In this document: positions 1-64,000 of the stretch, piece after piece
Layout: the number at the start of each line of letters is the position of its first letter
How positions within the stretch are numbered: the first letter of the stretch is position 1
Origin: a virus
Taxonomy: Duplodnaviria; Caudoviricetes
Virus record (IMG/VR): IMGVR_UViG_3300027969_000041
Direction: 5' to 3' (one strand)
DNA length: 64,000 nucleotides
Notes under the pieces: generated by a model
What the model was told of the DNA's origin: nothing
Database searches by the model: none
What the model saw: the letters and a program-made list of their open reading frames with translations, nothing else
Position numbers and translations under genes: made by a program

Positions 1-3000
1 ACCTGCAAAGTTGCCTTGTGGTCCCCATGGATCATCGTTTGCTGATTCACCTTGCTGTTTTTGTTTTTCGGCCCATTGCTTTTCAAACTCTGCTTTTGCT
101 TGTGCAGCTCTTTCTTTACTTGCGTCGGACTTTTGTTTTTGTTGATCCCAAGCCTTGCCTAATTTTGCGGCAGCACTTGTACGAGTAGTCTCAGTAAGTC
201 GAGGGCGAATTAATGCTGTGGATAATCTTTCAGCAACTGGTTGTGCTACCGGAGCAGGTTGTTGTACTGCGGGTTGTTGTGCAGGTTGTTGTGCTGGTGG
301 TTGTATTTGCATCTTATTCCCCGAAATGTCCATTAAATGTTTAATCCAGTTTGGTGGAAGTTTTTGAGCACCATAATTTCCGCCGTTAAATCCGTTATTC
401 CAAAAAGCAAATTTTTGTTCTGCTGTTTCAGTAGGAACCCATTTGCCCTTGGTTACCTCTACAGAACTTTGAGATAGTGCTTGACGCATTTTGGTAAAAC
501 TCATACCGCTGCCGCCAGCCGCTTCATCTCGTTCTGTAACTTCTACTTCTATTTTAACATGCTCGTACCCTGGAAACTTTCTAACTTTCATTAACGACGC
601 CCGGAACTGTTCGGCCATTGCTTTTCTGTCCTTACCTACTACTATCCAAACTGTATCGTATCTTGGAGGTTTTCCTGGTAGAGGATTAATCAATTCATGC
701 TTAATCTTTTGAAGTAAAGATCCGCCGTCGTGATCTACTGTTGAAATATTTTTAGCATATTGAGGATATAACTTATTCCATGTTTGTACTTTAACTGCTG
801 GAGGAATAGGATCATCCGGGCCTTCAGCATTGCCAATGAACAAATAAGGATCACCACCTGTTTTATTTGCCAGTGCAATAGCCTCACTAAACAGTTGTTG
901 ATGTCCCATGTGACCAACTAAACTACCGACAGCGACTACTGCTGTTTTACTTTCGCCCCTCGGGCGTTCTGTTCTGGCACTGGCCATAGCAGCGTTCTTA
1001 GCACTGATAACATCGCGCTGTTCTTGGCTAGTAACTTTGATAGGACCTAGGCGACTATTGATAACAATGCCTTCGTAGTCTTTGCCTAATATATCTTTAC
1101 CAATAATATTAGGATCTTCAATAATGGCTTTTTCTAATGACAGCTTAATAGGTTGTAGTTTTTCTTCAACTTCTCTTTTAAGTTGTTGACTTACACGATC
1201 ACGCTTGCCTGATGTATCACTGACAATCTGTTTTAATTCTTCGATGTTGTCCAATGGATTAATAAGTTCAGTAACATCCAGTCCTTCTTTTTGTGTAAGA
1301 CTATTATCAATAAACATTACACTACCACTGCTACCTACACTTAATAATTCTTTGATAAACTTATTAGAATCTTCTAGGTCTTCTCCTGTGCCAGCATCTG
1401 TGACACGGAATGGTACTAACGCAAGTTGTACACCTTCTGGTAATTTGTCATACTGTATACCTACAAATTTTAATTTACCTTCTGGAGTTTCTGTAGCAAA
1501 CGGCAAATACAATACTTCGCAGGTTACTTGTTTGTTAACTAAAAACTCCGCACCTAGTTTGCTGTCTACTAATTGAATAGCATTCATCATTTCGTTGAAT
1601 AGTTGATCAAACAACTGAGCACGACCTAGTATATCTGGATCAGTTGTACCTTTTTGTTTATGGTATGCTAGGAAACCTGCTTGATAGCGCGGCTCAGTAC
1701 GGCTAGTACCCATAAAAGGTTTGCCGTCTGCGTTCTTACCGAAGCGACCACCAAATCCATCTACTTTAACATTTAACGGAATATTCTGTAATCTAAAACT
1801 TCCATTACCGTCGCTTATTTCATCTAGTAGATCTAAAAAATCAGGTGCCTTTAGATCACGAAGGTGTGGCATACCTTTGCGTAGCTGTGCTTTAACTTCT
1901 GCTTCTGCTAATGGTTGAGCGGGCTTCTTGGCATTAAACGCAGCTTCATAATCTTTGGCCATTTGTAAAACTTGCTTACGCATGTTCTTCATACCTGTTT
2001 GGTCTAACAGATAATCTATGGCTGTCATTTTTGTTTTGAAATCAGTCGTTGGATCATCGGCATCGATCATTTGAGCGCCTTTGCCAAAGTTAATCTTTAA
2101 GAATTCATTAACTACAATTTGATGTTGATCGGGCGTAAAATATTGTTTCATTAATTCTACACTGCCAACAAAGCTGGCCATCATTTTAGTTTGATTGCCT
2201 TCGGCAGGTGTACCAAAGAACTGCTCAAATTGTAGACTCATGTCTTTGATATATTCACTGTCTTTTGGCTCCAACGGAACCATTACAGGAACACCGTTAA
2301 TTTCTAACGGAATATTTTCTTCTGGAGTAGGTTGGCGATATTTGGCACGAACCCCACCGCCTCCTACACTAGCTACAGCAAAACTAAAATTGGCATCGTG
2401 GAATGGCGGTGGCGGACTATCTAAATCTGCAACATACTCTTTGCCGTCGTCGCCTCCGAATATTCTAACACCCTTTTTCTTACCGGCACCTGTTACTTTA
2501 GCAATATATTTGTCAGTAGGAGCAACTTTGGCCAATGAACGATACAGCCATTGACGGAATACACCCTTCATACCTACTTCTAGATCTTCCCAAGCACTAC
2601 CATGACTTACCTGTGCCCATTCTGTAGGAATTTCAAATCCTCTAGCATCTGTGGTATAATCACTAAATTCTAAATCAACTTGTAAAGTAATAGGCGGTTC
2701 GTGTACTTGCCATAATGCTAACCATTGGTCACTTCCCTTTTTTGTACCTAACAATGTAGCACTACCAATATTAGCGCCGATGTTTTTATGTACAAATTCT
2801 TCTATCTGTGGTTCTAATCTGCGATCAATTTGTGTATCAATGTCGCCGACTTTTTTCTTTACACGTTGAAAGTCTTTGTCAGCGACGCCAATCTCTTTTG
2901 GGTTAGTATCTGACTCGGGCTGATTTGGATTAAATCTAGGATTTGGTTGACGCAACTGCATAAACCATTTACTGCTTCCGCTAATAAATGTTTCTACTTC

Positions 3001-3243
3001 TTTTTCAATTAACTCTGGACTCCAAATTGGTCTGCCGTATTGTTTAGTGAATAAGTTATTGATATCGACTAATAGTTGTTTTACCGCAGGCTGCATAGCG
3101 GCACGGTTCTTTGAATCTATTTTACCTGCACTATAGGTGCCTGGCACGCCGGTCCATCCAACAGTAGGTGTACCTGCAGCAGTATGACTGGCAAGGTTAC
3201 CGCCTTCGTTGATTTGTTTTTTGAATATATCCCTCAGTATCAT
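1..3243 (-). CDS. Large multidomain nucleotidyltransferase (Pol-beta-like NTase + KxDG ligase/capping-like domain + HxGH cytidylyltransferase-like domain); 3' end beyond window
   Basis: Manually translated open frame from ATG 3243 to base 1 (1081 codons, no stop; not in ORF track). Motifs: GSS (2971-2979), GDID (2836-2847), KVDG (1756-1767), EGIV (1063-1074), HMGH (901-912), VVGKDR, GMSFTKMR. Confidence 0.85.
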   Translation of the reverse strand, partial: MILRDIFKKQINEGGNLASHTAAGTPTVGWTGVPGTYSAGKIDSKNRAAMQPAVKQLLVDINNLFTKQYGRPIWSPELIEKEVETFISGSSKWFMQLRQPNPRFNPNQPESDTNPKEIGVADKDFQRVKKKVGDIDTQIDRRLEPQIEEFVHKNIGANIGSATLLGTKKGSDQWLALWQVHEPPITLQVDLEFSDYTTDARGFEIPTEWAQVSHGSAWEDLEVGMKGVFRQWLYRSLAKVAPTDKYIAKVTGAGKKKGVRIFGGDDGKEYVADLDSPPPPFHDANFSFAVASVGGGGVRAKYRQPTPEENIPLEINGVPVMVPLEPKDSEYIKDMSLQFEQFFGTPAEGNQTKMMASFVGSVELMKQYFTPDQHQIVVNEFLKINFGKGAQMIDADDPTTDFKTKMTAIDYLLDQTGMKNMRKQVLQMAKDYEAAFNAKKPAQPLAEAEVKAQLRKGMPHLRDLKAPDFLDLLDEISDGNGSFRLQNIPLNVKVDGFGGRFGKNADGKPFMGTSRTEPRYQAGFLAYHKQKGTTDPDILGRAQLFDQLFNEMMNAIQLVDSKLGAEFLVNKQVTCEVLYLPFATETPEGKLKFVGIQYDKLPEGVQLALVPFRVTDAGTGEDLEDSNKFIKELLSVGSSGSVMFIDNSLTQKEGLDVTELINPLDNIEELKQIVSDTSGKRDRVSQQLKREVEEKLQPIKLSLEKAIIEDPNIIGKDILGKDYEGIVINSRLGPIKVTSQEQRDVISAKNAAMASARTERPRGESKTAVVAVGSLVGHMGHQQLFSEAIALANKTGGDPYLFIGNAEGPDDPIPPAVKVQTWNKLYPQYAKNISTVDHDGGSLLQKIKHELINPLPGKPPRYDTVWIVVGKDRKAMAEQFRASLMKVRKFPGYEHVKIEVEVTERDEAAGGSGMSFTKMRQALSQSSVEVTKGKWVPTETAEQKFAFWNNGFNGGNYGAQKLPPNWIKHLMDISGNKMQIQPPAQQPAQQPAVQQPAPVAQPVAERLSTALIRPRLTETTRTSAAAKLGKAWDQQKQKSDASKERAAQAKAEFEKQWAEKQKQQGESANDDPWGPQGNFAG

Positions 3244-3244
3244 G

Positions 3245-3619
3245 TTAGCGTCCTAACTTGTACTTATCTTTGACTACATCTTCACGGAAGTGATTGAATA
3301 ACTTTTCGCAGAGTTCTTTGCGTAATTCTTCTGTGAATGTTTTTTCAGGACGACCTGTTAACTTTTTGTGATGATAGTATTCCATGCAACCTTTGTTAAC
3401 CATAGGTAAGAATTCTTTAATACATTGTTCTTTGTCTAACTCTTCTTTCATACTCTGATGCTTCATCTTTTTTGCAATGGGCAAGGCATAGTCTTTGTGT
3501 AGTTTATCGTGATCTAGAATGTACCAAAATAGGTCATCGTGCATCTCTTTGTCGTCACTATTTTTAGACATCTCTTTGCTGATATCTATTGTTTTTCCAA
3601 AAAATTCATTTAATAACAT
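3245..3619 (-). CDS. Hypothetical protein (possible virion/head protein)
   Basis: 124-aa ORF ending 1 nt before the next start; TAAATA core upstream at 3673-3678. Confidence 0.75.
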   Translation of the reverse strand: MLLNEFFGKTIDISKEMSKNSDDKEMHDDLFWYILDHDKLHKDYALPIAKKMKHQSMKEELDKEQCIKEFLPMVNKGCMEYYHHKKLTGRPEKTFTEELRKELCEKLFNHFREDVVKDKYKLGR

Positions 3620-3701
3620 ATAATTAATATACCTAGATTTCGTGAGAACAGGATATACTCTCTCGTATAGAGTATTTATTACAAGTTGATCAAACGGAAA
3701 T

Positions 3702-4097
3702 TTAGTGATTGACTAGTACTGATTGTACAGTACCAGCATTTATTTGAACTTTGCCACGAACCCACACAAAATTGCCTGTAAAATTAAAGCAATCTACTGT
3801 GCTAGTAGACCTATTATCTATTAATCTATATGAAACTCTTGTATCTATTATATCGAACCAGTCAGTAGCTACAGGCTCAGATGCAAGGGTTGCTTGGGTT
3901 GTCATAGTACCAACAAACAAAGGAGAAGCAGTATACATAACAGTATGCATGCCATCGCCGCTACTAAAATATCCGTCGCCTTTGACTTTATCACTGACAT
4001 ATACTAGTGTAGTTGTGGCGGTGTTTGGATAAACAACCTGTACAGACGGGTTGCCGTTGGTGTTTGTAAAAAGAAAAGTTTGACTTAGTGCTGGCAT
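3702..4097 (-). CDS. Hypothetical beta-rich protein, probably structural
   Basis: 131-aa T/V/S-rich ORF; TAAATA core at 4107-4112. Confidence 0.7.
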   Translation of the reverse strand: MPALSQTFLFTNTNGNPSVQVVYPNTATTTLVYVSDKVKGDGYFSSGDGMHTVMYTASPLFVGTMTTQATLASEPVATDWFDIIDTRVSYRLIDNRSTSTVDCFNFTGNFVWVRGKVQINAGTVQSVLVNH

Positions 4098-4109
4098 AGT
4101 AAAGTATAT

Positions 4110-4781
4110 TTATGCCACTATTAGGTTCTCTCTTAGTACATATTCTTCTACAACCCGAACATTATTACCTAAAAATAGACCAAACATGGCCAGTGTTTTA
4201 TCATCCTCAACATACATAAATGGTGCTTGTACATAGGCGTTTCTGCCAGATAACCATCTACTTGTAGAGTCTGCAATAGATATACTGCTGCCATATTTTT
4301 TAGCCCATTCTAAGAACTTAGGTCTAGAATCTAATGGCATGTTTGGTCTAAAGTTTATCTTGTATCTATATTTGTCATACGGAAAATTACTACAAATAAC
4401 TTTCTTTTTACCACTGGACAGCATGAATTCTAGTTCTTCGTCGCTATCTGGCCCTGTAACTGCTTTGAGCCATTTGCCCATGTCTTTAACGATAGCATCT
4501 TTTAATTCACGATCCTTGCAAAAGAAGTTAAAATGACTTCCCTCTGCACGAATCTGTAAATCCTTGTCTAGATAAGGTTCAACTACATTTAAAAATTCAA
4601 TCACACAGGCTTTTTCCTGATCGGAGGATTTAACCCATGTGTTTGTTTTCTGTGCTGCCCAATGTCTAGTGCCTTCTGCGCCAAGCCTAATAATCATACT
4701 AGACCTAGTTAGGATACATTCAATCTTAAAAGGCCACTTACCGTAGTAGAGCTTATTGATTTTCTGCTTCAGCCGGCTCAT
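4110..4781 (-). CDS. Hypothetical protein
   Basis: 223-aa ORF overlapping the clpA stop. Confidence 0.75.
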   Translation of the reverse strand: MSRLKQKINKLYYGKWPFKIECILTRSSMIIRLGAEGTRHWAAQKTNTWVKSSDQEKACVIEFLNVVEPYLDKDLQIRAEGSHFNFFCKDRELKDAIVKDMGKWLKAVTGPDSDEELEFMLSSGKKKVICSNFPYDKYRYKINFRPNMPLDSRPKFLEWAKKYGSSISIADSTSRWLSGRNAYVQAPFMYVEDDKTLAMFGLFLGNNVRVVEEYVLRENLIVA

Positions 4782-7032
4782 CTTTGACCTTCATAATAGG
4801 CATAATATCAATGATATTAAGTTTTAGCTCGTTATTTGCAACTGTGACTTCGACTACGCCACCGTTAATTAACTTACCAAACAATATCTCTTTACTCAGA
4901 GGCTTTTTAATCATTTCATCAATAGTACGTTGCAGTGGGCGAGCACCCATCTTACTGTCAAACCCTTTGCTGATCAAGTACTCAACTGCTTCTGTGTTAG
5001 GTTTAACATGGATATTCTTATCTTTGACTAATGCATTAAGTTCGTCGATAAACTTCTTAACAATTTTAATCATTGTTTGTTGATCTAACTTGCCAAACTT
5101 GATAACACCATCTAACCGATTACGGAATTCTGGAGCAAAGAACTTATTAACAGCGTCTTTCGGATCGCTATCGCGTTCCAAACTGCCAAAGCCGACGCTG
5201 TTCTTTTCAGCATCGGCAGCACCTAAGTTACTGGTTAGAATAACAATGGCATTACGACCATCTGCTTTCTTACCATTACTGCCGGTGATAAAACCGTTAT
5301 CCATTAATTGTAATAAAATAGTCAACACATCTGGGTGTGCTTTTTCAACTTCGTCTAGTAATAGTACACAGTTAGGGCTTTCTTGCAAGCTGGTAATCAG
5401 CTGACCAGCATTGTCGTCAAACCCTACATAGCCCGGAGGAGCACCGATGAACTTGGCAACACTGTGTTTCTCTTGAAATTCACTCATATCAAATCGTACA
5501 AGTTTGGTATTAAGATTTGCAGCCAGTTGTTTGGCAGCTTCTGTTTTGCCTACACCCGTCGGGCCTACAAATAAGAAGCTACCAATAGGTTTGTTAGGTG
5601 ATTTTAAACCTGCTTGTGCAATAAACACTTTATCCAACAATGTTTCGATGGCTTTTTCCTGACCATAGACCTTGGCTTTCATGTTCTTTTCTAGAGTTGC
5701 TAGATTAGCACCTTCTTTATTTGTTAGTTGTTCAACTGGCAATCCAGCAATACGACTAACTTCGAACAAAATTTCTTCATGATCAACAACACCGTCTTCT
5801 TGATCTTTGACTTTAAATCTAGCACAGGCACAGTCGATTAAGTCAATTGCTTTATCGGGCAACTTCTTATCGCTCATATACTTGATAGAATATTTTACAC
5901 TGTCAATAATTGCTTGATTAGTGATCTTAACACCGTGATGTTTTTCGTAATACTTCTTAAGACCTTTAATAATCTTAATAGCAGTTGCTTCGTTAGGCTC
6001 ATCTATGGTAACACGCTGGAATCGACGCATTAATGCACGATCCTTTTCAAAGTGTTTACGATATTCTTCCCATGTGGTACTTGCTACAACTTTAATTGTT
6101 CCTTTACCTAGAGCAGATTTAAGCATATTGGCCATATCGTTGCTACTACCGTTGGCTGCTCCAGCCCCATTCATCATGTGTGCTTCGTCTATGAACAAGA
6201 TACACTTGCCTTTTTTCTCAATAGCCCCAATAACAGTTTTGAGTCTTTCTTCAAAATCACCACGATACTTGCTGCCTGCAAGCATAGCACTAATGTCTAG
6301 GCTATAAACAGTATGGTCCTGAATAAACTTAGGCACATTACCTTCAACAATCTTACGGGCAAGCCCTTCTGCGATGGCAGTTTTACCCACACCTGGATCA
6401 CCAATCATAATAGCATTGGCTTTTGTACGGCGAGCAAGTACTAGTTGAATATCTTCAATCTCTTTTTCGCGACCAATAACAGGGTCAATCTTTCTATTCT
6501 TTGCTTTAGCTGTAAGATTAGTACAGAATTGTACAATCATCTTTTCTAGTTGTGCAGTTTGTCGAGATATACCCGGATCATCTGTAACTTGTTCTTCTTT
6601 GATAATTTCTTTCTTAATAAAACTAATGAATTGATCTTTGTCAATGTTAGCTTTACGAACAAAGTAACTAGCATGACTCTTTTTTTCTGCAAACATACTA
6701 ATAAAACAATCAGCAGGTTCGATAATTTGACGACCACTAAACAATACATGTGTGAACGCACGATTTAACATGCGGTCTACTGTGCTGGTCTTTTTAGGTT
6801 TTTCAGTATCAGCGTTGACAATTTCTTTTAGTTCATTAGAAATATATTGTTCGACATCGTCTTTTAAGACCTTGACATCTGTTCCGAAAGAAGTTAGTAG
6901 TTTTACAAACGATTCGTTATTCAGCATACTGAATAAAAAATGTTCTAGTGTAACGTACTCGTGACTATTCACACTGGCTACTTGTACAGCCTTTTCAAAG
7001 ATTTCTTCTAGGTCTTTATTTGGTTCTAACAT
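4753..7032 (-). CDS. clpA: ATP-dependent Clp protease ATP-binding subunit ClpA
   Basis: N-domain HEYVTLEH; two AAA+ modules ([14 protein letters not shown] and [17 protein letters not shown]); [10 protein letters not shown]; GARPL; lacks the long ClpB middle coiled coil. Confidence 0.93.
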
Positions 7033-7532
7033 TAACGATATTTCCTTTTTTGTGTTTTCTTAACTGCCAGTGCCCATTTAAGGGTACTAACACGATCTTG
7101 GAATACAATACCTTCTAAATGATCTAATTCATGTAAGAAGCATTTGCAATTATATCCGTCAAATTCACTTTCTTGCCACTCACCCTTGGAGTTTTGCCAG
7201 CGAGCAAGTATTTTCTTAGGACGCTTTATATTAACATAAATGCCGGGGAAACTCAAACATCCTTCCTCCACATCTTCTACTATATCTACAGTAGCAACAA
7301 CCATTGGATTGAAGAATGCCTGTGCGGCATCGGGGTAGTCTCTGTGTCCCATAACAAACATACGAGCAGGGATTCCGACTTGATTTGCGGCAAGTCCAAT
7401 GCCGTCATGTGCCAGCATTGTTTTGATCATATCTTTTTCTAACTGTACTGGATCTAGACTAGGATTAGAAAAATCAAATTCGGGTAATTGTTCTCTTAAT
7501 AACGGAGAAGGAAATTTATGTATGTGTAACAT
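7032..7532 (-). CDS. def: Peptide deformylase
   Basis: GIGLAANQVG, EGCLS and HELDHLEG motifs. Confidence 0.96.
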   Translation of the reverse strand: MLHIHKFPSPLLREQLPEFDFSNPSLDPVQLEKDMIKTMLAHDGIGLAANQVGIPARMFVMGHRDYPDAAQAFFNPMVVATVDIVEDVEEGCLSFPGIYVNIKRPKKILARWQNSKGEWQESEFDGYNCKCFLHELDHLEGIVFQDRVSTLKWALAVKKTQKRKYR

Positions 7533-7537
7533 ATTAT

Positions 7538-8356
7538 TTAAGAGAAAAGTTGTTTAATAATATCACGTTGATACTCGTTTAATGTTGGTACTGTTATGTT
7601 AAGTTGAATTAACATACGACCTTTAAAACGATGATCGCTAATATGTGGCATACCGTAACCATTTGCTGCCAACATTTGTCCTGGTTGTGTTCCCGGCTTA
7701 ACTTCTATTTCTAAAGTCTTGCCATCTATTGTATCTACGGTAATAGTTTTACCTATCATTGCATCGATACAGCTAACATCTATAGACCTAATTAAATCGT
7801 CACCTTGTCGAGTGAATATTGGGTGCGGATATATATGAACACTAAGATGAATATCACCTCGGGGTATATTTGGAATACTATCATCGCCCATGCTAGCTAA
7901 TCGCAGAGTTGTTCCGTCTTGCACACCTGCAGGAATTTTAACATCAATTAACTGTTCTTTACCGCTGGGTAATACAATATTTGCCATTAGGTCCTTGCCA
8001 CTGAACGCTTCTTCTAAAGAGATGTCGGTTCGCATATTCAATGTTCGGTTGCGTTGTTGTCTACGCCCTCCAAACATATCTCCAAATGGTCCTCCTCCAA
8101 AAGCATTGAATATATCTTCAAAGCCCGGGGGCATTCCTCCTCCGAATTGCTGGAATCCTTGAGGCATGGGATTATCGTATTGTTGTCGTTTTTGCGGATC
8201 ACTGAGTGTGCGATATGCTTCTTCAACTTCTTGAAATTTAGCTGTATCACCACCTCTATCCGGATGATGGTTTGCCGCCATCTTTCGATAGGCCCGTTTA
8301 ATTTCGTCTGGTGTAGCGCCTCGATTAACGCCTAATGTTTGATAAAAGTCTGTCAT
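7538..8356 (-). CDS. dnaJ: DnaJ/CbpA-like co-chaperone (J domain + G/F region + C-terminal domain, no Zn finger)
   Basis: YQTLGV...HPD motif, G/F-rich linker, C-terminal KIPAGV and GDL elements. Confidence 0.92.
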   Translation of the reverse strand: MTDFYQTLGVNRGATPDEIKRAYRKMAANHHPDRGGDTAKFQEVEEAYRTLSDPQKRQQYDNPMPQGFQQFGGGMPPGFEDIFNAFGGGPFGDMFGGRRQQRNRTLNMRTDISLEEAFSGKDLMANIVLPSGKEQLIDVKIPAGVQDGTTLRLASMGDDSIPNIPRGDIHLSVHIYPHPIFTRQGDDLIRSIDVSCIDAMIGKTITVDTIDGKTLEIEVKPGTQPGQMLAANGYGMPHISDHRFKGRMLIQLNITVPTLNEYQRDIIKQLFS

Positions 8357-8377
8357 AATTGAAAAAAGGTATAGTAA

Positions 8378-8406
8378 ATTATACTATACCTTTTGGGCAA
8401 TGTCAA
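8378..8406 (-). promoter_or_regulatory. sigma70-type promoter of the dnaJ-def-clpA operon, overlapping a 13-bp inverted repeat
   Basis: TTGACA-17 nt-TATAAT on the minus strand; arms 8364-8376 and 8382-8394. Confidence 0.85.
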
Positions 8407-8411
8407 GAATT

Positions 8412-8621
8412 TTATTTCTTAGCTGGCGGAACTTCTGTGCCCTCTAACTTTTTATGTACCTTAATTTTCTTGCAATCTTGTTTTGCTTTACCATCTTTAT
8501 CCAAAACTGGTTTACCAGCTTTGTCTACTTTATCGTGGCAAACTTCTTTTATTTCTGCTTCAGCAATTGCTGGACCGGATAAAAGTAAACATAGGCCTGC
8601 TACAAATATAATATTTTTCAT
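8412..8621 (-). CDS. Small secreted Lys-rich protein
   Basis: Sec-type signal peptide (MKNIIFVAGLCLLLSGPAIA), two Cys in the mature part. Confidence 0.75.
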   Translation of the reverse strand: MKNIIFVAGLCLLLSGPAIAEAEIKEVCHDKVDKAGKPVLDKDGKAKQDCKKIKVHKKLEGTEVPPAKK

Positions 8622-8633
8622 AATTTTAATTCC

Positions 8634-9188
8634 TTATAATAATGGTTGTGGTTCTTGGGCAGGAGCCGGCTTACCGCCAAATCCTGTTACGACTGCTGGT
8701 CCTGTTGAGATTGGAGTTGTCCCCCAGCTTGGTGTTGAATTAACTGGCCCACCCGCTGGCGCTCCAAATCCTGAATTGCTACCAAAGCCTGTTGGTGCTG
8801 GTGCTGGTGAATTAAAACCGCCGGGGTTGCCGAATCCTCCTGCTGACGGTTGGCCAAATGTTGCTGACCCGCTCTGAAATCCTGTTGCTGGTGTTTGTAG
8901 TCCGCCATTGTTGGCTCCTCCTAGTTTTTCTTGAGTACGACCAAATGCCGCAATACCTAATACAGCACCCATAGCAATATGGAATAGTCCTGCACCTTGA
9001 AGTGTTAAAGGATTCCATTGCGTGATATTAGTATGAGTGAAGGTCTGTAATAGACTCCATAAGATTGGAAATACAATCATGTCCATGGTACATACTAACA
9101 TGTACATCCAACCCATCATTGGACGCCATTTACTGTTCATCCAATCTTCTTTTTTTGATTCGCTTGCGCTTTTTACTTCTTCTGCCAT
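8634..9188 (-). CDS. Holin-like membrane protein with low-complexity FG-rich C-terminal tail
   Basis: WRPMMGWMY hydrophobic core resembling phage/GTA 3TM-holin family; lies in the lysis cassette. Confidence 0.7.
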   Translation of the reverse strand: MAEEVKSASESKKEDWMNSKWRPMMGWMYMLVCTMDMIVFPILWSLLQTFTHTNITQWNPLTLQGAGLFHIAMGAVLGIAAFGRTQEKLGGANNGGLQTPATGFQSGSATFGQPSAGGFGNPGGFNSPAPAPTGFGSNSGFGAPAGGPVNSTPSWGTTPISTGPAVVTGFGGKPAPAQEPQPLL

Positions 9189-9212
9189 TTGTCGCTCCTA
9201 GTGTTTGTTATG

Positions 9213-9776
9213 TTAGAACCAAAGGTATAAGCCGTTTAGACTTAATAGTATTCCGACGCCAGCAACTACAAAACTGCCCCAGAACATGGCTACACTAACT
9301 GCTAAAATACTTGCTGATAGTACAACAATGGCTAATTGATAGGCAGTGCTTGCATATCCAATCCAAGGGCTGGATTTTTTAGCCTCTTCGCGGGCAGCCT
9401 CCATTTCTCTTGCTTTAACAGCAATTTCTTTCTTGTCAGAATCCATGCGCTCTTTCTCAGCTTGGAATTCTGCTTTTAGTTTTGGATCAGCTGTTGTCTT
9501 TGCGGCAATTTCATATGTAACACCGCGACCTGCTTTGGCTTGATACTGTGCCCAAGTGTTATTAGCACCTAGTGTGTTGTTTAATACTGTGCTGGACAAT
9601 TTGCCACCATACCATGCGTTGACTGCCAGCAACAATGCGAATACGGAAATAACCATACCTGCTTTGTCTTTTAATTTTGCTTCACGCTCTGAACGTGAAC
9701 CTGCCGGTGGCTTAGGTGCATCCGGATCTTTTGCTTGTTTAGTTACTAAATTTAGTACTGAATCTATTAGTGCCAT
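9213..9776 (-). CDS. DUF4337-like membrane protein
   Basis: N-terminal TM, NNTWAQYQAK motif, coiled coil, two C-terminal TMs. Confidence 0.7.
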   Translation of the reverse strand: MALIDSVLNLVTKQAKDPDAPKPPAGSRSEREAKLKDKAGMVISVFALLLAVNAWYGGKLSSTVLNNTLGANNTWAQYQAKAGRGVTYEIAAKTTADPKLKAEFQAEKERMDSDKKEIAVKAREMEAAREEAKKSSPWIGYASTAYQLAIVVLSASILAVSVAMFWGSFVVAGVGILLSLNGLYLWF

Positions 9777-9791
9777 TTATTTTGCTCCTTA

Positions 9792-9980
9792 TTAAACTAC
9801 GGCCATTGCAATGTTACATGCTTGTACGACATATCTAAATAAAACTTCATTGCCTGCACATTCTTGAGCAGCACGAATATCTCTAATCTCTTGAAGTAGA
9901 TAATTTCTTTCATCTAAACTAATATTGCCCATTTGGCATTGTTCAGTGATACTTTGAATTTCTTGTTCTAACGGATGCAT
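9792..9980 (-). CDS. Hypothetical protein
   Basis: 62-aa ORF with TAATG overlap to the upstream gene. Confidence 0.7.
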   Translation of the reverse strand: MHPLEQEIQSITEQCQMGNISLDERNYLLQEIRDIRAAQECAGNEVLFRYVVQACNIAMAVV

Positions 9981-10330
9981 TATCTACCCTCCCATGCAGA
10001 CTTGGCTGCGTCTATTCTTTGTTTTGCGGTCTTCTTTCCTAGTTCGCAGAAAGTTTTCGAACCACCTTTACTCATGCGTTCTATATGCTTTTCTAATCCT
10101 CTAAGATTAGTAGACTGTGGATCTTGTCGCCACTCTGTGTACTTTGCTAGTTGTTCTGTAATAGGATGTATTTCGGACCATGTTGGTTTTTCACAATCTT
10201 GTTTTTCCACGGAAAGGTCAACTGCTACAAGTTGATTGAACATTACTGGATCGTGGGGTCTTGGCCAGTATTCTTTAATAGTAGAACATCCACTCAGTGC
10301 TATTACCGCTATTAATAAAAGATGTTTCAT
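9980..10330 (-). CDS. Lipoprotein
   Basis: Lipobox LSGC after a hydrophobic signal. Confidence 0.8.
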   Translation of the reverse strand: MKHLLLIAVIALSGCSTIKEYWPRPHDPVMFNQLVAVDLSVEKQDCEKPTWSEIHPITEQLAKYTEWRQDPQSTNLRGLEKHIERMSKGGSKTFCELGKKTAKQRIDAAKSAWEGR

Positions 10331-10956
10331 TAGTGAGTACCTAATACGTGCAAGGCATGTTCATAATGCTTGATGCGATCGTCTAATCCAATTGTACCAC
10401 CGTTGATACGTTTGGTTAATGTTAGGATATCGCTTTTGTCGGCCCACTGATTTAAATTGTTAGCTTCCCAAAACCAGCAAGCACTTTGTACAGCACCTTC
10501 AAATGTTGCTAGGAATTCTGGAATATCTTCTACAGGTGTTTCAATACTGTCAGCAAAATTCTGATAATTTTGTTTGCCTGTTAATTGAATTAGTCCACGA
10601 CCGCAATAACGGAATCCGTCACCGCTGGCTTCTGGTCCATTGCCCATTCGTCCGCCATAGACACGATTGGCAATCATCTCCGGCTTTTGTGCGTATTGAT
10701 TAGCAAGATCGTCATTGGGGAAATACTTAGGAAATACCTTGCGTAATGTTACAGCACGATAATTTAAGTTTTCTTTTAACGCTCTAAAGCCACCACTTTC
10801 ATGAGAGCATTGAGCAATAAAGGCTGCTACACGATGCGGGGTGTTAATATCGTAGTCTGGTAATGCTTGCTCTAAGGCATGATACCAATGATCTAAGTAT
10901 GGATTACCTGGTAATAGTTGAGCCAGTTGCTCTCTTGATAAAATAAAATCTGACAT
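10330..10956 (-). CDS. Glycoside hydrolase family 19 endolysin
   Basis: AAFIAQCSHESGGF, ENLNY, GRGLIQLTG, INGG motifs. Confidence 0.93.
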   Translation of the reverse strand: MSDFILSREQLAQLLPGNPYLDHWYHALEQALPDYDINTPHRVAAFIAQCSHESGGFRALKENLNYRAVTLRKVFPKYFPNDDLANQYAQKPEMIANRVYGGRMGNGPEASGDGFRYCGRGLIQLTGKQNYQNFADSIETPVEDIPEFLATFEGAVQSACWFWEANNLNQWADKSDILTLTKRINGGTIGLDDRIKHYEHALHVLGTH

Positions 10957-11225
10957 TACTTATTAGCTTCCTCTGAAATAATTTTTTGTATTTGATACCA
11001 TTCTTGCCATCCTTCTGCGACAATAACACATTGATAATATGTAGAATAGTTTTTAACCACAACTTTTAGCAAATCTGCTAACGAAGTTGTATCGTTTGCT
11101 ACCATATCTAAGTCTGGACATTTAAACATTAACTTACTAGGCGCTTCTGGGAATTTTTGTTTAACAGGAACTGTTGTAGAACATGCAGCTAGGAACACAG
11201 TTAGTACAAGGATAATTTTTTTCAT
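10956..11225 (-). CDS. o-spanin (Rz1-like) lipoprotein
   Basis: Lipobox LAAC, Pro-containing N-terminus, downstream of a TM/coiled-coil gene and next to the endolysin. Confidence 0.72.
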   Translation of the reverse strand: MKKIILVLTVFLAACSTTVPVKQKFPEAPSKLMFKCPDLDMVANDTTSLADLLKVVVKNYSTYYQCVIVAEGWQEWYQIQKIISEEANK

Positions 11226-11671
11226 TTCTTATCTCCTCCAGCCGCCTTGTTCATTTGCGCTGCCGCATTATGAATTTCAATTGCTTCTTTAGGCAACGGG
11301 CAAATTTCTACAAATTTTGTAATTTCGGTGTTTCTATCAATGTACTTGATAATTTCCTCGCCCTTTTCCTTAATCACTTTAGTTTTGGTGATTATTTTTT
11401 CTTCAATTTTTACATTCTCTTCTTTGCTTTTTTCGTCAGCAATTGCTAATTTAGCTTCTAGTTCTTTAACACGCACCTGCCATTTTTCTTCATTGCTGGC
11501 AGCACCTAAGAACCAAACACTAATAACTAGAGCAACTGCTCCACCTATTTGTAATAGCAATTTGTAAGGTTTTAAAATGTATGATAACCCAATTGACCCT
11601 ATACCTGCAAAAAATAATAACGTCCAGAACCAGTCCGGAAGGAACGAAAGTATCCATGTAAGTTGCCACAT
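11222..11671 (-). CDS. i-spanin (Rz-like)
   Basis: N-terminal TM segments followed by a coiled coil; adjacent to the lipoprotein. Confidence 0.68.
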   Translation of the reverse strand: MWQLTWILSFLPDWFWTLLFFAGIGSIGLSYILKPYKLLLQIGGAVALVISVWFLGAASNEEKWQVRVKELEAKLAIADEKSKEENVKIEEKIITKTKVIKEKGEEIIKYIDRNTEITKFVEICPLPKEAIEIHNAAAQMNKAAGGDKK

Positions 11672-11672
11672 A

Positions 11673-12431
11673 TTACCACCTATCTTTTTCTATGACTACA
11701 GCTTGTTTGCCGTTCCTAATTAAAAACTTATTTCCAATTTTATTGATATCGTAGTTACCGATATACTTATTTAAGAACAGTACTTGACTTTGACTACTTT
11801 CATCTAAAGATAGTCTTCCAGGAACTGTATTTTTAACATCGTCGTATTCACCAATTGCAATGAATTTTGCTTGAATAGGACCAGCATACGGTCTGCTAAA
11901 TGTTATTGTGTTATTCTCTGCAAGCTCTACATCAACAGCACCTTGATCAAAAAAACCTTTAACATCAATTGATTTAATTTCTGTGATCTTAGCAGCGTAT
12001 TCTGCAGGAGTTGTAGGAATGTTTTCTAGTACAGCTTCTTCGTTGAATTCTACACTGTTAGGATTTTTTTGGTATCTGAAACGCCAGTCTCTAAATCCAC
12101 ACAAATGACTAACTCCGCTTAACAGGTCTTTCATTTGATAAGGAAGTTCCGGAGTACGTTCCATTTCAACAAACACTTGATATTGACCATCGTGTTCTTC
12201 ACCCGCGCTCATATCAGCATCAAGAATAAAAGGATAACCTTTTTCAATAAATTCCATTAAGTCAGTTGCGGGATATTTTTCTTTAACACGGAATCCTAAA
12301 ACTACAATGTCTGCATCCTCGCCCATCTTACTGCGATATTGATCTACAGTGAATATATCACTAACTAATTCTTTTAGATCACCGTAGCGTAATCCTTCTG
12401 TTAAGATGTTATTGTGTTGGTTGTTCGACAT
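11673..12431 (-). CDS. Hypothetical protein (probable virion protein)
   Basis: 252-aa ORF in a late-type operon. Confidence 0.75.
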   Translation of the reverse strand: MSNNQHNNILTEGLRYGDLKELVSDIFTVDQYRSKMGEDADIVVLGFRVKEKYPATDLMEFIEKGYPFILDADMSAGEEHDGQYQVFVEMERTPELPYQMKDLLSGVSHLCGFRDWRFRYQKNPNSVEFNEEAVLENIPTTPAEYAAKITEIKSIDVKGFFDQGAVDVELAENNTITFSRPYAGPIQAKFIAIGEYDDVKNTVPGRLSLDESSQSQVLFLNKYIGNYDINKIGNKFLIRNGKQAVVIEKDRW

Positions 12432-12936
12432 TCTGTGGTTCCTCTTGTGCTACTTCGTTGGCTTCTAGGTCTTCAGTGTTGCTATAACGCATCATCTCAA
12501 CATGCTGATTATGATCACGATTTTCTTTGCCAATGTAGACATCTTGCATTAGTTTCTTAGGCATAGTAATTTCTACAGTCCAAATAGGATGTGCATCAAT
12601 TTTGCCTTTTTTGGTACCTGGGCGGAAATCGCCTGGTTCTTTAATTTTTCTAGGAAGTAAGATATCTTCCTTTTTATAAACTACTTGGCATCCGTAGCCA
12701 AATAAACGCTTTGCACCTTCGGGATCAGGCATTTCTTGGTCGTCCCACATGAATGTACATTTAACACCGTATCTAGAAACTTCAGGGCCTGCAATTAATT
12801 CACCTTCTTCCCAGTTTTTAAATACATAGATATCTAATTCGTCGATAACACGCTCGAAGTCTTTTAATACTTTGAACGCACTATTATTCTCGCTGAGAGT
12901 TTGTAGGTTTTTAATTACATCAACAATATCGTGCAT
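12409..12936 (-). CDS. Hypothetical protein
   Basis: 175-aa ORF directly downstream of a perfect TATAAATA. Confidence 0.75.
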   Translation of the reverse strand: MHDIVDVIKNLQTLSENNSAFKVLKDFERVIDELDIYVFKNWEEGELIAGPEVSRYGVKCTFMWDDQEMPDPEGAKRLFGYGCQVVYKKEDILLPRKIKEPGDFRPGTKKGKIDAHPIWTVEITMPKKLMQDVYIGKENRDHNQHVEMMRYSNTEDLEANEVAQEEPQNVEQPTQ

Positions 12937-12955
12937 GGTGGTTTCCGTTATTGTA

Positions 12956-12963
12956 TATTTATA
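12956..12963 (-). promoter_or_regulatory. T4 late-promoter consensus TATAAATA
   Basis: Exact octamer 19 nt upstream of the start at 12936, heading the operon that includes the lysis genes. Confidence 0.65.
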
Positions 12964-13083
12964 CCGAGATAACTTCTAAAATCTATTAATTTATTGGATC
13001 CATTTTTGGTGTATTTGAGCATACTTTTGAAGTTCGGATGTAAATATCTATGCAGATCGATCTTCATTCATAGGGAGGTACAA

Positions 13084-13839
13084 TTGCCTAGAGCTAGAAG
13101 ACACGAAAAAAATCAGTCACAGCGAGATCCTCGTTTTGTAACTGAAACAAATAACTTGATCCAGATCAAGCCATATTTGAAAAGAAAGCAGCAAGTCACG
13201 ATTGTTCCACGGAACTTATCGCAGGAAAATTATCTTGAATTGCTAAAAAATCCCAAGAAATACATTGTTTTTGCCATAGGACCTGCGGGTACGGGTAAAA
13301 CTATGTTGGCTGTACAGATGGCTATAAAACTGTTCAAAGAGGGGGTGATCAATAAAATTATTGTTACACGACCAGCTGTCAGCGTAGATGAAGAACATGG
13401 GTTCTTACCAGGAGACCTTAATGCCAAGATGGCTCCTTGGACAAGACCTATATTTGACGTATTTGAAGAATATTACCATCCAAAAGAAATAGCGGAAATG
13501 CTAGAGGATGGAGTGATTGAAATATCACCATTGGCCTATATGAGGGGCCGCACGTTCAAGAATGCTTTTGTTGTTGCAGACGAAATGCAGAACGCCACAC
13601 CGTCACAGATGAAAATGTTGTTAACACGACTAGGAGATAATTCTAGAATGGTAGTTACAGGAGACTTAAATCAAGCAGACAGACCACGTGAGAACGGGTT
13701 GCTAGAATTTTGCAGTTTATTCGGCCGAGGAGGTGAGTATCGGATGATTGCTATGGCACAGTTTGAAATTAGAGATGTGGAACGTCACCCTGTAGTTAAA
13801 GAAATCTTAAAAATATATAAGGAAGATTCTATCGAGTAA
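13084..13839 (+). CDS. phoH: PhoH-like ATPase
   Basis: GPAGTGKT, TRPAV, GFLPG, LAYMRGRT, DEMQN, TRLG, GDLNQ; TTG start chosen for the GGGAGGT RBS. Confidence 0.95.
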   Translation: MPRARRHEKNQSQRDPRFVTETNNLIQIKPYLKRKQQVTIVPRNLSQENYLELLKNPKKYIVFAIGPAGTGKTMLAVQMAIKLFKEGVINKIIVTRPAVSVDEEHGFLPGDLNAKMAPWTRPIFDVFEEYYHPKEIAEMLEDGVIEISPLAYMRGRTFKNAFVVADEMQNATPSQMKMLLTRLGDNSRMVVTGDLNQADRPRENGLLEFCSLFGRGGEYRMIAMAQFEIRDVERHPVVKEILKIYKEDSIE

Positions 13840-13860
13840 CCCCAAACTCAATTCAACAGA

Positions 13861-13900
13861 AAACCGCATAGTAATCGATCTGCAAACGACTATGCGGTTT
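13861..13900. terminator. Bidirectional intrinsic terminator between convergent phoH and clamp loader
   Basis: 12-bp inverted repeat AAACCGCATAGT/ACTATGCGGTTT. Confidence 0.75.
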
Positions 13901-13904
13901 CTTG

Positions 13905-14831
13905 TTATTGTAAGCGAGCTAATTTTACAAGTGTGGCTGCAAGATTTATCTCAGGATCTGCAATCAATGTATGATCTACTAATCCTTGTTTAATTACAAG
14001 TAATGCTGAATCTTTTTGTTCTTCGCTTTGACCAAACAAATCTAAATTCTGATACATCCATGTATAGATGTCTTCAATCTCTTCTGGACGCACTCGACCG
14101 CACAATAATGTACGTGCTTCTTTGATCTTGCCCTTCTTAAACAATTCAACCATATCAATCTTATAATCAGCGGCAGCACTGTCTCCAGCTGTAGGAGTGG
14201 CAAGTTTTTTATCTTCTGTAATGTTTTGTTGTACTTGATTAATACATTTACGCAAATCTGGATATGTTAGTTTGACATAAGTGTCAAGTGTATCCATATC
14301 AAAATCAATATTTTCTGTAAGCAAAATAGTTGCTACACGAGCAGTAAATTCTACTTGGTCAGTTTTCTCAACATGGTAACCTTGGCACCGACTGTGAATA
14401 GCAGGAATAATTTTGTTACGATAGTTACAAGTTAGAATGAATCTACTTGTGCTAGAGTACGTTTCCATTAATCCACGCAAGATAGCCTGCGATGCAGGGG
14501 TTAGATAATCGGCTTCGTCTAAGAGCACAACCTTAAATGGACCAAATGGAATCATTTGTACAAAGTTTGTAATCTTATCTCGCATGTCGTCAATACGATT
14601 TTCTCTAGATGCGTTCATTTCTAACACATCGTAGTCTTCGATACCTAGTTCGTGTAACAACACCTTTGCCAGCGTTGTCTTACCAATACCTGCACTGCCA
14701 CTAAACAACAAATGTGGAATACTGCTTTCTTTAATCCAAGCCTTGACCTGACGTTTTTGAGACTCGTCCTTAAACACATAATCTTCAATTGTTTTAGGTC
14801 GATATTTTTCAACCCATAGTTCTTTAGCCAT
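13905..14831 (-). CDS. Sliding-clamp loader subunit (RFC small / T4 gp44-like)
   Basis: LWVEKYRP, GSAGIGKT, LDEAD, SRC motifs; start reassigned to MAKELW. Confidence 0.93.
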   Translation of the reverse strand: MAKELWVEKYRPKTIEDYVFKDESQKRQVKAWIKESSIPHLLFSGSAGIGKTTLAKVLLHELGIEDYDVLEMNASRENRIDDMRDKITNFVQMIPFGPFKVVLLDEADYLTPASQAILRGLMETYSSTSRFILTCNYRNKIIPAIHSRCQGYHVEKTDQVEFTARVATILLTENIDFDMDTLDTYVKLTYPDLRKCINQVQQNITEDKKLATPTAGDSAAADYKIDMVELFKKGKIKEARTLLCGRVRPEEIEDIYTWMYQNLDLFGQSEEQKDSALLVIKQGLVDHTLIADPEINLAATLVKLARLQ

Positions 14832-15102
14832 TATTTGGAACCCTTGTAAAGATGTGCCAGACACCTGATTCGTGATGTACAGTATTAAGGAATCTAAATA
14901 CTCCACCTGTCATGTCAAGTGGTTCGCCAGTTCCGAAGATTCTAAATTCACGATCTTCGACTTCTTCTTCCTCAGAGTTTACAGCCGCCCAGATGCAAAG
15001 TAGATTTCCTTGAAACTCTGCGGTAAACGGATCTGCCCCAACAGGCATTTTTATAAGTTGTGTACCTGTTACATCTAACTGATACTTGTAAATTGTTTTC
15101 AT
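14824..15102 (-). CDS. Hypothetical protein
   Basis: MKTIYKYQL start with upstream purine-rich RBS; 92 aa. Confidence 0.7.
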   Translation of the reverse strand: MKTIYKYQLDVTGTQLIKMPVGADPFTAEFQGNLLCIWAAVNSEEEEVEDREFRIFGTGEPLDMTGGVFRFLNTVHHESGVWHIFTRVPNNG

Positions 15103-15353
15103 TATACTACTTCCTCTAAAATTCCTAATATTTCTGCTAGGATTAACAACCAACCTACTAGAGATAATCCTGCCATAATAAGTGCAGCCCCTGCGGAAAT
15201 TCGTACAGCACTTTTTACAACACTGACATAAAAATGCCCTTTGCTTGTGTCCTTAGGCTGGATGTTTAGCATAGGAGAATGATGCGGGCACCGTCCTTGA
15301 TTGTAATCACAGTCTGGACTATATTCTTTATTGCAAGTCTTACATTTATCCAC
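15102..15353 (-). CDS. Small membrane protein with N-terminal Cys motif
   Basis: GTG start near the upstream stop; CxxC...C...C followed by hydrophobic helices. Confidence 0.6.
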   Translation of the reverse strand: MDKCKTCNKEYSPDCDYNQGRCPHHSPMLNIQPKDTSKGHFYVSVVKSAVRISAGAALIMAGLSLVGWLLILAEILGILEEVV

Positions 15354-15639
15354 GCAGACTCTCCAAGGTAATAATTTTACCCAAACATTCACCAAGGTCT
15401 TGATCATGCCCAACAATGTGTAGTTGTTGAAAACTGCGATCTTTCTGTCTATCGTACATATGAGTTTGTACCACAGTACCACCGTTGGCTCTAAAAATGT
15501 TAAAACGTAATGGTTCACCGTCTAGTTCGTGACTGTCTCTTGCGCTAACAACTGAGTTCCCGCCAAGTTTAGAACTAACATATTCAACGTCGTCATCTCT
15601 GTTTAACCAGTCGCGAAGTCGTCGCTTAAGCCATCTCAT
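15346..15639 (-). CDS. Hypothetical protein
   Basis: 97-aa ORF, ATGA coupling. Confidence 0.72.
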   Translation of the reverse strand: MRWLKRRLRDWLNRDDDVEYVSSKLGGNSVVSARDSHELDGEPLRFNIFRANGGTVVQTHMYDRQKDRSFQQLHIVGHDQDLGECLGKIITLESLRG

Positions 15640-15839
15640 TCAGATAACCCTTTGGCTAGTGTACGCATTTCTTCATCAGTCATAAAGAAATTATAAGTTG
15701 ATGAAAAATCAACATCACCTTCTTTATTTTTAGATTCTTGTATAAATTCAACAGAATTTAAATTTGATGGGCTAAGGCATTTCCAAGACTTAACACGGAG
15801 TCGAAATGCTTGATCTTCTTTAACTACAAAGTTTTTCAT
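15636..15839 (-). CDS. Hypothetical protein
   Basis: 67-aa ORF, ATGA coupling. Confidence 0.7.
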   Translation of the reverse strand: MKNFVVKEDQAFRLRVKSWKCLSPSNLNSVEFIQESKNKEGDVDFSSTYNFFMTDEEMRTLAKGLSE

Positions 15840-16300
15840 TGTTTATTCCTTTCTGATTCTGCTACACGTTTACGGAGACTACTACTACTAAATGAATGAT
15901 CTCGATGATTGAATACATGTACCATACCTCGACCGGCGCCTTCATTACGACCTGTGAAATTTGTATCTTCGTACTCAACTCCTAGTATACGCACATCTAG
16001 GGGTAATGTCAAGATTAAATCAATCAAATCTTGCTCAGTGCTATAGACTACAATTTCGTCAACATATCGGCAAGCACCTAGAGTAATTTGTCGTTCAACT
16101 ATTGTCTGAACAGGTTTATTTTTAGTATCCGGACGATCAATAGTTGGATCAGTTTGTAATCCGCAAATTAAGTAATCACAATGATTCTTGGCTTCTGCTA
16201 GCATAGCAATATGCCCTGCGTGAAGTAGGTCAAACGTTGAACAGGTAAACCCTACTGTTAATCCTTGCTCTTTGAGCTCTTTTATTTTATTAAATATCAT
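15836..16300 (-). CDS. TagD-like cytidylyltransferase
   Basis: TFDLLHAGH (HxGH), GLQTDPT, YVDE, SSSSLR. Confidence 0.9.
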   Translation of the reverse strand: MIFNKIKELKEQGLTVGFTCSTFDLLHAGHIAMLAEAKNHCDYLICGLQTDPTIDRPDTKNKPVQTIVERQITLGACRYVDEIVVYSTEQDLIDLILTLPLDVRILGVEYEDTNFTGRNEGAGRGMVHVFNHRDHSFSSSSLRKRVAESERNKQ

Positions 16301-16532
16301 TTTTGAGAATTTTTATAACTTTTTTCTTTTCTTGCTCTCGTAACCACTCATCCTCGCCTGAGAATGTAGGGCACCTTTTTAAAGCATCATCTAAAATCCA
16401 TTTTATCCTATACAAATCTTGTTTGGTATAAAAGCTGGTAAATCCGTCATTACGAGGATCACTGCACTCATAGACGGCACAATTAATTTGTTTAGCGATG
16501 TCTGCAACATCCCATGATTTTTTAAATCCCAT
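16290..16532 (-). CDS. Hypothetical protein (probably leaderless)
   Basis: 80-aa ORF; ATG 6 nt after TATAAT. Confidence 0.72.
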   Translation of the reverse strand: MGFKKSWDVADIAKQINCAVYECSDPRNDGFTSFYTKQDLYRIKWILDDALKRCPTFSGEDEWLREQEKKKVIKILKNDI

Positions 16533-16538
16533 GTACTA

Positions 16539-16575
16539 ATTATAGAGACAAAACAAGGGTCTGTCAAGACCCTTG
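16539..16575 (-). promoter_or_regulatory. sigma70 promoter whose -35 is the loop of a terminator-like hairpin after groES
   Basis: CAAGGGTC-TTGACA-GACCCTTG-TTTT, then 17-nt spacing to TATAAT. Confidence 0.8.
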
Positions 16576-16590
16576 ATTGCCAAGTGTTAA

Positions 16591-16971
16591 TTAACCTGGG
16601 ATGTTAAAGTTAAAGTTTGATCCAGCCCCAACAGCGTGGTTACGCTGTGCGCCACTTGGTTTTTCATCTGCTGACATTAGAATAGCATTTAGATCGGCAA
16701 GTCGGATAACAATGTCGTTGCCTTCCGGTGTTCGATAGTTAATACCGCGACTCCAACGACCGTGTTCAAGTAAGATCCATTCTCCTACTTTTACATCTAT
16801 TTGGTTTGGCCCAATTGCATATACCTTGGCCCAGCGTGGATGAATGCCTGTGCTTTTACCGTCATCGGAGGGTAGAAAAATTCCACCTACTGATTTTTCT
16901 ATTCCAAATTCCATCTCATGAACTAAAACTTTGTTGTCCAATGGACGTAATGTGCCTTCTACTGGTTTCAT
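16591..16971 (-). CDS. groES: Co-chaperonin GroES
   Basis: LRPLDNKVLV, GGIFLP, VYAIGP, VKVGEWIL. Confidence 0.88.
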   Translation of the reverse strand: MKPVEGTLRPLDNKVLVHEMEFGIEKSVGGIFLPSDDGKSTGIHPRWAKVYAIGPNQIDVKVGEWILLEHGRWSRGINYRTPEGNDIVIRLADLNAILMSADEKPSGAQRNHAVGAGSNFNFNIPG

Positions 16972-17271
16972 TTATTCCTCGGATTTCTTATTAGATTTTG
17001 TAGTAACCGCTGGAGCAGGTGTTACTACAACAGATTCTGGAACAATTATTTCTTCTTCAACTACTTCAGTGACTACCATGGGCTTTGCATTTGGATTATC
17101 TTCATAATAATCTGCTACAATATCTTCACGCCTGCGAATAATTTTACCACCGGTGCCTAATTCGTCACCACGTGCGTTGACATTCATGTTGCCGATTGCC
17201 GGCATCAATTCGTTTTGTCGCATTAGTTTTTCCATATCTACGACTTTGCCCTGCATTGTTTTGTATGACAT
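16972..17271 (-). CDS. Hypothetical protein
   Basis: 99-aa ORF abutting groES. Confidence 0.72.
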   Translation of the reverse strand: MSYKTMQGKVVDMEKLMRQNELMPAIGNMNVNARGDELGTGGKIIRRREDIVADYYEDNPNAKPMVVTEVVEEEIIVPESVVVTPAPAVTTKSNKKSEE

Positions 17272-17280
17272 TATAGTCTC

Positions 17281-17802
17281 CTATTTCAAAAATTCTTTTA
17301 TATCTAACTCATATTTAATTGAGTCAACTTTATGTACGCCTAACAAGTATAGCACATAACTGGCTACGCTACTACCTCGACCTACACCCCATACAATGTT
17401 GTTTTCTCGCATCGTATCTACCAAGTATTTAAGGTAATACAATAGGTCCATCATATTATGTTGGATAAACAATTCTAGTTCTTCACTTACTCTATTAGTC
17501 TGTTCTTTAGTACTGCACATCCCATAAAGCATTTCTACTAAATTTGGACAATAGTCGTTGGGCATAAACCAATTAGATTGATTATATTTGTCAAACGATT
17601 TTAGATCTACATTTGGATCTATTTCTAGTTTTTCAAGGTCGGGCAGTCTGTCTGCATTAAGTCTGCGAGCATTATTATATTGCTCAATGACACTGTCACT
17701 GTCAATATACACATTTTCTAATGTGTCAATCTTTTGATTGTATAGTGCGGAAAATGCTTCTTGCTCAGTTACTTCTACTTGACTGTATTGGTTAAGTTTC
17801 AC
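17281..17802 (-). CDS. Stand-alone fragment of DNA polymerase III alpha subunit (no catalytic aspartates)
   Basis: WGVGRGSSVASYVLYLLGV matches the DnaE GRGS motif; ORF stops before the PDIDxD motif. Confidence 0.8.
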   Translation of the reverse strand: MKLNQYSQVEVTEQEAFSALYNQKIDTLENVYIDSDSVIEQYNNARRLNADRLPDLEKLEIDPNVDLKSFDKYNQSNWFMPNDYCPNLVEMLYGMCSTKEQTNRVSEELELFIQHNMMDLLYYLKYLVDTMRENNIVWGVGRGSSVASYVLYLLGVHKVDSIKYELDIKEFLK

Positions 17803-18343
17803 TTAGACCACCTTTGATAATTCTCGGTTCGAAACGAGGACCATCGCTGATGTTCAAATCTTCCCATGACGTTGTGTCGCCTGAGCCTGTATTCACTGAA
17901 TCTGTATTCCACCAATGATCGCCTTGTAAATCTAATCCGGATTCTGCCGGATGTGATATACTATACTGTACACGATCGCCTACTAGACTGTCAATAGTAA
18001 AGTGACTAATATGGAAATATTTTTCTGTAATTTTTAAGAATTTAGCAAACAATACACACCCAACATAGAAGTCATACGGATCATCTGGTAAATGTACTAT
18101 GTTTGTTTCCATTTCTTTTAGAGATGGTAATAGCGGATGTTTGGAACATATAACAATACTATTTTCCAAATACTCGTCTACAAACTGTCTTATTTTTCTA
18201 AATCCCAACCCTATATTATTGATCTGTCCAATTGGTTCAACAGCAATAGTAATGTTGTAAAGATTTGAAAGGATTAAGTTATCGGTTACTAAGGTACAGC
18301 TAAATTCTGTGGGCCATACTACTTGATCTGCGTCAGTCAACAT
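17792..18343 (-). CDS. Hypothetical protein, possibly degenerate T-fold (QueD-like)
   Basis: Weak pattern similarity only; metal-binding His residues absent. Confidence 0.6.
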   Translation of the reverse strand: MLTDADQVVWPTEFSCTLVTDNLILSNLYNITIAVEPIGQINNIGLGFRKIRQFVDEYLENSIVICSKHPLLPSLKEMETNIVHLPDDPYDFYVGCVLFAKFLKITEKYFHISHFTIDSLVGDRVQYSISHPAESGLDLQGDHWWNTDSVNTGSGDTTSWEDLNISDGPRFEPRIIKGGLSET

Positions 18344-18575
18344 TAATTAAATCGTCCAAGCCTTTGTTTTGTTTTTTCAACATCGTTTGTGAATTTTCCA
18401 TCTGTCTACGATGTTGTTCGGTTCTATATGTATCTAATGCTACTACAATTTGTTGTGCAGCCCCACCTTGACCCATGCGAGCAGCAATATGATATTTGCG
18501 ACTAAGATCTAGAATTTTATTTTCTAGATCTTGATCTTTTAATTTGCTAGGGTCGTCTAATAACGGATGATACAT
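18333..18575 (-). CDS. Hypothetical protein
   Basis: 80-aa ORF overlapping its neighbour. Confidence 0.7.
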   Translation of the reverse strand: MYHPLLDDPSKLKDQDLENKILDLSRKYHIAARMGQGGAAQQIVVALDTYRTEQHRRQMENSQTMLKKQNKGLDDLINVD

Positions 18576-18583
18576 AAGTTAAT

Positions 18584-20194
18584 TTATATATAAGTGAATA
18601 TGCTAGTTCCAGTTCCTGATCCTGCGGCATTGTATACTACAACATTTACTGTGCCTGAGCTTGCGGCAGCAGTTGTTCCTTGAATACTTGTGATATTAAG
18701 TACAGCAAAACCTGTTACAGGTACACCGCCAATTTGTGCCGCAGTAGCACCTGTAAAGTTTGAGCCGGAGATAATAACGGTAGTTCCGCCAGTGCGCGGC
18801 CCTGATGATGGACTAATAGTTATTCCGCTAGGTGGTAAACTTGTTGCCGCAACCTGGAATGATAGACTTCCTGTCTTTGTTAATACTCCGCCATCGCTAC
18901 TATCTGTAATAGAATAAGGGATTATAACACTTCCTGATGCAGTTGGCGTTCCTGATACAATTAATGTGTTGCCTGCATTGATAGATATTCCACTAACTGA
19001 TTGATATCCGCTGACATTCCAACTGTAAGGAGAAGTTCCGCCGGATACTGTAATAGTTTGATTGTATGATGATCCAACTACTCCGTCAGGCAATGATGTA
19101 GGATTAATTGACAATACGCTAGTATTCCCTGTTCCGCTAGATAGAACGTTTAATGTATACGATGAAGTTGAGCTATGCCCTGCTGTATCTGTTGCAGTAA
19201 TAGTAAACGGTAAGGTTCCGACAGTTGACGGATTATAGCTTAAGAATCCAGTTGAGCTATTTAAGCTAGAACCTATACCAGAAGATGACCAAGAGTATAC
19301 ACCGTTACCACCACTCGCAGAAAATTGCAGGGTATATACTACTCCGACAACAGCATTGCCGATAGTAGAAGGGCTAATAGTAATAGAGTTTCCTCCAACT
19401 GTGCCTGTGCCAGTTGGAGAAATTGTTAATTTTAAGATTTGTTGAAGATTAAAACTAAATGCATAGTATCCTTCTCCTCTTTCAGGATCATCATTTTGTC
19501 GGAATTCGGATGTATAAAACCCGTCCTTTATTGTTAACGGAGTATAAGAATGAGTAAGATTTCTACCAGACCATGCTTTTTCAACTACTCTAGCTCTAGG
19601 CCAATTAGTTATTACTTCAGATTTTACAGGAGACATTGTAACCGTTGCACCAATGTCTCCGTGATAACCTTGATATTTTACTTTATACAATGCATTAACA
19701 CCATCTGCCGCAACGGAGACTCCTTCGTTGGTACTGGCGTTAGTTACTCCAACTCCAGTTGGAGTAGCAGCAGAATAATCTACAACTAACCAACCGTCAA
19801 TCAATGAGCCGACTGTAATAACAGTTGTATCAAATGCTGGCAAGGTATAGCTAGTCGAAGTGTTTACATATACAGAACTTGTACTTCCGTATTCGCCAAT
19901 TTTAACAGCGATTTCTTGACCTGGTGTTACATTTGGAATACCAAAAGTATTCATTCCAGCAGGAGTGGGATATGTTAATTGTAGATTATAAACACCGTCT
20001 GGTACCGTATAGGTAAAATCTCCAGCGTAGTTATATTCTTGATCTAAATTTGAACCAGCACTTTGTGTAAGATGCCATTGACCGTTATGATGCACGTATG
20101 CATTTTTGACCAAATGCCATTGGCCAGCTTGGTGGGCATAGGTATTTTTAGTTAGGTGCCATTGGCCAGCTTGGTGAACATATGAGTTTTGCAT
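18584..20194 (-). CDS. Tail/adhesion protein with putative Ig-like domains and C-terminal IPT/TIG domain
   Basis: Two G.VG..Y...SASGG..PY.W modules; ISPSSGPRTGGTTVIISGSNF; ATG start at 20194 with TAATG overlap. Confidence 0.8.
   Translation of the reverse strand: MQNSYVHQAGQWHLTKNTYAHQAGQWHLVKNAYVHHNGQWHLTQSAGSNLDQEYNYAGDFTYTVPDGVYNLQLTYPTPAGMNTFGIPNVTPGQEIAVKIGEYGSTSSVYVNTSTSYTLPAFDTTVITVGSLIDGWLVVDYSAATPTGVGVTNASTNEGVSVAADGVNALYKVKYQGYHGDIGATVTMSPVKSEVITNWPRARVVEKAWSGRNLTHSYTPLTIKDGFYTSEFRQNDDPERGEGYYAFSFNLQQILKLTISPTGTGTVGGNSITISPSTIGNAVVGVVYTLQFSASGGNGVYSWSSSGIGSSLNSSTGFLSYNPSTVGTLPFTITATDTAGHSSTSSYTLNVLSSGTGNTSVLSINPTSLPDGVVGSSYNQTITVSGGTSPYSWNVSGYQSVSGISINAGNTLIVSGTPTASGSVIIPYSITDSSDGGVLTKTGSLSFQVAATSLPPSGITISPSSGPRTGGTTVIISGSNFTGATAAQIGGVPVTGFAVLNITSIQGTTAAASSGTVNVVVYNAAGSGTGTSIFTYI
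20115..20176. repeat. 20-bp perfect direct repeat with 42-bp period encoding HQAGQWH units
   Basis: TGCCATTGGCCAGCTTGGTG at 20115-20134 and 20157-20176; a third degenerate unit encodes HHNGQWH. Confidence 0.9.
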
Positions 20195-21609
20195 TAGATA
20201 ATTTGATACCAAATGTCGCCATCAACACCACCTGTCGGTGCGCTGTATGAAACTGTTCTTGCTCCAAATCCGTTTGTACCTAAAACCATTGAGGATGCAG
20301 TGGTAGCATAGACTGCATTAACAGCATAGGTTGCAGTAGTAGCATAACTTGCAGTTGTGGCACGAGCAACAAACGTTGTACTGCTATTGACAAAATTATA
20401 AACAAATTCTGCTGTGGCAACCACTGTAGAAGTTGTACCAACTGGTTGTGTAGTTGCAGTGCTTGAACCTAGAGCACGTGGGTTACCGGAGTTGTCACCA
20501 CTGATCTGTATTTTATTAATTAGTCCGGCATCTGCATCTGCAAAGATAATAAATGCAGTACTAGTATTTGCATAAACTTGACCTTTAAGTTCTCGGGTAG
20601 AAGATGTTGTAGCTGTTGGTAATGTACTTGTAAGATTAAGAGCTAGATTTTGTCCTGTGAATGTTGGATTAACAAAAGTAATTTGATCACCAAGTGTCAT
20701 AGAACTATAAGGCAATGCTGCTGTAGGGGTAACATAGTTAGTTACTGTGTTCAATGCTCCTACTACATATTTTGTAGATGTAGAACCTATGTAAATTAAT
20801 GCACCGTTAGAAATCCCAGTAGTTGAATTAACTTTGAATGCATAAGAACCAAAGTCTGGACTTTGATTATATGTCTTAACAACTACGTTAGGAACTAACG
20901 CAATTGACCCTAATTGTCCGTTTGATGATACTATAGTTTCTGCAGTTGTACTTGTGCTATAAGTATTAGCACCTATCTTATTCCAATTAGTTGATGTCGA
21001 TGCATTGTATCCGACTTGTTTAACAAAGTATCGTGGATCTCTGTTTGAAACGGATTCTTCACTCCATAGTTCAAACATATTGGTACCTGGATACAGGTTA
21101 TATATCACACTAGAACCAGTTGACGTAGAGTCTAATGATCTAAACTTGTCATTGGAAAAATTAATACTAGTATCAATAACATCATCGGGCGTTACAACTA
21201 ACGTTAATCTTCCTGAATTTCCGGATGATGCTCCCGGCCAGTTAATTACATTTAGATTATGTAAGCCGGCAGTAATAGACATTGCCTGATATCCACCTGC
21301 GGCATAGTCAATGATGATATCTTCTGTTTGTAGTGGCAATTCGACTAAGGTAACAGAGCTGTTTTCTAAGTTTACATCTTTAATCGTGTTACCATAAAAG
21401 GATGTAGTTTCGTTGGTCTTAATTGCATTAATATTAAGATCTTTAACTCCTTCATTTACTGCTTTAATTGCTCCGTGAATATTTGCCCATTGATCTCTAA
21501 AGCCCTGTGAATCATTGTCTACACCGGGTATAGGGAATGTGCTTAGATCATTGATCTTAGCCAAATAATTTGTAGCTGAACTAATAGCTGTTGTTGCGTT
21601 GGTTGTCAC
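20194..21609 (-). CDS. Tail structural protein
   Basis: 471 aa, Thr/Ser-rich, between tail fibre genes. Confidence 0.7.
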   Translation of the reverse strand: MTTNATTAISSATNYLAKINDLSTFPIPGVDNDSQGFRDQWANIHGAIKAVNEGVKDLNINAIKTNETTSFYGNTIKDVNLENSSVTLVELPLQTEDIIIDYAAGGYQAMSITAGLHNLNVINWPGASSGNSGRLTLVVTPDDVIDTSINFSNDKFRSLDSTSTGSSVIYNLYPGTNMFELWSEESVSNRDPRYFVKQVGYNASTSTNWNKIGANTYSTSTTAETIVSSNGQLGSIALVPNVVVKTYNQSPDFGSYAFKVNSTTGISNGALIYIGSTSTKYVVGALNTVTNYVTPTAALPYSSMTLGDQITFVNPTFTGQNLALNLTSTLPTATTSSTRELKGQVYANTSTAFIIFADADAGLINKIQISGDNSGNPRALGSSTATTQPVGTTSTVVATAEFVYNFVNSSTTFVARATTASYATTATYAVNAVYATTASSMVLGTNGFGARTVSYSAPTGGVDGDIWYQII

Positions 21610-21649
21610 TGTATAACTCCGTTCTCCCTAATATTTAACCTGGTAAACA

Positions 21650-24487
21650 TTAAGGTAATTTTTTCTTAATTTCGTCTATTTCTGTTTTAAGCTCTTTAAT
21701 TGCTTCAATTACTAGACCGATAATGTTACCGTAGGCAACAGAATATAATCCGTTTTCGTTTAATCTCACAGCTTCAGGTAGAACAGATAATAATTCCTGC
21801 GCAATAACACCTGTACTGTCCACGCCGTCGTCGATACGAGTAAACAATACACCTCGTAATTTTAGAAGTTTATCTAGGGCATTTTCAATAGTTCTAATGT
21901 TAGTCTTTGTTCGTTCGTCTGATGTTATAGTAACGTCTACAAACTGTGGTGAACCGCCCGTTGTCAAGTTTTGTGTCATTGACAGGCTAAGAGTACTACC
22001 AGAAAAACTGCCCTGAACACCGTTATTACCGCTAACAGTTATGCTAGCAATACCGCCCGGACCTGATGGACCGCTTGGACCACTTACATTACTAGGTTGA
22101 TTACTGGCTGCATTACTTGCAGGACCTGATGGACCGCTCGGCCCTTGACTTCCTTGATTCCCTTGGTTACCTTGATTCCCTTGGTTACCTTGATTTCCTT
22201 GAGGACCTGATGGTCCACTTGGACCTTGATTTCCTTGAGGACCTGATGGTCCACTTGGACCTTGACTGCCTGGATTACCTTGATTACCTGGATTACCTTG
22301 ATTACCTGGATTACCGGCTGCATTACTTCCAGGCCCTGATGGTCCTTGTGCGCCACTCGGACCTTGAGGTCCACTTGGTCCTGATGTATTGCTACCTGGA
22401 CCACTTGGACCTTGACTTCCTTGGTTGCCGTTTGGACCACTTGGACCACTTGGTCCTTGTGCTCCTGCACCCGAAGGTCCGCTCGGACCAGATACAGTAC
22501 TTGGAGTGTTATTTGTAGGTCCTGATGGTCCTGATGGACCACTTGGACCAGCTGCATTACTTCCAGGACCCTGTGGTCCACTCGGTCCTTGTGGACCCGA
22601 TGGTCCAGATACAGTACTTGGAGTGTTATTTGTAGGTCCTTGTGGACCCGATGGTCCACTTGGACCTTGAGGTCCTTGTGCGCCACTTGGTCCTTGCGGA
22701 CCACTTATTGCACTGGCTGCTCCGCTCGGTCCTTGTGGACCTTGAGGTCCTTGTGCGCCACTTGGTCCTTGCGGGCCCGACACAGTACTTCCTGCACCGC
22801 TTGGTCCTTGTGGACCTTGAGGTCCTTGTGAGCCAGTAGGTCCTTGTGGGCCTTGTACACCCTGCGGACCCATAACAGTTCCGAGGTCAATCCATGAAAC
22901 TCCGTTCCAATACCATATATGATTATTAGTTGTTAATTGATAAGCATCACCTACTTGTGCTCCGGCCGCATAGCCAGCTAATTCTGATGTATTACCAATT
23001 GTACCTCTAACAATAACAAACTGTCCAATAGGTCCTTGCGGTCCCTGAGGTCCTTGCGGGCCACTTGGTCCTTGATTACCTATTGGTCCCTGAGGTCCTT
23101 GCGGTCCCTGAGGTCCTTGCGGTCCACTTGGCCCTGACATATTACTGTCAACACCCGCAGTACCTTGATTTCCTCGCGGTCCACTTGGTCCTTGCGGGCC
23201 ACTTGGCCCTTGTGGTCCCTGTGGGCCTTGAGCACCTGACGGGCCACTTGGTCCCTGAACTCCTTGTGGTCCAACAAACGGCCCTACGTCAGTCCAGCCA
23301 CTTCCGTCGTAAACATACAAGTGACCGTTGCTAGATATAATGTATCCATCATTAATTTGCGGGTTAACAATGGAGTTTAGATCAGATACATTGGCTCTAG
23401 TGCCTTTAACTACTAATGCTGCACCTACTGGGCCACTTGGTCCCTGAGGTCCCTGCGGACCTTGTGGTCCTTGTGCTCCTTGATTTCCTTGATTCCCTTG
23501 AGGACCTGATGGACCTGATGGTCCTTGCGGGCCTTGAGGACCTTGTGGCCCACGCGGCCCTGATGGTCCAGATGGACCGCTTGGTCCTTGTGGTCCTGAT
23601 GGACCTGATCCTGTGAATTCTACACCATTTTGATAAAGTTTGCCGCCAAAGTAAATGTCCTTGGCAACACCTAATCCACCTGAAACTACGGCTGCTCCTG
23701 TAGTAGTTGATACAGCATTTGTAGTTGTAGTAACGAGTACTTTAGGAACAGATAATGCACCTGTGCTGGCTAGGTAACTTAAATTACTGTCAACACCCGG
23801 AGTTAGATAAGATCCTGGTCCTGCTGCTAATGTAGGATAATAAACTGTAGTAGTATTGCTAAGATCACTAATTAATACTTTAATTGCTTGACCTGCATTA
23901 TCAGGAACAATAGTAGATGTACTGACCCAAGTAGCAGTAGTTCCATTACTTTGCAATAGATACCCGGTAGGACCTATTCCAATGAATCCTGTAGTATTAG
24001 GTGCTGTTTGATAAGGAATGCTACCTGTAGAACCACCGGCAATGTTTGTGAGTAATGTAGACACAGGTCCTTGAGGACCTTGATTACCGCGTGATCCTTG
24101 AGGGCCACTTGGTCCCTGATTCCCAGGATTTCCCTGATTCCCAGGAACACCGATTGGTCCTTGTGGTCCCTGTACTCCACTTGGTCCACTTGGCCCTTGC
24201 GGCCCCTGAGGTCCTTGCGGTCCACTTGGTCCCGATGGGCCACTTGGTCCCGATGGGCCTTGCGGTCCCTGCGGTCCCTGAGCACCTGATGGTCCTTGAG
24301 GTCCACTCGGGCCTTGTGGTCCTTGAGGACCGGGATCGCCTTGAAGTTGTAATAACTCAGCTGCCTGTTCTGCTGTTAAGTATTGTTCTACAGATGAATC
24401 TGCTACGATAAACTTGGTCTCACCAAGCGTAGGTGTGGTTAAATTAGTGTCTAAAACCTGGGGCAGCGGTGATCTGTTAGTGGTCAT
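21650..24487 (-). CDS. Collagen-like tail fibre with C-terminal peptidase S74 intramolecular chaperone
   Basis: Four Gly-X-Y blocks (GPQ/GPS/GNQ); SDERTKTNI...GVIAQEL...[17 protein letters not shown]. Confidence 0.92.
22060..24335. repeat. Collagen-coding 9-bp-period repeat blocks (approximate span)
   Basis: Recurrent GGTCCACTT/GGTCCTTG units; duplicated [10 protein letters not shown] segment near 22490-22520 and 22605-22640. Confidence 0.9.
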
Positions 24488-24548
24488 TTGTTTAGGTACC
24501 TATCATTATATATGCAATAGTATATTTATTAAATCAAAAACTAGGAGA

Positions 24549-24944
24549 TTACCAATTTGTGATATTTGTTGCAGTGTTTCCTAATCTAATCCATGTGTTT
24601 GTTGCCACACAAACATATAGATAATTATTGTTATACGACATTGATCCTGCAATTCCGGTACTAGTTGAGTGAGCTATTGTGGCATTATTTGCAGCAACGA
24701 CCGGACCTGAAGGACCGGACGGTCCACTTACTGTGCTAGTTGGTCCTTGCGGTCCCTGCGGGCCACGAATACCTGTAATACCATCTAATCCTCTAGGACC
24801 TGTTGAACCAGTATCTCCTTTTGCTAAGGTAGTTAGCTGTGACAACGACATTTGTTTGGTTCTATTATCAGCACGATCGATTACGGGAATTAGCACATCA
24901 GTGGCTGTACTGCTTAATTGAGGTAATTTGTTAATAGTGGTCAT
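24549..24944 (-). CDS. Short collagen-motif structural protein
   Basis: GDTGSTGPRG...GPQGPQGP; C-terminal YLYVCVATNTWIR. Confidence 0.8.
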   Translation of the reverse strand: MTTINKLPQLSSTATDVLIPVIDRADNRTKQMSLSQLTTLAKGDTGSTGPRGLDGITGIRGPQGPQGPTSTVSGPSGPSGPVVAANNATIAHSTSTGIAGSMSYNNNYLYVCVATNTWIRLGNTATNITNW

Positions 24945-24947
24945 GTG

Positions 24948-27900
24948 TTATTCTCTAGTTAGCGGGTCAGTTTTATCAGTGGGTAGCTGAGCAAATTGCC
25001 ACCCGTCTGTGCCAAATAGGTACTTATCTGATGCGATACTATCTCCCAGCGACTGACGTTCTAATAATAGATATTTAGCTGTAGAACTATCGGCAGTTTC
25101 TTGTACAATTAATCTATCAACTTCAAAATCTAACTTTTTAAAGTCAAATCCGCTGAGTTTAATACGGCTGATAATTTTATCACCTTGGCCGGGTAACGCA
25201 TAGCATAGCGGTATTGCTCTAATATAATTAGGTACGTTATAATCTCCAGCTTGAGGAGTACGCATAAATTTTGGATAGTTATATTCATTAACAGAGATTG
25301 CTTCACCGTTTTGTAACTGTATTGATTTGAGCTGTTTTCTCATGTTTTCTAAACTACTAGGATAGTACACATCACTGTTATTTTCTACAAATTCACTGAC
25401 ACTAACTCCCAAATTATTAACTAGGTCGTCTGCAATATCTACATATATTACTTCGTAGATAACTGATCCTGCTCTATCCGCAGCAATGGCTTTTTTAATA
25501 TCACCAAAATACAATTTCTTTCTATAGAAATTTTCCCGTAACGCAGGCATGTAATCATCTAAATTGATACGCTCTATTCCAAATTCTAACATTACTTTAA
25601 TGTCATGTTGTACACCAAAGTTAGGATCAAAGTATCTATAGATCAATTTAGGGTCAAATGTAAAAGAATTAGCAATAAAATCCCTATATTCATCTCGTTT
25701 TTGCTGTGTAAAGAATGGTTTAGCGTAGATTTTAGTAAATGTATTATCTGTATAGGTAACTGTACCTATAGCAACAGAACTTGTTGATGTAATTAAGGTA
25801 ACAGTTTGTGTACCTGTGTAAGTATATGTAATAAGAATAGCGCCTCTTCCTCCTATTCCTGCATAGTGCGCTCCTTGCCCTATGCCACCAGCACCACCGC
25901 CACCGCCAAATAACGCACCATTTATGTCATTATTTGTAGATGTCGTTGTGTAAAATGCATTTCTACCACCATACCCACCTACTCCGGCAGCAGAACCTAA
26001 TACACTTGCACTACCACCATACCCGCCTAACCCATATACACTGTCACCGTTATTACCTTTACCAGTTCTACCGCCCGATCCACCACCTCCAACGCCACCA
26101 CCGTTATATACTTCGGGGTTACTAATGCCGCCTTCACCACCTACTGCAAATTCAACTGAGGTATAATTTGTCAATGTACTAGTTCCGGTAAATCCATTAC
26201 CGCCTACTGTTCCTTCACCGGCCGATGCGCCAATAATAAATGGTCCAAAGAATGTATTACCACCGAATAAAGTTATACTTCTGTCAGTCCATCCTACTGA
26301 ATATGTAATACTAGTCCCCGAAGTTAATTGTACATTATTAATTTTAGTATAACCGCCACCGCCGCCGCCGAAGTGTCCTCGATTTACTAATCCGTTTGCG
26401 CCCGGTCCCCAAACTTCGATGGTATTATTGCGAGTGAAATCTGCAGGTACTACCCAAGTTGTGCCAGTTGTTAGCAACACAACTTTTGTAGAAGTGCCAG
26501 TTGAGTGAAAAGTAGATGTTGTAGAATATGTTGTAACAGTTTTATAAATTGTAGTAGAAGATTTTGTAGTTCCTTGTACGCTTAATGTAAACACTTTTTC
26601 TATTGAACTTAATTCGTAAACATCGCTGGCAGAAACTGTAAATGTGTATGTTCCGGTATTTTCAGTGTAGACTACCTGTCCAGATAAACTACCATCTCTT
26701 TCTAATGTTAGACCAGTGGGCAATGTTCCGCTAATTAAGGAATATTTTATACTATAATCCGTGTTTAATTGTTGAGCTACAACTGCTAGATCGCTGGTTA
26801 TACCTAATTCTATACTACCTAAACTACTAGTAGACACCCATTCGATGGTACTCTCTACCTCTCCCTTTACCGCTAGTGTAAACGTGTTTACAGCAGTAGT
26901 GGTAGTTGTTAAATTATATGGAGTTAAAGTTCCCGGATTATTGGGGTTAAATTTAATTGTTCCTGTTTTACTGGCTTGTACTGTTATTGAATAGTTACGA
27001 GTATAAGCTGGCTGGTAAGGAATGTATCCATAGATGTACCCTTTCTCTGAGTCGAACATTAATCCTTCTGGTAATCTAGATACAATCGACCCACCTTGTA
27101 TAATACTGTAAGTAATTGTTCCTACATACGGAGCAGGATCATAAATTGTTACCGGTAATTGATGATTGTTTCCTGCCCTAATAACTCCTAGGTCTGTGCC
27201 ATTTAACCACTGCATAGATTGTAGGCTGAATCTAGCATTAGTAGGAACTGTGACTCCGGCACTGGTCATTGATGTTACTGTGTTGTACAAAATTTCTGTA
27301 CTCGATACCATGATCTTAAAAGTGCGTTCTGTATTAGTAACTCCGTCGGTGGCAATAACTCTAAATCTATATATTTTAGGAATACCGGGAGTAGTTGCCC
27401 CTGATACAATAAGAGGAGAAACTACATCGTGATCATAGGTATAACTATCGTAGCTTTCGTCGTCGTAACCACCAGTAGAAGAAATCTGACTGTTATATGT
27501 TAATGTATCTTTGATAAAGCCTGTAATTCTACCAGACCTATCCATGGTTAAACCTGGCGGTAATTTTCCTGCTTTTGAAGGAATGTAGTATATTATTGTA
27601 CTGCCTGCTGGAGCTTCAACTGGAGTGGCCAATAACTGAAAATCAACCCATTGATCGTTTAAAGCATATTGCTCACTATTCACGCCAACTGTTAAGAATC
27701 CTGCAGGTGTTGCCCACGCAGGATTATCTCTTCCACTTACATCAACTGTAAAAGTTCGATCTGCTACGCCTAGGATATTGGTTGCTCTAACTACAAATTT
27801 ATTAGTGGTAGTGTTTAGAACAGCAGTAGGCGCTCCGTAAATCGTACCAGTAGATGATATTGATAATCCACTGGGTAAACTGCCAGTTAACAGCTTGTAG

Positions 27901-28004
27901 GATATGTTTGTGCCAGATGCTACTACTCTAGTGGTCGTAGAAACCAGTTCTGTAGCAGTGAATAAGAACCCTGAGGGGGTTATCCAAGATGGAATAGAAG
28001 TCAT
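24948..28004 (-). CDS. Large baseplate-wedge-like structural protein with Ig-like and glycine-rich domains
   Basis: Repeated GxLPxGLxLxxxGxIxG Ig-like motifs; GGGGG-rich insert; TAAATA core at 28032-28037. Confidence 0.72.
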   Translation of the reverse strand: MTSIPSWITPSGFLFTATELVSTTTRVVASGTNISYKLLTGSLPSGLSISSTGTIYGAPTAVLNTTTNKFVVRATNILGVADRTFTVDVSGRDNPAWATPAGFLTVGVNSEQYALNDQWVDFQLLATPVEAPAGSTIIYYIPSKAGKLPPGLTMDRSGRITGFIKDTLTYNSQISSTGGYDDESYDSYTYDHDVVSPLIVSGATTPGIPKIYRFRVIATDGVTNTERTFKIMVSSTEILYNTVTSMTSAGVTVPTNARFSLQSMQWLNGTDLGVIRAGNNHQLPVTIYDPAPYVGTITYSIIQGGSIVSRLPEGLMFDSEKGYIYGYIPYQPAYTRNYSITVQASKTGTIKFNPNNPGTLTPYNLTTTTTAVNTFTLAVKGEVESTIEWVSTSSLGSIELGITSDLAVVAQQLNTDYSIKYSLISGTLPTGLTLERDGSLSGQVVYTENTGTYTFTVSASDVYELSSIEKVFTLSVQGTTKSSTTIYKTVTTYSTTSTFHSTGTSTKVVLLTTGTTWVVPADFTRNNTIEVWGPGANGLVNRGHFGGGGGGYTKINNVQLTSGTSITYSVGWTDRSITLFGGNTFFGPFIIGASAGEGTVGGNGFTGTSTLTNYTSVEFAVGGEGGISNPEVYNGGGVGGGGSGGRTGKGNNGDSVYGLGGYGGSASVLGSAAGVGGYGGRNAFYTTTSTNNDINGALFGGGGGAGGIGQGAHYAGIGGRGAILITYTYTGTQTVTLITSTSSVAIGTVTYTDNTFTKIYAKPFFTQQKRDEYRDFIANSFTFDPKLIYRYFDPNFGVQHDIKVMLEFGIERINLDDYMPALRENFYRKKLYFGDIKKAIAADRAGSVIYEVIYVDIADDLVNNLGVSVSEFVENNSDVYYPSSLENMRKQLKSIQLQNGEAISVNEYNYPKFMRTPQAGDYNVPNYIRAIPLCYALPGQGDKIISRIKLSGFDFKKLDFEVDRLIVQETADSSTAKYLLLERQSLGDSIASDKYLFGTDGWQFAQLPTDKTDPLTRE

Positions 28005-28057
28005 GAGCTTTAGGTTTACCTTGTATAGAGGTATTTACCTAAATTAGCTCTGATAAA

Positions 28058-28366
28058 TTAGTGCAGAGTTCTGTTCTCTAATTGATGTACATCTTCAATT
28101 CCGAACATTTCTAGTATTAGTTGAACTTCTTCGGGCGGTTGTTCCATGAGATTTTCTGGAATCATTAGGCTTTTTAAGCTCCCATCTGAACTGATTATGA
28201 ATCCAAAATCTCCAGGTTTTAGATCCTCATCTTCATCAATTTCGACAACTTGGCCAGCGGTTGTTATAGGTTGGGTAGGAATGGGTTTTTCCTTGCTGAG
28301 TTTAGACAGAACGCCTATTGCACGTTGAATTATCAACTGCGTTAATTCAGAGAATATTTTTTTCAC
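28058..28366 (-). CDS. Hypothetical protein
   Basis: GTG start just downstream of TATAAATA (28371-28378). Confidence 0.65.
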   Translation of the reverse strand: MKKIFSELTQLIIQRAIGVLSKLSKEKPIPTQPITTAGQVVEIDEDEDLKPGDFGFIISSDGSLKSLMIPENLMEQPPEEVQLILEMFGIEDVHQLENRTLH

Positions 28367-28370
28367 ATGG

Positions 28371-28390
28371 TATTTATAGAGAGTTAAATA
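28371..28390. promoter_or_regulatory. Back-to-back late-type promoter cores
   Basis: TATAAATA on minus (28371-28378) and TAAATA on plus (28385-28390) between divergent genes. Confidence 0.6.
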
Positions 28391-28420
28391 TACATACATT
28401 TTTATAAAGGAATCCTTAAA

Positions 28421-28759
28421 ATGGAAATCATTATTGCTCTCGTAATTGCAGCCGGTTTAGTATACTGGTTCTTCTTTCGTACAAAAGACGAAGTTGTTAA
28501 AACAGTTTCACCGATGCCAGTTGGTATCGAAGCTGTAGTAGCTACTCCAGTAGCTGAAGAAGCTAAACCTACAGTTGAATATGTAGAAGCTACGGTTGAA
28601 CTAGCACCTGTTGCAGTTGCAACTAGTGTGACTGTTGAAGCTGCCCCTGCTAAGAAGCCCCGTAAACCACGTGCCCCTAAAGCAGAAGCCACAGCTAAAA
28701 AGCCAGCCGCAAAAAAAGCAGCCCCTGCTGCCAAGAAGACTGTCTCAAAGAAGGCCTAA
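28421..28759 (+). CDS. Membrane-anchored protein with histone-H1-like Ala/Lys/Pro tail
   Basis: ATGGAAATCATT reads on the plus strand at 28421 (ORF track strand is wrong); AAGGA RBS; N-terminal TM; KKPAAKKAAPAAKK tail. Confidence 0.85.
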   Translation: MEIIIALVIAAGLVYWFFFRTKDEVVKTVSPMPVGIEAVVATPVAEEAKPTVEYVEATVELAPVAVATSVTVEAAPAKKPRKPRAPKAEATAKKPAAKKAAPAAKKTVSKKA

Positions 28760-29773
28760 TTCTTTAGCTTGATTAGCTAGTTCAAAGCTGGCTAAATTTT
28801 TACCCTTCGATTCGGCCATGATGTCGAATTGATCTAGAAAGCTCAATGCCCATTCATTAACTGCTGTATTCCAGTAGAAGTTTGAATGTGCTCTGAGCTT
28901 TCCTTTTTTGTAACCATCTTCCATTAACGGAAGAAGAGCGGGGCGTTGTAATCCGGAATGGCCGATAAGTACATCCTCGCAACTGACGGAGTAATGTATA
29001 ACAGGACGCACACCGCGCCAGCTATCGATAATCCTTTTAATACGGTCGTCGTTTTCATTTATATATTCTCCTGTGTGTATCCAATGATGGTGTATGTCTA
29101 ACACCAAAGCGAGATCGTTCCCGAGTTCAAGGCTTGAGTCGATGCCCCACGAGATTTCGTCATTCTCAATTGTGATGCAGTTTCTTGCCTCGGTGCTGAG
29201 TCTTGGGATAACTCTTTTGATACCCTCGGGACCGGCCCTACCAGCGATGTGGACATTGATCTTAAAGTCTTGGAAGGTTCGACCATAACCCATCCAACGT
29301 GCCATGTCAGCATGATATTCAAACTCCTCTATACTTCGATCTACAATATCTGGGTTATCACTTGCCAGCACAGTAAACTGACCAGGATGAAAAGACAACC
29401 GAACGCCGTTCTTGCGAGCCAGATCTCCCACGGTTCGAAACTCTCTTTCGAGATATGCTCTAATGTCGCTAGTCCGCCAAAACCAAGACCAATCACGCTG
29501 AGTATACACAGGTAATATATCGCTGCCGAGTCGTACCATTCTAAGATTTTCATCAAGTGCTCCTACACGGTTGACGAGCTTGCGAGCAGCTTCAATGTTA
29601 CCTACCATTAGGTCCCATAGTTTTTGTTCCGCAACTTCTTTGCTCTGTCTATTTAACCATGCAACAGTAGTGGAGCCTGTATTGTATTGTTTGGCATCAT
29701 CTTTGGGTTTAATGCCATCTACTTGTCCTGCGTGATCAATCCACTTGCAAGCAAATCCAATTTTCTTAGTCAT
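28745..29773 (-). CDS. uvsE: UV-damage endonuclease UvsE/UvdE
   Basis: IGFAC, RLGSDILP, SFHPGQF, IEN DE, LDIHHH. Confidence 0.92.
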   Translation of the reverse strand: MTKKIGFACKWIDHAGQVDGIKPKDDAKQYNTGSTTVAWLNRQSKEVAEQKLWDLMVGNIEAARKLVNRVGALDENLRMVRLGSDILPVYTQRDWSWFWRTSDIRAYLEREFRTVGDLARKNGVRLSFHPGQFTVLASDNPDIVDRSIEEFEYHADMARWMGYGRTFQDFKINVHIAGRAGPEGIKRVIPRLSTEARNCITIENDEISWGIDSSLELGNDLALVLDIHHHWIHTGEYINENDDRIKRIIDSWRGVRPVIHYSVSCEDVLIGHSGLQRPALLPLMEDGYKKGKLRAHSNFYWNTAVNEWALSFLDQFDIMAESKGKNLASFELANQAKELGLL

Positions 29774-29936
29774 TTTTTACTTTCTGAATGCTCCAAGAGC
29801 CGTCCTTGTTGTCTATCCAATCTAGTATATCGCCTTCTTTCCATCCCTGCATATCTAAAAAGTCTTGAGGTAACGGCATTACTAAATCTCCGCTGCCATC
29901 GTCGGCTTCTTCTACAGTTACAGTCCAATGTGTCAT
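29766..29936 (-). CDS. AbrB/MazE-like small DNA-binding protein
   Basis: Manually translated MTHWTVTVEEADDGSGDLVMPLPQDFLDMQGWKEGDILDW (56 aa; below track cutoff). Confidence 0.72.
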   Translation of the reverse strand: MTHWTVTVEEADDGSGDLVMPLPQDFLDMQGWKEGDILDWIDNKDGSWSIQKVKND

Positions 29937-30208
29937 AGTTGATTCCTTGTAAGTGCGTGATGAACTAAAAATGCTTTAAAAGCCTTGTAGACAGCAGCCG
30001 CTTCTTTTTCGTCTGCTTCTACTTTTACACCTCTAACATAAAAACCATCTTCAGTAACTTTCAGCATTTCTAATTGACCTGCGTGAAATACAATGTTGTT
30101 TTCCGGAGGAGCAGTCACTGATAAAACTGGTGTAGGGCGTGGATCGTTGATAACGAACATTTCTGGAAATGCCTTTTCAACTTCTTGTGCAATAAAACCC
30201 TGTTTCAT
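29933..30208 (-). CDS. Hypothetical protein (probably leaderless)
   Basis: 91 aa; begins with S74-like GFIAQEVEKAFPE; ATG 6 nt after TAAAAT. Confidence 0.7.
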   Translation of the reverse strand: MKQGFIAQEVEKAFPEMFVINDPRPTPVLSVTAPPENNIVFHAGQLEMLKVTEDGFYVRGVKVEADEKEAAAVYKAFKAFLVHHALTRNQL

Positions 30209-30214
30209 GTTACT

Positions 30215-30243
30215 ATTTTACACTACTTTGCGGAAATAGTCAA
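30215..30243 (-). promoter_or_regulatory. sigma70-type promoter
   Basis: TTGACT-17-TAAAAT. Confidence 0.7.
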
Positions 30244-30825
30244 TCAGTATTTAGAATACCAACCAGTTAAGATGTATTTTGGTTCTGTATAAACTGTAAG
30301 TCCGCGGTGTGGATGAGTCATACCTGCAGGCCAAATAACCACAGTACCTTGTGTTGGACGAATACGCTTCTTTTGATATAAGAATTCAGTCTCTCCCTCA
30401 CCTTCGGGCATGTCATTCAAATAAATCATCCATACTAATTCTCGATTGTATGTTTCGGCTCTGTCACCGTTTTCATAATGCCAAACATGATATCCACCCA
30501 TAGGCAAAGTCCTCTGCATTTTAAGACATTTATTATTGGTTAATTTAATATTGTTTAGCTGTCCAAATTCGTGTATATATTCCATTAAACAATCATGCAG
30601 GTAGTATAAGTATTTGCTGGCTAAATCGGACACTCCTAATTGCGGTGTTTCTAAAAATATGGCAAGATCTTTGCGCCCTAAATTTGAATTATCAAACTGT
30701 TTATCGTTGTTATGAACATATTCTTTTAATTCTGAGTTATTGATAATTTCTTCAAATACTTTAATTGTTGCTTGACAATCTTCTGCAGATACATGGCCAG
30801 GCCATGTTCTAATAAAATTTTCCAT
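30244..30825 (-). CDS. 2OG-Fe(II) dioxygenase (prolyl-4-hydroxylase-like)
   Basis: GGYHVWHYE, WMIYLND, GETEF, WPAGMTHPHRG, KYILTGW. Confidence 0.9.
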   Translation of the reverse strand: MENFIRTWPGHVSAEDCQATIKVFEEIINNSELKEYVHNNDKQFDNSNLGRKDLAIFLETPQLGVSDLASKYLYYLHDCLMEYIHEFGQLNNIKLTNNKCLKMQRTLPMGGYHVWHYENGDRAETYNRELVWMIYLNDMPEGEGETEFLYQKKRIRPTQGTVVIWPAGMTHPHRGLTVYTEPKYILTGWYSKY

Positions 30826-30829
30826 GATA

Positions 30830-31306
30830 TTATCCTTTGTTAATTAATACCGGCGAATGTTGTGGTAATGAACTAGCAGGATCTTCTTTTTTAGCTTCCA
30901 ATGTTGCTACCCTTGAACGCAATTCACTTGATGAGTAAACATGTTGTCTTTTATGATAATGTAATTTAATACCATTATCAATACACCATTGTTTTCCTGT
31001 AAAATCTCTGTTTAAATATTCGTCGCTGAGAAATCGAATATCTATTGTTTGCGTCATTAATAATTGTAACAAATCAAACTCTGTTTCGTAGATTAATATT
31101 TCGTCAACATATTTACACCCTTGTAATTGAACATATCTTTCGTATGAGCTTTGTACAGGTTTATTTTTAATTCCAGGACGATCTACTGTAGGATCAATTT
31201 GAAGTGCAACTATTAGATAGTCGCAGAGTTGCTTTTCCATTTTAAGCATGGTAACATGCCCTGCATGGAGTAAATCAAAACTACTACAGTTAAAACCTAT
31301 TTTCAT
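30830..31306 (-). CDS. Second TagD-like cytidylyltransferase
   Basis: SSFDLLHAGH, ALQIDPT, YVDE, YSSSELR. Confidence 0.9.
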   Translation of the reverse strand: MKIGFNCSSFDLLHAGHVTMLKMEKQLCDYLIVALQIDPTVDRPGIKNKPVQSSYERYVQLQGCKYVDEILIYETEFDLLQLLMTQTIDIRFLSDEYLNRDFTGKQWCIDNGIKLHYHKRQHVYSSSELRSRVATLEAKKEDPASSLPQHSPVLINKG

Positions 31307-31447
31307 TCTTATCTTTTACTGGTTCTACAATCCCGTATTGTTTATACAGCCATTGAATAAATCTTTCAACTTCTTTGCTAGGATATGGATATGCTTGGTA
31401 TGCTATAGTTACTCGTTCAAGCCAATCTTTATCAATCATTTTATTTT

Positions 31448-31657
31448 TCATTTTTTTGTATTAACTGATATTGTATAATATTGTAAAATAACTTCACCCC
31501 AATTACCGCCGCCTTGTTTGTACAAATGGTTAACTTGTTTGGCACTGTCTCTAATTAATAGTTCAGCAAACTTTTCTAAAGGAATGAATATGTTATCTGG
31601 TAATTCATTTAATCTTAATCCAGACTGTTCGGCGAGTTCTTCGATTTTTTTATTCAT
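31448..31657 (-). CDS. Hypothetical protein
   Basis: 69-aa ORF in operon. Confidence 0.62.
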   Translation of the reverse strand: MNKKIEELAEQSGLRLNELPDNIFIPLEKFAELLIRDSAKQVNHLYKQGGGNWGEVILQYYTISVNTKK

Positions 31658-31660
31658 ACT

Positions 31661-31831
31661 TTACCAATGCCTTATAACACCTGCTATAATAAAACAATTT
31701 GTTATTATATAGCATAATACAATGGCAGTACGGATAAAAGCAATCTTGTCTGCCTCTCTATCTGTACTGCCAGATTTTTCACCTAGGGCTTTTGCCCAAA
31801 GCTTCCAAAGGTTATGCAAATAGATCTTCAT
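31661..31831 (-). CDS. Small membrane protein
   Basis: MKIYLHNLWKLWAKALG...C-terminal TM; start reassigned to ATG 31831. Confidence 0.65.
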   Translation of the reverse strand: MKIYLHNLWKLWAKALGEKSGSTDREADKIAFIRTAIVLCYIITNCFIIAGVIRHW

Positions 31832-32318
31832 TCCATTCACGATGCCCTTCACGGAACGCCATGTTAGCCTGTGTTTCACGAACTTCTACACGATAACACC
31901 ACAGTCTAGCCGCTTCACCCGGTCCCCACATTTCTGGAATGTAAACGCCGTTGACATACTTATATAGCATATCGCTCAATGCTTCGCATCCTAATGCCGG
32001 TAGAATAACGATTTTAGCCATATTTTTTTCTTGTAGCATTTTGAATGTACCTAGTTCTGGATCATCCTGTGCAACAATAAGTGTATGATCAAATTGATCT
32101 TCTAATGTTTTCTTTAGTTCTTTTAAACCACCATAGTCGGCCGCCCAATTGCGAACATCTAGGTCGTTGGTGCCAAAGTAAAATTTCATACTAAATGAAT
32201 AGCCGTGAATTAGATTACAATGACTATCACTTCGCCATTGGCGATAAGCGCAAGGGAATGCGTCGTGATATTCTTTGGTGCTTGTGTACTTGTACAGTAC
32301 TGGTTGTAGGTTTGCCAT
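31812..32318 (-). CDS. queD: 6-carboxy-5,6,7,8-tetrahydropterin synthase (QueD/PTPS)
   Basis: SHCNLIHGY, DYGGLKELK, FDHTL, VEVRET. Confidence 0.88.
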   Translation of the reverse strand: MANLQPVLYKYTSTKEYHDAFPCAYRQWRSDSHCNLIHGYSFSMKFYFGTNDLDVRNWAADYGGLKELKKTLEDQFDHTLIVAQDDPELGTFKMLQEKNMAKIVILPALGCEALSDMLYKYVNGVYIPEMWGPGEAARLWCYRVEVRETQANMAFREGHREWNEDLFA

Positions 32319-32393
32319 AATTTTCTCCTATGTTAATTTTAGCATAGGCAGCAGAGTTTGTATACCGGGATGAAAGCCGAAGGCCGGTTAGTG
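32319..32393 (-). promoter_or_regulatory. Structured 5' leader of queD (candidate cis-regulatory RNA)
   Basis: Stem ACCGG/CCGGU (32384-88/32364-68); stem CCUAUG/CAUAGG (32343-48/32327-32) covering the AGGAG RBS; TAAATA core at 32395-32400. Confidence 0.55.
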
Positions 32394-32567
32394 TTATTTA
32401 AGGTTTTTAACTTCCTGTTTAACAATTTTTAGATCTTCTTTGATCTCGTTAATCATATTAATTTCTGCTTGACGATTACAATACAATTGTGCTAATGTAA
32501 TAGCAAATAGACTCCATCCTATAAACCCACCTGCTATTAAAAATCCTATTATTAAATTATTTGCCAT
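32394..32567 (-). CDS. Small membrane protein
   Basis: GGGAG RBS, TM helix and coiled coil. Confidence 0.65.
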   Translation of the reverse strand: MANNLIIGFLIAGGFIGWSLFAITLAQLYCNRQAEINMINEIKEDLKIVKQEVKNLK

Positions 32568-32628
32568 AATGTTTTCTCCCATAAGTGTCAATATTTACTT
32601 AAACTTAAGAGAGGATTTAGTCCACAGT

Positions 32629-33225
32629 TTATCGTTTGTCAACAATCTTATCGCAGAGTCCGTAGGCTAGTGCTTCTTCTGCACTCATAAATGTGTCACG
32701 ATCCATGTCCTTTTCGAACTCTTCATATGTTTTACCCACTGTATTATGTTTAACATATAGTTTGGTTAGCATATCTTTCATTTTGGTAATCTCTTGGTAT
32801 TGAATAGCAATGTCACTTTGCATACCACGGGCACCACCACTTGGTTGATGAATCATATGGCGAGCATGGGGCAACATATAACGCTTACCCGGACTACCTG
32901 CTTGTGCTAGGAAACTGCCCATTGAGCAGGCTTGACCCATAACATAGGTACAAATATCTGGTTTGACAAACTGCATGACATCATAGATTGCCATTCCGCT
33001 GGTTATAACACCACCTGGACTATTGATATAAAAATGAATATCTTTTTCGCTGTCTTGACTTTCAAGATGCAGTATTTGAGCAACAATTAAATTACTGCTA
33101 ATATCATCAACTCCACCGTTAAGGAATACGATGCGCTCGTTGAGCAATCGGCTAAAAATATCAAAGGCACGTTCGCCTTGCCCGGTCTTTTCGACCACCA
33201 TTGGTACTAACATATTAAAATTCAT
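32629..33225 (-). CDS. clpP: ATP-dependent Clp protease proteolytic subunit
   Basis: DIFSRLL, YINSPGG, ACSMGS (catalytic Ser), MIHQP, DRD. Confidence 0.96.
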
Positions 33226-33637
33226 CCTTTAAAATTTTTGTAGAATTACTTAATCCGGCAACAATTTGGAATTGTTCCCATGCTTTTTTCACAGCAGGCC
33301 TACTTTCTAGTTCTTCTGCTGGTAAACTTGCTTCGAGCCAGTAGTAGGGCAATCGATGTGGATGTGCTCCAAACTGGCGAGGCTGATGTAACAGGCCCCT
33401 GCTATATAGTTCTTTGGATACATATCGAAACTTTTCTTCGTCCTTGTCTGTGTAGCGACTCCACTCGGGGTTACTCCATCCGCCGTGGTGATGATATCCC
33501 TGCCAGATACCACCCCACTGTTCGTCGTTGTTGGGGTCGAAATTTGTACGAGCAACAATGACTAATACATCATTGATGTCTACCTTGCCGTCTATAATGT
33601 CTCTAACACATCGACTATAACTAAGTCCTATTTTCAT
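33215..33637 (-). CDS. Hypothetical protein
   Basis: 140-aa coupled ORF. Confidence 0.75.
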
Positions 33638-34050
33638 AGGTTAATCCTTTCTTTTTTACGGGATTCAATTTCGTTAAAATGCTCGTCACAAACATTTTTA
33701 ATCCAACCTGTGGTTTGTTTGGTAGAAGGTACTCCACAGATTTCGCAGGTGTTACTTGCCCAAGATTCTGCCATACTAACCATACCACGGACTTGTTCGT
33801 CCCCGCCATCATAGTAGAATCGCAGTCCGCCAAACTTTTCTTTGATTTGATGTACAACTACCTGCGGCACAATATTGCCATACTTTGTTCTCCAGTCAAT
33901 ATGATGTTGTATCTGGCTACATAGGCTTTCAACAATAGGCCACCATCCTTCACCTACAGCAACCTCGCCATAGGGCTCTGAAAACATTTTAGGAAATTGC
34001 TCTTCTAAACGCTGAACAAATTTGTCGTACTTGTCAACCTCATTTTCCAT
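33634..34050 (-). CDS. Hypothetical protein with C-terminal Cys motifs
   Basis: QIKEKFGGLRFYY, CEICG...C..H. Confidence 0.78.
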   Translation of the reverse strand: MENEVDKYDKFVQRLEEQFPKMFSEPYGEVAVGEGWWPIVESLCSQIQHHIDWRTKYGNIVPQVVVHQIKEKFGGLRFYYDGGDEQVRGMVSMAESWASNTCEICGVPSTKQTTGWIKNVCDEHFNEIESRKKERINL

Positions 34051-34285
34051 TGTTCTTCTCCTGGTCGTAGGCCTTTACCATACGATACAATGGTTCCATG
34101 CGTTCTTGAAATACATCAGGCGCCTGAAGTGCCGTCCGTTGCATATCCCATACGGTTGGATAGTGTCGTAGTAGAGATCTCGCTCGTTCCTTAATTGTTT
34201 TAGGAATTCTGGGGGTATTGCAAATATCAGTAAGAAACTGAATTGTCTGCACTACTGCACGATACCGTTCATCCGGCAATGTCAT
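34040..34285 (-). CDS. Hypothetical phage protein
   Basis: MTLPDERYRAV...ARSLLRHYP; start reassigned. Confidence 0.72.
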   Translation of the reverse strand: MTLPDERYRAVVQTIQFLTDICNTPRIPKTIKERARSLLRHYPTVWDMQRTALQAPDVFQERMEPLYRMVKAYDQEKNNGK

Positions 34286-34823
34286 ATGCAGTTTTCTTTT
34301 CTTTAAGCAAGTTGACAAATCCTTCATCGGCTAACTTCTCACGCAGAATTTGTTCAACAAAGTCGTTGAATGTCATGTCGGCGTCGTGTGCTGCCTTAAA
34401 CAATACCATTAATTCTGTTTCTGGCAGGTCAATTGGAATGCTAACGCGAGTGTCGTACTCTTCCCCAGCAACTACTGCTAGACCTTTTTGGATCCAGTCA
34501 TCGTCGGATTCAAGATCAATGTAATCTACATTTTCCCATGCTTCTACCATCCAGCTATTCTTTGATTTAGCTTCTTCTTCAAATATTTCTTTATAAGCAG
34601 GATTGATCATACGATATGCACGATTATTTTGGTAGTCGTGTATTTGAACTTCGTATACTTCTTGTGACTTTTGATCAAAAACAACACTGAGACTATGCCC
34701 TGCCTGCTCACCATTCCAGCTGTCTAATGTATAGGCATCGGACCCATAGCAGTCCCAACCGTAGTTACCACCTTCGGTAATTCGATAATTGACAACTTCC
34801 ATCCATTCTTTTAAAGTAATCAT
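34269..34823 (-). CDS. Hypothetical protein
   Basis: 184-aa coupled ORF. Confidence 0.75.
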   Translation of the reverse strand: MITLKEWMEVVNYRITEGGNYGWDCYGSDAYTLDSWNGEQAGHSLSVVFDQKSQEVYEVQIHDYQNNRAYRMINPAYKEIFEEEAKSKNSWMVEAWENVDYIDLESDDDWIQKGLAVVAGEEYDTRVSIPIDLPETELMVLFKAAHDADMTFNDFVEQILREKLADEGFVNLLKEKKTAYDIAG

Positions 34824-35053
34824 TTTACATCCTTAAGTTTTTGGTTAATTTCTTTTATCAGCTCTACTGCAACACATAGAGCCTGGCTTGCGTCAAAATT
34901 AGTAAGTACGCATCTGTTATAACTTTTTGGGTCTTCAATAATAGCAATTACATCTGCTAAAATCAACTCGGCGAATTTTTCGTAATTAAAGTTGAGACCA
35001 AATTCGTTGTGTTCCCAACACTGGGGTTCAAGTTGTTTAATTCGTTCGTTCAT
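34820..35053 (-). CDS. Hypothetical protein
   Basis: 77 aa, ATGA coupling; N-terminus similar to 31448..31657 (MN.RI..L; EKFAELI). Confidence 0.68.
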   Translation of the reverse strand: MNERIKQLEPQCWEHNEFGLNFNYEKFAELILADVIAIIEDPKSYNRCVLTNFDASQALCVAVELIKEINQKLKDVK

Positions 35054-36267
35054 TTATACACCTTCAAAATAACTGTGTCTTCGTTAAAGCGACCGTTTAG
35101 TATAGTCTCTGTAGTTTTGACACTCTTAGCAAACCAAGTCTCGAATCTCTTCTGCGTATTTTGCTCTTTGAACTCTTTGATCTGTTCCGGAGGCTTACGC
35201 AGAGTCTTTTGTTCACTCTTGGCAGTAAAGTCAGTTAACGATGTACCTTTAACACCAAGTCCTTCTGAGCTTGTAGCAATGTAATAACCAATCTTACGAG
35301 TCTTAACATTGTAGACTACAACACCTTGGGCACCGACAATCTGTGCAGGAGGAGTTGACACAATAGCCAACTTATCATCCTTGGCACAGAATTTAAGTTT
35401 AGCTACAATCTGTTCTGCAGGCTTGATCTTCTTAGCACGAGGCTTCTTCAAGATTTTAGCTTCTGCGGTAATCTGTTCACAGGCTGTCATAATACCTTCA
35501 TAGAAAGCAATCAGCTTGTTAACATTTTTACGGCTGACATGCTTGTAACCTTCTTTCAATTGAGCATCCGCTTCGCCACTGGCTAGTTCCTGTAACTCCG
35601 CCATACCACGAGCAAAGAAAGTCTTAATGAAACGAGCATGGGCGGCTTTGGCACCTTTGCCTCGCAACAGATTAACAATCTTAAATGCTTTGGGATCAAA
35701 TGCTTCCGGATCAGTGATCCAAGAGTCGATGGCATAGTCAATGTCTTCACTCATCTCACCTGCGGTTTCACGCAGACGATCTTGAATGTTTGGCACATAG
35801 ACTTCGGTTTTAATCACTGGTTTGGCTGTTTCTGTTTCGTCTATGTCGTCTTTACCTTGCTCAACAATTCGGGCAATTTCTTTACGCAACCACAATGTAC
35901 TATCACGACCTTCGTTAAATCCATCATGTATTTTAGGCATACCTCGTTGCAAACATGCGGCCACTGCGGCCACAGTCATTGAACAACGGTTGTCTTTGGT
36001 CTTCTTAAAAGCCGCAATTTCAGCTTTGGTATAATCGTTAAGAGCCATCCAGTTAATGATCTGAGGCTTGAGCTCTTTAGTAGTCTTTTCTAAACGGTAG
36101 TATTCCATAGCACCACGGAAGTGCTTGGTAAACTGAGCACCTGTCCAAGATTCAGCACCATCCCACTTAGGGCTGTAGTCCCGTTTGGCATTCTCACGGA
36201 TGCTTACGCTAGTGATCTTTTCTTTTTTAACCTTGGGTTTAATCTTAATGCCTGCTACTGTTGCCAT
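35050..36267 (-). CDS. Hypothetical basic protein
   Basis: 405 aa, Lys-rich, GGAG RBS, own sigma70 promoter. Confidence 0.8.
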   Translation of the reverse strand: MATVAGIKIKPKVKKEKITSVSIRENAKRDYSPKWDGAESWTGAQFTKHFRGAMEYYRLEKTTKELKPQIINWMALNDYTKAEIAAFKKTKDNRCSMTVAAVAACLQRGMPKIHDGFNEGRDSTLWLRKEIARIVEQGKDDIDETETAKPVIKTEVYVPNIQDRLRETAGEMSEDIDYAIDSWITDPEAFDPKAFKIVNLLRGKGAKAAHARFIKTFFARGMAELQELASGEADAQLKEGYKHVSRKNVNKLIAFYEGIMTACEQITAEAKILKKPRAKKIKPAEQIVAKLKFCAKDDKLAIVSTPPAQIVGAQGVVVYNVKTRKIGYYIATSSEGLGVKGTSLTDFTAKSEQKTLRKPPEQIKEFKEQNTQKRFETWFAKSVKTTETILNGRFNEDTVILKVYK

Positions 36268-36298
36268 TTTGCACTCCTGTTTGTTAGTGTATGTATAT

Positions 36299-36327
36299 AT
36301 TATACAGGGTTTTTTATTCTATGTCAA
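36299..36327 (-). promoter_or_regulatory. sigma70 promoter
   Basis: TTGACA-17-TATAAT; the -35 lies in the last codons of the upstream gene. Confidence 0.85.
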
Positions 36328-36625
36328 GCTCGGTATTACCGGATTTGTCCAAATATTCGCTATATTTTAACAGGAACATTATCCGCTTTGGTTCATTGTA
36401 GAAATCCAAATGTATAGTTTTTACACAATATTTGGTATTGTACCCAACATTTCTGCGGTCGCCTTTGACATCATGCTCAAACCATTCTTCATGTGTTCTG
36501 CTAGTAAAGCCCAAGACTTCTCGCATCCTGTTGCGAATTAACAACACACCGGGGGGATGCTCTTTGGCAATTTGATTGTAGATTTTAAGCCAGCTTGCTT
36601 CGGATAAAACTACAGGCTTGCTCAT
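36314..36625 (-). CDS. Hypothetical protein
   Basis: 103-aa ORF. Confidence 0.72.
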   Translation of the reverse strand: MSKPVVLSEASWLKIYNQIAKEHPPGVLLIRNRMREVLGFTSRTHEEWFEHDVKGDRRNVGYNTKYCVKTIHLDFYNEPKRIMFLLKYSEYLDKSGNTELDIE

Positions 36626-37188
36626 TAGAACTCATCATTTTGAGCTACAACTATCCAACCTAACTTTTTAAGGTCTTCTCGTATCTCATCAGTTACTACA
36701 CTTTCGGAAACAAATGCCTGTCCTTCTTTATAGGAGATTTGGTCTTCTTCTGTAAGATTATTAAATTCTTCCGGAGACAATTCATCATTGCCTCGAATAC
36801 CACTACAGTACCAATCAATATAATCGCCTTGTTCACGCATGTCAGCAATGATACCCCCGGCACTTCTCCAAGAGGCACTCCAGCGTTGATCTTTTAGAAT
36901 AGGCATAACATCTAACTTTTGAAAGTCGTTATTACATATTGCGGCATAGAGATTTTGAGAGTAGATTCGACTTTCACGGACCTTGTCTAAAATCCAGTCA
37001 GTGCTACGGAGGTCATATTCCATATTATCTTTTTGCCATTCTGGATCTATCATATTTTCCTCATCTTGCTCTCGCCAAGTTTTATACATTCGAATATAGT
37101 CGGGATTGGGCTCCTTACCTTCTTCCTCGCAACGTTTGATATACCCTTCTTTTTGAAAGGTATGACGATCGGGACTTTTTGATATCAT
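36625..37188 (-). CDS. Hypothetical protein
   Basis: 187-aa ORF. Confidence 0.75.
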   Translation of the reverse strand: MISKSPDRHTFQKEGYIKRCEEEGKEPNPDYIRMYKTWREQDEENMIDPEWQKDNMEYDLRSTDWILDKVRESRIYSQNLYAAICNNDFQKLDVMPILKDQRWSASWRSAGGIIADMREQGDYIDWYCSGIRGNDELSPEEFNNLTEEDQISYKEGQAFVSESVVTDEIREDLKKLGWIVVAQNDEF

Positions 37189-37397
37189 TGCAACACTCGG
37201 GGACCAGAAGACATCTGACTTTGTAGTTTGGCATATTCTGTCGGATCGAGATCATCTAGGTCATCTGATTGTTCTAGTAACTCCCCAGACTCGGCCATAC
37301 GATGAATCTCAGCTATCAATTTGTTGAGCTCTTCTTGAGTACCATCGAAGCTATCAAATGCACCGGGTGCAAATTCAATTTTAATTTTTTTGGTCAT
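37185..37397 (-). CDS. Hypothetical acidic protein
   Basis: 70-aa coupled ORF. Confidence 0.68.
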   Translation of the reverse strand: MTKKIKIEFAPGAFDSFDGTQEELNKLIAEIHRMAESGELLEQSDDLDDLDPTEYAKLQSQMSSGPRVLQ

Positions 37398-37563
37398 TAA
37401 TTTCTTTTGGAGTTAGGGGTCTAGTTCTACAAAATAAACATTCACGGTCGTTACAAATATCTTCTAACCAATCATTGCATGGTTTGCAATAAAAGCTATC
37501 AAAATCTGCTATATAAGATTTAGGTGTCCTACATTTGGGACATTTTAGATCATTCAGGTCCAT
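37381..37563 (-). CDS. Small Cys-rich (zinc-binding-like) protein
   Basis: CPKC, CKPC, C...C..C. Confidence 0.68.
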   Translation of the reverse strand: MDLNDLKCPKCRTPKSYIADFDSFYCKPCNDWLEDICNDRECLFCRTRPLTPKEINDQKN

Positions 37564-38396
37564 AGTGATTGGCGAACTTTAATAAGACGAATCATCATTA
37601 CCTCATCTTCTTTTTCATAATCTGCTTCCAATCTTTGAAGAAGTTTATGAGCCTTGTCGCTTTGCTTTTTAAGCACAGGATCTTTCTCACCACTGAAACT
37701 TAGTCGGCCACCATTTGCTTCACGTTGTGCTTCACAGTAAGCAGTCCATCCACTGGCTTCATACGGATCACGACGATTGCGATAAGTTTCAGTCCACCAT
37801 AGGTACAATTCTTTTATTTCTCGAGCATTTTTAGCCTGCCCAGTTAGTTCACCGTAGCCTTTGTCTCCACTGTGTACACCCCAGTCTTCAGTCATACGCA
37901 ATTCGCCAGCCCAATTCAAGTGATCTAATCCTGCTTCGGGGCAACGCCATGTACGCCAGCGAAACCAACCAGCGGCCCAGAATGGCGCCTTGTATTTCTT
38001 CCGTGCTTCGTCGTCCCAGGCTATGTGGCTCCATGCTTGTTCGATTTCAACAAAGTCCACAAGTTCGTTAAACAAGCACGGGAGAAACCTATTACCCACG
38101 TCGCTCCAATCACCAGGACGGATATCCCTAGCATGAGCAGTAAGGCTATGAGTACGAGTAACCCACCGATTATTGATGTAATATTTGATATCATAAATTT
38201 TCCTTACAGGCCAAGTAACAAAATCTTGAAGATAGCTAAGACCTTCTTCGGCTAGCCAATAACGAATTCTATGATTAAGTTCAGCGTTCTTTGTCCATTC
38301 ATCCCAATCTTCCGCAGTCTTGGCTCCTCCTTTTGATGTGCCGCGAAGCCAATCTGCGAAAGGACTACAACTCCAATAATTTGTGTGGTGTGCCAT
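37554..38396 (-). CDS. Hypothetical Trp-rich protein
   Basis: 280-aa ORF. Confidence 0.78.
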   Translation of the reverse strand: MAHHTNYWSCSPFADWLRGTSKGGAKTAEDWDEWTKNAELNHRIRYWLAEEGLSYLQDFVTWPVRKIYDIKYYINNRWVTRTHSLTAHARDIRPGDWSDVGNRFLPCLFNELVDFVEIEQAWSHIAWDDEARKKYKAPFWAAGWFRWRTWRCPEAGLDHLNWAGELRMTEDWGVHSGDKGYGELTGQAKNAREIKELYLWWTETYRNRRDPYEASGWTAYCEAQREANGGRLSFSGEKDPVLKKQSDKAHKLLQRLEADYEKEDEVMMIRLIKVRQSLWT

Positions 38397-38397
38397 T

Positions 38398-38808
38398 TTA
38401 TTTGCTCATTAGTTTCATCATTGTGCGTACATGAACGCGATCTTTTTCTTTTTCATCTTCGGGCAGTTGATCGTAGGGTACATGTTGTGCCGCAGTATAA
38501 TCGTCTTTTGGGTTACGCTTCATCCATTCAATATGAATGTACTCTGCGGCTTGCTCAATATTGTTAGGAAATTTAGTTACAGCTTCTGCGGCAGCTTTAC
38601 CTGCGGCTAAATTTTCTTGTTGTGCTGTTGGGTGTAATTCCTCAAAAGGCACATTAATATCCGCTTTTGGACCACCGTTTTTGCTTCTTATCCTAGGAAC
38701 ATTTTGTTCATTTGGTGGCAATGATCTACGCCATTCTTCGTGTGCTGAACTAGCAAATTGCGTAACGGCATTCTCTGCCAATACAATGTTGATAAACTCA
38801 CGGATCAT
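38398..38808 (-). CDS. RyR-domain-like protein
   Basis: Two repeats AHEEW...VPFEEL and IHIEW...VPYDQLPEDEKEKDR. Confidence 0.68.
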   Translation of the reverse strand: MIREFINIVLAENAVTQFASSAHEEWRRSLPPNEQNVPRIRSKNGGPKADINVPFEELHPTAQQENLAAGKAAAEAVTKFPNNIEQAAEYIHIEWMKRNPKDDYTAAQHVPYDQLPEDEKEKDRVHVRTMMKLMSK

Positions 38809-39494
38809 TTACGATCTCCAAAAAGTTGTAATAGGTTAATAAACAAGTTGATGAAATCCATATATAGCGTTAGTGCTCCGCGAATTTCTGCACTATCACT
38901 AGTTTCCATACTAAGTTCTTCTCGAATCTTTTGTGTGTCATAGGCAGTTAAGCCAAGGAAGATAATAATGGCCAGTGCAGAGATTACCATCTGCATTACA
39001 GTACTACCAATAAAGATATTAACAATGCTGGCAATGATGATAGCAATTAAACCAACAAACATGAATTTGCCAAGACTGTCTAGGCTCTGTTTGGTAAAGT
39101 ACCCGTAGCCACTCATTACACCAAACAATACGGCTGCACCCATAAAGGCACTGACAATACTACCTATAGTGAATATGGCAAAGATTGTGGCAAAACTTAA
39201 TCCCATTAGGGCCGCAAAGCCATGTAGACAAAGTTGTGCTACCCCTTTACTAGGATTGTTACCTAGCACATAACTAACACCAAAGATTGCCGCAAGTGGT
39301 GAAAAGATCACAATCCATTTCATCCAACCTGTAAAAAAGAATGCCAACAACTCTGGGCTAGAGCCTACAAAGTAACTGACAAACATTGATACAATAACAG
39401 CAAGACTCATGTGTCCATACACACGACCCATTGCTGAGTTAATTTCGCTGGCAGAACGATATGTCATTCCGCCTGTATAAGTTGTTCCAAACAT
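38805..39494 (-). CDS. BAX inhibitor-1/YccA family membrane protein
   Basis: ~7 TM, AYDTQKI, ALTLYMDFINLFINLL; start reassigned to MFGTT. Confidence 0.9.
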   Translation of the reverse strand: MFGTTYTGGMTYRSASEINSAMGRVYGHMSLAVIVSMFVSYFVGSSPELLAFFFTGWMKWIVIFSPLAAIFGVSYVLGNNPSKGVAQLCLHGFAALMGLSFATIFAIFTIGSIVSAFMGAAVLFGVMSGYGYFTKQSLDSLGKFMFVGLIAIIIASIVNIFIGSTVMQMVISALAIIIFLGLTAYDTQKIREELSMETSDSAEIRGALTLYMDFINLFINLLQLFGDRK

Positions 39495-39528
39495 ATTATT
39501 TTCCTTTATAGTAAAAATCCTGTTTATG

Positions 39529-39563
39529 TATTTAATTATACACAAAACAGGAGTGATTGTCAA
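39529..39563 (-). promoter_or_regulatory. sigma70 promoter fused to a late-type core
   Basis: TTGACA-17-TATAAT immediately followed by TAAATA. Confidence 0.8.
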
Positions 39564-39920
39564 TTACTTTTTAACAAAAGTTTTCAAATCTGGCGGAGCC
39601 CATCCGACAGGTTTAAGCACTTTGCCATCTTCCCGTTTTCGAACCTTACCTGTTTCTTTATCAATCTTAGCAAAGTTAGTACGCATAACTTCTTTCCAAG
39701 CACCTTCTGCGTCCCACCCGGCACTATGTATAGCACCAATAGTAACAACTAAAATATCAATTAGCGCATCTAATGTTTCAACATCATCTGGCGCATCTTT
39801 AAGTTCTCGGTATTCTTCATCAATTAAATTCATATACATATCAAATTGATTTTGATCACCGGTGACACTTTGGTCACACGCCTTCATAAATTTTTCCTGA
39901 TCACGAAATGGATTTGTCAT
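39564..39920 (-). CDS. MazG-like NTP pyrophosphohydrolase
   Basis: LIDEEYREL, DALIDILVV, EVMRTNFAK, KREDGKVLKP. Confidence 0.85.
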   Translation of the reverse strand: MTNPFRDQEKFMKACDQSVTGDQNQFDMYMNLIDEEYRELKDAPDDVETLDALIDILVVTIGAIHSAGWDAEGAWKEVMRTNFAKIDKETGKVRKREDGKVLKPVGWAPPDLKTFVKK

Positions 39921-39921
39921 A

Positions 39922-40155
39922 TTATCCTCGTCCTGTTGTTGTTTTATTAATTGAGGGACCGGTGCTGGTAAAGTCAATTCCGGCCATCCGACCTTCATAC
40001 ATTTTACCATTCCATGTCATAGGTAACTTTACACTTTTGTTTAGTACCACAGTTAAGTTTTGTCGTTCTTTAAACTCGTGTACTGCTGCCTCTACTGTTT
40101 TACTTGAGTTTGCTTGTTTAACGGTACAAGTCTCACCGTATCTTGTTACTTCCAT
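39922..40155 (-). CDS. Hypothetical protein
   Basis: 77-aa ORF. Confidence 0.7.
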   Translation of the reverse strand: MEVTRYGETCTVKQANSSKTVEAAVHEFKERQNLTVVLNKSVKLPMTWNGKMYEGRMAGIDFTSTGPSINKTTTGRG

Positions 40156-40453
40156 CGTTGCCCCATCTTAGATAAAATTCGCTTAGTTTCTTTGCTTCGA
40201 GCTCTGCTACTACAATATATAAATGCCCGTAAGTGTGGGCATCTACTTGCCTGTGCCACACTGGAACTTCAATTGCATGTTCCATGACAAACTTACCTTG
40301 TTCACTCTCTTGCCAGTTCCATAACGGTTCTGCGGCATATAAGTCTGGATCTTCAACATCGCCCATACTAAATTTATGTACAACTGTCTTGTGAATTTCT
40401 TTCACAATCTCTTGCCCATCTTGTTCAACGACTTGGAATCTTACTGTACCCAT
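40133..40453 (-). CDS. Hypothetical protein
   Basis: 106-aa ORF. Confidence 0.7.
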   Translation of the reverse strand: MGTVRFQVVEQDGQEIVKEIHKTVVHKFSMGDVEDPDLYAAEPLWNWQESEQGKFVMEHAIEVPVWHRQVDAHTYGHLYIVVAELEAKKLSEFYLRWGNDGSNKIR

Positions 40454-40776
40454 ATTAGATGAAATAATGTTATAAATTTTTCAGCATCGCGCTTTGATTT
40501 AAACTGCCACATATCCCATGCAATTCTATTACAGTCTTTCCATTTTGTTAGTTCTTTTTCAGTCCACTCGATAATGTCGTCTAACATAATAGATCCGGAA
40601 TTTATAGTATATGATCCTCCAGAATCATGATGCCATTCTTCTTCGAGAGTTAATGTCCAACGATTTTTTATTTTTGTTAGAACTGTTTTGATGGTAGGAC
40701 CTTTTTCCATTGAGTATTTCAAATCATCATAGTCTGGATACACTTGTCCTATCATTTGGACCCATGCAGAATTCAT
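40441..40776 (-). CDS. Hypothetical protein
   Basis: 111-aa ORF. Confidence 0.7.
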   Translation of the reverse strand: MNSAWVQMIGQVYPDYDDLKYSMEKGPTIKTVLTKIKNRWTLTLEEEWHHDSGGSYTINSGSIMLDDIIEWTEKELTKWKDCNRIAWDMWQFKSKRDAEKFITLFHLIWVQ

Positions 40777-41255
40777 TATACTTTTTTCTTACGAGCAAAG
40801 TTTCGACGCTTGGGTTTAGCATCCTTAACTAATAGTGGAGTATGGCTAGCATCCTGTCTTGATTTTTCAAGTGCGGCATGAATAGCATCTGGACTAATAT
40901 CGTCTTCGGCAAAACTGCCCATACCGTCGTGTCCGTCATCTGTGAATTCTTCTTCACTGTTTGAAATAATTGACATACCAGTTCTAGCCAGCATACGATG
41001 TGCCGCATCTGGATTTTCAAATGCTTCTCGCAGACTACCTACATGACCATCTTTAGTTTGGCTAATAGTCTGCCATGTTCGAATCTCAAGCAAAGGTTCT
41101 ATCTCTGTAGGAATAGATACAACATAGTGCATATCATTATATCCTTCGATATTAAATGACTTAACTACAGTACCTTGTGTAGATTTATCATTAGCTCGAC
41201 GAACACCGTAAATCCAAACGACCTCGCCTACGTTGTATCTCTTTTTAACTGTCAT
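40776..41255 (-). CDS. Hypothetical protein
   Basis: 159-aa ORF. Confidence 0.72.
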   Translation of the reverse strand: MTVKKRYNVGEVVWIYGVRRANDKSTQGTVVKSFNIEGYNDMHYVVSIPTEIEPLLEIRTWQTISQTKDGHVGSLREAFENPDAAHRMLARTGMSIISNSEEEFTDDGHDGMGSFAEDDISPDAIHAALEKSRQDASHTPLLVKDAKPKRRNFARKKKV

Positions 41256-41261
41256 AATTTA

Positions 41262-41426
41262 TCAAGCCGGGGCTTGCTCTTTGCTTTTAACTTCGAGAAG
41301 ATCTTTAACGAATTTGATAGCCTTGCGGTCAGTATCATATACATATTCTTGATCTTCATCTTCGTCGGTACGCAAAGTAACGATAACACCGTTTTTAACT
41401 TTGCGTATTTCAATAGATTCAAACAT
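41262..41426 (-). CDS. Small hypothetical protein
   Basis: Manually translated MFESIEIRKVKNGVIVTL... (54 aa), AAGGA RBS. Confidence 0.62.
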   Translation of the reverse strand: MFESIEIRKVKNGVIVTLRTDEDEDQEYVYDTDRKAIKFVKDLLEVKSKEQAPA

Positions 41427-41440
41427 AGGAATCCTTTCTT

Positions 41441-42166
41441 TTATTTTGGCACACTTAGGTTATAGTTAAAGTGGAAAATACCGATGTGTGCTGTATCTCG
41501 GCTTAACTCTTGATCACACCAAATCTCATAGCCTGCCTTTTGAGCCTGCTGGCAGAAGAAAATATCTTCACCAATTTCTAAATTAAGGTGTGGAACATAT
41601 TCTTGCAAGTAATGAGGTTGTGGAATTTTTTCGTAAACTTCACGCTTACATAATACCATACCGTGCGGTAAAACATCAATTAGTTCCATTGCTGGACTAT
41701 TATCAGTTGTTTGAAACTCTGTGAAAGATCCTGCTTTACCACTCATACCGGTAAAGTTAGGATTAGGAAAACGTCGACGACGATAGTTAGCACCAACAAT
41801 AGGTTTGTCGCGAGCCAACAGACGCATAGGTGCGTCAATCGGGAATTTCATATCACTGTCAACCCACCAAATATAGTCAAAGTCTGACTTCAAAAAGATG
41901 TCAACTAAGTTTCGTCGAGCAATAGTGATAACACTACCGATGTTAAATGCACAGTTAATTTTAATGCCATTGGCAACCATATTGGCTGCGGCCATAGCCA
42001 AGTGCTGTGCAAATTCAGCATTAACCATTTCCATTGCCGGAACTGCAATCATAACACTAGGACGTTGACCTGGTTGTTGTGCAGGTTGCCCCATTGTACG
42101 TTGCATTGTCGCAGCCGCCGTAGGTGTCTGGCGCTGTGGAATGTTTAGTTTACCTTTGTTTTTCAT
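41441..42166 (-). CDS. GT-A fold glycosyltransferase (GT2-like)
   Basis: VMIAVP, ARRNLV, WVDSD (DxD), IGEDIFFC. Confidence 0.8.
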   Translation of the reverse strand: MKNKGKLNIPQRQTPTAAATMQRTMGQPAQQPGQRPSVMIAVPAMEMVNAEFAQHLAMAAANMVANGIKINCAFNIGSVITIARRNLVDIFLKSDFDYIWWVDSDMKFPIDAPMRLLARDKPIVGANYRRRRFPNPNFTGMSGKAGSFTEFQTTDNSPAMELIDVLPHGMVLCKREVYEKIPQPHYLQEYVPHLNLEIGEDIFFCQQAQKAGYEIWCDQELSRDTAHIGIFHFNYNLSVPK

Positions 42167-42184
42167 TTTCTTCCTTTGTTATAT

Positions 42185-42213
42185 ATAGTAACATATTTCT
42201 TGTTAATTTGCAA
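42185..42213 (-). promoter_or_regulatory. sigma70-type promoter
   Basis: TTGCAA-17-TACTAT. Confidence 0.6.
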
Positions 42214-42229
42214 ATTTATTTTTGCCAAT

Positions 42230-42976
42230 TTACAGTTCACCGAATTGTCCATTTTGTCCGCCCCATCCTCCGAGGAGCCAAAGTACTTCGACGCATGGTT
42301 TATCCTGTATCACAAAATGATACAATAAACATTCGAAGTCTATTATTTTTGCTAGTTCTGGATTATTAATATAGTATTCATACATTACTGTCAACGATTG
42401 GTTAAAGTCATCTAGTAATTCTCTACCTACAGCATATGATGTACTAGGTGTCCAAAATAATTTTCCATTGTTTTTTAGCAAATCGGGATAACCCCACCAT
42501 TCTAACCAATCCCATACTTTTGTATACTTAGAAATATATTTGTTGGTATTTTCTTGATTCAATACTGAGGTATCTACATCTGTGTAAAAATACCGACCAC
42601 TAACCTTAATAAAATAATCGTACTCTTTAAGTTCATTAATATAATGTTTTAAAAATAATATGGTTGCCGCAGTTTCACAAGTACCTTTTGAAGTATTAGT
42701 TCTACATAGATGTGTAACAACTGGATCTAATTCTTCAGCAGACACAACTTCTAAGTTACTGACATAATTTAAATCATTGCGGATTTTATCTACATTATGT
42801 CCTATCTCAAATAGAAATATTTTTGACTCTGGAAACAGCAATCGGATACTAGCAATAGTAAATTGTGTTTGCCTAAATCGTTCTTCTGCCGAAAAGGCAC
42901 TCCTAACTGGCGTATGTCCAAATCCATTCGTGCTATCTACATTGATAACAGAACTAATATAAAATGCAAGTTTCAT
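42230..42976 (-). CDS. Glycosyltransferase-like protein (paralog of 57597..58358)
   Basis: Shared SS.I, ER..QT..TIAS and K.SGRY motifs. Confidence 0.6.
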   Translation of the reverse strand: MKLAFYISSVINVDSTNGFGHTPVRSAFSAEERFRQTQFTIASIRLLFPESKIFLFEIGHNVDKIRNDLNYVSNLEVVSAEELDPVVTHLCRTNTSKGTCETAATILFLKHYINELKEYDYFIKVSGRYFYTDVDTSVLNQENTNKYISKYTKVWDWLEWWGYPDLLKNNGKLFWTPSTSYAVGRELLDDFNQSLTVMYEYYINNPELAKIIDFECLLYHFVIQDKPCVEVLWLLGGWGGQNGQFGEL

Positions 42977-43723
42977 TTAACGAGGCGCAAATTCTTGTTG
43001 TAATTTGATATTATCAAAAAACTCTTTTTTAGTATTGCCGTCATCTTTGAATGCACCTTTGAGTACAGTTGTCTGTGTTAATGAACTATGCGCCATAATG
43101 CCGCGATTCTCACAGCATCCGTGTACTGCCTGGATGTAAACACCTAGGTCTTTGGCTCCTGTGGCTTTTTCGATTTCCCTAGCAATGTCATTACAAAGTT
43201 CCTCCTGGAGAGTACCTCGACGGGCACACCACTGTGCGATGCGAGTGTACTTGCTGAGTCCGATGAGTTTCTCAGCGGCAATAATGCCAATATAAGCAAC
43301 CCCACTAACGGGTTGGTGATGATGGCTACACATACTGCGAAGCTCACTACGAACAACAAGCATACCTTCATAACGGTCCGCTGAGTCGTTGGGAAATGCT
43401 GTTGCGTCTGGTGCTGGTTCATATCTTCCTGCCATAATTTCATTAAAGTACATTTTAGCAAGTCGTCTCGCTGTACCTTTACTGTTAGGATCGTCTTCAC
43501 GATCAATAAGCAAACGATCTAGCACTAATTCAAATGCTTCTGTAGCTTCGTCAATCAGTTGTTCTTTGTTATAGTCGTTAACATATTCGCTAATGTTATC
43601 GCCTGCCCAAAACCTTTTTCCGTCGCGTCTCATCTTTGCGCGAAGATAGTTACCTAAATACTGCTCTTCTTGATAGCCGCCATCGCCTGCCATTGCGTCT
43701 AACCCTGTTTGTCTATTTGTCAT
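42977..43723 (-). CDS. folE: GTP cyclohydrolase I
   Basis: TARRLAKMY, SMCSHH, IGLSK, LQEEL, HGCCENRG. Confidence 0.95.
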   Translation of the reverse strand: MTNRQTGLDAMAGDGGYQEEQYLGNYLRAKMRRDGKRFWAGDNISEYVNDYNKEQLIDEATEAFELVLDRLLIDREDDPNSKGTARRLAKMYFNEIMAGRYEPAPDATAFPNDSADRYEGMLVVRSELRSMCSHHHQPVSGVAYIGIIAAEKLIGLSKYTRIAQWCARRGTLQEELCNDIAREIEKATGAKDLGVYIQAVHGCCENRGIMAHSSLTQTTVLKGAFKDDGNTKKEFFDNIKLQQEFAPR

Positions 43724-43769
43724 TATAATTGTTCTCCGATGTTAAGGCAGTGGATTGCCATATGTATTA

Positions 43770-43798
43770 ATAGTACAGTATTATTTAGGTTCTGTCAA
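43770..43798 (-). promoter_or_regulatory. sigma70 promoter of folE with TAAATA in the spacer
   Basis: TTGACA-17-TACTAT. Confidence 0.72.
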
Positions 43799-44689
43799 CC
43801 GTAGTAGTGTATTTTTTCTAACAGCGGCATCCAATACCATCATGCTAGCACCTACTTCTTCTGCGTATTTGAGTAAGGCAGCTGTGTCTTTTGGAAAGCA
43901 AGCACCACCGAAGCCGAATAATCCATCAGGACCTGGCACCCTCAAGTGGCTTGAACCAATTCTTGAATCTAAATTGACCATACTTATCACAGTATTGTAG
44001 TTCATACCGCCTGCTATTGCAACATTATGTATTTCATTCATAAATGATACTTTAGTTGCTAGATATGTATTGATAGTATACTTGGCTAGGGCGGCTTCAT
44101 CAATGGTGCAGAAGCGAACATTTTCACCGATGCCAGGTTGTCCCCAGCGAATAATACGTTCTGCATCTCGTTGATATGCACCCACACAACCGCCAATGAT
44201 AGCAAACTTGCCGTTAGCATAATCTCTACTAGCATCTGCGGCAGTTAAAAACTCAGGAGCATGGACTAGATTTTTATGTTTTGTCTGTAGTGCTTTATAA
44301 ACACTAGGAGGTGCTGTACTTTTGCTAATTATAACTCCATTGTATCCTAAAGATGCAAGTTTATCTAATGCACTTTCTAGATAGCTAGTATCGCAACTGC
44401 CATCATCGCCTTGTGGACTGGGAACACATATAAACACACCTTCGCAGTCTAACAGATCTTCATACTTGCCCTGCAGGCCTTTAGGAGGATCTACCAAAAT
44501 TAGATCACAGGCATGTTCCATGTTATCTCTAATAGCACTGCCGACAAATCCCAATCCGACAATACCAACCTTTGGCGGCTTATTAAAAAACATTTTATTT
44601 TCTTTCTTTATATTAATATAATTATCTGCAACTTCATCAGCAAAGATAATTTTTGCACCACCTAAAGTACCGGGCATGTCAAGAGTCAT
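43781..44689 (-). CDS. UDP-glucose/GDP-mannose dehydrogenase family protein
   Basis: GLGFVG, ICVPSP, KST, PEFL, KYTINTYLA, GFGGACFPKD. Confidence 0.9.
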   Translation of the reverse strand: MTLDMPGTLGGAKIIFADEVADNYINIKKENKMFFNKPPKVGIVGLGFVGSAIRDNMEHACDLILVDPPKGLQGKYEDLLDCEGVFICVPSPQGDDGSCDTSYLESALDKLASLGYNGVIISKSTAPPSVYKALQTKHKNLVHAPEFLTAADASRDYANGKFAIIGGCVGAYQRDAERIIRWGQPGIGENVRFCTIDEAALAKYTINTYLATKVSFMNEIHNVAIAGGMNYNTVISMVNLDSRIGSSHLRVPGPDGLFGFGGACFPKDTAALLKYAEEVGASMMVLDAAVRKNTLLRLTEPK

Positions 44690-44913
44690 TTAGTAAGCCC
44701 CGCAAAAATAAGTTCGCGCTCTGTAACACTGGCCACAGGTTGTAGCCATCCATTTTTTATAGCTTCCATAATTATTAATTTATGATGTCTTGGACAGGTA
44801 TTGCTTATTTCAAATCCCGCTCGGGGAGTGATAGTTAATCTGTCTTGGATCATAAAATTAGGATCTTCTTGCCTAATTGTGTGTACTTGGCTTTTGTAAA
44901 CGGTGTATGTCAT
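44686..44913 (-). CDS. Hypothetical protein (probably leaderless)
   Basis: 75 aa; ATG 6 nt after TATAAT. Confidence 0.7.
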   Translation of the reverse strand: MTYTVYKSQVHTIRQEDPNFMIQDRLTITPRAGFEISNTCPRHHKLIIMEAIKNGWLQPVASVTERELIFAGLTK

Positions 44914-44919
44914 GCTACT

Positions 44920-44948
44920 ATTATAGCATGAAATCTATGCTAGATCAA
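44920..44948 (-). promoter_or_regulatory. sigma70-type promoter
   Basis: TTGATC-17-TATAAT; inverted repeat CATGCTA/TAGCATG brackets the -10 and start codon. Confidence 0.68.
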
Positions 44949-45683
44949 TTAGCGACTTATCCAATCTTTGGCTCGATACGGCTTGCCCATTTTAGCATAT
45001 GGTATATAACGCATGACCTTTTTCTTTACCCGTTTAATAATAACATGATTATGATCGTAATTAAATGCTTTAAGATACATTCTCCAGCAATTAAATTTGC
45101 GTCTCATACCTTTTTGGTCTTCGCTGAGATATGCAATAACTTGTTCTTCGTTATTGTTGAACTTATCCATTAGTTCACAGGCAATGTTAAATCCGTAGGC
45201 ATCTATTTCATCACGGTTACCTAAGTACTCCTGTTCTTGCCGTTGTTCAGTTTTTTCTGCACTACTGGCATAATCTGGAAGTTCTTTGAACTTTCTACTA
45301 CGATATTGTCTCATATGTATAAGTTCGTGTAAGATAGTATCTGCAAACAATGCACACATTCTGTAGAATCGTTGATGGGTTACATATACAGATCCGATAA
45401 GAGGATTATAAACAAATACAATTTCTATACATTGTCTACGAGCTTTGTCATCATCGCTGTAGTAAGCACCACCTGTGTATACATGCCCAAAATCTACTTT
45501 TGTATCAGAACGCTTGATAACTTTTACAGGAAGTTGAGATTTAATATGTTTGGAAATTATACTATGGAATTTAGAATTGGTTAATTCCTGTCCAACTAGT
45601 TTGGGTGAAATTTCAGCCAAAAATTGTATTAGACCTTGACGATCTAGCATTGACCAATCAAACTTTGCAGTATTTCTAGCCAT
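44949..45683 (-). CDS. HExxH metallopeptidase-like protein
   Basis: LHELIH followed by EIDAY. Confidence 0.62.
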   Translation of the reverse strand: MARNTAKFDWSMLDRQGLIQFLAEISPKLVGQELTNSKFHSIISKHIKSQLPVKVIKRSDTKVDFGHVYTGGAYYSDDDKARRQCIEIVFVYNPLIGSVYVTHQRFYRMCALFADTILHELIHMRQYRSRKFKELPDYASSAEKTEQRQEQEYLGNRDEIDAYGFNIACELMDKFNNNEEQVIAYLSEDQKGMRRKFNCWRMYLKAFNYDHNHVIIKRVKKKVMRYIPYAKMGKPYRAKDWISR

Positions 45684-45729
45684 TGTACAGCCTTTATAGT
45701 ACCCAAATATTTAGCTGGGCATAGTTTCT

Positions 45730-45757
45730 ATTATACAATTACTTTTGGTTATGTCAA
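45730..45757 (-). promoter_or_regulatory. sigma70 promoter
   Basis: TTGACA-16-TATAAT. Confidence 0.7.
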
Positions 45758-45783
45758 ATAAATACTACTATAATTATTAATCC

Positions 45784-46518
45784 ATGCTAAATTTTCTAGA
45801 AATTTTACAAAACGGAATTACTATTGCTAGTTCGGGCACCAGTAGTGGTAAATCCAAAGAATATTACCAAAATCCCAAAAAATTAGAATCTGCTAACAAA
45901 GTATCTTTGGAGGCCCAGCATATAAATTCCGATAGTAAAATTTATACCTGTTGCAATATCAAACATGCAGGCGGGCTGTTAGCTCAAACATTGCCTGCCC
46001 TTAGCCTAGGAGCAACAGTAGATATTGTACCCTTTAACGCTTATAGGTTTATTGCAGATATAGGCAATTATACGCATACTCATATAACACCATTGCATGC
46101 CAGGGCAATCATGTTAACCAAAGGTTTTGAAAATTTAGATCTTTCAGGAGTTTGGATTACCTGCGGGGCTGACCCAGTCTCTTGGGAAATTATAGAAGAA
46201 TTTGTAAAACGTGGTGCAACATTTATGGTTAACTGGGGTATGAGTGAAATTGGACCAATTGCGATCAATATAGTATTTGATAATATGGAAAAAGTTAAAA
46301 GATACAAAGAATTGTCGCCCCCGAATGCAAGTATTTTAGGCAACACTGCATGGTGCCAATACAAAATAGTTGATGAAGAACTAGTAGTAAGCGGAGATAT
46401 TTGTATTTTTAATGGTTGGTATTGTACTAAAGATCGTGTAGTAGATATAGAAGGTACTCTATATTATCTTGGGAGAACTAATAAGGAACTAGATTTGTGG
46501 GAATCAAAAAAAAGTTAA
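45784..46518 (+). CDS. Minimal adenylate-forming (ANL/AMP-binding) enzyme
   Basis: SSGTSSGKSK P-loop-like motif, WGMSE, TKD, YLGR; no C-terminal lid subdomain. Confidence 0.72.
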   Translation: MLNFLEILQNGITIASSGTSSGKSKEYYQNPKKLESANKVSLEAQHINSDSKIYTCCNIKHAGGLLAQTLPALSLGATVDIVPFNAYRFIADIGNYTHTHITPLHARAIMLTKGFENLDLSGVWITCGADPVSWEIIEEFVKRGATFMVNWGMSEIGPIAINIVFDNMEKVKRYKELSPPNASILGNTAWCQYKIVDEELVVSGDICIFNGWYCTKDRVVDIEGTLYYLGRTNKELDLWESKKS

Positions 46519-47087
46519 CAACAGTACTTTATTCTGATATCCATAAACCGTCTCTAGAAAAGTTTTGTAAATTGTGTCAAGAGCAGGGATATAAAAACAA
46601 TCAAAGTTTAGATGCAATAAAACTTGAATGGTGTTTAGATCAAGGCGGTCAATTTTTTCTAACGTATATAGATGATATAATTGTTAGTATTAGTGGTTGT
46701 CATCCGTTGCCAGAAATAAGCAAGGATACTTATCGTATTTTGTTTAGGGGAGCAACTCTTCACCAATATCAGAATCATCTAGGAATCATGAGCAAAACGC
46801 ACATGACTTCGATTCCCTTTTACACACATATTCCATTAGCAATCAATTGGACAAATTTATTAGGAAATAAGCAATTAGTTATAACAACTAACTGGGATAA
46901 TTCTAATGTTGTTTCTATGAATAAAAGCCACAAGGTATTGGGCCTACTTGCAAAACAGGGAATAGTCGATTGCTTAATTGAAAAAACTGAATTATTTTAT
47001 ACTGAACAAACAGTGTGGCAACTAAACAAGGATAGATATACTGAAGTTAGAAATCAGTTCAAGCAACGGAATAATATAGATGACTGA
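46497..47087 (+). CDS. GNAT-like acyltransferase (tentative)
   Basis: GTG GGA ATC AAA reads on the plus strand at 46497 (ORF track strand is wrong); IVSISGCHP...YRILFRGATL pattern. Confidence 0.6.
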   Translation: MGIKKKLTTVLYSDIHKPSLEKFCKLCQEQGYKNNQSLDAIKLEWCLDQGGQFFLTYIDDIIVSISGCHPLPEISKDTYRILFRGATLHQYQNHLGIMSKTHMTSIPFYTHIPLAINWTNLLGNKQLVITTNWDNSNVVSMNKSHKVLGLLAKQGIVDCLIEKTELFYTEQTVWQLNKDRYTEVRNQFKQRNNIDD

Positions 47088-47817
47088 TCATAAAAACTAT
47101 CTATTCATACTTGCAAATCAAGGTGCCGGTGGACATCGCCTAGGTAGGTTAATCAGCACACTTGACTCAGTGTACTGGTATGCATCTGAAAAAAATGGAA
47201 TAACCCCTAACCAATTATTTCTTGATTATAGTCCTAATCGTGTATCAGGTAAAGATATCAGTGAATATCATTATGATAGATTAATTGGAGAACATACAGT
47301 TCCCTTAGTAGGAGAACGTATAGAAGTTTGGTGGAACAAAACTGACATAGATTTTTACTATAATTCTGTATGGGCATCGAGGATGTCTAAATTTTCTGAT
47401 ATCTTAGACACACAATATCTACATTGGGTATTACACGACACCCCCTTATCCATGCTAAACAGATTTTCAAATGCAAAAGTTATTTCTCTAATTGACACAG
47501 ACATAGATAGTGTCGCTGATCGATATTTGAAAACTACGGCAAAGTTTCCGGCATACTATAAATTGCCCGGCCTCAAACCAGATTACAAAAATCAATATGC
47601 ACAAGATGTATGTGCGTTAGAAAAAAAGAACCCAGGGGCAACCTTGCAAGATTTATGGGAATATCAAAACCCTAAACAGAACTATTTGCAATTTGTTAAA
47701 AATAAACTAGCGTTAGATAATAACCAGCGTATAAAAACAGATCACCCCAGGCATTTAAAAATAACCTGGGGTAATCTAGATCTAATATCAATTGAGAAGT
47801 TTATAAAACTACCTTAA
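47080..47817 (+). CDS. Sulfotransferase-fold-like protein
   Basis: N-terminal FILANQGAGGHRLGRLI loop resembling the 5'-PSB motif. Confidence 0.5.
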   Translation: MTDHKNYLFILANQGAGGHRLGRLISTLDSVYWYASEKNGITPNQLFLDYSPNRVSGKDISEYHYDRLIGEHTVPLVGERIEVWWNKTDIDFYYNSVWASRMSKFSDILDTQYLHWVLHDTPLSMLNRFSNAKVISLIDTDIDSVADRYLKTTAKFPAYYKLPGLKPDYKNQYAQDVCALEKKNPGATLQDLWEYQNPKQNYLQFVKNKLALDNNQRIKTDHPRHLKITWGNLDLISIEKFIKLP

Positions 47818-48374
47818 GATTTTACAAACAGTCTAGTTAATATTGGACTGGTTTCGGGGAGTGGGCCGCCGTAAAACACTGACATATCAAAATTGCTCCA
47901 GTTTGAGGCAGTCATACCTGTTGCTACAGAATCCAATACTTGCAATCCATTTACGGCAGATTGTGTAACTAACGTATCATCACCAAGTTGTTCATCGGTT
48001 AAACCTGTAACTCGCGTACCCCGATTAGTTAACATTTCCTCACCCGACCTTACAAATTTTTTATAAAGATCTATTGAAATTTCGTCGTTAATACTCTTGA
48101 AGAACCAAACTCTTGTTCCAATTGGAGATTTTTCTAATAATGTTGAAAGCAGGTGGCCTGCTGCCCCAGTTCTAGAAACCGTTAACACATATTCTCCAGA
48201 CTCGGACTCGGTATATGTTTTGTCAAACATAAGATTAAAAATTTCATCAAATGATCGATAAATTAGAGTTCTAGCAAACGAACCTATAAATCTATTGATA
48301 CTCAGATCATCATCTAAAGTATCTTTAAGAAGCGCATTTGTTCCGTCTAGTCCGACAAAAATATTAAGTCTCAT
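47814..48374 (-). CDS. Hypothetical protein
   Basis: 186 aa, convergent 4-nt overlap; TAAATA core at 48408-48413. Confidence 0.72.
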   Translation of the reverse strand: MRLNIFVGLDGTNALLKDTLDDDLSINRFIGSFARTLIYRSFDEIFNLMFDKTYTESESGEYVLTVSRTGAAGHLLSTLLEKSPIGTRVWFFKSINDEISIDLYKKFVRSGEEMLTNRGTRVTGLTDEQLGDDTLVTQSAVNGLQVLDSVATGMTASNWSNFDMSVFYGGPLPETSPILTRLFVKS

Positions 48375-48406
48375 ATGTTATTTCCTAGTAGTAAACACAG
48401 TTATAA

Positions 48407-49324
48407 TTATTTAGTTGAGTTTTTTGATGCCTGTACAATAAAGTTAATTTGTTCTAGCCATTCTCGCCCGTGTCTCTGTTTAAGCAATTCTTCAACTTTA
48501 ATTTCATTATGGCGATCTATTGCTGTAGCGTTTGCTTGTAATAATTTATTGTTAAAATCTGTAATGTCCGTACACGGGGTATATGTATTAGTTAATATAC
48601 CTAGGGCACAACCTTTACCAGCGTTTGTATAAACATCAACTACATCTCTTGGATTTGCTATGCCTTTTACAACAATATCTATATCGTTATTGTCTATGTA
48701 ATTTAAAAAATCTAGATCGTTAGATAATCCTAATTCCAATAGTATATTTGGCACAGACGAATAAAATTGTATGGGAATTAAATTTTCTTTTGCAAAACTT
48801 AGTAGTCCTGCATTTTCTTCTAAGATTTTTTCGTACATGCGTGAGTCGTTGTTGTACCAGGTATATATAGGAAAGTCAATGTTCCATCCACCTACAAAAT
48901 GCCACCATTTGAATGCAACTTCGTTGCCGTTGTATGACAAAATAATTTTTGCATCAGGAAAATTTTCTCTGAGCCAATTCAAATTGTTTTTGTAACTGAA
49001 CCAGTGAGACTTGATTATTTTTATACCGGTTTCCCAATTGTCAAATGGTTTTTTAATTTCTTCTACAAATTCTTCTTTAGACAGTGCGGTAAGATCTTCA
49101 AAATTTTCGCCTATTTTATTATAGGGTCCAAAATAAGCCCCTGAGTGATTTCCTACTTTTACCACTCTTCCGCTTGGAAAAGTAACATCCATATTATATC
49201 TTGGAAGGTTATCTTTATCGCTGTTATTAATAGACGGGTGTAGTCCAATTAACGCTAAAATTCTACTCCACTTTGATCCAGGTGCACCTGTTGCAAAAAT
49301 TAAATCTTGTCCTGTATAATTCAT
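48407..49324 (-). CDS. Sulfotransferase-fold-like protein (TGAPGSKWS family, copy 1)
   Basis: IFATGAPGSKWS, HSGAYFGP, IIKSHWF, VGGWNIDFP.Y; ATGA-coupled start. Confidence 0.62.
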   Translation of the reverse strand: MNYTGQDLIFATGAPGSKWSRILALIGLHPSINNSDKDNLPRYNMDVTFPSGRVVKVGNHSGAYFGPYNKIGENFEDLTALSKEEFVEEIKKPFDNWETGIKIIKSHWFSYKNNLNWLRENFPDAKIILSYNGNEVAFKWWHFVGGWNIDFPIYTWYNNDSRMYEKILEENAGLLSFAKENLIPIQFYSSVPNILLELGLSNDLDFLNYIDNNDIDIVVKGIANPRDVVDVYTNAGKGCALGILTNTYTPCTDITDFNNKLLQANATAIDRHNEIKVEELLKQRHGREWLEQINFIVQASKNSTK

Positions 49325-49968
49325 TTTTTCCATATCCAAAATAATCTGTACGGGCTTCGGCTCTCTGTATTTGTTTTTAACGCAACTTTGTCTACCCAGT
49401 TTTCTTTTTTATCCCCAAATCTATTAGTTCTGGTTATCAACTCTGGCCCTGAGCATAATGTTAGATTTAATTCCTCTGTCCAACTATGTACTAAGTCGGT
49501 ACTCCAGCCATAATATATATTTCTAGAATCACTATGATCTTTCATGTTGCCACGAAATATTGCATATCCACCGGGCTTTAATACTCGTTGCATTTCTAAC
49601 AGTTGTTTTTCAATTAATTCTGTTGTTCCAAAATTTATACTTCCAAAGCATATAACAACATCTGCGGTGTTATCATTGTACGGTATATGCGTTATGTCTG
49701 CTTTTATATCTGCAGAATCATTTACTAAATCAATACCTACTAAATTATCAATTAAAGATTTGTATTGATTATCGCCGCACCCAAGATCTAATACAAGAGA
49801 CGGAGTAAGTCTGTTGACAAACTCAATCATTTCCATGCCGCATTTTTCGTATTTGTTAATTCTCTTTTCTATAAACTTAGTCTTGCCAAGTCTCGGATAT
49901 TGAATTTGATATCTACGTTCGGGAGGAGTAAATGATTCTTTTAATTTTTTCTCTAAATCGTTGTTCAT
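49321..49968 (-). CDS. Class I SAM-dependent methyltransferase (paralog 1)
   Basis: VLDLGCGDNQYK, ICFGSINF, RVLKPGG. Confidence 0.88.
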   Translation of the reverse strand: MNNDLEKKLKESFTPPERRYQIQYPRLGKTKFIEKRINKYEKCGMEMIEFVNRLTPSLVLDLGCGDNQYKSLIDNLVGIDLVNDSADIKADITHIPYNDNTADVVICFGSINFGTTELIEKQLLEMQRVLKPGGYAIFRGNMKDHSDSRNIYYGWSTDLVHSWTEELNLTLCSGPELITRTNRFGDKKENWVDKVALKTNTESRSPYRLFWIWKK

Positions 49969-50771
49969 ACTAGGTCAATAGTCCGTGGGCAAGTTTTTAA
50001 AAAATTGTAAGTGTTATCAGTTACACGACCAGTTATGTTTAGTGTGGGTCTATTAAAATGACTGAAGTTTGCAGTTCCGTGAGGAATATCTCTCCACGGC
50101 CATGTTATACAATCTCCCTTCTTCCATGTTAGGTATTCATTGCCTTGTTTCCATACTTGTCCGTCATGCTGATTATCTAAGAATATAATAACACGCATTA
50201 ACTTTCTCTGATCGTAATCGCACTCGGCAAATGTTCTATAGTCATCTCTTTGTTTCTTTAATATACCACCGAAGTTATCCAGATGCCAGTAAAACATTTG
50301 TCCCGGTTTTTGTACATCAAACTTGATATTGGGTTTGCCACCGGTTAATAATGCTGGATGTTCAAACCCAAACAGATCAGACATTTGTTGCAGTAGTGGC
50401 GGTAATTCTGCATGACGTGTTCTGTTAAGTACGGTATAGGAATTTTCACCTTCGACATTATAACCCCATCTCTTAAAATCGTTATATTCCATTGAGTTGT
50501 TGTTATCTTGTCTAGTTTCTGACCTATAGTCAAATGTTGCAGGGAATGTTTGCTCAGTCATTGCTATAACTTCGTCTGCCCAATTTCCCGAAAATCTGCA
50601 AATAGGAACAACAACAGGAATTTCTGATGTTGTATCATCTACCGTTGGATCAAAATGATATCGGCTAGTTGCTTTGCAAAATTCATAAAGTCCGTCAAAT
50701 TTCTCGTAAGAAACTGGCTCCGCAGTTTTTAAGTTTGACCATAACTCGTAGGGGCTTTTATCGAAATCCAT
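49965..50771 (-). CDS. 2OG-Fe(II)/cupin-type dioxygenase
   Basis: QKPGQMFYWHLD, RVIIFLD, PHGTAN, R..LNITG. Confidence 0.78.
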   Translation of the reverse strand: MDFDKSPYELWSNLKTAEPVSYEKFDGLYEFCKATSRYHFDPTVDDTTSEIPVVVPICRFSGNWADEVIAMTEQTFPATFDYRSETRQDNNNSMEYNDFKRWGYNVEGENSYTVLNRTRHAELPPLLQQMSDLFGFEHPALLTGGKPNIKFDVQKPGQMFYWHLDNFGGILKKQRDDYRTFAECDYDQRKLMRVIIFLDNQHDGQVWKQGNEYLTWKKGDCITWPWRDIPHGTANFSHFNRPTLNITGRVTDNTYNFLKTCPRTIDLV

Positions 50772-51379
50772 TATAATTTTCTCCATACCCAATATAGTCT
50801 AAACGGATTTCCGCCATTACTTCTATCAAGTTTTTGTTTTTGTTTGGTATGAACTTTGCCAACAACTTCTAAATTAAATTTGTTGCTAAAATATTCAATA
50901 TCAGTATCTTCCCAAAAATAGTTATTCTTAAAAGTTGAGGTTAATTGATTCTCAGAATATTGATCCCATTTTTTTATAACACGCATAAAAATATGTCCAT
51001 TAGTTTTAACCCACGAAAGTGCTTTATCTAAATTCTTTTCTACGTAATCTCTGTTAACAAATTGTATACTACCTAGACATAATAATACATCAACTGAATT
51101 TACTTCTATAGGTGCATCTAAAATTGTTGATTGAAAATCTATATTAGGAAATGGATTTGCATCAAATCCTATTAGATTTTTAATTTTGTGTTTCCACTTA
51201 TTATGCCCGCAGCCTGCATCAACTACTAGGCCGGGTTCTAATTTATTAACAGCATCTACTAACCATTTTTGATTCCAAGACTGTCGTTCACTAATAGTCT
51301 CAGGATCTTTCTTATTACTCCAGGAGTCGGGATTATATTTTTTATCTAGTCCTAATTCCCAGTATGGATCTGTTTTCAT
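50771..51379 (-). CDS. Class I SAM-dependent methyltransferase (paralog 2)
   Basis: VVDAGCGHNKWK, LCLGSIQF; TAAATA core at 51397-51402. Confidence 0.86.
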   Translation of the reverse strand: MKTDPYWELGLDKKYNPDSWSNKKDPETISERQSWNQKWLVDAVNKLEPGLVVDAGCGHNKWKHKIKNLIGFDANPFPNIDFQSTILDAPIEVNSVDVLLCLGSIQFVNRDYVEKNLDKALSWVKTNGHIFMRVIKKWDQYSENQLTSTFKNNYFWEDTDIEYFSNKFNLEVVGKVHTKQKQKLDRSNGGNPFRLYWVWRKL

Positions 51380-51399
51380 TAATTATATCTTTTGATTAT

Positions 51400-51756
51400 T
51401 TAAGTAAAGAGATTACCGAAGATAAAATAATCACAGACAAAAGTTAGTTCTGCACCTATGAATACTGCAATCCAATAGTTTCCTATCCAACTCCATAGTT
51501 TGCGTATTACCCACCAAGCCGCTAATACTCTTAATGTGTATAAGGCATCATGCTGTAGATAATCTAATACACCGGGTAATGCTACTGCATTAAAATAATA
51601 TCCAAACACAAAAGTATCGTAGGCATAGCTGGCCTGGGCCATAACAAAAACTGCCGCAAAGAACGGCAGGAATTTGTTTAATAGTTTGACTGCAGGCCCG
51701 CTAACAATGAGCCTGTAGCTAACATAGGTAATGTTGGCAATTAGTAGTTCGAACAA
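51400..51756 (-). CDS. Small multi-TM membrane protein
   Basis: 118 aa, hydrophobic, 2 nt downstream of the Bug/TctC gene. Confidence 0.72.
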   Translation of the reverse strand: MFELLIANITYVSYRLIVSGPAVKLLNKFLPFFAAVFVMAQASYAYDTFVFGYYFNAVALPGVLDYLQHDALYTLRVLAAWWVIRKLWSWIGNYWIAVFIGAELTFVCDYFIFGNLFT

Positions 51757-51758
51757 TT

Positions 51759-52718
51759 TTATTCAGGTTTAATTTTTTTTGCAAACGGTTGCCATTGTTC
51801 GCGTAATCTATGCATCCCTGCTCGGACTCCTTCCGGAGTCTGTTCTTTAGGACTAATGAATATAAATTGTTCATCGTATCGTTCTTTTGTTTCTTTTGAA
51901 TTAAGAACAGGAATAAAATTCTTGTGGTACCAATCCTGTACTTCTTCTGGAGTATTCTTTGGCAATATTAAATTCCAGCAAGCGTATACATTTAATCCGG
52001 GAATATAGTCCTTTATTAATTTGGCTTTTTCTAACCCCGGCATCGGTTGTTCCCCTGCGAGTGCAATTAATTTGATCTTTCCTGACTTAACCATCTGTGC
52101 GCCTACTGCAATAGGAAACACTCCAAATTCAACCTGCCCTGCTAGTACGTCAGTCATAGCCTGTGCGGGCCCTTTATACATAATAGTTTCAACAGTATCT
52201 TTATTAGGTTTGATTTTTGTAACCATATATTCAACAGCTAATTTATGCCCAGATCCGCCAACAGCAAAATTAATCGGCCGACTACCCGACTTAATTTCAG
52301 CAATTAATTTTTCCGGGGTATCGATGTCTGATCCTAATTTGGCATAAATCCCTAATGGACTTTTACCCATATTTGTAACAGGAACAAAATCCATAGCATT
52401 AAATTTTACATAGTTTGGATACCAAATTTCTGCAGTAACGTATGTACTTTGACATGCAGGGATACCGATATAATGACCGTCATTTTTTAATGTATTAAGA
52501 TGATTCATTGCAATAGTATCACCTGCTCCTGGCTTATAATCAAATACAAATTTGACTTTTGCCTTTTCTTCCACCTGTTTAGCTAGAATTCTAAATGCAA
52601 TTTCGTTGCCAGCGCCCGGTGCATTAGGAACAACAACGGTGATAGGTGCCGACGGTTCCCAAGCATGTGCAAATATTGCACTACCTAATAATAAAATCGC
52701 TGTTAAGAATTTTTTCAT
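51759..52718 (-). CDS. Bug/TctC-family periplasmic substrate-binding protein
   Basis: Signal peptide, PITVVVPNAPGAG, KPGAG, YKGPAQAMTDVLAGQV, LPKNTP. Confidence 0.9.
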   Translation of the reverse strand: MKKFLTAILLLGSAIFAHAWEPSAPITVVVPNAPGAGNEIAFRILAKQVEEKAKVKFVFDYKPGAGDTIAMNHLNTLKNDGHYIGIPACQSTYVTAEIWYPNYVKFNAMDFVPVTNMGKSPLGIYAKLGSDIDTPEKLIAEIKSGSRPINFAVGGSGHKLAVEYMVTKIKPNKDTVETIMYKGPAQAMTDVLAGQVEFGVFPIAVGAQMVKSGKIKLIALAGEQPMPGLEKAKLIKDYIPGLNVYACWNLILPKNTPEEVQDWYHKNFIPVLNSKETKERYDEQFIFISPKEQTPEGVRAGMHRLREQWQPFAKKIKPE

Positions 52719-52733
52719 GTTTATATAATCTCC

Positions 52734-52747
52734 TTAAATATATTTAA
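52734..52747. promoter_or_regulatory. Palindromic bidirectional late-type promoter core
   Basis: Perfect 14-bp palindrome TTAAATATATTTAA gives TAAATA on both strands between divergent genes. Confidence 0.55.
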
Positions 52748-52768
52748 TAGAAAAAAACAAAAGTTTTA

Positions 52769-53554
52769 ATGAATTTTGAAACTTCTGATGAAATATTTAA
52801 CAAAAATAGGAATTTTTTAATGAATACTAGAATTTTTAATCTAATTGTAAAAAAATTAGAAATCGCATTTAATTTGCCCAAGTATCAGACAGTTATAGAC
52901 ACTTTAGACAAAACAACCGATCTAGACAGTTTACCATGGACTCCTGCACGTTTTGACAAGTTTAGGGAATCTATTAAAAAGGAACTTCAATTTAGTGTCG
53001 TAGACCTAACAGGTACAGTTAATGAAGTTGTAGATCGCTTAGATAAGAAATACCTAAATCGATTCTTTGGAGAAATTTGGAAACCAACTACTGAGATATA
53101 TCAGTATAGCGGATGGGGATTAGTTGAAGAAATTAATAAAACAGATCCTAAGTCTGTATTAGATTTTGGGTGTGGATACAATCCGTTCAAAGGTCGTATT
53201 AAAAACCTAGTAGGTATTGATCCATATAATAATTGTGCAGACTATATGGTTGATATTTTAGAGTTCAAAGTACCTCCTGAAAGTTTTGATCATATCATTG
53301 TTTTTGGCAGTTTGAATTTTAATAGCCGTGATGAAATCAATGAAAGATTTGCAAAATTAGTCAGTGTACTAATGCCCAGAGGTAAAATGTATTTTAGAGC
53401 CAACCCCGGGATACTATGGCCTGATGGTCCTTATGTTGACATATTTCCGTGGTCGTTTGAAGTTGCCTTCGAACTAGGACAAACACATAACTTAACCTTG
53501 GAAACTTTCAAGAAAGATAACAATAATAGATTGTACTTTGTTTATAAGAAATAA
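52769..53554 (+). CDS. SAM-dependent methyltransferase (paralog 3) with N-terminal acyl-carrier-like helical domain
   Basis: VLDFGCGYNPFK, IVFGSLNF; N-terminal DKTTDLDSLPW...IKKEL...TVNEVVDRL. Confidence 0.82.
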   Translation: MNFETSDEIFNKNRNFLMNTRIFNLIVKKLEIAFNLPKYQTVIDTLDKTTDLDSLPWTPARFDKFRESIKKELQFSVVDLTGTVNEVVDRLDKKYLNRFFGEIWKPTTEIYQYSGWGLVEEINKTDPKSVLDFGCGYNPFKGRIKNLVGIDPYNNCADYMVDILEFKVPPESFDHIIVFGSLNFNSRDEINERFAKLVSVLMPRGKMYFRANPGILWPDGPYVDIFPWSFEVAFELGQTHNLTLETFKKDNNNRLYFVYKK

Positions 53555-53557
53555 AAT

Positions 53558-54262
53558 TTATAATTTATTTTGATTATAAATTGCAATACTTACATCTTTA
53601 GTACCTTCTGTGTGGATCAAATGTTTGTAGACCCAATCTTGTTCTACAGTATTCTCAATTTGATCCACGGTCCAATCAAAGGTTGATTTTAGATAATCTG
53701 CTGTTAGTGGTTGGATCTCAACATTCCTGCTGTTGCAGAAATTAATAATCCTGTTATTGTGTTCTGCTATCATTGCCTTCATGGTATCATCGTCTTTGTA
53801 ATAAGGACGATAATCTGGATAACTAATGTTCCATCCACCTGCCCCGAACCATCCTTGTTCACATTTTATGTCGGGGCGCAAGATCATAATGATTGGATTA
53901 TTGGGCCACGTATCTGCAATATAATCTAAGTTGTGAGAGAAGAAATGGCTTTTGACTAGCAGCCTGCCGTAGCTAGAGTCTGTCCATTCTCGAGCAATAC
54001 TATTTTCTACAACCTCTGGATCGAGTAAATTAATGTTGTGAAAGTCTTCTCCATATCCGTGTCCTGGTCCAAAGTAGACACCTGTATGGGTTATACTTCT
54101 TGCCAGTGGAGTTGGCCCAGTGTGCGTATATTCTCTTTCAGGAGATCGGTCTGTAATATTAAAATTTAACGACTTAATGGCTTGTAAAATATTAGCACTT
54201 CCACTCCATTTTGATCCGGGAGCTCCGGTAAACCATACTAGTCTTTCTGATAGATTATTCAT
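53558..54262 (-). CDS. Sulfotransferase-fold-like protein (TGAPGSKWS family, copy 2)
   Basis: WFTGAPGSKWS, HTGVYFGP, LVKSHFF, AGGWNISYP.Y. Confidence 0.62.
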   Translation of the reverse strand: MNNLSERLVWFTGAPGSKWSGSANILQAIKSLNFNITDRSPEREYTHTGPTPLARSITHTGVYFGPGHGYGEDFHNINLLDPEVVENSIAREWTDSSYGRLLVKSHFFSHNLDYIADTWPNNPIIMILRPDIKCEQGWFGAGGWNISYPDYRPYYKDDDTMKAMIAEHNNRIINFCNSRNVEIQPLTADYLKSTFDWTVDQIENTVEQDWVYKHLIHTEGTKDVSIAIYNQNKL

Positions 54263-54272
54263 TTAGATTATA

Positions 54273-55727
54273 TTAAAAAACTTTAACACCATTAATATCT
54301 TGCCAACGAAGGGCATCGTTCCATGAATTCACCAAAGGCTCGCCTTTAACATTCATGCTAGTATTCATTAAAATTGGACATCCACTAGCTTTATACCATG
54401 CTTCTAATAGTGCCCTAAACCTAGGGTTATCTTCTTTTTCCACAGTTTGTACCCTACTTGTACCGTCAACATGACAGATTCCGGGCAGTAAATCGGGCCG
54501 TTTACAACGAGCCACAAACTGCATATATGGGCTAGATTTTACTGGCATATCAAAATATAGTCTTGCTTGTTCGGCTAAAATAGCCGGCGCAAACGGGCGA
54601 AATTCTTCTCTACGTTTGAGTTTATTCATACGATCTTTAGCACCCGGGCCACGCGGATCACAAAGTAAACTACGATTTCCGAGAGCTCTTGGACCAAACT
54701 CTGCCCTTCCATTTGCTACAGCAACAACATTTCCTGCTAGTAATTCTTTGATAATACCATCTATATCTAATTTACGATCTATATCTGTACCTAAATACGG
54801 ACTTTGCCAATTTAGATGTTGTTTTGTATATGCGGCAACCGCGCCTATTGCACTACCTGCATCTCCGGGATTAGGCATAAGCCAAATATTTTCATACAAC
54901 CCTAATTCGGCAATCTTAGTATTAGCAACACAGTTAAGAGCACAACCTCCCATGAATATAAAATTCTTACTAGGCAGATGTTTTTTCATCCATTTAACTG
55001 TACCTATTAAATATTCTTCCATAATTGCTTGTACACTGGCAGCAATATCATATTTGCTTATGCCGTCTGGAGCAGACCACCATGCACAACCTTGATGCAA
55101 ATTATGTCGCAACTTAAAATTAGGAGCACTAAATTTAGAAAAGAATTCTTTTTTGATAAATTCTTTAATACTAGGTTTACCTAATGCCGCCATGCCCATT
55201 AAGATGTATTCTTCTTCATTGGGTTTAAGTCCTAGCCAGTGTGTAAATGCTGTATAGAACAATCCTATACTATTTGGGTATCTTTTATTCCATACTTTGG
55301 TTAGGCCTGTTTTATCAGCTTGCCATATGCTTACAGTATCCCATTCACCTATAGCATCAACAACTAAAATACTAGCATCAGTAAATCCACTGGTATAAAA
55401 TCCTGCCGCAGCATGACTTTCATGATGTCCTACTACCTCCAATGGTAATGTATTAAGTCCTACAAGTCTTAATTGATCTATAGGACTTGTCATCCATGGA
55501 CTTTGACCTGCATATAGTCTGCGTAAACTTTTAAGAAACGGTTTTTCAAACCATACAATCTTTGTGGGGGTTCCGTATGAGCGCATTTCTCTAACCATAT
55601 CAAGGTCTAACATACTATCGTTTTTAATACGACTATATCGTTCACTGTGTGCCGCCCAAACAATTTCCTGGCCGTCAACTAAGGCCATACTAGCATCGTG
55701 ATTTTGCGCTGTAATACCGAGTATCAT
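54273..55727 (-). CDS. Carbamoyltransferase (NodU/CmcH/TobZ family)
   Basis: ILGI...HDAS, HHESHAAA, EYILMG, GGCALNC, GDAG, EFGPRALGNRS, REEFRPFAP, HVDGTSRVQTV, NTSMN. Confidence 0.94.
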   Translation of the reverse strand: MILGITAQNHDASMALVDGQEIVWAAHSERYSRIKNDSMLDLDMVREMRSYGTPTKIVWFEKPFLKSLRRLYAGQSPWMTSPIDQLRLVGLNTLPLEVVGHHESHAAAGFYTSGFTDASILVVDAIGEWDTVSIWQADKTGLTKVWNKRYPNSIGLFYTAFTHWLGLKPNEEEYILMGMAALGKPSIKEFIKKEFFSKFSAPNFKLRHNLHQGCAWWSAPDGISKYDIAASVQAIMEEYLIGTVKWMKKHLPSKNFIFMGGCALNCVANTKIAELGLYENIWLMPNPGDAGSAIGAVAAYTKQHLNWQSPYLGTDIDRKLDIDGIIKELLAGNVVAVANGRAEFGPRALGNRSLLCDPRGPGAKDRMNKLKRREEFRPFAPAILAEQARLYFDMPVKSSPYMQFVARCKRPDLLPGICHVDGTSRVQTVEKEDNPRFRALLEAWYKASGCPILMNTSMNVKGEPLVNSWNDALRWQDINGVKVF

Positions 55728-55728
55728 T

Positions 55729-55836
55729 TTAATAGATAAACGGATCTCGTTTACGCAACTCTGCAATACGTTTTTTTAATGCTTTTCTTTGTTTGTAATC
55801 TCGGATCCATACCCAGATGTTTTTAAAAATGTTCAT
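55729..55836 (-). CDS. 35-aa basic peptide upstream of the carbamoyltransferase
   Basis: Manually translated MNIFKNIWVWIRDYKQRKALKKRIAELRKRDPFIY. Confidence 0.62.
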   Translation of the reverse strand: MNIFKNIWVWIRDYKQRKALKKRIAELRKRDPFIY

Positions 55837-55842
55837 GGTTAA

Positions 55843-56274
55843 TTACTTATCGATCTTTGTTACAGTGATTCCCGATTGTTTAAGGAATTTGATACCCGCA
55901 TCATCCCTATAGTTCGCACTATAATAAACACGACAAATGCCTGACTGATGAATGAGCTTGGCACACTCGATACAAGGACTGTGAGTAACAAATAAGTCAG
56001 CCCCATCAGCAGACTCGTTAGACTTCGCCAATTTTGCAATAGCGTTTGATTCAGCATGTAATACCTCTGGTTTAGTTTTATATACGGGGTCGCCGTGGTG
56101 ATATCCTATTAGGTTTTCGCAGTCGTTGCCCCACCCTGAGGGCATGCCGTTATATCCATAGGTAACATGATTATCTTTGACAACAACAGCACCTACTTTT
56201 AATCTACGAGCATGACTTAATTCTGCTACTCTGTGAGCCCAATCTATATATAGGTTAACAAATTTATCTTTCAT
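55843..56274 (-). CDS. dCMP deaminase
   Basis: GYNGMP, HAESNAI, PCIEC. Confidence 0.92.
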   Translation of the reverse strand: MKDKFVNLYIDWAHRVAELSHARRLKVGAVVVKDNHVTYGYNGMPSGWGNDCENLIGYHHGDPVYKTKPEVLHAESNAIAKLAKSNESADGADLFVTHSPCIECAKLIHQSGICRVYYSANYRDDAGIKFLKQSGITVTKIDK

Positions 56275-57029
56275 ACAATCTCTTCACCTGTTTTTGAGTT
56301 GTAATCTTTGTTAGGATCAAACCCTTTGAACCCTTCCCAACTTGGTTCCCCGGGCGCAACTTTTATACCTCTATTAATTTCACCTATGTGGTTAACTATA
56401 ATGCCACCTTCGCTGGTTTTTAATAATCCTGTTCCTATATTATATCGTTCTCGGAGATAATCAGCAACTACACATTCTGAGGGATTATTACCTGTAGTTT
56501 CTAATATTGGTTCTTCGGCAATCCAACCTGGATATAATGCAGCCATCATCCAAAACCATCTTGAATCTTTTTCGTAACGATAATTAGGAGTCACAATGTC
56601 TGTGTCCTTACATGTGATATCTTCAGTTTCATAATCGTACCAATTGTTACGTTTCATTTGTAATTGAGATAGAGTTGGATCTGATTTTAGAATATTAATA
56701 ATATCAACAATTTTTATAGGATGTACAATTTCAGCATCGTCTTCTTGCTGCCATATATAATCGTAATGTCTGTCTCTTATAATATCGTAGAAGTGTTGCC
56801 ATGTTCTGGTTATACCTATGTTCTTGGGATGTAGGTGTACTTCATTGAAACCGTGTACGTTTGCCAGTGTTTTTATTAGAACATTATTTCTACCATTAGG
56901 ATAGTCGTCGATAAAAATTCTGTCAACCTCGCATCCTTCGAAGTTAATATTGGATTGCGAGGCTAGTGTACGTGGTAGATATTGTAATCTATTAGTAGAA
57001 ATAATAACCTGACAAATCTTGTAAGTCAT
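56271..57029 (-). CDS. GT-A fold glycosyltransferase
   Basis: FIDD, YIWQQEDD, VNHIG. Confidence 0.72.
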   Translation of the reverse strand: MTYKICQVIISTNRLQYLPRTLASQSNINFEGCEVDRIFIDDYPNGRNNVLIKTLANVHGFNEVHLHPKNIGITRTWQHFYDIIRDRHYDYIWQQEDDAEIVHPIKIVDIINILKSDPTLSQLQMKRNNWYDYETEDITCKDTDIVTPNYRYEKDSRWFWMMAALYPGWIAEEPILETTGNNPSECVVADYLRERYNIGTGLLKTSEGGIIVNHIGEINRGIKVAPGEPSWEGFKGFDPNKDYNSKTGEEIV

Positions 57030-57595
57030 CAGTAACTCTCAGTATTAAAGAAAAATGTTTGGAATAACCTACCAGTTTCTTTATCATGACCAAAATAATC
57101 TAAACTGGCATGATATAAGTCTCCTCGATATATTACCAGTCTATTAAATTTATTACCTATAACATCAAACTTATCCCACTTGGTATAATCATTTCCTTCA
57201 TACCTGTCGTCTACAGCCCCTGTCCTCCTAAAGGCCCCCGTTTCTTTATATCTGTATAAAGCGGTTCCTCCAGTAAACGGAGCATCCGGTGTTAGGTAAC
57301 AAACAGCCGCCCACATGTTATGGTGGTCTGCATGAATCCATGTCCTGTCGTCGGAAGTTGCTATTTGGAATGCCCCAGTATAAGATGTTTCAGGTTCGTA
57401 GTTCATCCAATCTGTAATCTTACCGGCAAATTGCATATTGACTTCGATTGCTTCTTTTACACCGGGTGCAATATGTGGTTTTGTTCTAGATCCTGGATAA
57501 TTTCCTTTTACAGAAAATTCTTGAGATAGTGCAAATTCTCTAACTTGTTCCGGGTTGCTATAAAAATCGTCTACTATAATTAAATTTACGTTCAT
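57029..57595 (-). CDS. 2OG-Fe(II) dioxygenase-like protein
   Basis: IIVDDFY, WIHAD, VCYLTP, GGT, NRLVIY...H, RLFQTFF; start reassigned. Confidence 0.8.
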   Translation of the reverse strand: MNVNLIIVDDFYSNPEQVREFALSQEFSVKGNYPGSRTKPHIAPGVKEAIEVNMQFAGKITDWMNYEPETSYTGAFQIATSDDRTWIHADHHNMWAAVCYLTPDAPFTGGTALYRYKETGAFRRTGAVDDRYEGNDYTKWDKFDVIGNKFNRLVIYRGDLYHASLDYFGHDKETGRLFQTFFFNTESY

Positions 57596-57596
57596 G

Positions 57597-58358
57597 TTAA
57601 TACCTTGCAAATTCGCCCGAAGGTCCCAACCAACCGTAAACTGTCCAGTCGGTTTCGATGATATCTTTTTCAAAGGGTCTTGTTAAGTAATAACCTAGAG
57701 TTTCAATATCAAAATGATACATGTGAGGCAATGCCAGCATTGCCGCCATTCCTGACCACATATCTAAAAAGTGTTTGTGATGTTTCTTACCCCACCCAAA
57801 AATTACAGAGGAGTATTGGTACAGATAATTATTGCCTTGTTCCTGTCGTCTATCAACTAATGAATAATTCCACTTATCTTTCCATTCCCAGGCAATAGGC
57901 TGCTTATAAAATATCCTATCTGTACTATATTTGTTAAACACCGCTGGATCAAAAGAGCTATCGATAAAATACCGGCCGCTTATCTTAAAAATATAATCAT
58001 TTTCAAAAAGTTCTTTTTGATATTTTCTAATAAATGTAGATACTGACAAACACTCACAATAACTTTTTTGAGGGTGAGTAGTTACTATTTCGTATATATC
58101 AGGGAACTCTTCTTTTATACTAATAAATTTTAAGTTTTTTTGATATAATAATTGGTCTCGATATTGTTGCCAATTTTCGCTGGTATCTAATATATAAATT
58201 GTTGTCTCTGTATCGGACACTAAATCTAGAGAGGCAATGGTCATTATGGTTTGTCTTAATCTTTCTTCATTAGAAAAATAAGATCGAACTTTACTATAAG
58301 TTAGAGGATTATTATTGTTTACCTCTATAGAGCTCGTTACAATAAATGCTTTTTTCAT
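57597..58358 (-). CDS. Glycosyltransferase-like protein (paralog of 42230..42976)
   Basis: FIVTSSI, ERLRQTIMTIAS, FKISGRY. Confidence 0.6.
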   Translation of the reverse strand: MKKAFIVTSSIEVNNNNPLTYSKVRSYFSNEERLRQTIMTIASLDLVSDTETTIYILDTSENWQQYRDQLLYQKNLKFISIKEEFPDIYEIVTTHPQKSYCECLSVSTFIRKYQKELFENDYIFKISGRYFIDSSFDPAVFNKYSTDRIFYKQPIAWEWKDKWNYSLVDRRQEQGNNYLYQYSSVIFGWGKKHHKHFLDMWSGMAAMLALPHMYHFDIETLGYYLTRPFEKDIIETDWTVYGWLGPSGEFARY

Positions 58359-59377
58359 GGTCTATAAAAATTTGATTCTTGTACTTTTTTAAGATAACTG
58401 TTTAATTTCTCGTGTATTACTGCATCTTCATAATTTAACATAGCCCAATCTCTACATCGTTTAGGTGATATTCTATTGATGTTATTAATTGCGTCAACAA
58501 ACTCTCTAAACTCTCTACAACGATATCCTGTTACACCTTGTACTACAGTTTCAGTGAAGCCACCCCAGTCTGTGGTAATTGCCGGAGTGCCGCTCATGTA
58601 ACCTTCTATTATCATATTGCCGAACGGTTCAACATAGTATGTAGGTCCAATAACAGCTTTTGCTCGAGCCATGAGTGTACGGCGCTGTTCTGCATCACAT
58701 ACTCCTGCTATAGTTACATGATCTGGAATTTCATGGTAACCCAAATCTGCCAATGATCCCGATCCGGCAATTATTAATTTCTGACCCGTTTCTTTAGTTG
58801 CTTGAATTGCAATGTCGATACCTTTGCTAGGAATTACTCTTCCAAAATATAAAAAGTAATCGCCTTTTTCTTCTGTATAATCAAACTCGCTAGCAGTAAT
58901 ACCGTTTGGAATAACAGCATCGAACCATCCCGGATTTTGTTCATTGCCTTTCATTCCATAATACATGTGCATTTGTGCGTACGATGTAAAAACTTTATAC
59001 ATGGCAAATACTGCGGTCATTGTATAACCAATTCCCGGTTCAACAACTTTAAGATCGTTATTTGCTTCGGCAGCATCTTTATTTTCTATACCATACATAC
59101 ATATAACTATGTCTCCTGGCTTTTTACGGAGGGCAATTTCTTTACCTGCTAGGTTATTATACTCTGTTATATTAACTGCAAAATTATTAGATTTTACAGG
59201 TAAACAATTAACTAACTCACATGAAACCTCAGATCCGGGGATACCATAATGGATACAATCCCATCCATATTGGGTCATGTAGTTTATAAATTTTAGAGTA
59301 GATATGGAAAAAGGATCTATTCTATTGTTTATGTGTACCGGGGTGTGAGGGCTAGATAAAATATGTAATGTTGTCAT
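58355..59377 (-). CDS. GT-B fold glycosyltransferase (GT4-like)
   Basis: IPNG, YFGRVIPSKG, EPFG...IE...SGTPAI...GGFTE. Confidence 0.88.
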   Translation of the reverse strand: MTTLHILSSPHTPVHINNRIDPFSISTLKFINYMTQYGWDCIHYGIPGSEVSCELVNCLPVKSNNFAVNITEYNNLAGKEIALRKKPGDIVICMYGIENKDAAEANNDLKVVEPGIGYTMTAVFAMYKVFTSYAQMHMYYGMKGNEQNPGWFDAVIPNGITASEFDYTEEKGDYFLYFGRVIPSKGIDIAIQATKETGQKLIIAGSGSLADLGYHEIPDHVTIAGVCDAEQRRTLMARAKAVIGPTYYVEPFGNMIIEGYMSGTPAITTDWGGFTETVVQGVTGYRCREFREFVDAINNINRISPKRCRDWAMLNYEDAVIHEKLNSYLKKVQESNFYRP

Positions 59378-59387
59378 TGTACTTGTA

Positions 59388-59416
59388 ATTATACATTTAT
59401 AGAACAGCAAATGCAA
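59388..59416 (-). promoter_or_regulatory. sigma70-type promoter
   Basis: TTGCAT-17-TATAAT; 16-bp palindrome TTTGCTCTAGAGCAAA upstream at 59434-59449. Confidence 0.68.
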
Positions 59417-59454
59417 GATCAGAGCACCTAATGTTTGCTCTAGAGCAAATGACC

Positions 59455-59480
59455 AAAAAAAAGGACCCGAAGGTCCTTTT
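59455..59480 (-). terminator. Intrinsic terminator
   Basis: AAAAGGACC-TTCG-GGTCCTTTT followed by a U-run. Confidence 0.88.
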
Positions 59481-59592
59481 AGATTGTTACAACATGATAT
59501 TCAGAGTATGGATAATGTTCTTTCAACCATTCCAACATGCCCGGTTCATTGGGCAGTCGGATGGATTGATATTTGTTTGTGATGTATGTCAT
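59479..59592 (-). CDS. Small hypothetical protein
   Basis: Manually translated MTYITNKYQSIRLPNEPGMLEWLKEHYPYSEYHVVTI. Confidence 0.55.
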   Translation of the reverse strand: MTYITNKYQSIRLPNEPGMLEWLKEHYPYSEYHVVTI

Positions 59593-59593
59593 A

Positions 59594-60199
59594 TTACATT
59601 GTAGGACCGTTACCATTTCTAAATTCAATGGAACCGCCCTCCTCTAAAATACGCTTTTTAACATCTTCAAACAATATAGGTGCAAAGTCCGGAGTTTGTT
59701 CTACACATACACAGTGATAACGAACATCATCTTCGTCACTGTATAAGATAACACCAGTTTTAGCATCTACGCCACGGGCCTTCTTCACGCGGTTAGCATG
59801 AGTGTGGCCGTGAACGTTGACACCAAAACGACCTAAGCTGTCACTATGTAATGGGATATGACTAAAAATCATTCCCTCTACAACATGATAGGCCCGTAAC
59901 TCACGAAAGTACAACCTGTACTCGTCATCACGGAAGATGTCATGGTTGCCTCGGATCAATACCTTGTCGCCGTTTAACCGGGCTAACGTAGGTAATGCTT
60001 TACGGTTAATAACAACATCGCCCAAATGGTAGACCTTGTCTGTGGGCTTGACTCTTTCGTTCCAAGCCTTGATCATAGCTTCGTCCATTTCTTCTGGACT
60101 ATCCCAAGGACGTAACTTTGTTACCCCGTCATTGCGGGTGAAGCGACATACGCCTGTGTGACCAAAGTGTGTGTCACTGACTAAAAATGTTGCTGTCAT
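59594..60199 (-). CDS. Calcineurin-like metallophosphoesterase
   Basis: SDTHFGH, HLGD, RGNHD, SHIP, HGHTH. Confidence 0.92.
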   Translation of the reverse strand: MTATFLVSDTHFGHTGVCRFTRNDGVTKLRPWDSPEEMDEAMIKAWNERVKPTDKVYHLGDVVINRKALPTLARLNGDKVLIRGNHDIFRDDEYRLYFRELRAYHVVEGMIFSHIPLHSDSLGRFGVNVHGHTHANRVKKARGVDAKTGVILYSDEDDVRYHCVCVEQTPDFAPILFEDVKKRILEEGGSIEFRNGNGPTM

Positions 60200-60434
60200 C
60201 TTTGATCCTTTCTTTTTTAACTCGCCCTATGCGAGATGTTTTGTTCCAATCGTAGGCAATGCCGTCTGGACATATTCCATCCCTGACAGTGTCTACACCA
60301 AAAATACCGCAGACTTCAAAGTCAGGGCCTTTAATTATTACAAACATGCCCACAGTTTTGGAGAAAGCCATTGCTTCTTCCAAAGTTGGACATATATTAA
60401 GTGTTAGATTATTTTTGCTTATTACTTTGTACAT
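60174..60434 (-). CDS. Hypothetical protein (probably leaderless)
   Basis: MYKVISKNN start 6 nt after TATAAT. Confidence 0.65.
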   Translation of the reverse strand: MYKVISKNNLTLNICPTLEEAMAFSKTVGMFVIIKGPDFEVCGIFGVDTVRDGICPDGIAYDWNKTSRIGRVKKERIKDDSNIFSQ

Positions 60435-60440
60435 AAAGTA

Positions 60441-60469
60441 ATTATAGCACAATTTTACCAGTTTGTCAA
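60441..60469 (-). promoter_or_regulatory. sigma70 promoter
   Basis: TTGACA-17-TATAAT; spacer AACTGGTAAAAT resembles that of the 61253 promoter. Confidence 0.85.
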
Positions 60470-60930
60470 TAGGTATACCAAATTTCTGTAAAACCTTCTT
60501 CTTCAGTGGGCATTTCAAACCCTGCAATCATACTAGCAATAACATGGTCCGGGATATCCTTACCTGGGCGGCTAAACATTCGGCGAACAAGTTCTTTATG
60601 CTCAGGAGTTTCAAATACCACAGCAATGTGTTCATAGTCGGGTAACATACGAAACTTTTTCTTACGGCTCGCAATAGTTGTACTGGTTTGATCCCAAATG
60701 ATATCGCGTTTTAATTCACGGGCCGCAATAACTTCTTTGGCCATTAAGTCTACAGCAGTGGGCATAAAATCTACAAACACCTCTGAGTAAGTTTTACCTA
60801 CCTCTTTGGCGTAAATTTCCACCCACTTGTCTGTACTAATTTTTGCACAAGGTAGAGCCCAATCTTGATTGTCTACCCATGTGCTCTTACCAGAACACGG
60901 CACCCCGACTAATTGATAACATTTTGGCAT
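60466..60930 (-). CDS. P-loop kinase (AAA_33 / polynucleotide kinase-like)
   Basis: LVGVPCSGKST, IWDQT, R...L, R..R. Confidence 0.85.
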   Translation of the reverse strand: MPKCYQLVGVPCSGKSTWVDNQDWALPCAKISTDKWVEIYAKEVGKTYSEVFVDFMPTAVDLMAKEVIAARELKRDIIWDQTSTTIASRKKKFRMLPDYEHIAVVFETPEHKELVRRMFSRPGKDIPDHVIASMIAGFEMPTEEEGFTEIWYTY

Positions 60931-60939
60931 ACTATATTC

Positions 60940-61146
60940 CTAACATTCTATGTCGATGTTTCGACCTTTGTCTAAATCTAAACGAAGATTTCTTGATACT
61001 CGTTCTGCAATTATCTGCTCAAGTCTGCGTTCTTCAATCTTTTTAGCGTAGTCATCAGTTCGTTGTTTTTCTAAACGAGTCTGATCTACACGATATTGTT
61101 CTAAGTTGTATTTTATAATACTTTGTTCTGCTCTTGAAATTTCCAT
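60940..61146 (-). CDS. Hypothetical coiled-coil protein
   Basis: 68 aa, TAATG coupling; C-terminal LDKGRNIDIEC. Confidence 0.68.
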   Translation of the reverse strand: MEISRAEQSIIKYNLEQYRVDQTRLEKQRTDDYAKKIEERRLEQIIAERVSRNLRLDLDKGRNIDIEC

Positions 61147-61247
61147 TACCAAGTCCCCCGTCGTTTAATACATAGTGTGGCAATTAGTCCTCCTACTATA
61201 ACAAATAGTAGGAATCCAATTATACAGTAAGCGGCTGTTTCTATCAT
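61146..61247 (-). CDS. 33-aa single-TM peptide
   Basis: Manually translated MIETAAYCIIGFLLFVIVGGLIATLCIKRRGTW, 5 nt after TATAAT. Confidence 0.58.
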   Translation of the reverse strand: MIETAAYCIIGFLLFVIVGGLIATLCIKRRGTW

Positions 61248-61252
61248 ATTTA

Positions 61253-61281
61253 ATTATAATATCATTTTACCACTTTGTCAA
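61253..61281 (-). promoter_or_regulatory. sigma70 promoter fused to TAAATA core
   Basis: TTGACA-17-TATAAT-TAAATA. Confidence 0.85.
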
Positions 61282-61292
61282 GTAATTAAACG

Positions 61293-61340
61293 CCAAAAGA
61301 AAAACCCCACCGTAGAACTATATTACTAGAGGGCGAGGCC
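61293..61340 (-). terminator. Probable terminator of the tRNA/ncRNA transcript
   Basis: GC-rich CTCGCC/GGTGGG stem followed by TTTTTCTTTT. Confidence 0.5.
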
Positions 61341-61345
61341 GTGTT

Positions 61346-61419
61346 TGGAGCGGGTACCGAGAATCGAACTCGGAAATAAACCTTGGCAAGGTTTCAGGTT
61401 ACCTTTACATCATACCCGC
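61346..61419 (-). tRNA. tRNA-Gly(GCC)
   Basis: Cloverleaf GCGGGTA/TACCCGC, anticodon loop TTGCCAA, TTCGA, encoded CCA. Confidence 0.9.
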
Positions 61420-61427
61420 TTAGGTAT

Positions 61428-61503
61428 TGGTTGCGGGGGAAGGATTCGAACCTCCGTCTTCTAGGTTATGAGCCTAACAGTCTGACCACTGACGTACCCC
61501 GCG
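61428..61503 (-). tRNA. Initiator-type tRNA-Met(CAT)
   Basis: C1:A72 mismatch, purine11:pyrimidine24, loop CTCATAA, encoded CCA. Confidence 0.88.
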
Positions 61504-61510
61504 ATAATCT

Positions 61511-61586
61511 TGGTGGAGATGGTCAGGATCGAACTGACTACCTACTGCTTGCAAAGCAGCCGCTCTCCCAAATGAGCTACACCCCC
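61511..61586 (-). tRNA. tRNA-Ala(TGC)
   Basis: G3:U70 pair, anticodon TGC, encoded CCA. Confidence 0.93.
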
Positions 61587-61590
61587 AAAT

Positions 61591-61953
61591 CATATTGAAA
61601 CACACTAACTACCTTGGTATGTACTCAAGTTCAATGAACCGCTACGACCCTATCTTTAATGTGCTTCAATATGCTCTGCATCCCCCGGCGGTAATTATAG
61701 AGTATCAAGATATGACGCTATCATACCCATCACACACTCCTTCCACCCGCTTCCCGACAGGGACCGTTCTCGCATTGCTAGCGGCCTTTGGGTTTAAAGA
61801 CTACCACCCGTAGCTGTCACGCTACTTCTCATCCTGTGGGTCACAGTATCCGGAGACACCCGGAACGTTAGGGTGGGCTGGCCCCATAACGGGATACCAC
61901 TTAGCTTGGTCTATCTTATGCATTTACAACCAAGCACCCAAATCTCTTACATT
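61591..61953 (-). ncRNA. Large structured non-coding RNA (context resembles GOLLD-type phage RNAs; family not confirmed)
   Basis: At least 8 hairpins, a 17-bp terminal stem with 2 G-U pairs, GC-rich against AT-rich flanks, own TTGACA-17-TATAAT promoter, no convincing ORF. Confidence 0.72.
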
Positions 61954-61959
61954 ATCAAT

Positions 61960-61988
61960 ATTATAGTATCAACTTTGATTACTGTCAA
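61960..61988 (-). promoter_or_regulatory. Perfect-consensus sigma70 promoter for ncRNA-tRNA(Ala, fMet, Gly)
   Basis: TTGACA-17-TATAAT. Confidence 0.88.
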
Positions 61989-62004
61989 TACATTTTGGCT
62001 AAAT

Positions 62005-62082
62005 TGGTCGGAGTAGTAGGATTCGAACCTACAACCTCCTGGTCCCAAACCAGATGCGCTAACCAGACTGCGCTACACCCCC
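62005..62082 (-). tRNA. tRNA-Pro(TGG), second atypical copy (G1:G72 mismatch; overlaps CDS end)
   Basis: 3' two-thirds nearly identical to 62691..62767; 5' strand GGGGGTG is identical to tRNA-Ala. Confidence 0.72.
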
Positions 62083-62673
62083 AAATAAAATATTTTTTGC
62101 ATCATCAAAATACATTGCACCCGGATTTATTACTCGAAGTGTCAATACCATTCTATCATTTAATGAATTGTTATCAAAATCATGAAACATATCTGTATTA
62201 AACAAAATAACTTCGCCTTGTCTTGCTACCATTGATTTTAATGGTGTATGTTTATCTTTAATAAATCCCTTTACTTCTCTAGACCACCAGTTACCTATAC
62301 CGCCTAACGCCTCTATAGGATAATTTTTTAATTCTTCATCGCTATACCAACTAGTTACGCATTTATCATCTAAGATTTTAACTGTATAATTGATACTGAA
62401 TCTGTGATCTGGTCCGTCCTTGTGTGGCTTATAATAAAATCCTGGTTGAGTTACAAACAACGACACACGATTTTTATTAAAATTAAATAAATTGGTCATA
62501 CCAGTGTTATCTAAAATTTGTTCAGCGTGATGTTCTAGATGTTTATGATGTGTAAATTTATTAGGAAATGTTTTTCCTTCTATAAATTTTAAACAATCAT
62601 TTATTACTTTTTCTATTCCGTTGTGAGTGAACCGTATGTAATAAGGACTACAATCTTCTATAATAGTAAACAT
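62059..62673 (-). CDS. 2OG-Fe(II)/cupin-type dioxygenase-like protein
   Basis: Start reassigned to MFTIIED (AAGGA RBS); YKPHKDG, FSINY, MFHDF, RMVLTLR; stop lies inside tRNA-Pro copy 2. Confidence 0.78.
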   Translation of the reverse strand: MFTIIEDCSPYYIRFTHNGIEKVINDCLKFIEGKTFPNKFTHHKHLEHHAEQILDNTGMTNLFNFNKNRVSLFVTQPGFYYKPHKDGPDHRFSINYTVKILDDKCVTSWYSDEELKNYPIEALGGIGNWWSREVKGFIKDKHTPLKSMVARQGEVILFNTDMFHDFDNNSLNDRMVLTLRVINPGAMYFDDAKNILFGGVAQSG

Positions 62674-62690
62674 GACTTTCCTTTTTAAAT

Positions 62691-62767
62691 TGGTCGGAGT
62701 AGTAGGATTCGAACCTACGACCTCCTGGTCCCAAACCAGGCGCACTACCAGGCTGTGCTACACTCCG
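62691..62767 (-). tRNA. tRNA-Pro(TGG)
   Basis: C1-G72, A73, loop TTTGGGA, encoded CCA. Confidence 0.93.
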
Positions 62768-62773
62768 AAATAC

Positions 62774-62849
62774 TGGTGGGTCGTGACAGGCTCGAACTGC
62801 CGACATTCTGCGTGTAAGGCAGACGCTCTACCAACTGAGCTAACGACCC
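62774..62849 (-). tRNA. tRNA-Val(TAC)
   Basis: Canonical cloverleaf, loop CTTACAC, encoded CCA. Confidence 0.94.
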
Positions 62850-62855
62850 GAAATT

Positions 62856-63086
62856 TTATTTAATTCTCTTTATATATTCATGGTCCAATTTGCCTGTTTG
62901 AAATTCAAGCAATGCAGACACTGGAGCATTCAATTGCTCAGATCTTTCTTGATGCCTATGTTGGCGACCAAGTTCCCTAGCTCTGGCAGCAGCCATAATT
63001 ACTAGATCAAATCTATTGCCCCCTGCATTTTGGACGCATTGTTCTATGTCAAGACTTGGACCACGACTTAATGTTTTAAATGACAT
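62856..63086 (-). CDS. rpoZ: RNA polymerase omega subunit-like protein
   Basis: NRFDLVIMAAARAREL and PVSALLEF..GKL match the omega pattern. Confidence 0.82.
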   Translation of the reverse strand: MSFKTLSRGPSLDIEQCVQNAGGNRFDLVIMAAARARELGRQHRHQERSEQLNAPVSALLEFQTGKLDHEYIKRIK

Positions 63087-63114
63087 ATTATACCTTTTAG
63101 GTTGTTGTTAAACT

Positions 63115-63188
63115 TGGAGCGGGATAAGAGAATCGAACTCTTGACCGAAGATTGGAAATCTGCTGTTTTACCATTAAACTAATCCCGC
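63115..63188 (-). tRNA. tRNA-Gly(TCC)
   Basis: GCGGGAT/ATCCCGC, loop TTTCCAA, encoded CCA. Confidence 0.9.
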
Positions 63189-63189
63189 A

Positions 63190-63993
63190 TTATAAATTAA
63201 ATCGGTATTGATTCTCAATACTCGAAAACTGATACTCTTTTCCTAAATCAATTACACTTGATTTATCAAATGAATCCCAAAGCTCTGGTTTTGGGATTCC
63301 TGTTACTCGAATCTGTCTACGCATAGATGTGCAAATTGGCACACCGTGCAAAAAATAATCATTGGTTAAGTAAACATCACTGTTTGCTTTCAGCGGAGTT
63401 TTCACATCGTGATCTAAACTCCAATACAGGGGAACACCGCCATCGGTAATGTTTATATTAATTATCACATATCCTGCATTATACAAACGATTAACCCCTG
63501 CACTTGATACTTTGTTAAACAATCCTTTACCATCTCTATGTATTGTTGAAAAACAATTTGGTTGCATTGATACACAATGTATGAATGATACCTTGTCTAA
63601 TGGAAGAACATTGTTGATCCATTTTACAATTTCTAAATCTTCAAAACCCGGCTTCAATTTAAAATCTCTACCTATAGTTTCATTACGTATAGGAGCACCA
63701 CCGTGCTGTGCAAATTTTAATACTAAAGGATCATCGTCCTCTTGAACTTCTAATGCCATCAGCTGGAACATTTGCCAAACTGGACGACCCCTAATGATGT
63801 GTCTCAGCGTGGTGATATCACCGGGTTGTTCCCAACTGTCTGCTGTTTCGTATTCGCTGTCCGGAATCATCTCCCAAACAGAATTCAACTTTTTGGTTGC
63901 CTTTACACTAAACATACCGGTGCCCATGGGCGTTGACTGAGCCATTATACGATTATCAAATTCCTGTATAAATTGCTCTCGATCAAAACTCAA
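63190..63993 (-). CDS. 2OG-Fe(II)/cupin-type dioxygenase-like protein (start may lie beyond window)
   Basis: STIHRDG, ININI, FLHGV, RRQIRVTG; frame is open to the window edge. Confidence 0.7.
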   Translation of the reverse strand: MSFDREQFIQEFDNRIMAQSTPMGTGMFSVKATKKLNSVWEMIPDSEYETADSWEQPGDITTLRHIIRGRPVWQMFQLMALEVQEDDDPLVLKFAQHGGAPIRNETIGRDFKLKPGFEDLEIVKWINNVLPLDKVSFIHCVSMQPNCFSTIHRDGKGLFNKVSSAGVNRLYNAGYVIININITDGGVPLYWSLDHDVKTPLKANSDVYLTNDYFLHGVPICTSMRRQIRVTGIPKPELWDSFDKSSVIDLGKEYQFSSIENQYRFNL

Positions 63994-64000
63994 ATCTAAC

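Follow-up and report, generated by a model that had tools for sequence, protein, structure and literature searches.

T4 proteins are sent into the phage head by leaders of 10-19 residues, and the prohead protease gp21 cleaves after L/I-x-E (PMC9026906). In the internal proteins IPI-III and in Alt, which are capsid-targeted head proteins that gp21 processes and that are ejected, variable cargo stands behind a conserved leader; this leader is N-terminal and short, has Phe at position 7 and carries an L/I-x-E site for cleavage (PMC9026906, PMC3012670). RlaP-family Pol-beta nucleotidyltransferases (NTases) work beside RNA ligases in phages, a pair that is common in jumbo phages (PMC7824862), and RlaP extends the 3' ends of damaged RNA by 1-2 nucleotides (bioRxiv 10.64898/2025.12.29.696909). 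Polyvalent proteins, which occur in phages and conjugative elements, carry unrelated enzymatic domains in one polypeptide and are predicted to be injected with DNA (Iyer et al. 2017, PMC5512222). Finally, cyanophage virion proteomes include cytidylyltransferases, among them the S-CREM2 ORF154 'cytitidyltransferase' (PMC10665884).

We analyzed a 64,000-nucleotide stretch of viral DNA (IMG/VR record IMGVR_UViG_3300027969_000041), here called the window, which comes from a T4-like jumbo phage. As a first-pass annotation had reported, an uninterrupted minus-strand frame of 1081 codons starts at an ATG at 3243 and runs through base 1, past the window edge; a 100% identical database protein, P0002, gave the full length of 1262 amino acids (Table 1). 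We regard the product as a cargo polyprotein of about 140 kDa. A word-indexed search returned 563 homologues at E<=0.001, and an exhaustive profile search matched 1094 representative proteins; these matches far exceed chance. A literature search on the polyprotein family found no publication.

Table 1. Features of the polyprotein locus (window coordinates)
Feature	Position	Strand	Remarks
Polyprotein gene, first 1081 of 1262 codons	1..3243	-	remaining 181 codons beyond window edge
Leader MILRDIFKKQINE, residues 1-13	3205..3243	-	predicted capsid-targeting propeptide, ends in I-N-E protease site
D1, residues 14-447	1903..3204	-	Pol-beta-superfamily fold with extra beta and helical subdomains
G89-S90, hG[GS] motif of D1	2974..2979	-	GS 89-90; invariant
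D134-I-D136, D1 metal-binding DxD	2836..2844	-	within GDID 133-136; invariant
D190-L-E192, third carboxylate strand of D1	2668..2676	-	QVD 188-190; invariant
L445-A-E447, predicted prohead-protease site at D1/D2 border	1903..1911	-	[LIV]xE there in 98% of 120 homologues
D2, residues 448-756	976..1902	-	covalent-lysine (ligase/capping) fold, closest to ATP-dependent RNA ligases
K493-V-D-G496, ligase motif I	1756..1767	-	K493, D495, G496 invariant; predicted nucleotidyl-accepting lysine
E724-G-I-V ... K736-V-T-S, ligase motifs IV and V	1036..1074	-	E724, G725, K736, T738, S739 invariant
D3, residues 757-985	289..975	-	HxGH (HIGH) Rossmann NTase, PPAT / NadD / FMN-adenylyltransferase type
H778-M-G-H781, HxGH motif	901..912	-	H778, G780, H781 invariant
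S915-F-T-K-M-R920, counterpart of ISxTxxR nucleotide-phosphate motif	484..501	-	S915, R920 invariant; T917 nearly
Residues 986-1081, Q/P-rich linker and start of variable C-terminal tail	1..288	-	V-A-E1005, L-T-E1018
124-aa ORF upstream of polyprotein	3245..3619	-	same leader type (MLLNEFF...)
AATAAATA, T4-late-promoter-like	3673..3680	-	61 nt upstream of 124-aa ORF / two-gene unit

The annotation had read the frame as three unrelated NTase folds. All the motifs it cited, and the Q/P-rich linker, are present in the translation, and the key motif residues of all three domains are unchanged in 21 of 21 diverse homologues (pairwise identity <72%). AlphaFold models and fold searches support three different NTase folds. 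Nor is the fusion an assembly chimera, a possibility the annotation had raised: more than 560 metagenomic proteins share the three-part fusion, and the parts occur as adjacent genes in related phages, a point that the annotation had proposed to check. In Stenotrophomonas phage Mendera and Xanthomonas phage BUDD the three folds are encoded by adjacent, collinear genes; the BUDD order is D1, an uncharacterized gene, D2 and a CTP_transf_like gene. In Vibrio phage Va1, about 1.3 kb separates the D1 gene from a protein that, by motif inspection only, reads as a ligase-HIGH fusion. The representative library includes D1-only, D1-D2, D2-D3 and D3-only proteins.

D1 was modeled by AF2 with a mean pLDDT of 89.6. 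Its residues G89, S90, D134, D136, D190 and E192 are invariant in the 21 homologues, and the DxD sits on model strand 135-140. By VIA-align, D1 matched TUT7, Trf4, GLD-2, TdT, Pol mu/lambda/beta, ASFV Pol X and CD-NTases at Z 7.9-6.1, and more than 20 different Pol-beta family members at Z 6-8, values under 8 falling in the range that the tool terms common. The highest Z-scores belonged to RNA-specific terminal transferases. Against Pol beta, the Foldseek probability of D1 reached 0.84. phrog_19290 matched D1 (E 1.5e-17), and in a Pfam search D1 fitted no family, PF10127 included. Like RlaP (PF10127) with its RNA ligase, D1 is a Pol-beta NTase in genetic linkage with an RNA-ligase fold of the ATP-dependent type. 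However, D1 differs from RlaP in lacking a PF10127 match and in having extra subdomains; the ligase here is neither Rnl1 nor Rnl2 by sequence and has an HxGH domain attached in every case; and the proteins bear predicted head-targeting signals.

Perhaps D1 and D2 instead repair DNA at entry? D1 would then be a minimal Pol X-like gap filler and D2 a nick-sealing ligase, traveling with the genome to mend nicks, gaps or restriction damage in the phage DNA as it enters, held on the DNA by DNA-binding tail modules. D1 aligned with the palm and thumb of Pol beta/lambda/mu/TdT over 160-200 residues and with ASFV Pol X over 160 of 176 residues (Z 6.1). An ESM Atlas Pol X cluster (DNA_pol_B_palm plus DNA_pol_B_thumb) matched D1 with a TM of 0.67 by hit. 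DNA is a possible D1 substrate, since the Pol X palm-and-thumb alignment is about equal to that with RNA-specific enzymes. The comparison with ASFV Pol X and its ligase extends to the ligase-fold partner next to D1, but the score is low, D1 is 2.5 times larger, and D2 is RNA-ligase-like and, in the model, appears to have no OB domain. Some homologue tails carry ParB_N, sigma-70 region 4 HTH or S13-like modules, as DNA-held enzymes might. Against DNA repair are the RNA-specific enzymes at the top of the D1 ranking, although every score is too weak to tell RNA from DNA.

The D2 matches bear on the same question. In Foldseek/PDB comparisons D2 matched Rnl3 (8uce, 5d1o) and Rnl5 (6vt1) at probabilities of 0.97-1.00 over about 300-318 columns, and T4 Rnl1 (9do4) at 0.89 (Foldseek). 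Yeast tRNA ligase Trl1 was its top Swiss-Prot structural match (probability 0.97), and this match extends across D2 and D3. The best Foldseek E-value of D2-D3 belonged to DNA ligase IV in the NHEJ complex, with a poor TM and an rmsd of 45 A; that enzyme aside, all ligases among the D2 matches listed are RNA ligases. DNA ligases carry an OB domain, which the D2 model seems to lack. We consider DNA repair unlikely, though it deserves weight.

Sequence searches of Pfam and PDB with D2 gave no match, nor did hhalign of D2 against T4 Rnl1. The ligase motifs are nevertheless recognizable: CEVL at residues 575-578 (E576 invariant), EGIV at 724-727 and IKV at 735-737. The spacing of KxDG, EGxV and the motif V Lys is that of T4 Rnl1, whose IEGYVAVMKDGSHFKIKS was set side by side with the D2 region of motifs IV and V. 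Motif I is also kept in the D2 homologues of BUDD and Mendera. Beyond the Rnl1 spacing and the Trl1 match, D2 departs from T4 Rnl1 plus Pnkp and from fungal Trl1: the ligase is followed by an HxGH Rossmann NTase in place of a P-loop kinase, there is no phosphoesterase, and an invariant Thr replaces the second lysine of motif V. By analogy, RNA-end repair is our leading guess for the function. Against it, the polyprotein lacks any kinase or phosphatase for healing breaks that bear a 2',3'-cyclic phosphate and a 5'-OH, and we know of no established part that HxGH enzymes play in RNA repair.

D3 aligned with whole PPAT and NadD chains at Z 12.7-10.4 over 148-172 residues (VIA-align), with a Foldseek probability of 1.00. 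It was matched by phrog_3041 'cytidyltransferase' (E 9.6e-14) and, in a PDB profile search, by the HxGH region of RibF FMNAT (E 0.002), and it carries VVGKDR at residues 868-873. Its nearest cultured relatives are cyanophage cytidylyltransferases (217 records, 25-28% identity), and its profile matched the S-SM2 'cytitidyltransferase' SSM2_161 at E 1e-11 in a small set. The S-SM2 protein has a T4-type leader (N-terminus MKSFFQFLSE), but the cyanophage proteins are about 400 amino acids long, with no D1 or D2 detected by the A1/A2 profiles; S-CREM2 ORF154 is likened to D3 by class only. ESM Atlas neighbors included phage proteins in which CTP_transf_like, NTP_transf_2 and PAP2 phosphatase are fused.

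An NMN adenylyltransferase-like D3 might serve cofactor metabolism, replenishing NAD+, or some other adenylylated cofactor, as infection begins; D1 and/or D2 would then synthesize or degrade nucleotide signals and not act on polynucleotides. D3 lies equally near NadD/NMNAT and PPAT; the virion cytidylyltransferase has been treated as an NMNAT homologue (PMC10665884); and D1 also scores Z 5.6-6.5 (VIA-align) against CD-NTases, OAS and cGAS-like receptors. GRFQPxHxGH is found in the HIGH genes that stand separately in BUDD, Mendera and P0200. We take this motif to resemble that of archaeal-type NMNATs. However, D3 always accompanies the ligase-fold domain, and the known members of that fold have, to our knowledge, no substrates other than polynucleotide 5' ends; neither a NAMPT nor a Nudix partner was seen among the genes next to the polyprotein gene. 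We think a metabolic role quite unlikely.

A further reading is phospho-alcohol transfer, in which D3 makes a CDP-activated alcohol, as TagD/ECT do, and a LicD/fukutin-like D1 loads it onto a glycan or modified DNA base. LicD and fukutin have the Pol-beta fold, and the phage fusions in ESM Atlas and the sugar-modifying enzymes in the window lend it some color. Yet neither LicD nor fukutin is among the D1 fold matches listed, the ligase-fold domain is left without a role, and packaging would have no purpose in such a pathway. We regard this reading as barely credible.

The protein itself carries signs of packaging. An invariant GGN directly follows the 13-residue leader, and residues 1-14 are disordered in the AF2 model. 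Among 178 leader-bearing homologues, 175 (98%) have Glu at P1 and 175 (98%) have L/I/V at P3, in agreement with the T4 gp21 site, and the majority have Phe at position 7; 25 other homologues begin at M-GGN, without a leader. The E13 site is kept in 92% of homologues. The E447 site lies in the low-confidence linker of both models and coincides with natural gene splits between stand-alone D1 and D2-D3 proteins; at the D2/D3 border, no conserved [LIV]xE site was found among the homologues compared. The tail linker, which begins at about residue 980, contains at least one [LIV]xE in 85% of homologues. L/I-x-E is a short motif, and the packaging argument depends on its positional conservation. Modules that are encoded separately each have their own leader, and fused forms have a single leader and, where the modules join, an [LI]xE. 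The leaders of stand-alone D1 proteins (MKKFKQFLKE, for example) are closely similar to MKTYQEFIAE of T4 IPII/IPIII (T4 record), and all six related phage records examined (a 331-kb relative, BUDD, Va1, Mendera, CP220 and S-SM2) encode a gp21-type S77 protease.

The likeness to T4 IPI-III and Alt includes the protease of the phage lineage. In contrast to those proteins, the cargo here is about 140 kDa, with three NTase folds and internal cut sites, rather than a small inhibitor or an ADP-ribosyltransferase. The leader in the window reads M-x-L-x-D/E-hydrophobic-F, a variant form of the T4 sequence, and its role in packaging is predicted. Conserved leaders and cut sites strengthen the annotation's suggestion that the protein may be packaged and injected more than operon position does. 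Its idea of one machine probably does not hold: the E447 site predicts a cut into a Pol-beta-type enzyme, with a predicted N-terminus of GGN and a mass of about 49 kDa, and a separate ligase-HxGH enzyme.

Could the protein be a cytoplasmic enzyme, its leader a mere N-terminal extension and its Glu sites structural, repairing or modifying RNA whole in the infected cell? D1 of the cultured T4-like phages BUDD, Mendera and Va1 is leaderless even though the protease is encoded, so the enzymes can work without packaging. Early/middle-type genes, such as those for DNA polymerase and the clamp loader, are also among the neighbors. Nevertheless, the P1 Glu is kept with P3 L/I/V in 98% of leader-bearing forms despite being dispensable for the enzyme, as the M-GGN forms without it indicate; separate modules have their own leaders, while fused forms keep only the junction sites; and the leaders closely resemble the T4 capsid-targeting sequence. 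We judge a purely cytoplasmic role very unlikely.

A homologue of the upstream 124-amino-acid ORF is fused to the polyprotein N-terminus in P0027, P0030, P0035, P0043, P0123 and P0145, where the junction reads ...K-L-M-E followed by GGN. In some homologues the N-terminus carries an HExxH module that Peptidase_M78 matches weakly. Homologue tails vary, with ParB_N, sigma-70 region 4, LysM, deaminase, DUF6886, DUF6321, HD_4 and S13-like modules. Varying accessory modules (ParB_N, deaminase, LysM) recall the polyvalent proteins as described in PMC5512222, but here the head protease, cutting at L/I-x-E, would release the parts instead of a zincin peptidase within the protein, and when that paper was searched by term, no passage put a ligase or an HxGH enzyme in proteins of this kind.

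The annotation's late-type operon is weakly supported. The T4 late consensus is TATAAATA, and the promoter-like AATAAATA precedes the two-gene unit. NATAAATA occurs only five times on the minus strand, and four of the five lie 17-61 nt upstream of gene starts, that of a tail-fiber gene included. However, the neighborhood is a mixed set rather than a head-gene cluster: the window has ClpB-like ATPase, peptide deformylase, holin and endolysin genes, and relatives have genes for a DNA-binding protein and a T4-like DNA polymerase on the downstream side. The window encodes sugar-modifying enzymes too.

We conclude, with modest confidence, that the best overall explanation is a late-made, head-packaged, protease-cut and ejected cargo for repair or remodeling of nucleic-acid ends. 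The polyprotein would be made late and docked into the prohead core by its 13-residue leader. A gp21-type head protease would cut after Glu13 and Glu447 and within the tail linker, with a further cut probably following Glu1238, yielding the D1 NTase, a two-domain D2-D3 enzyme and small variable tail modules. Packed into the head and cut into two enzymes, the protein would then probably be injected, its products entering the host with the DNA. By analogy only, D1 may add nucleotides to 3'-OH ends, D2 may seal 3'-OH/5'-phosphate breaks through a Lys493-NMP intermediate, and D3 may transfer NMP to a phosphate-bearing acceptor, either an NMN-type cofactor precursor or a 5'-phosphate end. D1 and D2 together would give the phage a ready kit for repairing or remodeling nucleic-acid ends, probably those of RNA or tRNA, from the first moment of infection.

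The first-pass annotation had read three nucleotidyltransferase folds in one polypeptide, encoded by the minus-strand frame at the edge of the window. All of the motifs that it listed were found in the order given, and their coordinates were checked by translation. A 1262-aa database protein from a 201-kb contig is identical to the product across all 1081 residues encoded here; hence only the last 181 codons are missing from the window. We call the product the polyprotein and its three parts D1 (residues 14-447), D2 (residues 448-756) and D3 (residues 757-985). The window comes from a jumbo phage of the T4-like type. Its genes include those for a T4-type clamp loader, tail fibre, endolysin, holin and virion proteins. 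In two syntenic relatives, the loci L002 and L003 from which the downstream gene context was taken, a T4-like DNA polymerase is encoded just downstream of the polyprotein gene.

The family is widespread. A word-indexed search returned 563 homologues, the best 120 of which are 48-100% identical to the polyprotein; they stem from JGI, ENA, NCBI and Logan assemblies, and many of them, including many full-length forms, lie on contigs 100-350 kb long. When 1.8 billion representatives were searched exhaustively by profile, 1094 proteins matched at least one domain. The fusion recurs on independent JGI, ENA, NCBI and Logan contigs, which rules out an assembly chimera. The conserved core comprises residues 1-985, with extreme conservation in the middle and third parts (mean column identity of 74% and 58%, respectively, among sequences chosen to be <72% identical). 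Past residue 985 the tails are divergent, spanning 0-880 residues with sporadic ParB_N, sigma-70 region 4, LysM, cytidine-deaminase, DUF6886, DUF6321 and HD_4 modules. When 113 tails and N-terminal modules were scanned against Pfam, only unrelated modules turned up sporadically, and no kinase or phosphatase domain for end healing was among them.

No Pfam family or PDB sequence recognised D1 or D2, and we therefore modelled the structures of residues 1-445 (mean pLDDT 89.6) and 446-985 (84.7) with alignments of 21 homologues. In D1, the residues of the hG[GS] motif (G89-S90), the DxD (D134/D136) and the third carboxylate (D190) are invariant in 21 diverse homologues, and the model has strands at 135-140 and 185-194 that bear the DxD and the third carboxylate. 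An exhaustive comparison with VIA-align matched model residues 44-214 to more than 20 Pol-beta-superfamily members at Z 7.9-5.6, modest scores in a range that the tool flags as common. These members head the list of matches and include TUT7 (Z 7.9), Trf4, GLD-2, TdT, Pol mu, Pol lambda, Pol beta, CutA, a CD-NTase, OAS2 and ASFV Pol X. Foldseek agreed weakly, with a probability of up to 0.84 (Pol beta). Because the matches stay within one superfamily and the GS, DxD and third Asp are invariant, we accept the modelled D1 as a Pol-beta superfamily fold with a minimal alpha-beta-alpha-beta-alpha-beta palm.

What might such a domain do? The Pol X matches span both palm and thumb (160/176 residues of ASFV Pol X), and a viral Pol X cluster reaches a TM-score of 0.67 by hit. 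D1 may therefore have a templated, DNA-directed activity, and DNA repair at entry is a live alternative for the role of the protein. Membership of D1 in the RlaP family was rejected: scanned against Pfam at E<=1, the 1081 residues gave no match to PF10127. The stand-alone D1 protein P0198 was also without a Pfam match, and a sequence search of D1 against solved structures gave nothing useful.

In D2, K493, D495 and G496 (motif I, KxDG) are invariant, with counterparts in Xanthomonas phage BUDD (KLDG) and Stenotrophomonas phage Mendera (KMDG); K493 is the predicted nucleotidyl-accepting lysine. E576, E724-G725 and K736, at the places of motifs III, IV and V, are likewise invariant. The spacing of motifs IV and V is that of T4 Rnl1 (sequence from the T4 record), and motif V deviates in that an invariant Thr738 replaces the second lysine of K-x-K. 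Foldseek aligned the model over about 300 columns each with Rnl3 and Rnl5 (probability 0.97-1.00) and with T4 Rnl1 (0.89), at TM-scores that were low by target (0.29-0.36); the best reviewed-protein match was the yeast tRNA ligase Trl1 (0.97). The modelled D2 has a covalent (ligase/capping) nucleotidyltransferase fold that matches ATP-dependent RNA ligases of three families. By sequence, D2 was rejected as an Rnl1 or Rnl2: there was no Pfam match at E<=1, the D2 alignment profile returned nothing from PDB at E<=10, and hhalign against T4 Rnl1 gave a probability of 0.8%, which says little given the low diversity of the alignment (Neff about 2).

D3 is clearly an HxGH Rossmann nucleotidyltransferase. 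H778, G780 and H781 of the HxGH are invariant, as are S915 and R920 of an ISxTxxR-type motif near the C-terminus, in which T917 is nearly so. VIA-align matched nearly entire PPAT and NadD chains (148-172 residues, Z 12.7-10.4; PPAT 12.7, NadD 11.8), and the Foldseek probability was 1.00. In sequence searches, the PHROGs family phrog_3041 ('cytidyltransferase') matched at E 9.6e-14 and RibF matched in a PDB profile search at E 0.002; the only Pfam match was FAD_syn, at E 0.15. NAD-type cofactor synthesis is a second live alternative for the role of the protein. Among cultured phages, D3 has its closest relatives in the T4-like cyanophages, whose 'cytitidyltransferases' account for 217 records; that of S-SM2 begins MKSFFQFLSE. 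An hhalign comparison of the D3 alignment with the HIGH gene of BUDD gave a probability of 0.3%, which again says little at such low diversity (Neff about 2). In the ESM Atlas, phage proteins fuse a cytidylyltransferase-like domain with NTP_transf_2 and a PAP2 phosphatase, with AAA_33/Zeta-toxin kinases and NTP_transf_2, or with either DUF6267 or DUF6321. It seems, then, that phage multi-enzyme proteins are repeatedly built around the HxGH domain as a hub.

Do related phages encode the three domains as adjacent genes, as the first-pass annotation had wondered? BUDD and Mendera do. On one strand and in this order, BUDD encodes a D1 homologue, an unknown 333-aa protein, the D2 homologue and a 162-aa CTP_transf_like protein, and Mendera has the same four-gene row. 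D1 is coupled to the ligase-fold D2 by fusion in the window and as neighbouring genes in these two phages, a genomic link to an RNA ligase that it shares with RlaP. The representative library further holds D1 alone (many proteins, 340-420 aa), D1-D2, D2-D3 and D3 alone, and in P0200 a HIGH domain of the BUDD type is linked with D1 in a single polypeptide. Such co-occurrence is a classic sign of functional linkage. The gene between the D1 and D2 homologues, which has neither a Pfam match nor BLAST similarity to the fused protein, may encode a fourth partner of the split cassette. In Vibrio phage Va1, a 484-aa protein encoded about 1.3 kb downstream of the D1 gene reads, by motif inspection only, as a ligase-like domain fused to a HIGH-like domain with a degenerate HxGH (TKDGH); it was undetected by the D2 and D3 profiles.

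Two further neighbours of D1 homologues were observed. Va1 has a CCA-adding enzyme gene about 3 kb upstream of its D1 homologue. QueE-like radical-SAM genes (7-deazaguanine pathway) adjoin D1 homologues or lie within a few kb of them in three phage groups, a proximity that may be a coincidence of synteny. A TGT/DpdA profile search for a possible link to 7-deazaguanine DNA modification gave no match; as it also missed the gene of this kind annotated in BUDD, the negative is uninformative.

Coordinates of the polyprotein gene, its surroundings and related loci
Feature	Location	Strand	Remarks
Polyprotein gene	window 1-3243	-	ATG at 3243; open for 1081 codons to window edge
124-aa ORF	window 3245-3619	-	ends 2 nt before polyprotein ATG; similar-type leader MLLNEFF...
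NATAAATA copies	window 3673-3680, 4107-4114, 12956-12963, 24523-24530	-	17-61 nt upstream of gene starts
Conserved gene row upstream of polyprotein	window 4110-8356	-	shared by three phages
Same row	L002 114-5209
Same row	L003 2880-7992
Collagen-like tail-fibre gene	window 21650-24487	-	945 aa; coincides with local GC peak (0.50 vs ~0.38)
UDP-glucose-dehydrogenase-like gene	window 43781-44689	-
NolO-like carbamoyltransferase gene	window 54273-55766	-
Glycosyltransferase gene	window 58355-59416	-
Unknown gene between D1 and D2 homologues	BUDD (L004) 5888-6889	-	314-333 aa in the two phages
Same gene	Mendera (L006) 5908-6852	+
Va1 gene 166	Va1 (L005) 7472-8926	+	484 aa; KxDG ligase-like half and HIGH-like half, by motif inspection only
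D1 homologue/QueE-like region	CP220 (L007) 3978-6146
D1 homologue/QueE-like region	Mendera (L006) 717-5918
D1 homologue/QueE-like region	BUDD (L004) 6889-13081

Residues 1-13 of the polyprotein, a leader ending I-N-E, are disordered in the model and run into an invariant E13-G14-(G)-N16. Among the proteins fetched, 178 homologues have a leader of 5-24 residues before the GGN (mode 13-16). Its last residue is Glu in 175 of the 178, and Leu, Ile or Val stands two residues earlier in 175 as well. Another 25 homologues start exactly M-GGN, and hence the Glu is dispensable for the enzyme, though it is kept wherever a leader exists. From sequence conservation, this would be the behaviour expected of a cleavage determinant. 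The T4 head protease gp21 cleaves after L/I-x-E, and T4 internal proteins have propeptides of 10-19 residues that target the prohead (PMC9026906). The leader of T4 IPII/IPIII is MKTYQEFIAE in the T4 record. Those of stand-alone D1 proteins (MKKFKQFLKE, MKQFKNFLNE) are close copies of it, and the leader in the window, MILRDIFKKQINE, is a variant that retains Phe7 and the I-x-E.

We observed three conserved [LIV]xE columns of interest: E13 (92%), E447 (98%), which falls in the linker that joins D1 to D2, and E1238 (87%), close to the C-terminus. No further column reaches such conservation except E475 (100%), which is part of the N-terminal helix of D2 and probably has a structural role. The tail linker has [LIV]xE sites in 85% of sequences, and a column-wise count found none between D2 and D3. 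This pattern of putative cut sites matches exactly the natural gene splits, in which D1 stands alone and D2-D3 stay together. At the far end, residues 1234-1262 of the full-length 1262-aa protein, beyond the window edge, include about 25 C-terminal residues that follow a conserved P-V-S-E (87%). These residues are kept across otherwise unrelated tails. A C-terminal propeptide has been reported for T4 Alt, and the conserved C-terminal residues may be another.

Genes for a gp21-type Peptidase_S77 occur in a 331-kb relative, whose polyprotein homologue is 49% identical, and in five cultured phages with domain homologues (BUDD, Va1, Mendera, CP220 and S-SM2). Among these cultured phages, gp100 of Campylobacter phage CP220 has a leader. 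The presence of a leader did not correlate with that of the head protease; leaderless phages encode the protease as well. The BUDD, Mendera and Va1 versions are leaderless, so the enzymes can work without packaging. A proteomics study reported that S-CREM2 virions contain a cytidylyltransferase and that the virion proteomes of cyanophages often include such enzymes, though contamination is possible according to the authors (PMC10665884).

The ORF that precedes the polyprotein gene has no significant Pfam match (a weak RloB match has E 0.027). In several other phages its homologue is fused ahead of the polyprotein without a second leader, at a K-L-M-E/GGN junction; in other homologues an HExxH module takes its place, at [LI]xE/GGN. 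The sequence AATAAATA lies 61 nt upstream of this ORF and resembles the T4 late promoter. The window has only five minus-strand copies of NATAAATA and a single plus-strand copy. Four of the minus-strand copies precede genes (the 124-aa ORF, a 131-aa virion-protein-like ORF, a 175-aa ORF and the collagen-like tail-fibre gene) and are candidate T4-type late promoters. The gene row conserved upstream of the polyprotein comprises, in order, a phrog_14336 protein, a peptide deformylase, a 759-aa ClpB-like ATPase (two AAA+ modules, 'ATP-dependent protease' ATPase) and ORFs of 223, 131 and 124 aa; a phage deformylase beside a Clp-type unfoldase is unusual. Elsewhere in the window, the sugar-chemistry genes may modify DNA or the cell surface.

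In the best-supported model, the polyprotein would be loaded into the prohead, where the head protease would cleave it into D1, D2-D3 and the tail modules, and the cleaved enzymes and tail modules would be ejected along with the DNA. Going by the folds, the likely activities would be addition of nucleotides to a 3'-OH for D1, sealing of breaks with 3'-OH and 5'-phosphate ends by way of a Lys493-NMP for D2, and transfer of an NMP to a phosphate-bearing acceptor for D3. In phage RNA repair, Pol-beta enzymes of the RlaP type are paired with RNA ligases (PMC7824862), and RlaP was recently shown to extend the ends of damaged RNA by one or two nucleotides (bioRxiv 10.64898/2025.12.29.696909). Because this pairing is the nearest functional precedent, we favour by analogy a role in the repair or remodelling of RNA or tRNA ends over DNA repair or cofactor synthesis. 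The favoured role has real gaps: there is no kinase or phosphatase, it does not account for the HxGH enzyme, D1 falls outside RlaP, and D2 is by sequence neither an Rnl1 nor an Rnl2.

A bolder proposal, which we consider unlikely, is that T4-like jumbo phages inject an end-repair set in which the ligase-fold and HxGH enzymes constitute a new two-enzyme ligation or end-tagging chemistry that pre-empts tRNA- and RNA-cleaving defences. The HxGH enzyme could, for example, serve a ligase with a degenerate motif V, either by adenylylating the 5'-phosphate ends or as the source of a special nucleotide cofactor, and the defences would be pre-empted ahead of any phage gene expression.

The polyprotein is not a new category; it would be a variant of kinds already known, namely T4-type head cargo, injected polyvalent proteins and repair modules that combine a Pol-beta enzyme with a ligase. 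It resembles gp21-processed T4 head cargo in its putative propeptide of 10-19 residues ending L/I-x-E. Like the polyvalent proteins (Iyer et al. 2017), it combines several unrelated enzymatic domains, here three nucleotidyltransferase folds, with variable tails; unlike them, the protein in the window lacks a zincin-like metallopeptidase hub. Some homologues do have the HExxH module at the N-terminus, and its match to Peptidase_M78 (E 2.5e-4) falls just under the cut-off. The polyvalent-protein and jumbo-phage surveys make no mention of the family, and we found no literature that describes it, nor any on its nearest Pfam label, on DUF6267 or on the 'cytitidyltransferase'. The most original element is the ligase-HxGH pair, which is without a described counterpart and could hide new biochemistry.

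Phage proteins injected with the DNA decide the first minutes of infection. To our knowledge, few kinds are known; they include T4 Alt and the internal proteins, the N4 and phiKZ virion RNA polymerases and P1 Dar. If the polyprotein is packaged as predicted, nucleotidyl-transfer enzymes of three chemistries would enter the cell as ready protein. RNA repair or end modification, so far a counter-defence that is expressed, could then also be pre-loaded, and there would be a context for the widespread virion-associated 'cytidylyltransferases' of cyanophages. Should packaging be confirmed, the leader and the L/I-x-E rule could mark other head cargo in uncultured T4-like phages.

Follow-up and report, generated by a model that had tools for sequence, protein, structure and literature searches.

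A compact, pseudoknotted RNA in the tRNA arrays of large aquatic bacteriophages

The window, by which we mean the whole 64,000-nt stretch of DNA analyzed here (IMG/VR record IMGVR_UViG_3300027969_000041), is a piece of the genome of an uncultivated large phage whose genes include those for a clamp loader, a ClpB-like protease and a collagen-like fibre. No close relative of the window was found among the GenBank phages, and a 7.9-kb query from the flanks matched those phages in tRNAs only. On the minus strand, read 5′ to 3′, the locus comprises tRNA-Pro(UGG) (62005–62082), a promoter (61988–61960), about 365 nt without a credible ORF, the three tRNAs Ala(UGC), Met(CAU) and Gly(GCC) (61346–61586), a terminator-like GC-rich hairpin followed by a U-run (61296–61340, from fold and sequence), and a second promoter that matches the consensus at 12 of 12 positions (61281–61253); all of the tRNAs are supported by both ARAGORN and Rfam. 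The first promoter, TTGACA-17-TATAAT, is likewise a 12/12 match to the sigma70-type consensus, just as the sequence-only reading that flagged this region had it. It probably starts a single transcript that runs through a leader, a structured core, a 3′ hairpin and the tRNAs, and the terminator-like hairpin near 61300 is probably the end of the transcription unit. The flagged region has a GC content of up to 0.55 vs about 0.30–0.38 in the flanks, and its sole minus-strand ORF encodes 33 aa; both the GC enrichment and the non-coding character originally ascribed to it are thereby borne out, the latter also by the lack of any frame that stays open across 160 members of the family described below. 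The predicted fold of the minus-strand RNA (−123.5 kcal/mol) is more stable than those of its shuffles (z −2.57), and the plus strand folds no better than its own (z −1.21). The flagged element stops 4–5 nt ahead of tRNA-Ala (61511–61586), in agreement with the 4 nt first proposed.

The span of about 360 nt had been regarded as one RNA. It is instead composed of three separable minus-strand modules, namely a leader, a core and a 3′ hairpin, each of which is found independently in other phages. In pairwise comparisons, similarity (72–97%) is limited to 61876–61587 and, in many contigs, to 61876–61667. The leader (61874–61953), recognized by its fold and by near-identical copies in six other loci (L028, L116, L133, L075, L094 and L090), is an 80-nt Y-shaped RNA in which a short closing stem (61936–61940 with 61874–61878) carries the hairpin GCUUGGU/ACCAAGC (61904–61935) and a second small hairpin, with GCCA as the 3′ end in most copies. 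Elsewhere it follows a tRNA in three loci and the same promoter in two, L133 and L094, where promoter and spacing are identical to those in the window; most core-bearing loci have no leader. The GCUUGGU/ACCAAGC helix of the sequence-only reading does fold, but it belongs to this separate module, and its relatives are too alike for covariation to bear on it. The 3′ hairpin module (61587–61676, from the consensus fold) overlaps the tail of the core by about 7 nt and is an 80-nt element in which a closing stem of 19–21 bp encloses a small branched interior. The 17-bp stem proposed at 61657–61673/61591–61607 is thus real, with 19–21 pairs, and its G-U pairs, which had been read as a sign of selection on RNA, are replaced in relatives by A-U or G-C through changes on one side only. 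By blastn, this module is present in 43 of the 149 loci compared: it lies directly 3′ of the core in 42 of them, and in L130 it occurs by itself with a tRNA on either side; where it is missing, a tRNA may follow the core directly, at a distance of 10 nt or less in 36% of contexts (62 of the 174 listed). The leader and the 3′ hairpin are optional accessory modules that probably serve processing or stability. What looks like a 360-nt RNA in a tRNA array is accordingly a modular assembly, which matters for the annotation of such regions.

The core (61669–61870) is a conserved structured RNA of about 200 nt. A 19-mer from the middle of the region has exact matches in 52 IMG/VR contigs, and the family was gathered from there by two more exact or gapped motif scans of viral contigs, one of metagenome contigs, and then a covariance model (R1; 205 positions, 47 pairs), against which the window copy scores 249 bits (E ~1e-75). 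The core was thus found in at least 232 viral and metagenome loci that collapse to at least 174 distinct full-length contexts and at least 160 distinct sequences, across which the length of the conserved unit ranges from 160 to 268 nt. The carriers are well over a hundred uncultivated large aquatic phages, some of the records being marine metagenomes, and the core is usually single-copy: of four near-complete genomes of 330–525 kb, those of 330–350 kb have one copy each and the one of 525 kb has two, the second of them diverged.

The fold, derived with RNAalifold and the covariance model, is described here in core positions 1–205 (window coordinate = 61874 minus position). Positions 7–9/107–109 form P1, a weak closing helix of three pairs that is paired in 89–95% of cases; the core itself has no strong closing helix, and the six positions ahead of P1 are moderately conserved, with the window copy deviating there. 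P1 encloses a series of hairpins: P2 (UCCGG/CCGGA, 61849–61864, positions 10–14/21–25), with compensatory changes in 5/5 pairs; P3 (CUGUG/CACAG, 61834–61846, positions 28–32/36–40), with a covarying stem and an invariant GACCC loop; P4 (GUAGC/GCUAC, 61810–61825, positions 49–53/60–64), with compensatory changes in 4/4 pairs; P5 (GUCUUU/AAAGGC, 61784–61801, positions 73–78/85–90), with such changes in 3–4 of 5 pairs and an invariant ACC in its loop; and P6 (61771–61783, positions 91–93/101–103), whose inner C-G pair changes to U-A. P6 was initially described as a GCAA tetraloop hairpin, but its loop, UAGCAAU, is 7 nt long and caps a stem of 3 bp. A long arm follows (P7-P8-P9-P10, 61680–61764), whose bulges (GU, GGAA) are invariant, as is an internal loop in which GUGGAA lies opposite AUAAUUA. 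Within this arm, P7 (positions 110–115/189–194) shows compensatory changes in 6/6 pairs, P8 (118–119/187–188 and 124–127/183–186) includes a pair seen as C-G, U-A and A-U, P9 (134–139/170–175) has three compensatory pairs, and P10 (GGUAUGA/UCAUAUC, 61709–61727, positions 147–153/159–165) is a variable tip that also has compensatory changes in relatives. The core ends in a conserved 3′ tail, GCAGAGCAUAU (61669–61679), to which no partner is assigned. The five helices first noticed by eye at 61849–61864, 61834–61846, 61810–61825, 61784–61801 and 61709–61727 are thus all backed by compensatory changes in relatives. One clade lacks P10, others have it enlarged by about 30 nt, and in some relatives an insertion of about 56 nt lies just ahead of P5; real RNAs vary at their periphery in this way.

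Covariation across the family supports this fold as a whole. In set A2 (77 distinct sequences), 26/47 pairs have changed on both sides and 99.0% of the cells are paired, vs 34–52% when the partner is slid by 1–3 columns, with a covariation score of 0.30 vs 0.02–0.04 after sliding; in the non-overlapping set A4 (86 distinct sequences), the corresponding values are 34/47 pairs and 98.2% vs 35–48%, with scores of 0.51 vs 0.04–0.06. These alignments were fitted to the model, which biases them toward it; the first alignment, made with plain MAFFT, already contained 21 compensatory pairs, and 0/500 shuffles matched the observed value on any covariation measure. Two other pairings were considered and dropped. 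A local hairpin CCC-UGUC-GGG gave way to the long-range P7, in which all six pairs are compensatory, and a long-range helix GGUGGU(AG)/(UU)ACCGCC gave way to its nested rival GCGG/CCGC, which covaries (C-G, U-A, A-U), with GGGU pairing with the P3 loop. Some stretches of the core recall, by eye, SRP RNA, RNase P RNA, rRNA (the GTPase centre and the sarcin-ricin loop) or k-turns, all of them short motifs without support from a model.

In addition to the nested helices, several non-nested contacts can be read from 155 merged core sequences. The loops of P2 and P4 are complementary in three versions (UGUC/GACA, UAUC/GAUA and AACG/CGUU), and positions 17 and 58 in these loops form G-C in 101 sequences, A-U in 35 and G-U in 8, which points to a kissing interaction between P2 and P4, within one molecule or between two, as covariation cannot separate these. 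The P3 loop ACCC is complementary to GGGU at 61806–61809 (positions 65–68), and locus L089 has a double change here (ACAC/GUGU), for which its close relative L146 is the single-change intermediate. GGGU is part of a near-invariant strand, GGGUGGU (61803–61809), that is conserved in all but 2 of the 155 sequences. We infer only, because both strands never vary, that ACC in the P5 loop may pair with the remaining GGU (positions 69–71); the strand thus appears to be clamped by two hairpin loops, those of P3 and P5, the proposed pairs being all canonical in 153–155 of the 155 sequences with one compensatory event. Furthermore, U100, the last base of the P6 loop, covaries with A107 (U-A in 135 sequences, C-G in 19), and A107 pairs better with U100 than within P1; positions 64 and 80 also change together (C/A in 112 sequences, A/U in 39, U/A in 4). 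These contacts leave no room for the proposal that CCACCC (61871–61876) has a long-range partner in one of two GGGUGG motifs: CCACCC is not conserved, its place being taken elsewhere by the CCA end of a tRNA or by A-rich sequence, the first GGGUGG pairs with the two hairpin loops, and the second lies partly in the covarying P8 and partly in the invariant internal loop. In the resulting structural model, P2 through P6 are stapled together by the P2-P4 kissing contact, the pairing of GGGUGGU with the P3 loop (and, by inference, the P5 loop) and U100-A107, with the long arm following.

The genomic setting of the core is as consistent as its fold. Among the matches listed, tRNAs lie within 2 kb of the core in 159 of 174 contexts (91%), all 1,474 of these nearby tRNAs are on the same strand as the core, with none opposite, and the core starts within 3 nt of a tRNA 3′ end in 87 of the 174. 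Tyr, Ser(GCU) and Asp are the most frequent tRNAs on the upstream side, and Cys and Ala on the downstream side. A perfect promoter within 200 nt upstream is present in only 11 of 156 distinct contexts among the matches listed; therefore the own promoter ascribed to this RNA, although real in the window, is a feature of its lineage and not of the family. Between pairs of contigs, the average identity of the core is 0.79–0.92 vs 0.71–0.80 for tRNAs with the same anticodon, and the core is the more similar of the two in 58–90% of contig pairs; on average, it evolves more slowly than the neighbouring tRNAs. In about 9% of the listed contexts there is no tRNA within 2 kb, and in L065 and L131 the core lies between protein genes, directly ahead of a small gene and with a U7 run. 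Genes for a metallophosphoesterase, an RpoZ-like protein and an AAA_33 kinase recur near core-bearing arrays; as partner proteins of the core they were rejected, because the same genes are also found in L001, which shows no core in the 12.6 kb covered, and thus mark the phage group rather than the RNA.

Searches against known RNAs place this conserved unit in none of the families of Rfam 15. At the gathering score, Rfam 15 finds only tRNAs in the whole window and in four related loci. At E ≤ 10, the segment 61500–62100 yields two sub-threshold chance hits, both inside tRNA-Ala, including a tmRNA_permuted trace of 15.5 bits, and two divergent core members match none of the 4,227 models. The models for GOLLD, ROOL, the T-box and group I and group II introns match neither the window copy nor these two members. 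The bacterial, archaeal and minimal RNase P models have no match at E ≤ 10, and the sequence motifs conserved in P4 of RNase P RNA are, by eye, absent from the core. The models of self-cleaving ribozymes (HDV-like/theta, hammerhead, twister, hatchet, pistol and glmS) do not match either, and ARAGORN reports only tRNAs in the window and no tmRNA. Moreover, the core lies between complete tRNA genes and is not inserted within a host gene as introns are. The original judgement, made by eye, that the region looks like none of tmRNA, RNase P RNA or a group I/II intron therefore holds, and the suggestion of a short GOLLD-like variant is not supported, given that neither the GOLLD nor the ROOL model matches, that the unit is about 200 nt long and that only the setting beside phage tRNAs is shared. 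Among 50,697 GenBank phage records, blastn with word size 11, at E ≤ 1e-5 as well as at E ≤ 10, returned only 19-nt chance matches, so no cultured phage represented there carries the core RNA; among bacterial and archaeal species genomes, the exact 19-mer has 10 short chance matches, mostly in Streptomyces, with no further similarity around them. A search of full-text literature found no description of the core RNA, and it may already be listed, without a name, in an IMG/VR catalogue of about 8,500 unnamed candidate RNAs (PMC10690425). As far as these searches reach, the alternative offered by the sequence-only reading, a new class, is upheld by the lack of any Rfam 15 match at E ≤ 10 or GenBank phage match together with the strong covariation: the core is a new RNA family, absent from Rfam 15, and adds to a general kind already known, the orphan structured RNAs in phage tRNA loci.

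Several members of this general kind invite comparison. GOLLD and ROOL are ornate large RNAs of phages and prophages, often located beside tRNAs, for which cryo-EM structures are available (PMC12286853). They share with the core complexity, this frequent setting, prominent loop-loop contacts and the lack of an established function; they differ in size, from about 580 nt (ROOL) to about 800 nt (GOLLD), and in helix layout. The tRNA operon of phage T4 encodes two small stable non-tRNA RNAs, rnaC and rnaD (species 1 and 2), which are co-transcribed with the tRNAs and released by tRNA processing, and whose function is not established. Like them, the core is a non-tRNA RNA gene within a phage tRNA cluster and on the tRNA strand; it exceeds them in size and, by a wide margin, in knotting and conservation, and its carriers are uncultivated large aquatic phages. 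No homology of the core to rnaC, rnaD or T4-like sequences was found by blastn in the 50,697 phage records. By setting, the T4 RNAs together with GOLLD and ROOL are closest to the core, with no homology to any of them.

With the existence, strand, boundaries, fold, conservation and genomic setting of the core established, we favor, with rather better than even confidence, the reading that it encodes a trans-acting RNA, compact and multiply pseudoknotted, that is carried in a tRNA operon and freed by tRNA-processing enzymes. Under this scenario, the core would be transcribed together with the tRNAs, in the window from the promoter at 61988 to the terminator-like hairpin near 61300 and in most phages from promoters of the array that lie farther upstream. 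Its excision would then fall to the enzymes that process the tRNAs on either side, with RNase P cutting where the next tRNA begins and 3′-end trimming of the preceding tRNA releasing the 5′ side of the core. Once released, the RNA could work in trans, be it as a folded molecule in its own right, in partnership with a protein or through catalysis. Because of the placement of the core and its level of conservation, it probably acts on the metabolism of tRNA or translation-related RNA in infected cells. L065, L131 and the roughly 9% of contexts without tRNAs imply that release by tRNA processing cannot be universal, and in L065 and L131 a cis role of the core is possible.

One unlikely alternative to a trans-acting RNA released from the operon is a ribozyme that cleaves itself at its 5′ end or close by, and so defines the CCA end of the preceding tRNA. 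It would account for the half of contexts in which the core begins within 3 nt of a tRNA CCA end, and for a compact, multiply pseudoknotted fold with many invariant unpaired bases; conceivably, the P-loop kinase and metallophosphoesterase encoded near the arrays could heal the 5′-OH and cyclic-phosphate ends of such a cleavage. HDV-like theta ribozymes are reportedly found beside tRNAs in gut phages, as Kienbeck and colleagues are said to have described in 2024, and resemble the core as structured, pseudoknotted RNAs directly after phage tRNA genes. They are, however, about 50–60 nt long with an HDV double-pseudoknot layout, whereas the core, at about 200 nt, matches neither the HDV family nor any other self-cleaving family in Rfam. 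Furthermore, abutment on a tRNA is not diagnostic of a ribozyme because a gap of 0–3 nt is the ordinary spacing of neighbouring tRNAs in these arrays, and the bases just ahead of P1, positions 1–6, have only the moderate conservation noted above. Distinctly less probable is a cis-acting sensor, a riboswitch or attenuator that governs read-through into downstream tRNAs or genes. The information content and invariant internal loops of the core are typical of an aptamer, the AGAGCA of its conserved tail could form a helix with the 3′ strand of P9, at least four U occur in the six positions after the tail in 50 of 122 distinct tails, and in L065 and L131 the core, with its U7 run, stands directly upstream of a small gene. 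Yet covariation does not preserve the alternative helix, as changes in the 3′ strand of P9 are compensated inside P9 and not in the tail. A U-run is missing from more than half of the tails, many tails have a tRNA 2–5 nt on, what lies downstream varies (different tRNAs, the hairpin module, genes), and no known riboswitch class in Rfam matches. A terminator/antiterminator switch operating through the tail was rejected, being without covariation support and with inconsistent U-runs.

A slim chance, if anything slightly smaller, attaches to the idea that the core binds tRNA 3′ ends, with UGGA pairing with NCCA in the manner of a T-box, or forms RNA-only multimers through P2-P4 kissing, as in the ROOL and GOLLD cages. 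In T-boxes, a GGGUGG-type motif contains the UGGN that pairs with the NCCA end of tRNA, and the core resembles them in its length of about 200 nt, its tRNA-related biology and its GGGUGGA, which sits in an internal loop and resembles the sequence of the T-box bulge; the core adjoins tRNAs, and the P2-P4 contact, as noted, would fit pairing between molecules as well as within one. The T-box model does not match, however, and unlike a T-box the core has no specifier or Stem I architecture and is not placed as the leader of aminoacyl-tRNA-related genes. The first GGGUGGU is used within the molecule, and the UGGA loop faces an invariant 7-nt strand, unlike the T-box bulge. That the core is a diverged or shortened GOLLD, ROOL, RNase P RNA, tmRNA or group I intron we consider very improbable: the setting alone speaks for it, as GOLLD and ROOL are often beside tRNAs (PMC12286853), and against it stand the failure of all 4,227 Rfam models at E ≤ 10 for the window copy and two divergent members, the absence of a tmRNA call by ARAGORN and a conserved unit of 160–270 nt. 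Least probable of all is that the core is no RNA gene but codes for protein, for instance as a small ORF, or works at the DNA level, for instance as a promoter or recombination site. Such an element could be suspected from a TATAAT inside the invariant CUAUAAUUACC and from an antisense frame that in many members runs open through a large part of the sequence; however, in no single frame are more than 19% of members open over 90% or more of their length, and the lengths of 160 members spread about evenly over the three residue classes modulo 3. The internal TATAAT was discarded as a DNA promoter, as it has no −35 partner and the would-be −35 region is variable or absent, and both the compensatory changes and the strand-specific G-U pairs point to selection on RNA.

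Large phages have big tRNA arrays, tmRNAs and translation genes, and the non-tRNA RNAs embedded in these arrays are almost unstudied. The dense, knotted architecture of the core is usually seen only in ribozymes, riboswitch aptamers and the cores of ribonucleoproteins, and at about 200 nt (about 175 nt in the form without P10) it is short enough for direct biochemistry and structural work. As a more tentative proposal, which we regard as doubtful yet worth stating, the core could represent a new catalytic or self-assembling class of RNA specific to large aquatic phages, either a ribozyme whose substrate is the transcript of the tRNA array or the tRNAs themselves, or an RNA that builds defined multimers through P2-P4 contacts; if so, it would supply an RNA part so far missing from the translation-related toolkit of giant phages. 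The activity of the core, once found, could reveal a new RNA-based step in the processing or use of tRNA, or a new class of ribozyme or RNA assembly.

Several related loci carry more than one copy of the conserved, structured RNA core of about 200 nt. In L023, a viral locus related to the phage under study, a degenerate second copy (1406-1606, plus strand) directly follows tRNA-Ser(GCU), and the same arrangement is found in L041. Because the decayed L023 copy (17.6 bits) retains an intact stretch of approximately 40 nt at its 5′ end, including helices P2 and P3, whereas the intact core 400 nt downstream differs at its 5′ end, the pair suggests that array sequences have recombined or been replaced. 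A second, diverged copy (200 bits) lies between tRNA-Ser(GCU) and tRNA-Cys in the 525-kb phage genome G001 (contig positions 119581-119796, corresponding to 982-1197 of locus L149, minus strand), and its P9 helix has been rewritten by compensatory changes.

Other RNA units also occur in these arrays. The 3′ hairpin module, which usually follows the core directly, stands alone between two tRNAs in L130 (1198-1287, plus strand), some 770 nt upstream of the core copy of the same contig, and is therefore an independent unit. The tRNA arrays of two related phages contain permuted tmRNA genes predicted by ARAGORN (L004 6233-6631, plus strand; L005 5013-5467, minus strand), with a tag peptide called as ending in KEALAV.

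Protein-coding genes are interspersed with, or adjoin, the tRNAs of the window. Within the array, a 76-aa RpoZ-like gene (62856-63086, minus strand) matches PF01192 (RNA polymerase omega/Rpb6) with 28 bits, barely above the 26-bit cut-off; its homologues, at 35-67% identity, are found near arrays in 34 related loci. A phage-encoded RpoZ-like protein is unusual. Two tRNA-Pro(UGG) genes (62005-62082 and 62691-62767, minus strand) enclose a gene of approximately 200 aa with a weak match to Asp/Asn beta-hydroxylases (2OG oxygenase-like). Just downstream of the tRNA cluster are a 201-aa metallophosphoesterase (59594-60199, minus strand) and a 154-aa AAA_33 P-loop kinase (60466-60930, minus strand), recurrent in 38 and 12 related loci, respectively, which might resemble an RNA end-healing pair. 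Directly 3′ of the terminator-like hairpin, a second perfect TTGACA-17-TATAAT promoter (61253-61281, minus strand) precedes small ORFs. Promoters that match the consensus perfectly are a strikingly common feature of such tRNA arrays (11 of 156 upstream contexts among relatives).

The core also occurs outside tRNA arrays. In the clade of L131 (8790-9018, minus strand) and L065 (7373-7600, plus strand), a minimal form lacking P10 has no tRNAs within 2 kb and is flanked by a stop codon on one side and, beyond a U7 run, by a small gene downstream. Of all settings, this clade is the most suitable for testing a possible cis-regulatory role of the core.
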